A stretch of DNA of 58,654 nt. Origin: Girardia tigrina (lineage: Eukaryota). Below, in pieces: positions 1 to 58,654 of the stretch (position 1 is the first letter of the stretch; every line of letters starts with the position of its first letter). The notes beneath the pieces are model-generated. The model had not been told where the DNA came from and ran no database searches. It worked only from the letters and a program-made list of their open reading frames with translations. The DNA is taken from assembly GCA_001938485.1 (NCBI GenBank), contig MQRK01182744.1:2648-61301 (forward strand), read 5' to 3'. A program made the translations under genes and the position numbers.

Positions 1-1742
1 TCATTCAGTGAAAATTTGAAGTTTCTATGTGGTCTAAATGCTGAGATATAGGCAAAAGTAAATGGCCCATTCTTGACAAGATGAAATACAGTGAAGGTAT
101 ATGAAAAGTGCTTAAAATAGTTTCAAATATTTTTCAAGTACTTGAAAATAAGACCAAGATATTATTTTTGGGTGATCTTATTTTCGAAGAAAGCCGGTAC
201 GCGGCCTCAAAGATACAGAAATTTTGGTCTCGTTCAGCTCATTGTTGAAAATAGGCGGAAGCATCAAAGTTCAAATATGACGCAAAATTCTAACCTTAAT
301 ATTTTTATTTTTTTATTAATTACTTTCGAAAATATTAAAAAATAGTAAAGTATAATTAAATTTTGCCTTTAAAAGTAAATTTTTACGAAATTTAAAAAAT
401 AATGACACATTTCCTGAAACAACGGGATCAAAAGAAGGATCAAAAAGAAGAAGGATCATACATCTTGAGAAAGATATCAAAAACGATTGTTTGAAATTGA
501 AGATAATTTTTTAGAATTTTAATTAAAATAAAAAAGAAGATAAACAAATTTAACAGTATTTTTGTTAATTAAAGTAAAAATAATACCTGTTTTTGATATG
601 CTTATTTTCTTTTGTATTCTCAAAGGGGTGAGGTACGTTTCAAAGAATGAACATCCTTTGTTGAGTAAATTTTGATATCATATTTGATAATAAAATTAGC
701 ATTTAATAATTAAAGTATTTAATTAACTATAATTAGCGTGAAATATTTATTCCTATAAGTTTAGAATTTTTCCTTCAAGTGGGTGGAGAATTTTGATAGA
801 AATTGATGGAATTTACTTTGATGGATTACCACATATTTATTGATTGTAGAAATTTTTTAAAAGTAATTAAAATTTCCAATAATTCAGATTTTATTTTTAA
901 TATTTTAATAATTAAACAAATTGACTTTACTTTTCATTCAAAAATATTTTATTTATAATTTACATTGAATTTAATAATACTTATTGAATTTTATTTTTCT
1001 GTTATTTTCTTCTCAAAAATATTTTTTTTATATTGCCGAGTTTTTATAGATTCATTTTTCTATAATTTTTTAAATTTTTTTCTTTATTGCGAATATTTAA
1101 TGATTAATAATATTTGTTCTTTATTTAATCTGCTTTTCTATTTATTGTATTTGCAGTAATTTTTCAATTTTTTAGAAGTTTATTTATAATAATTTATAAT
1201 ATAAATATTTATCATATTTTTAGTTCATTTTTACCATCTTTGCATTTTAAATGATTATATTTTATTAAATTATAATAAAAACTAATAGGAAACAAAAAAA
1301 TAGAATTCAAAATATTTAATTTTATAATTCCTGTTCACCATAATCGTTTATATTACACTCAAAAGATGAAAATGATTTTAATATTATTCTTAGTTTTCTT
1401 TCGAATAAAAGATTGTAATATATCTTTATAGATAATTAAAATATTATCATAAGATCAATAATCATATCAAGGTATTCTCGCATTTAATATTTTATAAATT
1501 ATTAGATTAGATTATTATAAATTAGCTAGATTATGTATTAAAATGTATTATTAATAAAATATTAAATAAGTATTTTCTACCACAACCTTTATCCAAAAAA
1601 TGAGAGGATTTTTTAGTTCAATGAATAAAAAGTCGGAGATAAAACTTTAAAATTTTGAGTAGTTTTACTAAATCATCTTTTAAAGAACATTTTCTAACTA
1701 TTATAATTAATTAAATATTTTATTTGAATAATTGCACGTTAC

Positions 1743-2795
1743 CTTGGCAAGTCGAGAGGTGCTGGGTTTATCTAAAATGTACCACAGTTTTTTTCGATAA
1801 CGACCTGTACAATCTAAACTGAAACTTTCAACGTTATCTTTATTTTCTAATGCGTGTGCTTCTTTTCGTATTTCCTCAAGCATCAATTCTTTTCTATGGT
1901 GATATTTGCTCAAACAACAAGAATAAATGAACACGTCATTAATTCGCCAGTACTGAAGATCTTCGGAAAAGGTCATCACGCACGTCAGGTCAGACATATG
2001 AAGCATTCCAGTTCGATAAAAGTCAAGGATGCATCCAAAAGAAGTGGAATTTCTATCAAAGTAAAATTCTGCGTTTTCTAAATTATATCCATCACAAAGT
2101 TCCATTAAATCATGATGACCTTCACATCGACTTAATTTACCCAACCTTGTGTTTGGTAAATAGTCCAATGTACGCCAAAGTGTCTGAAAGATCACTCCGC
2201 CGACGTTCAACGTAATCCGTCGGGATCGTGATCTGCACGACTGAATTTCTTCGACAGTCGGATAATTAGATTTATTGCCATAACTGTCGCGACGATTTTT
2301 CGTATCAGTAAGTAGAGAGGTTGTCGATGGTACATTTAATAAATGATAAGATTCGAAAGATTGACTGAGATTGTCACAATTTATGGGGATCTCATCAAAT
2401 GATGATATTTCGTTATCAGATTGAGGGAGGGAATCATGACGATCTGGAGTATTTGATGGAACTGGCAACAATTTCGACTGAGATTTCAAACACGAAAAAC
2501 AATTTATAAATTTATTATATTTGATTTCCGTTGGGATTTCAAATGGTTTTGGTAGGCAGGTAAAATTTTTATTATTAGAAAGAGATTTTTCTTTATTTTC
2601 AGTGAAAAGATTTTGATTTAATGATGATTGAGAAGATGAAACGACCAGTAAAGGGGGTCTGGATTCAAAATGAATGTTCTTTTGACGTTTCAATCGTGGT
2701 CGAGGAATGGACAACGTTTTCGATCTTTGTAAGATACTTCGGGAATTGTTTCTCAAACTCTTTGAAAAATATTTGTCATCGACAGATTTTGACAT
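1743..2795 (-). CDS. Shab: Kv2/Shab voltage-gated K+ channel, first coding exon (long N-terminus + T1/BTB domain); rest of gene lies left of the window
   Basis: ORF 1707..2810 contains RITLNVGG...WRTLDYLPNTRLGKL...EFYFDRNSTSFGCILDFYRTGMLHMSDLTCVMTFSEDLQYW...LWYILDKPSTSRLAK, typical of Kv2 T1. GT donor (AAG|GTAACG) at 1742-1741 directly after ...RLAK, the usual Kv2 exon-1 boundary. First ATG is at 2795; the listed ORF start at 2810 is TTG. Confidence 0.9.
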
Positions 2796-4479
2796 TAATT
2801 GACTTGACAAACAATTTATTAAATATAAAAATATATAAATTAAAGAAATTTTTTAAACACGAGATAATCAGGCAAAAGCACAAAAATATTATTCTTGTCA
2901 TTGGACAATTTGTATCGTATGCACAGCTTCTCTTTGGGCAAGGTGAAATTATTACTACTCAATGTGATTCCTTTTCCTACACGTATTCCTCTTAGACTTA
3001 CTCAAAACATACCAACACGATGCAGAATTCGTCTAAAATTCCATCTGCTTTCCCCATTTAGAGAGCGTATGTTTGTGTCATCGGTTTTCAGATATCTGTC
3101 CCAAGATTCCTTGATAATACACAGCAAGAGCGATACTATCATTTACAATATCTGTACAAAATTAAGTAGGAAAATAAACACATAAAATACTTAATTAAAA
3201 AGCATGTATCAAAATACAAATTTATTAATAATTCTCCGCAATAAATATTCTGAACCTAATGTATTTCGGAAGAAATGACGGAGAAAGAATTCGGTTTTAT
3301 TTAATTCTCTACATTTCTGTTGACAAGACTTTGCCTTGTTTGGTGGTTGTCTTGGCCCAGCACACTTCCTCCTCTTCCAGTTTCCCCTGATCTTAAAAGA
3401 GACAACCAAGAAAATGTCTGTCAGTTAATAAGTATTTATCTTTTCGGTTAATTTTTTAAATTTCTATTTTACGTTATTAAAGTAAAATCAGCAAATGATA
3501 ATTTCCACTTCCATCTTTAGCTAATTTTAATGATAAGGGGCAAAATTATCGCCATTACTATTTGAATAAATGTCTTTTTTATTATGCTAATTACTTTGAG
3601 AAGATTAACTAAATTCTTATTAATTATTATGATTCATTAAATTAATTTGATGATTCTGAGTTAATTAAAGTAAGAATTGATGTTTTATACTAGGTAATTT
3701 TATTTGAAACGTTTTTTTTAATAGTTTTAATTTTTTAAAAAAAAATAAAAGTGAACAAAATTTTATATAGAAGAGATAGAAATAAGACAACATGTTTCGA
3801 GATAATCCGACACTGTTTATCGGTAAAATATCGGTAAGTTTATTACATGCTGTGACCTGATAATAGGATTATTAAGCACAGTTGAGGTCCATCGGCAGTC
3901 AGACTTCAGGGGTCCCATGGCTCCGACGAGGTATCAGACCCATTTTGCAATTTACGAATTTAACCGTCAAGTACTTTCTTAGTGTCTATAACTAGTTAAA
4001 ATATTAACGTAAATATAGAGGTCTCTTGTAATCAGACACCGACACCGTGCGATTTTCATCAGCAGTGGCACTCCGGGTGTTTTTACCGGTAACGGCGTGC
4101 TTTTTTGACCGGCGTAGGCGACGTCGACAATTTTTCGACAAAAGATCAGCTCTCAGTCTCAAGATTCGTGGAACCCCTTGGCAGTTACCTCCTTTTGCCT
4201 AAAGGGTAATCCAGCACTGGATAAACCATTGGATAAAATGAATTTATTTCACAATTGGTAAAAGTTAAGTAAAAATACACTAAAAGAGATCAATTCCGTT
4301 CTTCCAAACCAATATGTTTTTACTTACTATTTATCATCATTCTAAATTGAGATTTCTTCTTATTTCTTTGTTTTCCAATGAAATTTATTCTTTGAATCTT
4401 TTAATTTGATCATTTAAGAACTTATAAAAATATTTCAAAATTAATCTGTTTATTTTTAAAACTTCAATTTTCTAAACAT

Positions 4480-4900
4480 TTTGCTAAAATATGTGTTTCC
4501 GTTGGTCATTCTGCACAGATAAATGAAACATACGATATCATGGAGAATATACACCATTCTTTACATTACCAGAACCATTTGTGGTTAAAATGTGGAGATT
4601 TAAAGGTGCTTTAAAATTATTTTACTATGAAGAACAAAAAGAAAAAACTTTTGTTGTTTTACAGGTAGTGGTACCTGTATCCTCGTTTCCCTACCGTGTT
4701 TCACAGTTGTGATAAAAAGCAGCATTATTTAAAACGTAACTAGTCTCTCAGACATTTCTTTACAGCAAGTTCCCATAAGGGGCTTTAAAACCCCTTCTTA
4801 ATCAAAAAATAATCCTTCCTTTACTATAAACATAAAAGATTATAAACGTGTAAGCAAGGACGTCCTTAACAGTTTCAGGAGACATGGAGAACCTGTATAG
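4480..4900 (+). mobile_element. Decayed DNA-transposase fragment, Chapaev3 (CMC)-like
   Basis: Reads PVGHSAQINETYDIMENIHHSLHYQNHLWLKCGDLKV, matching the PxGHS..ETY..Y..H.W..CGDLKV motif I associate with Chapaev3 transposases. Heavily frameshifted downstream. Confidence 0.5.
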
Positions 4901-5609
4901 TTAAAGCTTATTTTTTTCTCCCACCTAAATTATTTTTTGAAAATTAAAAAACTTCAGAATTCACTATTTAAAGACGGATTGAAAGAGAATCGTCTCACTG
5001 AGATCAGTGTCATCGTCATTGAGGTTTTAAAATCAATTTCAAAAGTACAAAATGAGAACATTGTCACCTTTAATTGTTAATATCTTCTTTATTTTTTTCC
5101 CAATAACGGCATAAAAAGAAAAAAAATTCTAATTTTTTCATGAATTTTCGAAACTTTAAAATATTAATAAATGATCATTTATAAATTGATATATGCATTA
5201 CTATAAAAGTATATGACGGGTGAGCTGAATTTTTATCTTTGAAAGTTTCTATTTTAATTTTCCTTCGTAATTATTATAATTTATTATTTAATGTTTGTAA
5301 TTCTGTGTTAATTTAACAGTCAGTCAATTAAGTCGGCTCCCAGAGCCTTTTGGCGACGGCGCTGCACAGACAGAACCGTCGGTTTGCGGGCTATCCAGAT
5401 TGATCCCGTTTTTACGCATATATATATATTTATTCAAATGCTGTACTTTAATTATAAATCTCTATCTTTATCGTATGAATTTAAAGAAATTTTTGTCAAA
5501 TTAACGTTGAAAGCTGTGAAAAGGGAACCCGATAATCTTTGTGAATTCGCTGTAAACTATTTTCGAACGCTATTGAAATTTAATTTGGTCGAAGTTCAAA
5601 GAAAGTCAT

Positions 5610-6069
5610 TGTAGTGCCGGCTGCCGACCCGAGTGGCGGCAACCAGCACCTCTTAACTGTGCGGTTGTCTCTGTCGGACATAATCGGTCGGTTCCCATGC
5701 CCAACGGTCGACACGCGGGCGTGCGTCTGCGTCGCAAACAGCCCACAGTGGCTCGCTGAAGTATGTTGGTATTGTCGGCGGCGTCGCATCGGTCGGTGGT
5801 CCACTCGATGCGTCCAAGTGGGCTGTCCGGATGCCGATTCGCTGAACAAAGGCGGCAGCTCTGGTCCGCTCGATTTCATTCGTTTACAATTTAAAAAATT
5901 GAGATAGAAAATCAGAAATCGGTTATTTTTATAAAGCATTTATTTTTTACCGACATAATTACAAAATTTAAATTTCCCTCGTTTTTTTAAAATTTTTTAT
6001 TTAATTTAATTTAATGAAACAAAACATTTAATTAAATTTTTGTTTTCCATCGACTATCGGATCACTACA
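5610..6069 (-). repeat. 3' LTR (460 bp)
   Basis: Direct repeat of 8369-8830; TG...CA ends. Confidence 0.92.
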
Positions 6070-6494
6070 GGAGCCCCCGCCGAAGAACGCGGAGCATGGT
6101 TGTTGTGAAATTGTGGAGGGTTGCTGGAAGTCGAGAGATGACTGGAAGGTGCGAGAATGACTATTCTTCGAAACGCGGTGTGTTGCAGTGTTGTGTTGTT
6201 CATGTTTGGTTTTGTTGGTGTGTCTCTTTGCGTGTGATGTGTTGTGTTGGGGAGGTGGTTCTGGCGGTATTGGTATGGGAACGTGATAAACTGCTGAAGT
6301 GGGCTCCAGATTTTGTTTCTTAAATGGTGTGTGGTTCTTTTCTGTGTTTAGTTGCTTGTTGCTGTTGTGTGACTGATTTTTAGGACCCTCAGTGTGCTCG
6401 GTGATGTTGCTTTTTGCAGTGCTGGTATTTTGGGTTGAATTCTCGCGTAGTTGACTTGCTGCACATTGTCGCTTGGTTTGTTATTGTTGTTTTG

Positions 6495-8096
6495 TTAAGT
6501 GTTGTTGTGATTGCCGGTGTGGTTACTTATGTTGTCATCTTGATTGTCGTAATTGTTGGTGTTATTGTTGTTTTGTTCGGTGTTGTTGTTATTGATGTGG
6601 TGTATATTGGAGTCATGTGTGTGCTGAGTGGTGTTGTTGTACGAGTCGAGGTTGTGGCGGTAGCTATTGTAGTTACGTTGTGTATGTGGGTTGTAAATAT
6701 GGTGAATGTCGTTGTTGTTGTAGGTGTTTAGAGTGTGGTGATTTTCATTGTTGTTATTATATGTGTTTAGTTTGTGGATGTAGTGAATGTTGTTGTTGCT
6801 CTGTATGTGTGTGGGGTCGCAGCGGCTTCTTTCACCTGCCTCACTTGCTGCGATTGTGAGGGGTCGTTTCAGTTTTTTTTCAGCTCCCGAACACCCGGGA
6901 GCGCACTCTTTGGTATTCGTACAAAACTGGGCATGCCAAATACATACGTCGGTCATTTGTGGTTCGGATCCGTCGCACTGGAACGTGCACCCTTGTTGGC
7001 ATTTCTTAGCTACTTTGCCGAATCGATGGTGAAAGTAGCACAGAACGATAGTAGCCTTCATGAATGAACCGGATAGCGGTGTTGGCGTCCCTCCAGGACA
7101 TCGGGCGACTAGCATCCGTGCAGTATGGCTCCACAATCCCCGGGTCACTGCATTGCTGAGCGGCTCGGTTTCGACTGGTGAGTAATCACGGTTGCGGCTG
7201 ATAGCGGTCAGACTGGCTTTCAGAGCTGCTATCGGTTCGGACAGTGTGGTTACCTCCGTGAAGTGTGCATGTTGCAGTGTTCTAGAGCTCGGTGTGCGGC
7301 TGCTATCGCTGATTGCCGATATGATCGGGTAGCAGTGGCCCTTGTCGTGCCCAACGGTTTCGGCCATTTTGTCCGCGATCCTGGCAAGCTCTACGAGTGG
7401 TAGATTGTCAGAGGTGGCCAGTATGGCCCATTATGTGTCCGGTAGAGCTTTGAGGAAGAGCTTCCGCAACAGTCGCTGATCTACATCATCATTGACCAGT
7501 GCCGGGTTGAGCGCATGCAGATCGGTTGTCATCTTGTTCAGGAACTGAGTGGGTTTCATGTCTCCCATTGGCTGAGTCCTGAAATATTGCTCGAAATGCG
7601 CATCGAAGGTCTACGAGTGTACCTTCATTAAGTGGTGGTACAACTGATCGTATTGTCGGTCATGTGCCATGATCACCAGAAGTTCTTTGTTTATTGCCCG
7701 CAGTTGATCGACCGGTAATGCGGCTGTGAGGTGTTGAAACCGCACATCTTGGCTCCTCCCAGTTTTCAGGCGGAACTCCATTAGTCCAAGCCAGGTTCGA
7801 TGTGATCCATCGTCATCAAGAAAAAACGGGGACGTCGGTAGCGCCAACGAGTGCACTGCAATTGACTCATGCAGCTGTGGTATACCGGTTTCAGAGAAAA
7901 ATTCAGGTCCTTCATCGCGATCACAACCGCCTAAAAATGCCACGTGGCAAGTGATTGTTATATCGGTCACGATCCCGCACTGCCTGAAAGAGAGGTGAAA
8001 ACGCAACGGTTTAAACCCATTATAAAGTGTGACTGGATGTCCCGACTGGCTGGTGAGGTGATTTATGAGGTGTTCGATTAAACAGTCGGGGGACAA
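6495..8096 (-). pseudogene. gag: Retrotransposon gag with two in-frame nonsense codons
   Basis: ORFs 7611..8096 and 6495..7367 share one frame, broken by TAG (7613-7611) and TAA (7433-7431). Motifs: LALPTSPFF...TWLGLME...LTAALP...YDQL, MGDMKPTQFL...LFLKALP...LARIADKM, CYFHHRFGKVAKKCQQGC and CIWHAQFCTNTKECAPGC. Confidence 0.85.
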
Positions 8097-8368
8097 TTGG
8101 AGTGTAGTGACAATGTCCCTTCAGTGTTTATTGTTATTGGAGTGTGTGCTAAAGTGATTGTTTTCAATGTGATTTCGATGTGAAGTGTGCTTATTTGATC
8201 GTTGAGTGCTGTGTGAGAGTAAATTTGTTTAATGTGAGGCGTGTGAGTGTTTGTTGCGGTGCATGCATGGTGATTGTAGCGTGTATATGTGTTGCAGGAA
8301 CTGCGTTTCAAAAAATGTTCAAAATCGCTTACCTGTGTTGGATCGGTTGATCGCACTACTGACACCAA

Positions 8369-8830
8369 TGTGGTACCGGCTGCCGAACTGAGTGGCGGCA
8401 ACCAGCACCTCTTAACTGTGCGGTTGTCTCTGTCGGACATAATCGGTGGGTTCCCATGCCCAACTGTTGATACGCGGACGTGTGTCTGCGTCGCAAACAG
8501 CCCACAGCGGCTTACTGAAGTGTGTTGGTATTGTTGGCGGCGTCGCATCGGTTGGTGTTCCACGCGATGCGTCCAAGTGGGTTTTCCGAATGCCGATTCG
8601 CTGAACAATGAGGTGGCAGCTCTGGTCCGCTCGATTTCATTCGTTTACAATTTAAAAAATTGAGATAGAAAATCAGAAATCGGTTATTTTTATAAAGCAT
8701 TTATTTTTTACCGACATAATTACAAAATTTATATTTCCCTCGTTTTTTTAAAATTTTTTATTTAATTTAATTTAATGAAACAAAACATTTAATTAAATTT
8801 TTGTTTTCCATCGATTATCGGATCACTATA
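8369..8830 (-). repeat. 5' LTR (462 bp)
   Basis: Direct repeat of 5610-6069; followed on the - strand by the PBS. Confidence 0.92.
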
Positions 8831-11029
8831 GTCATCATTGAACGCGAATCTCGAAACGTGGCTCGAAAGGAGCATGTTGAGCGCCGATAATGTGGACGAT
8901 GTGGAAATCGACCGCAGAGAATCCAGTCATGAATTGACGATATTGGCGGAGAGTTGGAGTCCGCATGATATCAATTTGCAGCATTCAAAAAACATTGTTC
9001 AGGCTTCCGAAAAATCTGAGAATGAAAGCTGAGAATGAAAAATGGCCCTCATTAGGGCCACAATTATTGATTATAAAAAATTAACTATTGGCCGGAAAAT
9101 CCGGCTGACGAAAATTAGACATAAAGACATGAAAAAATTGAAAGAACTTTTGATTCACCTTATTTTTTTAAATAAATGTCAGGTGGAAATGAAAGATACA
9201 TAAGACATTTTTAATTCGTCCGAAATAAAAATTTTTCAAAAGTGTTTTATAATCGTTATTATTAGTTTCACTACTTTTTATATTTTAACAAATTATTTTT
9301 AGCTACCAATTTTAATTATTTCCATTACAAGTCTTACTTTTACAAAAAGAAGCAAAAATGTCAATTAATGCTATTTTTTCTTTAAAATTTAAAAGCAATT
9401 CTAATTTTCAAAAGAGATTTATTTATTTTAATTTGTCTTTGACTTTTAGATGCAAAATTTGACATTTTTGGGAAATAAATCTCTCAGATCGAACAATAAC
9501 GTAAAATAATAAAATATTTTTTTCACTGGTTTCTGATTATAAGAAACATTTTAATTAAGATTTATGATTTTAATTAATTATAAAACAAATTAGGAATGTT
9601 TTTATTAAAATACTTTTTTATTAAAATAATGAAACAAGGACTGTCAAAACGTCTTATGATTTAATACCAAAATTATATGTCGAGAAATATTAACAAATCA
9701 TAATAGTTTAATCAGTAACATAAGTCCATCGGTTATCTATAACTAGTCTAAGATTGTTCTTTAATCTATGGAGGAGTTACTCAAATTTATCCCTTTTGAT
9801 CGATCGCATTATGAACTTGACATATTTAGAACTTTCTTTAGAAGAATAGAATCAAGTATTACCAATTACAAAATTTATGTAGCGGAAGAACCCTCGGGTT
9901 AAAAAATTAAAATGAGACGAGTAAGGACTCTGTCTGGCAAGATTTACACCATTAGCTGGGATCTTAATAACTTTGTGTATAATTTCTTTTTCATTTTATT
10001 TTAAATTGAACTATTATTTTCAGCATGATCAGCGCCTGCAGTTAACTATCGACAACAATCAAAGTTGAGATCAATTAAGAACGTTTTTAATCAAATAAAC
10101 AAAACAATCATATTTTGATTTCAGATTTACTATTATCAAAGTTCAAATCAATTAAATAAGTTTTTCAATCAATTTATTAAAATAATCAAATTTTTATTTC
10201 AGATTAACAAAAATCAAATTATAAAATAAATTACGTTTTATAATTAATTAATATAATATTTTTTAATAATCCTTTTATTTCATTTTATATGCCGAGAAGT
10301 TGTCCATCATCATAAGCTCCCGTATAATGAATGGGTAGGAATTAAGTATCACAACATTGTTCATCAAAAGCGGTCATATGTAGAAGTGCATTTTCGTGCT
10401 AAATATGCTAACACATTCAAAGGTGTGCAAGAAAAGAAATCATGTGTCAGCAAATGCTAAAATTCTTATGCAAGAAAAGAATATAGCCCTAGTATAAACT
10501 ATATAATAATTGCTTAAGCTTTACTTTTGACCAATCAAGTGTACCCTGCGTTTCGATTGTTTGCATGTACCCGCTTTTAAATTATTTAATTCTTTCTGCA
10601 ACCATTTTTATTGTTGCACCGGTAATCTTATAATGACAATGTTGTTAATAAAATTATTGTTTAGAATTTGAATTTTATTAATTGTAATTAAAAATAAACT
10701 AGTGCTTTTATAAACTTTATTTTCTGGGGCCCCTAATTCGACTTAAGGAAATTATTTGTAATTAAAACACATTTTTCTAACTTTTCATTTTTTCAATATG
10801 AAAAATATTTAAAATCAAAGCATTCAAGATATTCATCCTATTGGTTATTAGATTCATCTAGGTAGCTCCAGTAGTCATCCTAGCATTTGCTTGACTAAAT
10901 GTTACCGATTGTTACAAAGGTTTTTTTCATTTTCATTTCTTGAATAAGAATTGGTTCCTAGCAGATGCATTCAATTTAGGGTATTTTCATATCTTTCATG
11001 CTGCTGATGGTACTTGTGAATAAAAATAT

Positions 11030-11215
11030 GAATAATGGAATCACTATGAATGATTTTAAAACCAAGTATCCTTACTTTACATATGTTTTGGCACCTGATT
11101 TTGATGTTGATCAAATAAAAATGACACGAACGGGCAATTTAAAATTGGCTTTAAGATTCCACAAGGCATTAGATGTAACAATTTCAATGTATGCATATGG
11201 GTATTTGATAGAGAG
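11030..11215 (+). mobile_element. Polinton/Maverick major capsid protein C-terminal fragment
   Basis: NNGITMNDFKTKYPYFTYVLAPDFD...TGNLKLALRFHKALDVTISMYAYG resembles the Polinton MCP end (I...D/F...Y.LF.FDL.PD...GNLRL.L.F..AL...I..Y). Confidence 0.5.
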
Positions 11216-11699
11216 ATACAATTAATTGTATATAATTATAATTGTAATTTATAATTGTATATAATTATATAAACGATCATTGATCGTAAAAAACTATATA
11301 AAGATCGAAAATCATTCATTAAAAATAGTTGATAAAAAACAATAAAATCTGAAAAGGAGACGAGATAAATCACATTGTAACAGTGAAGATTAAAAGTAAT
11401 TAATAAAATTATAAAAACTTTCACAAGTTAATCGATAATTATTATTGAATTATTATTTTAAATACATATTGACTATATAACCACACTGTAAAGTGTGAGG
11501 CTTAAAAAATAATTTTTCTCTGAGTTGTCGCTAAAAGGCTCTCAGACGATAAATATAAAATCGGCCAGGGGCCAACTAAACACCACTTACATACTATTTC
11601 TCTTGTAATTAAATTGTAATATAGAAATATATCTTATCAGATAAAAATCTTGCGTTTTTTATTGTTCTTAATAAACACATAAACAACTCGACACTATAA

Positions 11700-12137
11700 T
11701 ATATGACATTGATATTATTGGAAACTGCTTGGTATTTCCAAAACAACAATTCATTTTTCAGCAAGATCTTGCACTACACCGTCCACTGTCGACATTTAAT
11801 TTCTTAAAAAAGAAGGAAGTCGACCTTTTACCACTACCAAGCAATTCACAGGACGCAAATTTTATCGAAAATGTATGGGGACTTTTAAAAAGGAAATTAC
11901 AGACGATAAGGTGCACATCGTCAGAACAGCTGTGAGTAGCTGTTCAAAAAATATGGTACGAACTATCAAAAGACTATTGTAAAAGTCTTGTTTAATCCAT
12001 GCCTAGGCGATTAAAAATGATAAAGGACATGAAAGGACATTCAACTAAGTATTGAAAGTTCCACATAATAAATGTTTTGTTAAAAATTGATCTTTTTCTC
12101 AAAAAATAAGTGGGGTGAACAGACTTATGAATCATAC

Positions 12138-12139
<2 letters not shown>
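11700..12139 (+). mobile_element. Tc1-family transposon 3' half (DDE remnant + right TIR)
   Basis: FIFQQDLALH...LPLPSNSQDANFIENVWGLLK (FQQDNA...WPxxSPDLNPIENVW motif); ends ...CATACTG|TA. Confidence 0.85.
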
Positions 12140-12188
<49 letters not shown>

Positions 12189-12306
12189 NNNNNNNNNNNN
12201 NNNNNNNNNNNNNNNNNNNNNNNNNNNNNNNNNNNNNNNNNNNNNNNNNNNNNNNNNNNNNNNNNNNNNNNNNNNNNNNNNNNNNNNNNNNNNNNNNNNN
12301 NNNNNN
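12140..12306. repeat. (TA)n microsatellite followed by assembly gap (N 12189-12306)
   Basis: Seen directly. Confidence 0.95.
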
Positions 12307-12829
12307 GACATGGTTTTTTACGCAGTACAACTTGAAGACATGAAAAGAAAAAGGTTTTACAATAATTGTTCAAAATGTTCACCATTTTTCTGCAAACACA
12401 AATTGCATCGCTCCACAAAATTCGTATAGCATTTTTGAATGATGCGGTGATCAATGTCTGACTCGACCTTTTCTCTTATAAAGCAAAGAAAAGCTATGGT
12501 TTTCTGCAGACTTTCATATTCAATTATATTCCTTTGATTGTTTACGGCCTATTGATTGATTATTCGGTTATTCAATATCTATGAAATTGAAATTTTTTGG
12601 ATATTAATCCCTTGAGCGGCTCGCGACAGTTCCGAGTTATTATCTTTATTTGGCGATCTGTATATCGATATCTAGGGTGAGGTGTCTGAACCGGACGGTT
12701 GCATTGAACAAATCAATTAACCATACAGTTTAAATTTTTAAATGTCAAAGGATATTAATTCAGTTTTTTTATTAAGATATCTTTATATTTGTGTAAATTA
12801 TTTAAAGGTGTGTGAGTGTAGATGTGTGG

Positions 12830-13945
12830 ACATTTTGCAAATCCTTTAATAAAAACCAATGTTTTACTCCTCGGGAACTACCAAACTACATGCATCGCGT
12901 AAAGAAAAAGTCAGTTTTTAAGAGCAACCTGGATGTCAAACTCCAACGACTATTTAACAAATATGTGGCACAGTCCAGAACTCCTCTACTGAATACTTTT
13001 TATGCAGATAAGGCTCTTGGAGGACTTGTACTTGTGTCTGTGAGAAACGAATATGCAATGCAATCGATAGTGCAAGAATTTTGAAATCTTACTTGCTCGG
13101 ACTCGACATCTCAGGAATTAACATTAATCAATTTAGAAAAAACTCTAGATAATTAGAACAAAACAGATAGAGACTGGAAAGTCTCTGATTACCTAGACTG
13201 GTTAAATCAAGGCGACATAGAGAACGGATACAAATAGTAGGGGAAAAAGACTTGTAACTCAATTAAATACCTCGATTCTATTTGGTTGCGAGCAAGATTT
13301 ACCATTAACAAGCTTGGAATCTGTTCAAAGATCAACACCAATACGGAATCGGTGTTGATTTCTAAAACTCTCATACACTCAATCTCCTCTCAGTCCCATC
13401 GTTTGTATGCAAAACTAAAATTCAAAAAGTAAAGCAAAAAAACAGTGGCTGGAATCTCTGCAGTTGCCATTACAAACAAAAGCGGTACTGTTAATGTCAT
13501 GTATAGTGAAAACATTACAAACGAAGAATGGCAATTCCTTCACTGTACCAGAACAAACAATCTCCCAACTAATTAAAAGCCGAGAAAACCACGCAATAAA
13601 ACACTCTGCTGAGCGTGCGACAAAGTTACAGAGACACAAGACATGCATCTGTGTCTCTGTAAAAGAAATAGTCCGATGATCACCGTACAATACGCTTAAA
13701 ATTCTTAAGAAAGCAAGGAAAGACATTTAGGCGAAATACAAAAAGCTGAAAGAGAAGGCCGATAAGCACCACAAAGGATAGAAAGTTCGATTGGGCACTA
13801 TTGTGGTAGGTTGTTTGGGTTGAAAAAGATACAATACTCAAAACATTAAAGTTTGCAGAGACGACAACAAAAATCTGAGACACATGTGTATTGCCTCCAA
13901 TCTCAAATATTGTACTCTGATATAGAGCAAAAACATCAAATGCAG
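12830..13945 (+). mobile_element. Decayed non-LTR retrotransposon with restriction-like endonuclease (NeSL/R2/R4 group), post-RT and REL parts
   Basis: FYADKALGGLVLVSVRNEY...LTCSD (post-RT GGLG motif), then KKARKD..KYKKL...TIVVGCLG (REL motif). Many stops and frameshifts. Confidence 0.7.
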
Positions 13946-14563
13946 CGACTATTGTTCCGGTTGCAGCAGATGCGCCAAAAGTCGGATAGAGATAAGATGC
14001 GAGTAATGTACTCCGATGAACGATTCTAGCTCGGAGTTTTCGCCTATTATCCGAGGATAACGATAAGTATTCCGAACTGGAATTTGGCTTTTTTCATGTA
14101 CTTTGATAATAAAATACTTTAATTGGACTCCTATAATTTTAGTAATTTTAACTATAAAAAATTAACCCCCTAGACTTGTCCCCTGGATCTGCTCTTGCAA
14201 CATATACATTTACTAAAGATTTGTAAATGTTCAAAAAATAAAACTAAAGATTAATTCAAGAAATATCGATCGATTCATCAATGTTATTCGTTTTAAATTC
14301 ATAGTAATTTATACTTCGTTACGTAGAAATTTATTCGGACTTTGCACTTAATAAATTTTATGTTTTGATAAATTATATCTGATAAATTATAATTGAAAAT
14401 TGGTAACTGAAGAAAAAACAACATTAAATAAATAATAACAAAAGAAATAATTTTTAAAAAACACAAAACACTTTTTTTGAACTCAAATATTTTAATAAAT
14501 TTCGTTAAATTGAAAAAAAAGAATTGTAAAAAAAATCTTGTTTGAATTTGTTTAAATAATTAA

Positions 14564-14577
14564 TCAACCATGGCAAT
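14564..14577 (+). promoter_or_regulatory. Degenerate RFX X-box upstream of CFAP69
   Basis: TCAACCATGGCAAT versus consensus GTTGCCATGGCAAC; 84 bp before the ATG of a ciliary gene. Confidence 0.55.
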
Positions 14578-14660
14578 TAGCGGCACATTTTTGAAATATT
14601 CTTTTTTCTAATTTTATATAAAATTATTTTCTACAAATTTCTCCACTGTTTATTTCTAAA

Positions 14661-17600
14661 ATGGCTGTTGTAGAAAATAATGTTGTCACTCTAAATGAAT
14701 TTAGAATTAAAGATAAACAAGTTCCGATAGTTCATTATTCGCTTTTTAAAGAAGATGAAATTATACAGGTACTATTTGTAATTTATTACAGGTATAATTG
14801 GATCGAATCACAGATTAAAAAAATATATATTTTATATATATATGTACTTATAATTTTGGAACTGACTCTAATGATTCAATTACAAAATTAACTTTTCAAG
14901 ATTTGTTACTTGACTTGGTGAAAATAACGAAGTTTCTATAACATTTAGAGATTCTTCAGATTTAAGCCTCAAGTTTTCTGAAGGATTGTAATCACATCAG
15001 CTAGTTAGAATATCAACACAGAAGATTAAGAGAAAATGCTGCGGATTTTATTAAAAAATACAAAAATACTGGTCTTGATGTTAATATCACAAGACACATA
15101 AAGGGAATTTTGTAGATATTTTAATAGTAATATAAATTTAAATGTTTAATAATAATGTTTAATTCAAGCCTTTATACTGAGTATATTTTATAAATACATT
15201 AAAAAAATAATAATTATATTTTTGTTGAAGGAAGTTATTTAGTTTTAGTAACGTAGGGAATTAAATTTTTTAAAAAATTATTTATTGTTTTTATTATATA
15301 TGTATATATAAATATATGTAATAATAATATTTGGTGGAAACTGAAACCGGACAATTGGGCGCAAAAATTTAAATGATAATTAATAAAATAAATGATAATA
15401 CATTCATAAAAAAATAGAAGATATTGCATTAAACTATTTAACTATTTGATCATTAATTTTTAGGATTCTTTTTAAACAATCTATGAACTTCCATATTGTA
15501 GGATGATCAATTCCAAGAACAACTAGGAGCAAAACAACTGGGCCCAGAAAAATTAAATGATAATATTTAGGTGATAGGATAAAATCAGTTTTGAAAAAAT
15601 AAGAAGCCATTGTATTAAAAAAGTATATTTACAGAATATAACAGAAAAAGGTTTCTAGAAATTTTGCATATAAATTCACACAATCGTTTTTATTTCTTGA
15701 TAATTCAATATACGTTTTTTTAAAACTATACATATTTATCCTAAATTAATAGAAATTAATTTGCCCTCTGAGATATTCAATTATTTCACGTTCATTGTAA
15801 GACAAGACGATTCTTATGATTCGCTCATCAGATATCTAATCATTCATTTTTTGGATCCTTTTTAAACCATCTATGAATTTCCAAATAGTAGGATGATCAA
15901 TTCCAAATTGTACTTGAAGACGTCTATGAGTAGCTTCTGTATAATTGTTTGTCTTATCTTCTCTTTCCAAGGTGCTTTTGTAAACAGACCATGTTTTTGG
16001 ACTAAACATTGGACAAGCTCTTGTCCCGTCATTATTTGGACGCCCAACATGAAAAATGATCAAATGATAAAGATAAGAAAAATCGAAAATTAAAGGAAAA
16101 ATGATTGAAAAAATTGATAAAAAGAAAAGAAACTATAAATAAACGAGACAGAAAAACATGATTTAATTGAAAAAATTGGTAAAAATTAAAAATAGTAAAA
16201 ATAAAAAAAGTTATTATGAGAAAAAAATGATAAGATTAATAAAATAAAAAAATAAAAAAATTATTTACTAATGTACATATAACAATGTGAAACTCAATGT
16301 TTTTATGAAAGTCAATGAAACGTAGATATTTATTTTTGTTCTTTTTACCAATGATTTTACTATTACCTAAATATTATCATTTATTTATTCTGTGCCTAAC
16401 TGTCTTGCGCCTGTTAAATGTGTATTATTTGCTACAATATGTATCTAAAAATCTGTAGGAATTTGAAACCATTTATACCTGAAAATATTGACCGATAAAC
16501 TATGATTTGTAATTTTAGAAGAAAAAGTATGTAGACTTAGAAAAAGTGATTCGGTTATTAATTCATCCCCATTCTGTAAGTTTAAATGAAAGGTTTTTGT
16601 TTGTATTGAGAATAAAAAATCAATAATTAGTCGACACTTTATGAGAGACACAGTTTAGCTCTTCGAAAGCTCATCAAACATTCACAAAATGGATTCGTAA
16701 GTCTCAGATATTGTGAAAAAACATCAAACTTGCGATGTTTCATATAAAAAATGATCGTTTAAAATACTCTTTCTGTTCCAAAATAATGGTTACATATTAT
16801 CATGACTTTTTGTTAAAAAATAACGTTAACGTTTCCAATTTAAATTAATGTTCTTGACGTATTTTTCAAGAAAAAGTCTGATCTGTAGCTATGGATATTT
16901 TTGTTGGTCCAGATTAAATAGAACAGGGGTGGGCACACTTAAACGTTGCATGATCGACTAAAATTTTTAATATTTAACTGCGATCGACTTTTTCAGAAAA
17001 AAATAAGCCTCCCCCGACTGAACGGATAACTGAGTATTGTATAGACTATAGTACCAGCATTGGCGTACTGGGTATTGAGTCATAGACTCTGTATCAGGTA
17101 GAAATCAGAAATAGACAATACAGAGCCTACTGACTTTCTCGCACGGCTTTAGATGCAAGAATGCGAGGTTTCAGTGCACGGACACGCTTCGGTTTCCCAG
17201 TCAGAAAGGACCAGTCATGATACATCGTACCGTGATTCTGTAGAGCTTTGGCTGCGTAAATACTTTTCGTATAATGAGTAAAGGGACACAGAAATATCCC
17301 CACATCATTTGTATTACTTAACCGAAAGTCGAGAACCACCCTTGGAATCACTCCTGGGTCCGTCTCCGCGGTACCATTGAGTGGCACTGACACATCATGC
17401 ATTGCGATCACGTTCGAAGATTTTGTACATCCTTCATTTGCTTTATTTTGTGAAGCAGTAGTACCACTGGTACTGCCTTGGGTTCGGTGATCGATCAATA
17501 AATGTCGCTTTAACCATCCATCCGTTTTATATGTCTTGTGACAATTTTCCATGGGACATTGGAAAGGTTTGTCACCAATCTGATGCTGCGGCGTCATGAC

Positions 17601-20600
17601 CGTATGTACGTTTTTGGTGTGTCTTCTTAGTTCTCTCTGTTCCGCAAAAGATTTGAAACAAGAAGAATACATACATTGTACTCTTTTGATATGCGACTGG
17701 AGCATTTTCGTGTATTTTTTTCTTTGTTCAATCATTTTCAGAAATAAGAAAACATAACACAGTATGGTTATTAATTTTATTATAAAAAAATTACATAATT
17801 ATTGTACAAAGTAAGTGTCATTAATTTTGGATGTTGATGCATGACATTACATTTCATCGCAATCTTGTAAAGTTAGTCATCAAAAAAAAAAGATAAAGTC
17901 ATCAAGTGGTAATCAGTCAGATTTGTGAAATGAAAATAATTTTGCTATTTGATTATTTTCATTTGCAAAAATGCTGCTTCGCATAAATAAGCGGAACCAA
18001 AGCATGTAAATATTCTTGATGCTATTGATCTCAATAATGGAGTTTTTTCGTCTGGTACAAACTTCAAAAAATTCATTTGCTTGTGATTTCAAAATTTTAT
18101 CTGATTTTATTGTTAAAACTTCCGGCTCTACATCTGATATATTTAATTGGAAAATATGAGCTACATTGGATGATATATCCTCGATATCATATTCTCCACA
18201 TGGAAAGGAAATAAATTCAAAAATAGTTTGAAAACAACAAAGATTTGAAAATCGTCTCTCAAATTCTGAATAATTATTGTCTATTTCAGAACAAAACTTT
18301 TCGATGTTGCATTGACATGTAAGTTTAATCTGATTTTCTAATTATAGAAAATTCTTTAAGTTATTAAATTTATCTGAAAAACGTCTGCGATCTACTATCA
18401 AACAGCTCGCGATCGATCGTTTGCCCACCCCTGAAATAGAACGTTTACAATACAGAAAATTATTAAAACTTAATATTCACAAAAACAGTGATAATCGGAT
18501 TTATGCTAAACGTAAACATTATTTTGGAACAGAGAGAGAAAAACAAATTTGAAAAACAGATTTTTGAAAAAGAATTTCGCCTTCTTCTTTGAAAACCAAC
18601 AATCACTCTCACTCGAAGTTTTGAAAATAGTTTTTTGTAACTGTTTTACAAAGGGCTGTTAGAAGAATCACCGGACACGCACGTTTTGAGCATTTTTGTG
18701 AAATATTCTTAATATTTTTCAACCCTCAGATCTAAATCACTGTAAATCGATCTCAATTTATAGTACTCAAATTTTAGAACGAAAATTCGTTCTCTAATAT
18801 TCGATCATTTTACATGAATCAACGTAATTTGTTGAAATATACACTGATTCCGAAAGCAAAATGAACATAAAATACAGGTGATGGGAGACGCTCTCAACGT
18901 CAGTCGACTGTTGAATATTTGCGCAGACAGAATTTTAATTTTGCCCCAATTTTATCTCGATCCGTTTATTGATCTGGTTAAAATTTGTTCGAAACCATTC
19001 TTGAAAGAAAAATCTTCTGACGTTTTGATTTATCATAAAATTTATGTCGACCTTCTGTCTCAATTGGGTAAGATATAATTATCTATTGTTTTCATTGATC
19101 AAGTTCTATTGCCACACAGGATACTCGTTACGACTAGAGAATATTGATATACGTCTTCAGATTTGCAGATCAATCTATGATCTTTACACCAAGAAGCCAC
19201 TTGTCCCCTCAATTGATGGTGAGTGCAATGGGCTTTTGTATATTTTACGAATTTTACTTTTATTATTTTACTTGTTGATTTAATTTTATTTACATCATTT
19301 AACTTTTTATTGAGATTGCTATTTAATGTGTCACAAATTACAATCTTATCGACTTTAACTCTAATTAAAATCAAGATAAAATATTTTTCACGTTCCTCGG
19401 AGCTATTTTAAAATTTAAATTAATAATTTATATTTTTTAAATTTTTTTTGTGATAATTTTAAACGAAAAAATGTCGTAGATTTATGTTTATTTACAAAAT
19501 ATTCGGAACACGGAGGATATAAATACGTTAGAAATTAAATTTTGATCAATTATTAAATTACAATTTTCAAAAATGTTTTCATGATTTTAGACTGAAAAGA
19601 AATCTTTTACTTATTTTTGTTTTTTTCTTTACATATTTTTACACAACCTTTCTTAATATAACATTAAATGATAAGGTCTGGAACAGAATGATCTGCCTTA
19701 TACGAGATCAGTGATCGAAGAGAGTGATTTAGCTGAAACATTGGTTCAAGTTATTTTTATATTATTTTTTTAATAAAAATATAAATAAAATTCATTAACT
19801 GCAGACCATTTCCATTATTGGAGATGCCGTGGAAATAAAATTGGCATTGTTCAACCTCCTTGAATTGCTGACACAAAATTCAAGTAAGTCAAAAGATTTC
19901 GGAGACTTCAAGCGAAAATTATTTATTTATTTATTTTCAAATATCCTTTATCATAAATTTTCCATTTATTTTGAAACATTTTTTTTATTTTGAGTAATGA
20001 AACCAACTGAAATGTCTTCTAACAAATCACTGAAAGAAAATATAAAAAAGTCAAAAGGTGAATTTATAATATTCTCAACGAATTATAATTCTGAAATACA
20101 TTTTAAATACATGTGGTAGGAAATAATTTTTCAAAACGACTTTGTTTCGGAATAAATATTTATTATAATATTATTTGTTATTGTAGTGACCCAGTCAATT
20201 ATTTTATAATAATTAGATATAAGGAATTATATATAATAATTAAAAATTGATTATTTATTATTGAAAAATTAAAATTTGGAAATTAAATCCGGAATATCGT
20301 TAGTTATCAAATCATTGTTAGTCCAAGTGGATTTACTAATCTATCCCAAATTCTTGGACATTTATTCGTTGTATTAAAAATATTGAAATAACCGATAAAT
20401 ATTTAAAGAAGTCTTAAGACCTCGATCCGAACAAAATCGTATCCAAAATTGATTAAAAAAGAAAATAAAAAAATATCCTCTAGAAAATTTCCCAAAAAAG
20501 ATTCTTTTGTCCCTCATCACAGATCCGTCAGAATCTGTTATTCAGTCGACATCAACTAAATATTCAGTTAGAACGATCTGATCGAGAGAAAATATTTCAA

Positions 20601-23600
20601 TAATTCCAAATAGTTCTCGAATCGTCAATTTTACCTCGCCAAAATTCTCATCTGAGGAACAGTATATAAACATCATAAGCAGACGAAGTTAATTTTTGAC
20701 AACAAATCTAAATCGAGATTTACCTGTGCCGTTCTCTCTCGTATGTGATTTTTTTGTTATATATGTTTATTTATATTCTGTAAAAATAAAAGTATATATA
20801 CATATTTATCTTTATTGTTTTACGTTAAAGGAGTTAATTGAAACACGTTTTCAGTTAGCTCTTTTACAGTTATCATTATTTATATTGAAAACATTTCTCT
20901 CTCTGCTGCTATTAATTGAATGATAATCACTGAAATATTTATTTTTTTATTGCCATAGATACATAAATATATATAAAAATATGATTAAATTAAAATTAAA
21001 AAAGATCATGGTTGCAAATTTAAAAACCCGAACAAAGACCTCTTTTTCCATTCTTTGTATTAGCTTACTTTCTATATAGGTATATATATGTATCCATGGA
21101 ATTAAAAACCTATTTTTGAAGGCCTTTTACTCAATCGATTTTCTTCAAACTTTGCACACTTACTCATTTTCGATGTCAATTAATGATTATGTAAAAATTT
21201 GATCGAAAAAACTTTTTAAGATCCCAAAATGGGAAAAAACGAAAAATTCGGAGTTCCCGAACAATATTAATTGAAAGATATCTACTTATAAATTATAAGT
21301 AGTTTATATTAATTTTTAATGTGTTTTTTTAGTTAAAATTTTTTAAATCAAATTTTTAAATTTTAAAATCTTTGTTGGCAAAGTAGGTTCTCTCTGCATA
21401 AAGAATTGATAAAAAAATTTAATTTTTTTGATTTACTAGTTTCTGGATTGTTTCATTCATTTAATGAGTTATATAACTCAATGATTTTTCGATTTTGGCT
21501 ACTATGTGTAACGATTGTTTATTTTATACCACTGATTGGTGAGTAATTGAACTAACTCGCTCTAATTGGTTAACCAATCAGAGCGAGCCTGGAGCCAGAC
21601 ATGTCAGTTATAAATTTATTGAAAATTTCGAAGTGAAATTTTGTCGGGATTTTGATTGAAAATCATTCGAGTATTTAATTAAAATTTATTGAACACTAAT
21701 TTTCTGATTATTTGAGATTTTGTCCAATTTTGATTTATTTAAAACTAAATTTATGGAAGTTATTTTAAATTTATTATTACGAATTTTATTGAATCAGATA
21801 AAAAATTACTGTTAGATGACTGAACATTTAATCTCAAAAATAAAATTACATGAACGCAAAATCCCCGAATTTCAAATCCGACTCTGCCACTCTGTCGCTA
21901 CCTCCGTCTGGTCTTCAAGGCAACCTGGGGATCGGACGAACTGTTTAATTTTTAAATAAAAGTTATGAATCTACTCACTTTTGTAAATTAATACGCATGC
22001 AGTTATGGTTTAATAAAATTACTTTGAAATACTTTTTTCTATAATTTATTACTCGTTATTTTGTTCGGTTTCTCAAATGAATACACGACATTCCTTATGA
22101 TAATTATGGATATTAAATATGTTGTTTATAAACAGATCCTACTTTTGAGTTTCCTTAAAGAACGCGCTTTTTACAGAAGAAATAATTTTTCGTATGACTA
22201 TTGATAAAAATATCAGGCAAACATAATAAAATTTTTCCCTCTCTTAATATGTAATATAAATTGTTTTGTTTGTTTTTAGTTAAACATTTTGGACCAGAAA
22301 TGATTTAGAATTAAAGATATGCATATTTTGATTGATTCTCTTCAGATTGAATTTCTTTAATTTTTATTCAGAAGGATGTTGTGACAAAATCCTCGGAGTA
22401 AACAGTATGAAATACATCTTTTGTTCTTTTGGTAACTCGGATTTTGTCAGTAATTTACTTTTTCGTTCTGTTAACATTACTTGGAATATCATGGAGAACG
22501 GGGATCACGACATGATTGTCGATCAACTAAGTCAAATTGTATTTTTTTCTGATTTGGGTTGGCTGGAATAAATTATTTTACAATTTTATTAAGAAGTTTA
22601 AATCAAAGTCTTTCTAATAAGTGCAGTGAAGAAAATCTGAAAAAAAGATAGGGAAAAGATTTAATTGAAATATATTCTTTTTAATTTACAGTTTCTTAAG
22701 AATGTATTTTTGGCAAAGAAAAATAATGGACTCATAATAGAGTAATGTAGATTTAACCAATACAATTTAAATGTTGATATGCAAATGTATATGTAATTAA
22801 CAAGATTTACGTTGTACAGTGAAAGCCGCTTAATAGGACCACTGGTTAATAGGTCCAGCCACTTAATAGGACCAAATTCTGTGGGACCGAATCATTTCCT
22901 ATATTTCGAATATTAAAGCAGCCGCTTAATAGAACCAGTAAAAGTCGGTTAATGGAATCACTCATGAAACTGTTTGACCCTTCAAACAACATGAAAGTCA
23001 TGAAAAACGTGTTTTTAGCGTAGGTCATACACCCACCCCGATACATACACATACACATGTAACAAAGAAGCAGGTCATGACTGAATTTGTATTTACTGTA
23101 TTTGATCTTATCTCTTTAGCTGCAGAGAGCACCTGCTACATTTGTAGCACACACACAGGACACAGCAAGAGGAAGTGTCCTGCAAGCAAACGTACAGTTA
23201 GTGGCGGTAGCCCAATACACTTACCATCCCAGGTACGCATGTTTGTGTGTCACCTAACTCGACATCAATCTTGCTAGAGCACAATGGGGAGGGTTGCAGA
23301 CTGGCTGCTGAAATCGTCACCACCAACTTCCCTCTTGTAGCAACTCGAAAAGTGTACTTTGTCAAAAAATAACACCACTTCGCTTAATGGGACCAGTCGG
23401 TTAATAGGACCAGTTGAGCTTGGGACAAATGTGGTCCTATTAAGCGGCTTACACTGTATTGATAAAAAAGTCATAAAACTCGAGTTGTAATCAAATTAAT
23501 AAATTGATGACATTTTAATATAAAATAAATATATAAAATTAATATATAAAACAAATATTTTTTAAGATTATAGAAATAAGCAATGAGAAAATTGTAATTT

Positions 23601-26600
23601 AAGTTCTTTTACGCCATTATTGGAATAAAGATGCAAACGGCTGCAGCCCGAGAAATATGTGAAGTCGAAACAAGGGGAAGTAATCACTGATCGTAAAGCG
23701 TGTAATTGGTTCCAAAAATTTTAATCGGGACACCAGTCTCAAAGATCAACTAAACATCACACTATATGTTTCTTGAAGATGTTGAAGCAGATCCATCAAA
23801 ACGTTTTCGACTACTATCATCAGAGCTGGGTTTTTCAAAGTCACCCATCCACCTTTATTTGCAAAATAATGGTAAAATCAACGGCTGTTTTGCCCCTCAA
23901 CAAGCGAAAAGTATGTTGATCTCTTCAGACGGTGAGTATACACATCCTTGAGGTGATCGTTTTAGAGGCGAATAGTGACATATGTCGAAAATAGAATATA
24001 TTTTTATAATCCAAAGATGGAAAATAAATTGTTAGATCCTGGTGAACTAGCTACATCTGTTACTAAACGTGAATGATTTCTTATGTGCTTGGGTAGAACT
24101 TCGAAGATGTGGGGCATTTTGATTTTCTTCAAAATAAATATTTAATCAATGTTGAATTACATCCACAACTCCTGCAACGTGTTTGCGATGTTGTGAGCCA
24201 GCTATTTTCAACAAAACAATGCTTCTTCATTAGTGTAGCGTTAACGAAACGAAATATACAATATTTGGTACTTGATTTGAAGGCCTACCCGCTCCTAATT
24301 TAGACTTAGCTCCATCAGATTTTATTTTTCTCCTATCAATTACTTCCTTTTGCCGTTTTTGTAATTTTCGGGGACCCGATGATGTTGAAATTGAATTTAG
24401 GTAATTCTTTACTTCCAAGAATCTGACTCAATATCGATATTGTACAAAATAGCTTTGAAAAAGTTGGGTATAAGGAGTGATTATGGTGCCATATATTTGT
24501 CAAATAAGTTGGTATTATTTCATGGTATAAATATTATATCTTCTTTCAATATCAATATGATACATAACATTCAAATATTTTGATACCCTAGTATAAGATT
24601 TATTTAACTTTGTCAATGCATGTTTTTTTATCTGTTGATGTCTTTCAAAAATCTGACTGTCAGACGAATAAGGAACGATATTTGTTTTCTGTGTTTGAGG
24701 AAGACTGAGAAGAATGAGATCGTGAGTCAGCAGGAATGTTGAATTTACGTAGTGTATTCAGTAAGAAGTGAGTATAACGTAGAAATCATAATTCAATTAT
24801 TCAAACGAAAATTATTTGAAAAAACAAGTTAAAAAGAAGCATCATTTATTAAATTAGTTATAATAATTTAGATCCGAATTTTAAGAGATAGAAATCGAAT
24901 TGAGTTCTATTTATGGTGAAGAAATTTGATCTATGAGTACTGTCAAATGATGGTCGACCTTTTGTTTTTGAAAAAGAAAAAGCCGTCACACCATGTGAAA
25001 TTGCAGACAAAATATCAGAGAAGCTGAAACAAATCGTACAGAGTAAACTAACAATACTTTTAAATGTCTACTATCATTATTTTCTGCCAATGGAATCAGA
25101 AAATTGTTCCTGCTTTATTTTGCAATTTTAATCGTGGGTATACATGATCAGTGATTGATTTACAGCCAGAAGGACTCGAATTTCTTTGAAGGTGTTTGAC
25201 ATCCCTTCTTCCAGAATATTGTAACCATAGACATTTTTTCAAAAAGTTTTCATGTTTACTCCTTTTTAGTATTCAATAGTTATGATCCTCACCGACTTTG
25301 CTTAGGTGGGTGTTTGTCTCACAGGTACTTGTTCAACAGATCATAAAGCCGAGAAAGAAGATTTGAGTCTGAAGAGTACTATTTTGACAACAGTGAACAA
25401 ATTCACATCTGTCGGCTTTCAAATACCCGCAATTGACAATTGTCAACTCACTTTGTCATCCCACACTCTGTACAGCTTTAATTTATCACCGTTCAGTTAT
25501 TATCTCAAGTCAATTTAAGAGGGTACTCAGAGACTATCATTTTTCTACTAGAAGTAGTTTAAAGATACAGCTTCAAATTTCTTTACCCAAGAGCGACCAG
25601 AACTCTTAGAAAAAGTCTTCCAGGACCTTATAATGCGCTTCAAAATGTATTTTTGTAAATAATTTTTGTTAACAAATGATGTATTTATAACTAAGTTGCT
25701 AGGGAAAATAATTTCATTTGATAAGATTCAATCGTCATTCAATTTCAATCAACTTTAGACTTTATCAGTATTTTTGTATATGATTTGTTCCATGAGCCGA
25801 CCCTACTGTGATTTCTAATTCATAATTTTTCTAAATTCTATTTCTAAGGAATTCATTTGTTGGCTGAGGGATAGTTTTATTGATCAGTTATCAAAAGGAT
25901 ACTCTTCCTATGATCGGCAATTGAGGAATGATATTTTAGTATTAGCGACTTTGTTAGCCCAGCTAAATCCAAATGCACCATTCGTGGAAACTGGGTTCGT
26001 CAAACAGCTCACGTTATTGGCAACATTTCAAGAAGGTTGGATTTAAAATATAATTTGCTATTCATTTTCTTGTGTAGTTAAAAGTCACAATCCTCTCGTC
26101 AAAAACTTGAAAATGGCTCTTAATCATGAAGATTTTGAATTGAAAAAACTTTTGATCAATGTACTTGTTGTTCTAAGTCATAATAATTCGGTTATTCCAG
26201 TAAGTTATTTCTTTATATTACTAATATACATTAGTGATGTCCAAACATTTTCCCCCTTGGGTAAGATAAAGAGAGAAATGTGATAATATACTTTGACAAT
26301 TAAAATTGAAGAAAAAAAATCTGCAAAAAAGAACACGAATGTTTTTATTTTTCTGACTTCAGATTAATATTGACTTAATATCAATACTAAATTGTATTGA
26401 TTTTGACCTTGTTGTACCAACGCAATAGCCAGATTTTTATATTTTGAAATTATTTAAGTCTAAAAGATTTTCAAAAATTGTACCCATCAATTTTATCCGT
26501 AAATTTGAATTGTACAAACAAACATCATATATACGTGCAAAAACATACGTAGTGCACCCAATATGTCGTGAGACTAATGTAGAAAGACTTAAGATATCAA

Positions 26601-29600
26601 CACAAGCATAATTTCCTTTTGCATCGACACAATTTTCTCAGCGAATAACGAGGTTTTTGAAGACATTTTTGAAGAATTCTGGAGGCTTTTCTCCCAGAAA
26701 ACTCTCCACAGCGGCGCTCAAATCATGTTTGTTGGCAAACGCCTGGCCACGCAAATGCTTCCTAATATGGTTAAACAGGAAAATTCGTGGCTGTATAGTG
26801 GATGCAAGAGTAAATTGAGCTCGCAACGCTCAATTGTGGCTATGGAAACGGTGCAAGTGTGGGTCGGAGCATTATCCTATAAAAAAGAGATCACACTCAG
26901 CTCTTGCGTCGTGCATTCCTTGCTTTCTACGGGATGGTGGAATAGTAAGAACTATTGAAATTCACGCCGGATTCAGTAAAGTCAGGCATAATAATGCCAT
27001 TAGCATCCCAAAACACAGACAGCATGAGAGCCTTTTGGTCGCAAGTTAAGGACCGCATTTTCAGTGAGCTGCTTTCTCTTGGTGGTTTCCATTCTTGCGA
27101 CTCTCTTTTAGATTCGTAGACATGAAGGGATAATGGTGTCTCGTCCACAGTGATGATATTATTAATGAAACTGTCTCTAACATTGATCCTGATCTGTAGA
27201 TTCTCCAAGAAGAATTCCAACCAAACGTCGTTGTCACATTTCCACCGCTAAGAAGCGTGGTAAAAAAAGGAACATAGTTTTCGAATACCACTTTCATTGA
27301 TGAGAGTATTCAGAGTGCTTTTGCTCACATTTAGACTAGTTGTGCGCTCTCTTGTCGTTATTATTCTCTCGTTTTGCACGATTATCTGCAGATTTTGCGC
27401 TAGTTTTTCATCAATTACCAAGGGTCTTCCAGATCTTTCTTCGTCCACCACGGAGGTTTTTCCACTCTGATATTAATTGAACCAACGATAAATTGTTTCT
27501 GTGGAAGACCACTCTTGTTGGTAAACATCTTTCAGTTCAGAAAGAACCTCTACTTTATTTTTCCTTTCAGAAAGAGAAGGCGAATAGCGCTACGGTATTG
27601 AATAGTTTCCAGTGGCATGTTAAGAATATTCGCAAAAATTGACTTACACAATAATAGATTATTAAAAAATAAATTTTCTTAACCTGTATATATTGATGTT
27701 TAAATATGTCTGTATCAATTTTTACTATTATTATTTCTATATTAGTCTCACGACTTATTGAGCACACCACGTACATTACGAATTGGAATTAGCCTTAATT
27801 AATGATTGAAAAGGTTAAGAATGTCTTCCATTATTTTTAGCACATTCTATGCATAATTTAATGAAATTTTAGAAGAATCTTTAAAGGTGTCATGGTCATT
27901 TTAAAGAACTTTATAGGAAATTTTAGTATTTTAGTTTTTCTATTGTTAAGGGTTATCTTTTGGAACAAGTCTTATCCTTCAATGTACCCCACACAAAATA
28001 GTCACAACTGGATAAAACTATACATCTGACGAGTCAACGTAATTCTGTTAAACATGAAATTCGATTTTCTGGAAAGTTTTTTACAAGCCAATTGCTTACT
28101 TTAATTGTAAAACGAGAGGAAGTTGAAACTGGGCTGAGACGGATTGAGTCGTTTGAGGGAGAACTTGATCATTAAGCAGTGATATATATTGTTTTGAAGT
28201 TAGGGTCCATATATGCACACTATGCTTGTCTTTGAAAAAGATTATTTTTGTACATTTATTGCAGCTAATTTTAAAACGTAATCCGAGTAAAGTGTCTTTC
28301 CGAAATAATTCGTATCTATAGATTTTTTTCCCCTAAACTTCATGCTTTGTTTTTTTGCGTACCCATTAACATGTATATCGGCCGCAAAGGTTATCTAGAG
28401 TTTTTTTCAGAAAATGTTAGTCAGCTGTGTCTAGATCAAAGCACGGACACAGAACAAACTACACAGTATTAAATCCGACTCATTTAACTCAAAGAACATC
28501 TGAATTTTATGAGCTTTGAATTCCTTTATGTGCAGGATTTTCGGAATTGAGTGGGGATTAATATATCATTTTCAGGCTGTCTTGAATGTATTCTGTGTTA
28601 GATCAGCTGTGAATTTCCGAATAAGTATGTTCTGTACGTACGTTATTCAGGCACGATTTTCGCCCGCATTTTGTTAGCGGATTTTCAACTTTACTAGTTC
28701 TTCAAATTTTACAAGAATGTCCTTGATAACATTGTCACAGTTTTCCGAATTGGTTAAAAAACCTCTCCCAAAGATCAGAAATACTATCGTTACCTTGACA
28801 GTTTATTTTGCAGGATTTATAATTTAACAGCAAAAACTCTATTTCATCTTTCAGGAGAAGCAGTCCTGTACTTCAGTAATTCTTGTATTCACGAGTGCAT
28901 TTTTTATTTGTTGAAAAAAATCTCTGTTTTGTAAAATATGGGTGTAATATTATATGTCCCTCTTCTTGTCTTGTTCGTACATTCCAAATTTCAATCTGGA
29001 AAACTGGATTGTCTGCATCTCTTCTACTTCTTCAACCTAAATAAATTCAGTACTCAAAATTTTAATATTATGCTTATAATTTAAATAATTTTTAATTTAG
29101 CTATTAAAGTCACTAGTGTCGCTATTTTAACCGGATAACTTTTATTTTTGATTTTTTCTTGTAGTACCTCAAGTCTCCATATTCAAACATTGGCAATACT
29201 CCTGACAACCATTGAAGCATCAGGTTTGTGAGACACTGAAGAATCAGAAATTATAAACCTCAAAAAACCTTATATTTTCCTGATTTTTTAATTATTCTTG
29301 TTGGGTTCTTGATCAAAATTATATTTCATTAACACCAAATTTTATTTCCATAACAATAACAATTATTTAAACATTTTTTGAGGGACTTTTCTTTTGTTTT
29401 CTTTTTTTGACCAGATTAATTATACATAAAAATACTGGATAATACTGATAATAATACTGATAACTTATTTATTAAAACGTTAATTAAAATTGAATTTATT
29501 TTTTGATTACGTTAATTTATATATTACGATTTTATTATTTTATAAAAATATTCAAAATACATTATAAAAATCCAAATAATAACTGTTTTATTTTAAGTCA

Positions 29601-32600
29601 TTTTTAAACGTATTTTGCAACAATTTTTAGTAATCTAAAATTATTTAAATATTGTTATTTCAATATTATTTATCTAAAACCAGTTAACTTAAATATAATT
29701 TTAGATCTTTTATAATATTTGAATGGTACATCTACTGTTAAAATTAAATTTCTTAATATTTTATTCATCGTTAATTGGTTAAACATTCAATTATAATTAT
29801 TCTTTTAATACAAATTGATACTATTTCAATTTTAAATAAACATTATGATTTTTTTTGTTTTACAACTCAATTTTTTTAAAAAAAATATTTGATTATAGTT
29901 ATTTTTTTAATACAAATTTTGAGTTACAATTACTTGTTATAAATATTAAAATTTTTATTTAAAACCTAATTTTATTTACAATGTGAGTAACAAACATTGT
30001 AAATAAAATTAGGTTTTAAATAAAAATTTTAATATTTATAACAAGTAATTGTAACTCAAAATTTGTATTCAAAAAAATAACTATAATCAAATGTTTTTTT
30101 TAAAAAATTATTACTTATTTATTTATTACTTATTACTACTTATTTATTTCCCAAAAAGTCAAATTCTAATAAATTAAATTTTAATTACAATTTTTATTAT
30201 TAATCCGAAATATTTTTTTTAAATTTATATAAATAAATCATTTGAAATTATTTAATTATAAATATGATATTACAAATTAATTATTCAAAAATTTAAGTCA
30301 CAAAAACCCCTTACAATTCTGAAATGCTTGGTTAGCCTAATGGTGGACACCACCATCATCTGTTAATGTCTTAAATTTATTATATAAATAATTTATATAA
30401 TTGTCACTTATTTATTAATGCAATTACTTAATTAAAATTATAATTCTGAATTTTTCGATAAATTTGCTTGAATATTAACTTTAAGATCAAGTGATCCGAT
30501 CACTGAGTGATCACACAGATCTCAGTCTGACATTAATACATTTTATATATTGATAAATCTATAATGAATTTAACCAACAAATGCGAATTGGCGAACTTCC
30601 TTAGGGAGCATCCATTAAGGACGTCCCCTTCTAAGGGGGGGAGGGGGTAACCACAAGGGGGACATTTGGGGACAATATGGAGGGGGGTCCAATTGTTAAT
30701 GGGACATCCTCCAGCTGCGCCTTTCATTAAAATCTAAAGATAAATTTCAGCTATCGTTTATCTTGTCATTTTTGTAAGATTTTCTGTTAGAGATTGATGT
30801 AATACTCAAAACCCCTGTTATCTGAATTCAATTTTCCCAATTCTCTTAGTAGAGTTGCAGCCTCCTACAACCCTACACTCCTTTATTATTAGAATACTGA
30901 GGATGTGAAAATACCATCTTCAGCCGCATTCGTTCACGGGGACATGTGAAATACAAGTCCTAGGGGATGTCACCCGGGGGGGTGTCTTATAAAAAGGGAC
31001 ATAAAGGGACAAGAGGGGAGGGATCAAAGTATGCTTATTTTTTATAGGACGTCCTTGATGGATGCTCCCTTATATCAAGTCCTTTAAATAATAATTAAAG
31101 GTAAAGTAATATAAATAATAAACTAATTAAAGTGCATTAATATAATTATTATAATTCGTGAAAGAACAAAACATGTATTTACACGAGGGAATAATCACAC
31201 TGTAGACGAATAATATGTATAAAATTAGAACGGGAATCTTTCGAATTTTGTCTAAAAACAAGATAAATACATAAAAGTGGGGCAGCTAAATATATAATAG
31301 GCGGTCAATTCTGGAATCTCAGACTGTTCGGAGAATGAAGATGTAGTTTGGTGGGATTATCTGATTTTCCAAGGGATCCGGATCTGGATTCGGTATATGG
31401 CTGGCGAATATAGCAAATAATTGATCAAATTGGTCTATTTTTGGTCTATTTTATGTTACAAAAAAAATTATGAGACCCTTATTATCTTCTTCACAGACCT
31501 TTCTTCCTTTACTACATGGTCTTGCACACTTTACCTATGTCATCAATGTTGCCGTCACATTAAAATATCCATTTAATAGTTTTTCGTTTATTTACTTCAT
31601 TAATTATTAATCAAACTGCTTTCATAAACATGAAATATTTTTAAGTTCAAATCTTCGACCATATGCTATTTTTAAGGGTCCGGTCGTACACATTTGTTTG
31701 AAAAGAAGTAAAAATGTTATGTTAGAAAAAATATTAAAATAACTGTAGATTTAATGCATATTTAATGATCTTTATTGTTTTTTGATGATTATCATTTAGA
31801 AACATTTTGATCTGGTATATATGTTAAGATTTACGAGGAAGGTCAATTAATGCTGGCATTATTTACCAACATTCATCCCATGTCTAATACCGAAAGTAGA
31901 ATGTCAAAAACCACAGAATCTAAATATTCAAAGCTAAGTCAACCAGCTCCAAGTGTTTGGAAACCAGCTTATCAAGAAGAACTTCAGCTCCTTGCATTAT
32001 CATCGTTAACAACTCTTATTCCAAAAATGCTTTCGAAATTTCAAGACCTCTGTGGAGTCAATCGGTTACTGATGCTTGTTGAATGGTGCATCAATGACGA
32101 TAGTAATTACCTTCTTTTGACAATCATATTTCGATAATGTCTAATTATTTTATAATTATATTTCATGTTCATTATTTCAGTCAGTTTTTCTGGAAATGGA
32201 AATAGTTTTCATGCTGCTGGCGGTCGTGGTAATAAATTAGCTCAGATGCGTTATTGTATGAGATTGATATTACGTATCGTCCGTGCTAACGATGAAATAG
32301 TTAATCAGGTTGAACAACTTTATTATGGGTATAGAATAAATTGATTGCATTTTCTTTAGGAATTTGTTGATGAAGGTTGTATCAGTTTGTTTATAGATAT
32401 CCTTAACAATGTCATAAAAAACAACGATTCAAATAGTGCCATTGACTTAGAAATTCAGTGTGATATGCTTTTTATTCTTGCGGCGTTGTGTGAAAGAGAT
32501 CCTCATCGGTTAGTTTCTAATTATATGTCTATCTAGTGATGACTTTATATTATTTATAATTTTATCTATTTACTTTATGATAATTACTCTATTCGTTAAA

Positions 32601-35600
32601 GCTTTGATAAGAGATACTTAATAGATCCAATAAATACGAAGATTAAAGTCACAAAAAGTTTATTTTACTAAATGCTTCTTTCCGTAGAATTAAAAGCCCC
32701 AACTTCTCGACCTTCATTTCCATTACTCTCAAATCCTCTTTGATTTCGAATATCTCGTCTAACTTACCAAGTTTGGTCCCAATATCTTTCAGTGACTCTA
32801 AATTCTCCAGTACTTTCAGGTACTTTTCTTCGTACTGGTCGTTGTCTTCGTATTTTCTCTTCACTTGCCTCTGTATCAAATAATTCATTTCTGAATCTAG
32901 TGAGAAGTACTATCTCGAACCGTTTACTCCTTAGATCTACCGGAAATGTTTTCTCTAAATCATCTATATCCATGCCTCTTTTTGGTCTCAGTAACAACTG
33001 TACAGTTACGTCCTTCTGGTTGTTGAAGTAACTCAATTCCTGTCCATCTTCCAATTGTTTGCCAGCAAATACTAATCTCTGCTGGTTCGCGAGAATCCTT
33101 TCTCTGTCTTGGATCTTTACTTTAACAATATGACTGCAGTAAAGAAATTGACTATCTTCAACGAGGCATTCATCACCCAAAACATCATCGTTCTCACAGT
33201 TTACTTGATATTTAAAAACCAATCTCTTTTTGGTGAACTTTTTTTAGATACGACTCTAGCATGACCACAGGTCTCGCGACAATCTCATTATTATTGACCA
33301 TTTCACTACCCATACCCAGCATTGACTTCGCAACATTGACGTCGGACTATTCAATTGGCAGAAATAACACTGTCTAGTTTCGTTTCTGAAACTTTACTCC
33401 CTTGTCTATGTCACTAAACACCTGGTCCTCCACTCGGAACACTATCGACTTCAGTGGATTGTCTTTACCGCTATATTCACTGAACATCAACCCATATGCT
33501 CCTACGTTCCTGGCGATTAACTCACACAAATAAATCGAAAATTCAAACACATCTTTCTGCTGTTTCGTCTAAAAATCCTTATGATTCCTTCCAAGGACCA
33601 ATTGCATGAAATGCGGTGTTACTCCTGGCATCTCCTACATTCTGCTCTTGAGGTGCTTTTACTTGAAATTAAAAGTTGATCATAAGCATCCGAGTTTCGC
33701 CATGTGTATACGTAATTATGTCAGATAATCTATCACTGTAGAATCACTCGCCATAGAGGCGTCACGTTGATCAGCGTTATAGTTCAAGAATTGATCTGTT
33801 GAAAATGCCGCCTGCTTCCTGGAATTATTATAACACAAATCACCGGACTTAATAATCACAGTTAATTTTGGCCCTAACAATCGCTTCCCCCATATCGCAA
33901 TAAAGGACGGAGGGTATCCCGAATTTTTATAGATATTATTACATAAAAAATAATTATATTTATTATAGTTAAAAATAATACACCTTACATCAAATAACGA
34001 TGTCCAAACACTGGTGGTCGGCCAATTGCGGCAACCACGATCTGCTGCCAATGTTTGAGTCTGGAGGGGGGTATTAGCACAAAAGTATAAATCCCAAATT
34101 TCAGAAATAAAGATCTTATTTTTATATCACTAATGAAACAATGTTTAACATAATAATCTATTTTTTATTTAGGAAAGAATTATTTGGCCAAGATGGTGTC
34201 AATGTTTGTATAGGATTTTTGAAGAACTGTTTTAAACTTTCAAAGAAAAGTTTTCAAGATCAATTAGTTTCGTATGAGCCGAATCCGGCTGAGTCCAACG
34301 GTTGGCAGAAGTTGATCATCGCTGTCATTGATGCGATTTGGGCTTGTATCATCGGTTGTTATGCCACCGAGCACATATTCCTCGATCAAGATGGGACATT
34401 TATGATTCTAGATATGCTTGAAGTATTTCCGCATTTATTGTAACGAATATTTTTAAAGATAAAACTAGATCTTACCCAGTGAATTATATCCGCAAGTACT
34501 TGGCTGTCTAGTAGATTTAAGTGAGAATGCCAAAGCATTAAGTCATTTAAGTGCATGGCGGGGTACGATGCTTAAAGACAAAGATCAGAATCTATTATCC
34601 ATAAAAGACACTCAAGTCCAGACTAATATTGCTCATCTACTTTGTAGAATATGGCGAGAAGAAGAAATTCGAATTGATGTTGAACGAGGGGAATATTCCA
34701 ATTTATTAGGTTGATTAATAATACATTTGGAATATTTTCGGATTTAAAACTTTAGATATTGACAGTCCATTAATGGGATCAGAACAGAAAAAAGATTTGG
34801 TTGTTCCTAGTTTACCAGCAGATCAACCCAGTCGATCGATTCTTGAAGTAAGTGAAAGTCTCAGATCCAATATATATTCTCTTCTCTCGCGTTTGGGATA
34901 CTTGGATCATCCTGGATTAAGGATCGAAGATCATGTTACTTTGACTATTATTGAGAGCTACTTGGAATTTAAGGTTTTACAGCTTATTTTAAGGTAAAAC
35001 TCAAAAATAATTTTTGTCTCAGATGGGTGAAGTATGGATGGAAATACAGAAAGAACTTGCAGGAGAAAATATTAGACCAATTTCGCCGGATGTTGAAGCC
35101 TTAGAATGGATTTCCCGTTGTATTGAGCAAGAAGGACTTCGAGTTTGCAAAATACAAGAAGAATTAGTTGAAGCTATGAACTCTCAGGAAAAGATGGAAG
35201 AAATAGAATTTTATAATCAAGTTTGTTTTTTTATGAAATTTTTAAATTCTGTGTTTATTTGTACTTGGAGCACGCTTTAATTAATGATCATGGTAAGGAT
35301 GTGTTACTTAGAGGGATATCTTGTAGAGAGTTTGTGAGATACATATACGTATATTTAGCAATATAACTAGTAATTGCGTTTCATTTATATGATTCCCTTA
35401 TGGGAAACGACTTTTTCGAAACAAAATATCACAATAATGAGGTAAGTTTAAAAAAGTGCTTGATCCAAAAAGATGCCTAGGTTTCCTTTCGACCAGTTTA
35501 TCAGTCCTGCAGTGGCCAAGTAGATAAGTAATAATATTCTAACAACATCGTAAAAAAGATGTGACATTTAAAGTAACATTAGGATTATTATTTGTGATTT

Positions 35601-37835
35601 GAGGCCATTCTTCTTAACTGTAATAAAATATTTTACATTGGTTCATTCTTCTAATTATTGTGCTGTTGTATTCATAATTTCGTCAAGATTTTATATGAAT
35701 TTTATATGAAAACAGAGTCGTATGTATAGGTGAAAATATTACTAACACGTTGACGTAAACGATAAAGTTCCATAGCTTCTTATGCGGATTAAATCAACAT
35801 AATCAGTTGAAAGTGGCAATGGTAGATCGCAAGTCTTCCTTGCATTGTGACTATCAGATTCTCAAGTATGAAATTTGTAGGCATGATTACAATAAATTCA
35901 AGTAGTTATAATTTCACAATGACATAACATTTTGTTGCTCAGTTATTACTTTGATCGCTACATATCTTGGCTATTGAACACATAAATAAAAATTAATTAA
36001 AATTATCGATAACTTGTTTTAATAATATTTTAAAAAATAGATAAGGTTGAAATATGATCTATTATGAAGTACGAGTTCCTATGTAGAACCTCAAAATCAG
36101 CGATTCGTGAAAGGTAATTTAAACCTCAATAATGAGTCTCGCAGTCGCTCAGGAACGAAGGTAGACAATGACGAACATAAAGTAACCGTGGAGTAGGATC
36201 CATCGCAATGTGCTCATGATTGATCGCTAACGTTTGCTGTTACAAAGCAAACAATATTGAATTATTAGTCTTAAATTGGTAAAGTAAAAAATTTAGATAA
36301 ATGGATTTCCTCATGAGTTGAATGGAAACCAGAAACAAAAGCATTTGAATGCTTGCTTGATGATGCTTTCTCGTTATAAATTTAATCACTTTTGAATCGA
36401 ATCGTCACTTGTGATGAATGGCAGATACTTGAGTCGGAACGTCTGCATTATCCCCCATACTCACTAGACCTAGTCCCTTCTGACTATTATTTCTTCGTCA
36501 ATTTAAACAAATTTTTGGTAGGAAAGAAATTCTATTTCGAAGATGTATTAAAAATGGTCTTCCAGTAATTTATAGATTCTCGCCAACCACATTTTTATTC
36601 AAATAGCCTCAACAAGCTGCCGCTCAAATAGCAAAAGTGTCGATAATATGGGCGCATACTTTGATGAATGACATAAATATTTGTATTGGTAAATTATCAA
36701 TTAACTCTGATATTAGTTCTACAAATTTCATACTTGACGAACTAATATTAAATGACGCCGAAAATGATTTACTACATTTTTAATTTGAGGCTTGTCTGAA
36801 CTAGGCTTCGTCTAGTCCCTTATTATGTGCATCTTGATTTATCCTCCAGCATTTTAGGCTTTCATGCAGTTAAATTTTGTGATCCTAAATGATTTTTTAT
36901 TGTTTTTTAGTATAATTTTGCTTATTTTCCTATTAGGTCTCATATTCGGGGTATTTTTTTATAACAATTGAGTTCGTTTTTCCCCAGTATCATTACTCTT
37001 GTCTGAGCATGTACCGGAAAGTTTTTGATTTAAAACTCCAAAGCTTTTCAAACAATGGCGTCCTTGATCTTTTAACCTAATTTCACATATTTCCTTTTAA
37101 CGATTTCTGTGTTGAATTCCGGTGTTTTTAATCCGGTACATAATTGTTTGGTGATATAATCTGTAACCTTCAAGCTATGCAGATAGATCAACAAAGCAGT
37201 GTATTTTGGGGGTAATGCTATTTGTAAGGGTTTAGTGTTTAGAATCAGTAATTTGTTAAGTTAAATGATGTATCACGACAATATAATTGTCTCAAATATA
37301 TTGTCACTAAAAATTCTTTGTAAAAATTGTTTAAAATAAGCCTTAATAAAATGGGATGGATCTATGTATAGTAATAACGGTTTTAAATCAAAATTGATAA
37401 ATATTAAAATGAGAATTGTTTATTTTACCAAGAATTAATTGATATAATAGTTAAGAGAAAATCATAGACAAAAGGAAAAGAATATTCAACACTTCCAAGA
37501 ATTCGTGGAAAGAACGTCCAACCATGAGAAACTGAAACAGGCTAAACAAAACCAATCCGTGAACATTGAGGCATCGAGAATAAAGCTAAAGAATCCAGAC
37601 AAATCAACTGTGTTCCATAAAACAGATATTGATAACATAAATGTTACAGTATGACTATAATGATTGTTATGATTATTATGATGATAATTATTAGAAATTC
37701 TGTGCTGAATGTATACAAATTGATTCTACTCCCTTGCACATTCTGGGAGGCGCTGAAAACGCCAAGGAAATGGTCGGAAGTGTGATCATTAAACCTAATG
37801 TGACACTCCCACTAAAGGATTCGTTGATTCTTTGA
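14661..37835 (+). CDS. CFAP69: Cilia- and flagella-associated protein 69 (ARM-repeat), 19 exons, about 981 aa
   Basis: GT-AG exons, phase-consistent, 2946 nt in total: 14661-14768, 16519-16575, 16631-16696, 18878-19067, 19120-19218, 19676-19749, 19805-19883, 22372-22538, 25849-26035, 26078-26199, 31829-32102, 32181-32308, 32360-32508, 34173-34422, 34469-34709, 34756-34973, 35023-35220, 37451-37648, 37695-37835. Recognised CFAP69 motifs: [89 protein letters not shown] follows the stop. Confidence 0.93.
15460..16050 (-). mobile_element. MULE (Mutator-like) transposase C-terminal remnant, partly duplicated
   Basis: FSPKTWSVY...[13 protein letters not shown]...[15 protein letters not shown] (RTNN..E..H...HP.IW.F motif). 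A second partial copy lies at about 15460-15520. Confidence 0.7.
16924..18433 (-). mobile_element. Internally deleted hAT (Buster/Charlie-type) transposon
   Basis: TIR CAGGGGTGGGCA / TGCCCACCCCTG; 8-bp TSD AAATAGAA (16916-16923, 18434-18441). Transposase dimerisation-domain remnant [21 protein letters not shown] at about 17940-18380 (-). Confidence 0.9.
17127..17735 (-). CDS. C2H2 zinc-finger ORF (202 aa) carried inside the hAT element
   Basis: Two intact C-x4-C...H-x4-H fingers (CMYSSC...HTKNVH; CPMENC...HLLIDH) and one degenerate finger (CPFTHY...HGTMYH). Stop-free ATG-initiated ORF; expression unknown. Confidence 0.5.
   Translation of the reverse strand: MIEQRKKYTKMLQSHIKRVQCMYSSCFKSFAEQRELRRHTKNVHTVMTPQHQIGDKPFQCPMENCHKTYKTDGWLKRHLLIDHRTQGSTSGTTASQNKANEGCTKSSNVIAMHDVSVPLNGTAETDPGVIPRVVLDFRLSNTNDVGIFLCPFTHYTKSIYAAKALQNHGTMYHDWSFLTGKPKRVRALKPRILASKAVRESQ
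20182..20932. mobile_element. Possible solo LTR
   Basis: Starts TGTAGTGA and ends ...TCACTGA, with TATA-like and AATAAA motifs inside. No matching TSD found. Confidence 0.35.
22817..23456. mobile_element. Pogo/Tigger-like (Tc1/mariner superfamily) MITE
   Basis: TA|CAGTGAAAGCCGCTTAATAGGACCAC ... GTGGTCCTATTAAGCGGCTTACACTG|TA, with repeated subterminal CTTAATAGGACCA motifs. Confidence 0.9.
23580..24590 (+). mobile_element. Decayed mariner
   Basis: HTH-like start, [17 protein letters not shown], and ...DLAPSDFIF motif. Many frameshifts. Confidence 0.7.
24780..25700 (+). mobile_element. Decayed mariner
   Basis: Remnants ...[19 protein letters not shown]; related to the 26548-27771 family. Confidence 0.55.
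26548..27771 (-). mobile_element. Near full-length mariner transposon (pseudogenised transposase)
   Basis: TA-flanked TIRs CGTAGTGCACCCAATATGTCGTGAGACTAAT / ATTAGTCTCACGACTTATTGAGCACACCACG. Motifs [39 protein letters not shown]. Confidence 0.92.
29869..30109. repeat. Near-perfect long inverted repeat (about 115-bp arms, 9-nt loop 29985-29993)
   Basis: ...TTTTATTTACAATGT-GAGTAACAA-ACATTGTAAATAAAA...; arms are complementary with only a few mismatches. Confidence 0.9.
30604..31069. mobile_element. PIF/Harbinger (Tourist-like) MITE
   Basis: TTA|GGGAGCATCCATTAAGGACGTCC ... GGACGTCCTTGATGGATGCTCCC|TTA; 3-bp TTA TSD. Confidence 0.9.
32649..33222 (-). pseudogene. Ubiquitin-like fragment (Ub residues about 26-76) fused to a coiled-coil ORF inside an intronic insertion
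   Basis: [51 protein letters not shown] (33126-32974) aligns to ubiquitin. It continues with MDIDDL... and is frameshifted into ORF 32649..32888. Confidence 0.75.
35853..36746 (+). mobile_element. Internally deleted mariner
   Basis: TIR-like CAAGTATGAAATTTGTAG / CTACAAATTTCATACTTG; motifs IVTCDEW and [16 protein letters not shown]. Confidence 0.85.
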
Positions 37836-38272
37836 CTTTATTTATATACAAAATAAAGAACAATTGAAAAAACTTTATTTTCAATAACAATAAATTCTTA
37901 AAAGAACGTCAATTCTGTAAAGTTTTTATTAATAATCATCTGTAATATGAAGATTTTTATATGAAATAAAATAATAATAATAATATTAATAATAATAATA
38001 AATGTTAGAGAATTGAGTGATCAGCTTTTGTGGACCAATAAATTTTATTTAAATCGTAAAAATAAAAATTGAATAAAGAATTTTACAAATATAATTTTTT
38101 ACTACCGAAATAATGGAATAATTGATGGATGATCGGGAAATAATGAAGGGGGAGTTATAATAAATTGTCGTGTTAAGAATTGATCAAATATATAAGTATA
38201 TATTGAGTATATATTAAGTATATATATATATACATATTTTTAATTTTTTTATTAAAGTAAAGTAAAGAAAAT

Positions 38273-38275
<3 letters not shown>

Positions 38276-38318
<43 letters not shown>
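38276..38318. repeat. (TA)n microsatellite
   Basis: Seen directly. Confidence 0.95.
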
Positions 38319-38323
<5 letters not shown>

Positions 38324-38475
38324 TTTGATAGTTATAATTAAAAAATTAAATTGTTGTTTCTGGAAAAAAATCATCAAAATGTAATTTGTTTAAATAATCA
38401 AAAATAAACAGTTGTGATTTAATTTCGCGTTTTCAATTTTTGAATATCATTAATAATTAGAATTAGCATTTTCTC

Positions 38476-39060
38476 ATGAGATTATTTTCTCCGACAAATC
38501 AAAAGCGATTTACAAATGTTTTCGATGTGAAACTAACCGTAAAAACCGATAGAAATCATCGTCGATTTGAAATAGCGTGTTTTCCGAATAAAGTGATAAC
38601 TCGGCGACAAAAACTTGAATATCAAATCAGTGAAACTCTGCAAAACGAGCTGATTTACACGAATGTGTCGAAAGCGGAAATCGCGAGCAAAGACAATTTG
38701 TGACTAGTAAAACGTTGAATCCGAGTACGAAACTATGCTTTCCACCGTGTGTGATAAAAAAGTGATTCACGATTGTCACATCAATTTGGAACCCAATAAA
38801 TCCGCAAAACAACAATCTCGACGTTATTCGAATGTTGATAAAGAAATTGAATGTTCCGATCGATCTCACTCTTTTATCTGACAAAATTATTGTGCCACAA
38901 AAACCAATTAAATCAATCAAATGAGGATTATTGAGTTATCGTGAAAATATTTTCTTTGATGTGCCGCAAGAGCACGATTTACAGATGGAGGCGATTTTCG
39001 AACCGGAAAATTATGATTTATTTAAATAAAATTTCAAAACGAAATGCACAATCGAATTAC
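38476..39060 (+). pseudogene. SBDS: SBDS (Sdo1) ribosome-maturation factor pseudogene, internally deleted
   Basis: MRLFSPTNQKRFTNV...RFEIACFPNKV...TNVSKAEIASKDNL*. A shifted frame then gives VTSKTLNPSTK...IHDCHINLEPNKSAKQQ..LDVIR (SBDS domain 2). About 40 aa are missing between the two, and there are further frameshifts. Confidence 0.85.
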
Positions 39061-39239
39061 AAAAAAATGCAACAACAAATCGTGACGGTATATGCACTAA
39101 AAATGGATTGTTTTTATTATTAATTCGTTGAAACTAAAAATATTTTTGAAATATAAATTTTAAAAATGTATAAATTTATAAATATAAAAATAAATTTGTT
39201 TTAAATAACTACAACAAATATATTAACTTTGAATATCAT

Positions 39240-39560
39240 TAAGTCATAGTAAGGAAAGGTCCTAATGCTTTACGAGGGGTATAGATATCGTTGTGACAAG
39301 CGAAAGCGAGATGGATCATCTTCATTGAGATGTGTCAAACGAGAGTGTGCCGGAAGACTGAGGAAAAAAGCTAATGAAACAGTACTGAATATTACTGATC
39401 ACACATGCATCCAGACATTTCTAAGAATGAATCTAAAAAATCAAATCAAATATACGTTAACGTACTGTAAACAGTGTTGAAAAATCTCGACAAATTATTT
39501 TGAACATCACAAAAGGAGTTTCCCTGGAAGCAGTTTAACTGTTGGCGTCCATTATATAAC
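39240..39560 (+). mobile_element. MULE-associated FLYWCH zinc-finger remnant
   Basis: LYEGYRYRCDK...SLRCVKRECAGRL...NITDHTC (FLYWCH pattern). Confidence 0.6.
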
Positions 39561-39671
39561 AGTTTTTAAAAAGTTACTCATTAAGTATGCAAACCCTTTT
39601 AGCGCATTTATTGGGGTACCTAAGTAGTTACCAACAGTTTACCTTTCATAGGAATTCAAGTACGTAATATA

Positions 39672-39889
39672 CAGTCTTGGAAAAAAATATGGATTTTTCA
39701 ATTTTTTCATTTTTCTTAATTCATTTATAATTTTTTTTTATTCTTAAATCAAAGTAATTCCTTTAGAGACATGCATTTTGAAATATTATACACGTTGGGA
39801 TAGTTATAAACATATTTGGACTGTAAAAGTAACAGATGTATCAAGAAAAATGAAAAAATTGAAAAATCTTTAAACTTTTTCTGAGGCTG
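39672..39889. mobile_element. Tc1/mariner MITE
   Basis: TA|CAGTCTTGGAAAAAA...TTTTCTGAGGCTG|TA, with about 50-bp imperfect TIRs. Confidence 0.75.
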
Positions 39890-40229
39890 TAGTAGAAACT
39901 AGAAATGGAATAAAAAGATGATTTTTTAAGTGTAATTAATTAAAGGTTATTTGTTGTCTAATAGACCGGAAACAGTATGATCTTGATGGTTATGGATAGA
40001 AGATGTGATCTTTGATTATAATATAAGAATCATTTGATTTATTCTTGCCAGTTGGTTTGGAATTAGTTTGTTCATTTTGAAAATTTTGGGATTGACGATT
40101 GAACATTTTGTTAAAGATTTCTTTATGATAATATTTAATTTAGAAAATTAAATTTTCAATTTTTTATTGTTATTAGATTCAATTTTAATATTTGAATTTT
40201 CTAATCATAATCTCCTAAGAATGAAGGTT

Positions 40230-40620
40230 ATTGCTTTGTGATCTGTTCACTTTTTATCATTTTTTCATGTAAGCAGTAATTAAAGAGTCGATAAATATAG
40301 AATATTGACAAGAGTTCCTTTTCAATTATTTAATAACTTGTTTCATGTGCTGACAATGTGTGTAATCCAATGTTCTCTTCTCTTCCTGATTATCCTATCT
40401 GGGACAATACTACACCTATGCTGTCAAAACTAGCGACCGTATCTAGGATTAACGGCTTCTTTAAAGGCTGGAGACTTAATATTTGTCCTATTTTCAAAGC
40501 TTGCTTCAAATCCTGGAATGACGTTTTGTATGAGGTTATTTCAAACTAGTTTTTCTTTACTCAGCCCCTATATTTCTTCTAAAATTTTGGTTTTTTTTCG
40601 CTTATCCATTGATAAACCTT
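40230..40620 (-). mobile_element. Ty3/gypsy pol RT-connection/RNase H remnant
   Basis: SFQDLKQAL...PLILDTVASFDSIGVVLSQ...LSAHETSY..IEKELLSI (TDAS...GAVLSQ...EKELLA motif). Confidence 0.8.
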
Positions 40621-41291
40621 CTAAAATAATTGCAGATTCTCAAGAAACGTATGAAATTTGAATTTAAGATTAAATTTTAAATTCTCTGATGCGGAAAATA
40701 ATGATAAAAGTTGGATTGATCGAATATTTGCTAGCCGAACAAAACTTCTCTATTAGCTGTCGAGGTGAAAGGTCTTCTAACAGTAACCTCCATCCTATGT
40801 TCCAGGGGAACCCTTAAAATAGTCTTTGTGAAACAAAATGATTCTCAAAGCTACATCAAAATTATGTTTCAAGAAAAAAAGTGGATTCTTTGTGGGGAAC
40901 ATTCAGCTCACATTCAGATATTTCACAAGATTCTATCAAATAATTTAAAACGAAGAGCAGAAAATCTTGGCAGAACTTTTTGAATGTAAAATCTACTGCA
41001 TAACTCGTTTTGTTATCAAGAAATGATTATTTTCCTTAGATTAAAGAGTCATTTTATTGTCAAACGCTCCAGTGGAAATGTTTATAATATTTGATAATCA
41101 TTTCTGTCTGATCCGTTCAAAATAGACAAATCTCTTGCGGAAAAAAATGATTGATACAGATTTCTGATATCAGACGAAAACAAGGTCCAACATTAATTTT
41201 ATGAAAGACGAATAATTATTAATCCAATAAAACAAAGTCTTTCAAAAATCGAATTTTGCATTTTTATACAGGTGAATTAGTTATCAATCAG

Positions 41292-41332
41292 TGACCTGAA
41301 GATGACGGTTGATCCATCGAAATATATTGTCA
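41292..41332 (+). ncRNA. Minimal type-I hammerhead ribozyme motif (Penelope-like terminus)
   Basis: TGAC-CTGAAGA-T-GACGG TTGAT CCATC-GAAA-TATA-TT-GTCA. Core CUGANGA/GAAA, stem I TGAC/GTCA, palindromic stem III. One mismatch in stem II. Confidence 0.6.
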
Positions 41333-43077
41333 ATAAATACATTTTTCAATAGATGAGTTTTGCTTTTCTTAATTTTCATCCGGATTGAAGTTTATTAATA
41401 ATAATAGTAATAAATATTTTTGAAAAATATTTGAGATTAGGCTTTTTTAAGAAATTTATTATTATACATGTTTCGGAATTCATTTTTCATCATCAGCAAT
41501 TATAAGGTAATATATAAGATAATAAAGTGTTAATTATTTGGAGAGTTTATCAGTAAATATTGAATTCTTCAGGATGTTAATGTATGTTAATGGCCAAAAA
41601 AGTTTTTTTAAATAAAAATTGAGAATTGAGATGGCCATATTTGGTACATTTGTATTATTAATTAATGGGTTGTAGTTTCTTATCAATTATGATTCGAAGA
41701 ACTGCCGTTCATAATGTTGCTCAAAGCCCTTCTATAAAACAGAAAACTAATCTTTTGAAATATGTACAATAAATATAAATAATAATATGAAACAATTAAT
41801 TTAAAATAAATTAAATAAAAAATAAGCATTGAATTAAGTGAAATAAAACTTATAATATAAATTAAATAAAACTGAATTAATCTCATTTCAATTCAAATCC
41901 AGACAAAGACTTCTTATTCCAGCCACCCAAATAAAATTCACGAATCAATCGGCTCGCTCTGATTGGTCAACTAATGACGTTGGGACATGAATCAAAAGGG
42001 AAATTTAATTTTACTTATTTATTAGATTACGTAATTGAAAGTTTATCACTGATTTGATTGTTATTTTGTTACTGAAAGAATTTCGACTTATCCTTACTGC
42101 AAATAGAAAGATTTGTCACTGTTTATTATTGTTTTTTGTTATCGACAAAGTTTTGTCTGATAGTTATTTTGAAATAAAAGAAATAAAACTGTGTTTAGAA
42201 AGAATTATGCAAATTCAAAATTAGCCTAATGAATAATGCCCAGCATGACCAAGAACACCATGACTGCTATTTCCGGAAAGTATCTGAAGCAACCTGGAGA
42301 CTGTCGGAAACATTTTGATCAAAATTTAATCAAAATTTATCAGTATTATTAGGACTTAATCGTGTAAAAAATTGAGAAATCTTTCAAAAGTTGTGGATTT
42401 AAATTTCCCTAATGGATAGTATATGTACTCTCCAAATTTATGTTTAAAACTAAAAAGAAATATTGGTTGTATCAATAAAACAATAAAATTAAATATTTAC
42501 AAATAATAATTATTATTAACATAAATTCCATAATAAACCACGAAAATATTGTCCAAAATACACTTCTCCTTACTGATTAAGGTTGTTATCACCTTTTTAT
42601 TTAAATAAAATTTTTAGGGAGAATATTTAGCTCACAATAAAAAATAAATAACAAAAGTATTTACATAAAAATTATGTTTTGTGATCTTTACATGTATAAA
42701 AAGTTCTGAACCTACTCGAGATTTAAAGATGAAATAACTCTAAACATCAAAGTTTTGTGATATTACAAAATATAGATCTCTTTATAACTATAAAACTTTT
42801 TATCTGATTAATCTGATGATCTTTTATAGACTTAAAATCGAAATGTACTTTGATTTTCAAAAGATTCCTGGAAGAAATTTTGATATTATTAATTATTGTA
42901 TTTACTGGCATTTTAATCAAATTTATTTATTTTAATTAAATTTGATTTTTGAGTTTGATTGATTATGGAGAATTTAGAGCTAATTTAAATCTGGTTTTGC
43001 CAAAATAGTTTTTTTTTAATTTGAAAGTTTTAAATAAAAGTAAATAAATACAAAAGTTTTAAAATTAAAAATGATTA

Positions 43078-43540
43078 GGGAGCATCCATTAAGGACTCCC
43101 TATAAAAAATAAGCATATTTTGACCACTCCCCCCTCTTGTCCCTTTATGTCCCTTTTTATGAGACATCCCCCGGGGGACATCCCCCCGAAAACAGATTTC
43201 TCTTATATTCAGAAGAATGTATAGAATATTGAATTTCTAGCTTTAAAGATTAGCTTGTATATAATTTTATTTTGGCTGCAATTTAAGTCACATATTAAAA
43301 AATAGAATAAAAAAATCAAATACTGTTAAAATAACGAAAATGTACATAATTCCTAAAGAAAAAATAAATGACTTAATTATTATAAAAGAATTGGGGAAAT
43401 AGAATTCAGATAACAGGGGTTTTGAGTATTACATCAATCTCTAACAGAAAATCTTCAAAAAATGACAAGATAAATGATAGCTGAAATTTAACTTTAGATT
43501 TTAATGAAAGGCGCTGCTGGGGGATGTCCCCTTAACAATT
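43078..43540. mobile_element. Second, inverted and truncated copy of the PIF/Harbinger MITE family at 30604
   Basis: TTA|GGGAGCATCCATTAAGGAC...; shares blocks in reverse complement with 30690-31069 (e.g. GAATTCAGATAACAGGGGTTTTGAGTATTACATC). Confidence 0.85.
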
Positions 43541-44336
43541 TATTAAAAATAAATATTGAAAAGTTTTCAAATTTATGAAATATAAATCAAATATAAATCA
43601 AATATAAATAAACTATAAATAGATTATGAATAAATTTTAAATTAACTAAAAAAATATAAATAAAAGATAAATAAGATATAAATGAAATATGAATAAAGTA
43701 TAAATAAATTATAAATAATATATAAATAAACTAGAAATAAAATATATTATTTATTGTTTAAATAATTAATTTTTAGAATAATTCATTTTTTGGAAACATT
43801 TGATGTTCTGGATCAAATGTTTTAAATCCAACAGAATCTAGATCTATAAAAAATGTAAAATTAAAACATTTGAAATAATTTTAAAAAAATCTTTAAAATT
43901 AAATTTTACAAAAATTGTTTTTATTTTATGGAAAATTTTGATATCAAATTCATCAAAGAATGAATAATATTTTTGATAATGATTATATTTTATTATTCCT
44001 ATGTAAGGATTAATTATCAAATTAATATTTTGATTGAAAGAAATTAAATGAATTTAATCCACCCGATTAGAGTGAGTGACGGGGGATCGAATGACGAGTA
44101 TTATGATAAAAAGCGATATTTAATATCAGTAATTTTGTTCATTTAACCAAATTCCGAATTTATCAAAGGAAATTTTAATTGCAATAATTTATATTTTTGT
44201 ATTAGATGTCGTTTTTTTGAAAATAATCAAATTTATTATGAAATTCAATTTGGTTTTAAATCTGAATATTCTAACTTATATCGTTAATTTGTTTTTTTAT
44301 GCGTAACATACATGAATTTACAATTTGATAAAATTT

Positions 44337-44628
44337 GAAACCCCGACGACGTTGTCCCCCATGACGCAATGGAATATAAGAAACACGAGTTAAAGCTGCG
44401 AAAATATAGATATGCTTTATTAAAATACTTCTACAAAACAATTCTAACACTGAATATTGCTTAATTAATATAATCTTAATGTAGGAAGACCAGATTAAGA
44501 AATATTCAGTATTACATTTGCAATTGTTTTGTAGATGTATTATAATAAAGCATCTCTGTATTTTCGCAGTTTTAATCCGTGTTTATTATATTCCATCGCG
44601 TCATGGGGGACAACACAGTGGAGGTTTC
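44337..44628. mobile_element. Fold-back MITE with about 120-bp imperfect TIRs
   Basis: GTTGTCCCCCATGACGCAATGGAATATAA... pairs with ...TTATATTCCATCGCGTCATGGGGGACAAC. Confidence 0.8.
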
Positions 44629-44635
44629 TATTTTT

Positions 44636-44785
44636 TAACAGATAACTCCTAATAGTATCTATTTATTTTTTCAATAACATTTTAGTGATACTATTTTAAT
44701 CCTAATAGTATCATTTTTACTAATTTGGAATAATAGTTCAATACTATTCCAAAAGTATCACTGATACTATTAGGATTTATCCGTT
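44636..44785. mobile_element. Small MITE
   Basis: TAACAGATAACTCCTAATAGTATC / GATACTATTAGGATTTATCCGTTA inverted ends, with internal ATAGTATC repeats. Confidence 0.65.
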
Positions 44786-45858
44786 AGTTTTTAATCAACT
44801 ACATTTTACTAATACGGCGTTGTCAATAAAATGCCATAAATTTTCGGATTTTTATATTTCAATAATTTTAATATATAGGTTCTAGCAGCTATTTGAAAAC
44901 CAAATGATAAACGCGAGAATAAAAGAATATATATTATGTGAGGAATATTTGGTGTGTAGATGTTTTTGTGTAGTGTTTGCATGTTTAAATGTTGTGTGTT
45001 GATTTGGGATTGTGTCTCTCCTAATCAGATGGATGATTAATATTTTAATTCTTATTATCTGAAACTAATTTATTTAAATTTAGATTTAATATTCAAATTT
45101 TTAATTTTTATAATTGTAACTTTTAAATAAGTTTATTGATTTTATTTTTGTAAATTTTTAAATAATTAAGATCAAATTAACGTTTAAAAATGACTATAAA
45201 AATATTTTATTTCAGCCAATAAAATTTAAATTAAATATTTTTTTAATAAAATAATCTTATCAAGTATAGTTCAGATTATAATTGGAGATATTGAAAATTG
45301 ATTAATGGATTCTAGTGAAAGCAATACTATTGATCATCATAAAGATGATAAGAAATGTGAATGTAATAAATGTTTTGTCAAATGTGTGAGTTCTCTTAAC
45401 ATATTACATAATACAGTTCTATAAATATGTAAGCATAGATAAAGGACGACTTTTTTCAATGATCCCACATTCAGTGGCAATAAAATCAATACTGTCAATA
45501 ATTGATACTTTTAGAACATCAACAATGTTGTGTCCTTTAGGAAACTTTCATCATATCACCCTTTGCAGCTCCCATTTCCCTTCGAACTTTGAATACAAAT
45601 GATGGAACTACTTTTAAGAATGCAGAAATTTCTGAATAGATGTGTCCTACAGCCAAGAAGAGAATAAATGTATGCTCCTTCATTTCTTGCGTAAGATTAG
45701 GTTCTGTCATGTCTCCCTGCAAGAGAAAAAACTCACTTTAACACACAGAAAAGTGTCGCGCATATATTGTGTGTTCTCAAATAGCTGCCACACTATTAAT
45801 TATAAATAAGACAAATAAAATTTGGAATAGTTACCGATAAATACCTATAAAATTTAAG

Positions 45859-46227
45859 AAAGGAAATTCAAAATCAAAAGGGAGGAAAATTTATCCGGAA
45901 TGTAGACTGAATTTTGTTTACAATTCAACTAGGTATTCGAAAAGAAACTTTGAAAGGAAAGTTATTTTTAACAAAGTTAACAAGAGCTCTTGCTTACCAA
46001 TCAACAATGATGATAATTACCGATGGCGATACATATTATCAACTATAATTGATGTCTATTGATAGACCAAGGAAGAAGCTGTAAAATTGGGTTCTGATTT
46101 TGTTAGATAAACTTAAAATTTTTTTTCCTTTCAAAGTTTCTTTTCGAATACCTAGTTGAATTGTAAACAAAATTCAGTCTACAGTCGGGATAAATTTTCT
46201 TCTCCCTTTTGATTTTGAATTTCCTTT
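45859..46227. mobile_element. Fold-back MITE with about 100-bp TIRs
   Basis: AAAGGAAATTCAAAATCAAAAGGGAG...CTTTGAAAGGAAA pairs with TTTCCTTTCAAAG...CTCCCTTTTGATTTTGAATTTCCTTT. Confidence 0.85.
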
Positions 46228-46531
46228 GCACAAAACAATCAATTTCCGATAATTTTTTTTTTTTCTTTTTTTTATTTTTTTTCTCAAAATGTGCTTAAAA
46301 TTCACGAAAGATGTGTGAATTAAAGACTTGATATGCAATCCACGTAATTCTGAACCGACTTTGCTTTTAATTTCGATTTCCATTTATTAAACAAAAAATA
46401 CGAAGACGAAACTGTTTAAATAAAAATGTATTATGATAAACTTCAAAGAAAGGAAAAAACGTTCTTTTTTGTTATTATTAAAACAAAACTTATTTTTATA
46501 GTAAACAATTTATATAGTATTTTAATAAATT

Positions 46532-46532
<1 letters not shown>

Positions 46533-46572
<40 letters not shown>

Positions 46573-46622
46573 NNNNNNNNNNNNNNNNNNNNNNNNNNNN
46601 NNNNNNNNNNNNNNNNNNNNNN

Positions 46623-46667
<45 letters not shown>
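46533..46667. repeat. (TA)n microsatellite spanning assembly gap (N 46573-46622)
   Basis: Seen directly. Confidence 0.95.
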
Positions 46668-46672
<5 letters not shown>

Positions 46673-48257
46673 TAATAAATGATTATTTTATTTTTAATTT
46701 TATAAAAGTGACCACAACAGACTCACGTAAAATTTAAAAATATTGTAGCAATTTTTACCTCATTCGGTATAAAATGGCGGTACAATTAATAAAAATATAA
46801 TATATTATAATGAGAATATAAATTTTCTAAACATTTACGTCTAAATAAATAACTTATTAAATTAAATTATTTTTCAAAGCATTTTTTATTATTGTAATTT
46901 ACATATTTATTGAAATTATTATTTCCCAAATGAAATTATTGTAATATCAACAACTATATCGACCAATTTAAGAATAAAAATCAAAAAAAAATATAAAAAT
47001 CATATAATAAAATAATAATAAAAAAAGTATATTATTAAATATTATGAGCTAAAATATTGAATTTTTATTTGCTATAAAATATTTTAAATTTATTATTTCA
47101 GCTGATTAAAATGCGCTAATTAAATAACAAAATAAACAATATGTAGGAATAAGTTTTATATTTGGCGATTTAGATCGAAAGTAAACAAGAATTTATTAAA
47201 ACAGTCAATCAAATTTGAACGATTCCCAACATAAAAGAGTTTTCCTATTGCGACTCACAAAAATGAAAGACGGTCATTAAAGCATGAAATACTTATTGGA
47301 GCGATCGAAAATCACTTATATCAAAATTAGTTGAGTAAAAAAAGAAATAATTTCGAAAATTAAATCAGTTGTTTTTTGATAAAAATCTGTTTAATTAAAA
47401 AGATTGTAGGAAACTCTCATCGTTTGATGCAACAGCAATTATCTTTCATCGATGTGCTTGTTTTGAGATCAAAAATTATCTTTTGTCATTATCAATTAAA
47501 AATTGGAAATATAAAAATGAAAAAAAATTTGAAGTATTAAAAGTTGAAAATATTAAAGGACAGTGTCTTCATGGAGAAAATGTTCAAAGTTATTTGACAC
47601 AGTCTTAGAATTAGTTTATCAAAAAAACCTGCTCCGCCGATTCCCAGGTCACCTCGAAGACTGGACGGTGGTAGCAGTAATACAAGGTCGGGTTATTTTA
47701 GACTTCACCATTTCGTGCTGGGCCCATTTGATATTATTCTTATTCAGACTGATCATACGTTATTATCGTTTTTTATTTCGGTTTATTTAAAATTTCGTCT
47801 CAAATAAATTTTGATTTTTAAAATTTCATTAAAAAATAGATTTAAAAAATTAAAATGTGCGATTCAATAAATTCAAATTTAGTCAAAAAAGAAAACAAAA
47901 TATTATTCGATTTGATAAATGCAATATTCATTAAAAAATTTTCGTCAATTTCTATCACCAAATTCGAGCTTTTGTACAACTTTAACAATCAAATTCAAAT
48001 CGAGAGCTCACAACTTTATCGTGCCAAAGAAAATTAAATTGTGAAAAAAAACTCACTGCTTGAGTCAGTTACTCGCTTTGAGTTATTCATTTTTCTCTCT
48101 CGGTACAATCTGACCAACACACAATCTCACACACATACTGGCTCTCTCTTTATGACTCATTGAGACATTTATACAATTATTTAAAAGACTGAGTTTCACT
48201 CAGAATTTAAATTCTTTTTAATCTAATTTAAATTATTTGAGTTTTATTTAACTTTAA

Positions 48258-48475
48258 CCCCTTAACGCGCATTTTTTCCTTTAAACGTTCCAAAAAAAAT
48301 AATTTTTTTTATTTCTGATACTTAATGTACTAATACAATTAGATATCTCATTTCTATTTCGTTGCTACATAGAAGAAATGCAAAAACATATTAGACATCC
48401 GAACTGGACTCGGACTTGCACAAATTTGCCAGTAATCCATACCCGAGTTTCTGCTCGGGCATACTCGTTAATGGC
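48258..48475. mobile_element. piggyBac-like MITE
   Basis: TTAA|CCCCTTAACG ... CGTTAATGGC|TTAA; internal hairpin CCCGAG-TTTCTG-CTCGGG. Confidence 0.6.
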
Positions 48476-49739
48476 TTAATTTCTTTTATTACTTTTTTAC
48501 TTAATTTTTTCTTTAAATGTTTAATTATTTTCTTTTTATATGCATATCTGAATATATAGCGCTAAGCAATAGGCAAATAAAAAATTCAGAGATTGTCATT
48601 CAAATTGGTGAGAACAAAGAAATGTCTTGATTGTCTTTGACTAGGAAGGTGATGACAGAAGGATTATAAATAACAATAACTCATATAATAATAATTGAAA
48701 TTTAAAATGCCCAACAATACCGATTTTATCGAAATCTTTAAAATTGATAGTCTTGGACGATCACCTCAGTACAGAAAAAAATACCATAACTTCCATAAAG
48801 AATTTTATTAACTTTTATTAACCATATTTTCTGTATCCAAGTTTAAACGGTGTATTAAGAGTTGTACCACTAAGATTATCTCTTCTTTCTAGTAGATAAA
48901 TACTCAAAACATTGTAGAACTTGACCTAATATACTACAAATGAATCGCACATTTTTTACAAGTTTGAATATTTGGTTTATAAAATGCGCCAATATCCTGT
49001 ATCTGAAGGGGTAGCAAATCCCCAAACGTGTGCAAACACCTTTGCATTAAACTAATTAGATTTGCAAACCAATACATTAATTTATGTTATATTCATTGTT
49101 ATAAAGTCAAAATAATTAATAAAATATCGCTTAAACTAAAACACTTTAATATGATTGGATGAATCACCTTGCATGTTTCAGTGTGCTTTTGTAGTGATGA
49201 TATAAATGATTGGCGGGGTCGTAATTAAATGCCTAACTATATTTCACTATATTTCTTTTTTCTAATTTGACATTAATTATATAGTCTAAAATTTAGTATG
49301 TTGAGTTTGAAAATAAATTATCAAATTCAATTATTTAATCACAAAAGGTTTTAAGATATGCTCGATTCTCAATACACAACTTTGTTTTCACACAAAGTAT
49401 TTATTCGATCATGATTCGTTGAAAATATTTATTTAGATCTACAAATGTTTAGAACTCTCTAAGCAAGTTTTAATACAAATAATCATAATAATCACAACGA
49501 AAATTATTATTGTTAAAAAAGTAAAGAGATAATATGAACACAAAGAGAAAATAATTTTTAATTCTTATAATAATAATAATTTTATCTATAAGAAAAATTT
49601 TATTTTAAACATATTAAATGAAATTGTGTTCAATATCTGCATCTTATTTTATATTTCCACTCTTGTCGACCTCTACAGTTGACCTAAAACCCTAACTGAT
49701 GGTAGCAGTTTAAACGCATATATCTCAATAAGATAATTG

Positions 49740-49950
49740 CTGTATGTTCAATTTCAGACGCCCTGCTGCAAACTGCATCGCTAGTTAGTTCATTTACTCA
49801 ATAGTTTATTTAAGGTAGACCGTCTTTAAAGGACGAGTTACAGTGTTATAGCCAGGTTCTGTTGCAAATATAAAAATGGAAAAAATGTCTTTGGTTACAT
49901 GTCCTCTTCTGATAGCGCTATTTATCCTCTTTAAGTAATAAACTGAAGAT
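49740..49950 (-). mobile_element. Possible Polinton/Maverick minor capsid (penton) remnant
   Basis: SAIRRGHVTKDIFSIFIFATEPGYNTVTRPLKTVYL resembles the penton motif F.P.V.PGY.I.E.P....YL; stops follow. Confidence 0.4.
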
Positions 49951-50270
49951 CATCACTTATGTTTTAATAAATGTGACCAAATCCCATGCTGCCTAATTTT
50001 GTAATTTACAAAATTTGTACCAGAAACTTAGAATTTTTCTTGATCTAAACACTACTGAAATATCATCATAAATAAGACAAAATTTTATATACTACTGCAG
50101 TTGTATTTACTAGTAACTCGTTCCATTGCAAAACATATGAATGGTCTATAGATAGTTGTAATATTTTAAAAAATTTGATACATTAACAGTTGTTAGATTT
50201 GAAATAATAGAAAAAAGCTCTTTTATTTTATTTAAATATTTTTATTATTAATTAAAGTTGTACCTGAGAC

Positions 50271-53200
50271 TTATATTTTTTCTCTATCTATAAACACTGG
50301 TGGAATATCATCATTAATAGGACCAAACTTTTCGGCTTCCCATCTTTTTTCGGGTTCCTTTTCTTCATCTTCTTTCTAGAAATGCAAAATTTTAATTTGT
50401 TCTCAATTTAGGAACATATACAATGATTCTTAATTTAAAATTCCGATTGCTTATAGAAATATGATAGAATGAATATGAATATTTTATGAAGTTTTGTTTT
50501 CTGCATTTTCACTATTATACACGTAATAATTAAGTTTTTGAAAATATTTCGGGGAGGAAGGATTGATCCCGATACCCCCTCCTTAGATACCGCCTCACGT
50601 AATTCTTTTATAAAATTCTAATTAAAAATTTTATTTTATATTAAATTATCTCTGAAAATGAAGTTAAAATACATAAAGGGTTTCTAAAAGGTTTATTAAA
50701 TATTTTGAATTATATAAAGAGTTAAATTTATTTTTTATTATTATACCCTCATTCTTATATTTAACTAAAATTTCGATATCACTTTGAAATTTTTAATAAC
50801 ACAAATTTCGATGTATCTCTTTTTTTTAATTAAAAAATTATCAATTTAAAGAAACTTTCTATTGTTTTTATACAAAACAAAGTTAAGATTAAGGACCGAA
50901 ATCTTCAATCAGTAATATGTTTGTATAGAAAGGATAATTTTCATATATCAGTTCAAACATTTTCAAACATGGTTTTTAACAAAATATATTATTGAACATA
51001 CCTTTTTTCCTTTTTTAATCATTCCATCTTGTTGGCAATGGACGTGGCCGAATACGTACTTACCCTTTTCTATTATCTGTAATTATTAATTCATTTTAAA
51101 TGTTTAGAAAAAATACACTTTCTTAAATAAATGAAAAATATTTATACCTGTTGCACATGCGATTTTATTGCAGAAATGATAAAAACTATTTGCAAAGTAT
51201 ATGAAAAAAGTTCAGGGCAGTCAAAGAAATATAACGTAATATATTCGTCTAAAAAGTGTGTTTGTTTGTATGTTTGTCGGTCACGCTATGAAATGTGACA
51301 TTGCACAGGAACCTGAGTGAATGCACTTAAGAACATAGTTAATCTGGATAGCCCGCATCGAGAGGGTTCTGTCGGTACATCAACTTTGCCGAAAGACGCT
51401 TGGAAGCAGACGAAATCGACCGAAAATCGTGCAGATCGTTAAATTGTTAAGTCAATACCAATTTTGAATAATGACAATTTGGAGGATTCCTACAAGGAAT
51501 TTCGTGAATTTTTTTATGAAAACTTTTTTATAAAATACTAATTTATTTGATAAATGACGATTTCTATCTCTTATTTACTTATAATATTGCTAAACACAAT
51601 TTAGTATAACTTTGCAAATTTTCGTTATTAATAAATAATATCGACATTTAATGAATGGATGTCACGAATTTTACTCCTCAAAATCAAAGGAGTGACACTG
51701 ATATGGAATAGAAAACATTCATGTTTGTAAAGTGTTCACTATGCACATCATTAAATAAGAATGAATAATTTATAAAATTATTAGAAAATATAAATATTTG
51801 CATAATTCATTAAGAATATCGAATGAAATTTTCGTTTCCTCTCATTAGGAAAAATATCTCAAGTGATTAGTTTCGTTGGACTTACGATTTTTGTTATTTC
51901 CGATAATGTTTTTGTAATTGTTAATTATTTTTTCACAAAAACATTATTTTGACTTCTCCATTTTAAAAAATTGTAGTAGACTCAAACGAAAAAGATAGAC
52001 ATGTCGTTTATAGTATACCTTATTGAATTTTATTAATAATAAAACATTTTATTAATAGCAATCAACTATTATTTTTTAATTGTTTCAACAAAGTGAACAA
52101 CGAGAAAATATCATGCAAGTAACAATTTAATTAATTAAAATTCACTACACGTTTCGTTCTCGACAGAACATCATCAGGTGGATCGTCGATTGAGAGAACA
52201 ATTATTAAACATTCAAAACAAATTGAATCGTCTGTATCAAACAGAAATTTTCTTTATCAGAATTCTGATTGGATAATATAAAATACTAATAAATATAGTA
52301 ACTATATATTTCAAAAACCCCAATTTAACGTTTAATAATTATGCCAAATATTAAATTCACTTCAACATTAAAAAACTAATAATATAAAAATGTCTTATGA
52401 TAAACAATTATTCGAACAAATTTTCATTTAAAATGATTTTCAGATTTTATTTAAAAATTCTACTTATAATTTCGGTAATAATTTTAAAAAAATATTAATT
52501 TAATTTTAAAAATGATTTAATTTAAAGAAAAACATTTTTCTAATGAATTTAAAAATAAGTTAAAAGTTATTTACTTTATTAAAATTTTAAAATATCAAAA
52601 TATCATATTAAAATATCAAAAAATTTAAAATTCATCAACAGTAATTTAAAATGCAAACTATGCTCTAATAACTATTCATCGAGAACATCCAAAATATCAA
52701 TTTTCCATCTCGGTGGGAGAAACACATTTCCAAATACTAAACTCAAACAAAATTCATCATTCTAATTTAAACTTACCAAATTTAAAATATTCTTCACATA
52801 TATTGTTTGATTGTAAAAAGGGGGAGGGGTGATCAGACCGTCGATTGAACAACATCACCATTGATTCAAAGAATACCTCTATCACAAATAATGCATTAAC
52901 GGTCTAGTGACGATTCAGTTTCTTTCAAACATTCGGACGGTGCTGTGGAAATATACAATGAAAATTTAAAAGATTTGATAATTGTAAAAAAAGAGCCTAT
53001 TGTCAAATCGACATAGACGGATCGGGAACGATAACCGCTGAAGAATTACGAGCTTATAAGTCCGAAAACAACTATCAAGAGGATTTCGTTCAAAAATGAT
53101 TCAACCTATTTTGATAAAAAATAATACTGGAAAAATATTGTTTTTCTTGTATCCGATGATTAAATCATTGAAAATTTAGCACAATATCATTGCTTCTAAA

Positions 53201-56200
53201 TCATATACAAAATTCACCAAGTTTGCACTAAATATTGACATTTATTTTCTTCGAATTAAGCTCGGAAAAATAATTCATTAGATGAATTCAGTATTATAAC
53301 GTCAACAATGTCAAAAACTAATGAGGGAGATGTTCTTCAAATAATTAAAAAGGCTCGTGATTTATATGCAAACTCGTTCAATGAACAATCGACATGTATC
53401 AAGCCAAATTTGGATATTGTTCTTGTGGCCACATGGCACTGTATTATTACAAACGGACAATATTGGGCATTTTATTCGTTTGAACCTAAATCATCGATTG
53501 CAGTCAAAGTAGATAATTTAATCTATTTGATGTGGCACACTCCATATACTGATTGTTGATGAATCGAATTTACTGTTTTTTATATTATATTCAAAGAATT
53601 TTAAATATATTTTAAATAAAAGTTAAAAAAATAAAAAGATAATAAAAAACAAAAAAAGAAAAATAACAATTTGAATATAAAATTCAAGTAGATTCGAGTT
53701 CATGCCATGCGGCGTGAGGTCATTTTGACCTAATTTGACCCATTGTGATTGGTCAAAATTTTGTCTGGTGGCCCAATTTGATTGGCCAATTTAAATTTGT
53801 GAAATTGTTCTCGATGATAATTTATGCAGCCAGTTTTTTTATGATTTTTTTGTGAATGATGTTCGAGAAATTTGTGAATATTACAGATTAAAAGTTCGTT
53901 GTTTCAAAGGTTCAAAATGTATGGACCGTCACGTTACGCATTCAGATAGTGAAGATGATAATGACGATGATAATGAATTTAATTGGATAAAATCAGTTTC
54001 ATATATGAACAAATCACTTGAAAGACATTTGCGGAATGGATCAACTATCGCAATGAGAGTTAGCTCAATATATACTGCTGGAGTGTTCCATGCATATTCA
54101 ATTCACAGAAAAAAAATGGATTTGATCTTGACTCTTACGAACTTAAACATACGGATGATGATAATGATCGAATAAGCGAGTCAGGGAACGAGGGTGATAA
54201 AAGTGAGATTACGTTATGTTTCTCTCCTCCCTGCCCCGGAACCTCTGATTTCCCAACCCTGGAAACCCGCAGCCATGCTGCGCCCGCTCTCATACCAACA
54301 TACATATTTTTTAAAAATTAAATAAAACATAATTTTGTTAAAAATATTACGTATATAATAAATATACAAATATTTAAAGAAAATAATATAAAATTAAAAA
54401 GGTTTTTTAAATATACATTTAAAACTAAAAACAAATTTTCACTAATATAATAAACAAAAATATATAGTTAATTATTCAAATTTAAACATAATTGACTTAT
54501 CACAATGTCAAATAAAATTATTAAACATTGTGACAGGTTTACTATTTCCCTTTTGAACGTTTATGAACCGGTTATGATGTCTGATCAATAGTGACTCGCG
54601 AAACTGCCTTACCAATTATTATTTATTAAATGTTATAAATTCATTAAAAAATATCCAAAAGAATTATGGATGTGATTCTCCCAAAGAGATTTATTGGTAT
54701 TTTTTAATTTTTAAAGCAATTTTGGAAATCGAATTTTCAAATAATCATTATTATCTTCAAGCGATTATTACTGGAAATCAACACATAATTTAATGATGAA
54801 AAATGATGGAGGGGTCTCTTCAACCAAGTCTCCGGTTACATTTTCATTGCATTCATTCCTTTCTTATTCAGAGAATCTTTCACTGGGATTTTATTTCCCA
54901 TAATTCGATTTATTCTATTATATTACAATAATTCTCAAGTAAAACTTTTAATGATTATATTTTAAAATAATTATATTATCATTAATACCTAATGACATTT
55001 AATATAAAAATCAAGTCGCAGTTTATGTTTAAATTCTTATTTATACACATGTTACTGCATTTGTTTTACTTTTGATATTACTCTTCTAGTTTTGAAATAA
55101 CTTGGTTGTGTCAGATGACATCCTCCTAAATGTATCTTATAATAATTAAGATGACCAAACTCAAAATTCCAAGGTTTACAATTTAAATTATATGTATGAG
55201 TAATTAGTGAAAATTTTCAATTCACCAAGTAATTTACAAAAATTTATAATTTAAAATTTTAACAAAACTTAAATAACTACGTAAAACATAAAAATTACAT
55301 CAAGTTTATTATGAGGAGGTAATTAATTTTTGGTTCGCTGATCAAATTTAAATAGTTTTAAAAATATTATTTTGAATTAAAATCAAATTGAAAAATTTAA
55401 AAATTAATTTGAATTGAAAAAAACATTCTTTTTTAAAAACTTTTATTAATATTTGTGAAAATATTTTTTCTATTTTTGAATTAATTTAATGATATGATTA
55501 AAAGATTAAATATTTAAAAAAATAAAAGATTGAATATTAAATATAACGTATTTTCAAAATTTCTAAAATAGTAAAATATTAAAAAATCGTTTTTGAAAAA
55601 AACAACCCAAAATTAAAAAAAACAACATATAAGATTTCAGTTGAAAAACAAAATTATAAAAACAGAATAAAAGTATTAAAGTAAAAAAAACATATTTAAA
55701 CATTAAATAATTTTTAAAAAATTTTAATATATGTGAAATTATTTTGATAAATATTTTTGTTTATAAATTTAAAAAAGTTGAATGTTGTTTTGACTTCATT
55801 AAAATTATAAATATATGAAAAAATATTTGAAAATAGAGATCAGCGGATTAATTATTAATTAGGAAAATAGTTGGAAAATTTGTTTGAAAGTTGTTTTATA
55901 ATTATTAACAACATCAATATGAGTTTTGCAACATTTATTATTATCGCAAGCGCATTCACTATTTGACATCTCTCTTGATCAATATATTTCTGAGTTCAAA
56001 CTAATTATTTTCAATAAATGAAAATCTGTTAATAAAAATTATTAATTATAAAGAATGTAATTGGTTGAAATTAAATCTAAACATTTTTAAAAAAGAACAT
56101 ATTAAATTAATATATTAAAATTTTAAATTACATTAAAAAATAAATAATACATTCAAAAATTATTTTAAATCTTTTTACTTTAAAATTAAATTATTTTTAC

Positions 56201-58149
56201 TTAGTGGGAATCAAAGAAAATATCAATCATCCATCTGTGTAGGAGAGGCATAATCCGAATCAACACACAACATGCACAATATCAACACACAATTCAAAAC
56301 ATTCCTCACAATAATAAAGAACGTCACAAACACTTCTCAAATTTATGGAACTAAAAAGTAAAAAAATGATTTTTTAAAAAACTGTATATAATTAAAATAA
56401 ACAAAAATCGTAAGTTAAAAAGTTTACATAATTAAAACCAATTTATTTTAAAAAGAAAATATTTAGTAAACATTTTGAAATAATTAAAGAAGTAAAAAAA
56501 AGGATTCACAACTGTAACCTTTTCGATATAGAATGTACTAAATACATAGTCTAAGTTTTTCAAGAATCTGTAACTGCTACAAAACTTTGAATAATATGAC
56601 ATTTGAATTTGTGAGGTTTTAAAATATTATTTGTCGGACTTTGCTGATAATAATCATCATTAAATTAAACATTTTATTAGGTTATCAAGTATGCAATTTG
56701 TAGGCATGATTACAATAAATTCAAATATTTATAATTTGACAATTACTTCACATTTTGTTGCTCAGTTTTTTTTTGTTTCAAACTATTAGGAAGTACGAAT
56801 TTCTACGTAGAACCTAAGCATCAGAAAAAACATATAAAACATCAATAGCGTGTTCGTATACAATGCTACTATGCAGCAGGCAGACTCAAATTGGTTTAAG
56901 AAATTCGTGAAAGGTAATTTTAACCTCAATAATGAGTCTCGGGGTTGCCCAGGAACACTGGTAGGTAGTTATGACCTTAAGGCAATCATAGAGTCTGATC
57001 AATCCCAAAGTGCTCATGATATATAGCCAACGTTTGATGTTACAATGCAAACAATATTGAATCACATGGATCAAATTAGTAAAGCGAAAAAGTTGGATAA
57101 GTGGATTCTACATGAGGTGAATAAAAAGCAGAAACAAAAGCTTTTGGATGCTTGTTTGGTGATGCTTTTCGTTATAAATGTAATCACTTTTGAATCGAAT
57201 AGTCATTTGTGGTAAGAAGTACATCTGATATGATAATCACAAACTTTAAGCAAGCTGGAAAGACACGAATTAAGCACTGAATCACAGTTCAAAGTACAAC
57301 ATTCATCAAAAGAAGCTGGTGGTGAGTGTTTGTTGTGTGTTGAAAGTGTAATCCATGATGATTTCATGAAACCTGGTTTGCTGATAACAGCAGATGTCTA
57401 CTGCAACCAATTGAAAGATGTGATGCAGAAACACAAAGTAAAAACAGAGGCCCTTGTAAACATTTAAATAGATTAAATATCATAAAATTATTATTCAAAT
57501 TTACTTCATTGTCTTTCCAATATCCGATATATTTGTGGTTTGCATGCACGAGTTGTCCGTGTCCTTCCATCTTTCCCTCAGTCCATACTCCCTCATATCT
57601 ACTACCATTTACTGCATAGAAGTAAATTCCTTGTCCGTGTCTTTTGCCATCTCGCCATTCTCCTTCGTAATAATCTCCGTTAATATAATAGTATTTCCCT
57701 ATGCCATTTCTTTCATCGTTTGCCCAATCACCTTTTATACTTATAAAAAGCATCATAAAGATGTTAACGATACCTTCATATTTACTTCCGTCTAAATAAT
57801 AGAAAATTCCTTTTCCACATTTTATGTTTTCCTTATATTCACCAATATAACGAGCTCCACTTTTAAATCTACGTATTTTAAATTATATCATTTTCCCGAT
57901 CATTTTATCCTTTAAAAACCAACATATATGTACCATTTCCATCGCGTTTTCCTTCCTTATAAAAACCTTCATAAACATCCCCATTAGGCAGTCTGGCTTT
58001 TCCAAATCCGTGTCGCTCTTCTTTTTCATTTCTTTCACCAACATATGTCTGGTTTAATTACGATAAAATCATTTTACTGTAATTTAATAACGAACTCCCA
58101 AGTTGGGTAATCCTTCTTCCTCCATATTTTCATCTTCAATATCAGACAT
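50271..58149 (-). CDS. RSPH1: Radial spoke head 1 homolog (MORN repeats), 6 exons, about 226 aa
   Basis: Exons 58149-58096, 58048-57924, 57868-57774, 57731-57505, 51076-51002, 50375-50271; all GT-AG, phase-consistent, 681 nt. Protein: MSDIEDE...[27 protein letters not shown]...[11 protein letters not shown]...GSRYEGVW...HANHKYIG...[14 protein letters not shown]...[11 protein letters not shown]...*. Confidence 0.92.
52140..52183 (-). ncRNA. Minimal type-I hammerhead ribozyme (Penelope-like element 3' terminus)
   Basis: - strand: ATCCAC-CTGATGA-T-GTTCT GTCG AGAAC-GAAA-CGTG-TA-GTGAAT. Intact core, perfect 5-bp stem II, stem I CAC/GTG, GUA cleavage triplet. Confidence 0.8.
52992..53559 (+). pseudogene. 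Tegumental-allergen-like (TAL; EF-hand + dynein light chain) pseudogene inside RSPH1 intron 4
   Basis: [22 protein letters not shown]...EDFVQK*FNLF/DKNNTGKI: EF-hands with TGA at 53097 in place of a Trp, plus a frameshift. Then a DLC-like domain ...[19 protein letters not shown]...YLMWHTP. Confidence 0.75.
56677..57460 (+). mobile_element. 5' part of a mariner (same family as 35853-36746)
   Basis: Shares CAAGTATGxAATTTGTAGGCATGATTACAATAAATTCAA and internal blocks with that copy; motifs [10 protein letters not shown] and [10 protein letters not shown]. Confidence 0.8.
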
Positions 58150-58351
58150 TTTCGTTGGCCTTTTTTTAGTATAAAATAAGATTTAAAAGCAATTTAATAT
58201 TAATCAATATTTTTATATTTTATATTGATTTACTGCTTTTTATCAGAATTTAACATTTAAATATAAAATAAGGACTTATGTTTTGAACATTTTTCTTATC
58301 ATATTTTTCCAATTATTGTTTTTCTGTGAAAAGCGTAAACCATATTTTAGG

Positions 58352-58365
58352 TAAACCATAGCATC
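58352..58365 (-). promoter_or_regulatory. Degenerate RFX X-box, about 200 bp upstream of the RSPH1 ATG
   Basis: - strand GATGCTATGGTTTA versus X-box GTTGCTATGGTAAC. Confidence 0.35.
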
Positions 58366-58558
58366 GATAAATTTCATTTGACTTCTTCTTTCGTTGATCA
58401 GAACCGATGTCATACTGGCTAATAATTCATTGTTAAATTGTCCTAAAGTTTTTTTTGGTCTTTTCGTTCATTCCGACCATTCTCAACTTCCTTTTCCTTC
58501 CTTCCAAAGTAGGGGAAAAATGTATGTTCTCCACCACCCCCCCCAGGGGTTGTAATTA

Positions 58559-58654
58559 GTTACCGTGGTTGCCATGGCAACGGTCGCGGTTACCATGGCA
58601 ACGGTCGCGGTTGCCATGGCAACGGCCGCGATCACCTTAGCAACGGTCGCGGTT
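58559..58654. repeat. 21-bp tandem repeat, each unit carrying an RFX X-box
   Basis: Unit GGTTGCCATGGCAACGGTCGC. X-boxes at 58568-58581 (GTTGCCATGGCAAC), 58589-58602 (GTTACCATGGCAAC), 58610-58623 (GTTGCCATGGCAAC) and 58631-58644 (ATCACCTTAGCAAC); a fifth starts at 58652. Confidence 0.9.

Follow-up and report, generated by a model that had tools for sequence, protein, structure and literature searches.

Several described systems resemble parts of the locus that we report here, which closes the 58,654-nucleotide stretch of Girardia tigrina DNA that was analysed as a whole (hereafter the window). The likeness to the RFX X-box promoters of ciliary genes, with the several-box cases of HEATR2, C. 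elegans F25B4.2 and the yeast RNR genes, lies in the consensus site. In the available parts of PMC4168999, PMC3245922, PMC3414849 and PMC10530576, these promoters are further like our array in that they carry multiple sites, of which one has only one good half, no more than 500 bp from a motile-cilia gene. HEATR2, for example, carries two X-boxes within 500 bp (PMC4168999, in part). In the accessible text such promoters hold one or two dispersed and conserved sites, which at HEATR2 lie 15-162 bp apart. The array described here instead holds at least three to four boxes arranged head-to-tail, with a shared spacer, in a GC-rich island.

A second group of relatives is formed by the enhancer arrays of viruses and retroelements, such as the 21-bp repeats of SV40 and HTLV-1 and the Su(Hw) array of the Drosophila gypsy element. 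They share with our array short GC-rich direct repeats, one host-factor site in each, and a position near the start of the terminal region in a mobile element; here, however, the factor would be RFX and the element is a candidate. Tandem repeats close to the ends of TIR transposons are usually transposase sites. The window itself contains a MITE-like element with such subterminal repeats (Table 1), and its likeness to the array consists in GC-richer repeats of 16-21 bp located tens of bases from an element end. The two nevertheless differ, since they share no unit sequence and neither an inverted partner nor a target duplication is visible at the array. Connections between RFX proteins and mobile DNA were found in the available parts of two papers, neither of which describes an array there: RFX1 is listed among the factors for the LTR of a simian endogenous retrovirus (PMC10968565), and overexpression of RFX7 raised several mouse element transcripts (PMC13144441). 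Finally, the promoter VNTR MNS16A at hTERT also combines a minisatellite unit with a transcription-factor site near a promoter, and it is described as variable in length and as influencing expression (PMC5438627, in part), whereas our array is represented by one sequence only.

Both components, promoters with X-boxes and element ends with tandem factor-site arrays, are known, and only their combination at this locus is unusual. Among the titles and abstract openings listed we found no X-box minisatellite or RFX-array element in the literature, a search whose scope lay outside most subscription papers, the older RFX1/EF-C enhancer work and supplements. Calling the locus an undescribed system, as the preliminary description suggested, overstates what 88 visible bases at one locus can carry.

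These 88 bp are the last bases of the window. Tandem Repeats Finder describes them as a repeat of period 21 with 4.2 copies, 83% matches and 63% GC. The units start at 58568, 58589, 58610 and 58631, follow one another head-to-tail without indels and end in three bases of a fifth unit; the array is therefore a minisatellite in form, with head-to-tail units in the range of roughly 10-60 bp. The spacer GGTCGCG is found in three of the four units and is one base off in the remaining one. The 21-bp repeat with its near-constant spacer, as first described, was borne out, and the array is cut by the window edge. None of 200 shuffles folds as well as the stretch (z -4.44), which is expected of any palindromic repeat. 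No further copy of the unit or its flank was detected by blastn in 58.5 kb of the window, and a 13-bp match at 13236, accompanied by a weak box at 13463, proved unrelated to the array once aligned.

Table 1. Positions of the array, its neighbourhood and the compared elements, numbered as in the window
Feature	Position	Strand	Remarks and basis
LTR-type element	5610-8831	-	direct repeats of ~460 bp, 94% identical; TG starts; 5-bp target duplication; 46% GC
TA-flanked MITE-like element with 28-bp inverted ends	22817-23456		in CFAP69 intron; 16-17-bp tandem subrepeats at both ends
RSPH1 orthologue	51002..58149	-	ATG 58149; four exons to 57505, fifth ~51002-51076; intron ~6.4 kb
AT-rich stretch between RSPH1 ATG and island	58150..58509	none	360 bp, 26% GC; composition
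15-base purine tract (14 purines), then TG at 58521	58506..58523	+	resembles polypurine tract/LTR start (putative role)
C-run and G-run at start of GC-rich island	58529..58549	none	GC change point 58529
Partial unit just before unit 1	58559..58567	+	9 bp, left part of box with one change; sequence inspection
21-bp tandem array	58567..58654	none	4.2 copies visible; 62-63% GC; cut by window end
X-box 1, perfect palindrome	58568..58581	none	approximate-match search and strict consensus
X-box 2, palindrome with one base changed, within strict consensus	58589..58602	none	approximate-match search and strict consensus
X-box 3, perfect palindrome	58610..58623	none	approximate-match search and strict consensus
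Degenerate box 4	58631..58644	+	right half-site intact, left half altered; loose consensus only

Units 1 and 3 open with the perfect palindrome GTTGCCATGGCAAC, confirming the two copies reported earlier, and unit 2 departs from it by one base. In the available parts of PMC3414849 and PMC4168999 this palindrome is listed as a consensus RFX site. When up to three mismatches were allowed, it was matched six times in the window, three of them in the array, against an expectation of 0.84, and none of 100 shuffles reached six. The strict X-box consensus GTNRCC N0-3 RGYAAC, as printed in PMC10530576 (in part), has three loci in the window, all of them in the array (three of its four units); in 20 Markov simulations the average was 0.1 loci per window and the highest count 1. 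The earlier identification of the units as RFX sites is hence upheld by their match to a published consensus, but the count of at least four X-boxes is not upheld in full. Box 4, in which 5 of 14 positions deviate from the palindrome, fails the strict consensus as well as the Drosophila consensus and fits looser consensuses only, which by chance also match several other places, so that the array consists of three strict X-boxes and one half-good one. A loose nematode-type consensus was found at 8 loci in the window with 5.45 expected. A MYB-type hexamer overlaps all four units; with 73 occurrences in the window, and since it largely follows from the end of the X-box, we do not consider it a separate signal. 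Because the DNA specificity of RFX is conserved across animals and fungi (PMC10530576, in part), RFX would probably bind the array sites in vitro.

We confirmed that the array lies upstream of the motile-cilia gene RSPH1, at the distance of about 420 bp first given. The product of this minus-strand gene contains MORN repeats (Pfam), and a protein search returned 85 matches among 113 candidates, of which the best named ones were RSPH1 proteins at ~50% identity; among the RSPH1 matches the highest identity did not exceed 59%. Against solved structures, two MORN1 chains came first by way of repeated stretches, and RSPH1, in third place, was aligned without a break along query residues 5-123. The first residue of two named RSPH1 orthologues aligns at 58149, which places the first X-box 419 bp upstream of the ATG. 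The gene seems to be whole, since a further exon far downstream (Table 1), whose splice sites were taken from the sequence itself, shows a weak match (E 0.07) to the conserved C-terminal motif.

Between RSPH1 and the array we observed two direct copies of a 10-bp word at 58335-58360, 16 bp apart and one base from the forkhead consensus; a strict forkhead scan does not match them. A 63-aa minus-strand frame at 58279-58467 was considered as a coding exon and rejected, its Pfam match being below the cut-off (E 0.072) and its Atlas recognition low; its codon score was uninformative. Directly before the GC island, 120 bp on the plus strand (58402-58521) read as an open frame flanked by a pyrimidine-rich acceptor and a consensus donor. 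This stretch could be an exon of a divergent gene, although it is only a lead, as the splice-edge filter behind it returned five pairs, none of them a homology-mapped exon.

The last 700 bp of the window contain a single sharp GC step, at 58529, where GC content rises from 0.29 to 0.62. For comparison, GC content is 0.295 in the window, 0.26 at 58150-58509 and 62% in the island. The G- and C-runs that had been noticed ahead of the array are indeed present at 58510-58549. Just before the island, a purine tract is followed by TG, as at the start of an LTR. Such purine tract-TG junctions occur three times in the window on both strands, including the one at 58506-58522, whose bases can also be read as a splice donor at 58522. 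The filter that retrieved them missed the true tract of the window's LTR-type element, and one of its two other matches sits in a MITE-like piece. For this reason, and since no element body is found leftward, we take the tract and TG as a weak sign only: should a 3' LTR follow the tract, the element body would be expected on the left side, but RSPH1 starts there after 360 bp. LTR primer-binding sites start with TGG. In the minus-strand reading, as a 5' LTR, no TGG-type primer site follows the CA at 58521, which excludes that orientation only. A partner inverted arm for the island was found neither among the 25 of 129 inverted pairs listed for 55500-58654 nor by blastn in the window, and the visible part, which ends 134 bases after the TG, holds no terminal repeat pair, target-site duplication or element gene; the other end of an element would lie beyond the window.

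Mobile DNA is abundant in the rest of the window, and many of its other GC-rich islands fall in it. We listed 16 transposon-like pieces, some of them without a family call, which amounts to a chance of ~0.24 of finding an element end in a given 500 bp. An insertion near RSPH1 would therefore be unremarkable; the first mapped exon of CFAP69 also has a transposon-like piece within ~500 bp. The LTR-type element (Table 1), a complete one, contains gag-like frames without a Pfam match and no visible pol, and is apparently non-autonomous. The MITE-like element in the CFAP69 intron is a local precedent for tandem arrays at element ends. Two other MITE-like pieces, at 30602-31073 and 43075-43540, are related to each other, with inverted ends rich in G/C runs and TTA flanks. 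Decayed pieces of mariner/Tc1-type transposases were seen at 56838-57467, 36103-36413, 26930-27247 and 11675-11932; the first of these is located in the long RSPH1 intron, with 81% identity to the second along 311 bp. We also observed an RNase H-like retroelement piece (40393-40545, minus strand) and a FLYWCH piece (39253-39477, plus strand).

We tentatively read the array as one end of an inserted repeat, perhaps an LTR, with an amplified RFX site in it, an account to which we give somewhat less than an even chance. The island from ~58510-58529 onwards would be the left end of an interspersed repeat that inserted ~370 bp upstream of the RSPH1 ATG, most plausibly the start of an LTR (its U3-like part) and otherwise the subterminal region of a DNA transposon. 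Within this end, a 21-bp unit with an optimal RFX site may have been amplified by slippage into a minisatellite. Host RFX dimers could then bind the sites, and the array might serve the element's own transcription in RFX-positive cells, namely ciliated cells and the male germ line. Should RSPH1 be affected, in either direction, this would be a by-product of the insertion. Several observations favour an element: the GC step at 58529, the frequent coincidence of GC-rich islands with mobile DNA, the array-bearing element elsewhere in the window, a GC-rich spacer unlike the AT-rich flank, and the lack of protein relatives for the array frames searched. Of the two alternatives raised in the preliminary description, enhancer or transposon, the transposon is our best reading, as it fits the composition and context better.

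The rarity of the unit constrains any account of its origin. The chance of a strict X-box in a random 21-bp unit is 0.7-4 x 10^-4, so that its place beside a ciliary gene calls for either a high-copy family or selection. Either X-boxes serve the needs of an element family, one sufficiently frequent to insert beside a ciliary gene, or the array arose out of the X-box of RSPH1 itself. According to the latter explanation, the gene's own X-box, or that of a shared head-to-head promoter, was duplicated in place, and the resulting homotypic RFX cluster drives or tunes RSPH1. We regard such a host-born promoter minisatellite as rather unlikely, even though it would account directly for a unit that is rare by chance yet located beside a motile-cilia gene. 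It is also consistent with the absence of any strict X-box nearer the ATG than the array in a scan of the whole window, and of any RGYAAC half-site between 58150 and 58560. Moreover, all six substitutions among the units keep the loose X-box consensus, with a simulated probability of 0.05-0.12 under a consensus that was picked post hoc, and X-boxes no more than 500 bp from the start, often two of them, are known for a motile-cilia gene (PMC4168999, in part).

On the other hand, a sharp-edged island of 62% GC is unlike its 26% GC flank. In mouse, motifs could be recovered de novo at -250 to +50 of the start, and the centre of the bound sites was just upstream of it, whereas here the boxes are at least 419 bp from the ATG, a distance that, being counted from the ATG and not from the start site, does not decide between the accounts; the part of that account covered does not name RSPH1 as a target (PMC7498320). 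The lack of a nearer X-box at RSPH1 may also mean little, as the region 17800-18900, ahead of the first mapped exon of CFAP69, likewise contains no half-site, with the caveat that this may not be the first exon of the gene.

The premise that RFX acts on cilia genes is reasonable for a flatworm host, given that RFX motifs show enrichment at cilia-module promoters in a planarian (PMC12660999, in part); RFX is unmentioned in the part covered of the main text of the planarian genome paper (PMC11410931). More X-boxes need not mean more activation, since repression by a distal X-box, with activation by the proximal one, is described in C. elegans (PMC3245922, in part). Nor does the 21-bp period provide evidence of the helical phasing proposed in the preliminary description: 5 of the 36 other tandem rows with a period of at least 14 are also within 1 bp of a multiple of 10.5, and 21 bp equally make up seven codons.

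This last point bears on a further explanation, namely that the array is a low-complexity coding repeat, for instance a Gly/Arg/His/Asn repeat belonging to a divergent gene or to the gag of a retroelement, whose likeness to the X-box is accidental. Three frames are open through the array (58513-58653 and 58556-58654 on the plus strand, 58483-58653 on the minus strand) and there are no indels among the units, both in favour of this explanation. The GC3 of the array frames, 0.47-0.71, resembles that of the window's gag-like frame (0.58), but not that of host exons (0.31). The plus-strand Gly/Arg frame, however, begins behind a stop codon and lacks an ATG upstream of the array. Protein searches covered two of the three open frames, the third (33 aa) being too short, and revealed no relatives, which for such short queries is weak evidence. 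Specifically, the plus-strand Gly/Arg/His frame had two matches among 1.84 billion representatives, both to unrelated long-repeat proteins that matched elsewhere in composition; none of 45 candidates scored, and there was no usable Atlas match. For the minus-strand frame none of 5538 candidates scored, and no Pfam family was found for the array frames. In the codon test, true exons (z -0.33 to 2.81, n=16) could not be told apart from candidate frames (z -1.06 to 1.8, n=11). We consider a coding origin improbable.

Quite improbable, finally, is a neutral minisatellite, in which a hairpin-prone unit expanded without function, or a scaffold-end misjoin that set the array falsely beside RSPH1: the folding (z -4.44) might favour slippage, and the array is cut by the window end, presumably the contig end, in a window of unround length with two N gaps, both of them next to a run of TA or AT, but both versions leave unexplained why the unit should be an optimal X-box, and a prokaryotic or vector origin is without support, with no loci in two scans of bacterial and archaeal genomes (185,579 genomes) and only chance-level matches in phage and plasmid records (best E 0.03). 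No Rfam match to a structured RNA was obtained in the window.

Among the other genes of the window, a CFAP69 orthologue (18848-34994, plus strand) extends over at least 16 kb and is the second motile-cilia gene in this stretch. The window scan placed no strict X-box near it, with mapped exons that do not include the first. One of its introns contains a ubiquitin-like remnant (32764-33243, minus strand), probably a decayed copy. We also observed a BTB-domain exon (1707-2852, minus strand), which we take to resemble a voltage-gated potassium channel, a C2H2 zinc-finger frame (17127-17798, minus strand) and SBDS exons (38467-38878, plus strand). Introns in the window measure either 40-60 bp or several kb. 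The long RSPH1 intron holds, on the opposite strand, an EF-hand frame followed by a dynein-light-chain frame (52962-53559, plus strand), for which 'calcium binding protein' and CaBP4 chains rank before ordinary light chains among the matches. We assume that they belong to the liver-fluke-type tegument calcium-binding family of flatworms, which agrees with an AT-rich flatworm as host. The confinement of this family to flatworms is not established by the available part of PMC1913519. A stop in the EF-hand frame at 53097-53099 indicates that the gene may be broken or hold an unrecognised intron.

Returning to the inserted repeat as our preferred reading, a more far-reaching version of it would be a flatworm transposon family with a terminal array of optimal RFX sites that would have it transcribed in ciliated or sperm-forming cells, and whose copies beside ciliary genes such as RSPH1 were kept as enhancers replacing the native X-box, with the number of units setting expression; we judge this version distinctly improbable. 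If the array does belong to a dispersed element, it would be an example of mobile DNA that uses RFX to exploit the cilia and sperm programme, and would offer a test, in an invertebrate, of transposon-supplied enhancers for an ancient gene set. If it is instead host-born, it would provide a natural series on how the number and spacing of X-boxes set expression, an effect called unclear in the available part of PMC4168999. If neither holds, the locus would caution that motif-based screens for cilia genes can be misled by perfect X-box matches within repeats.
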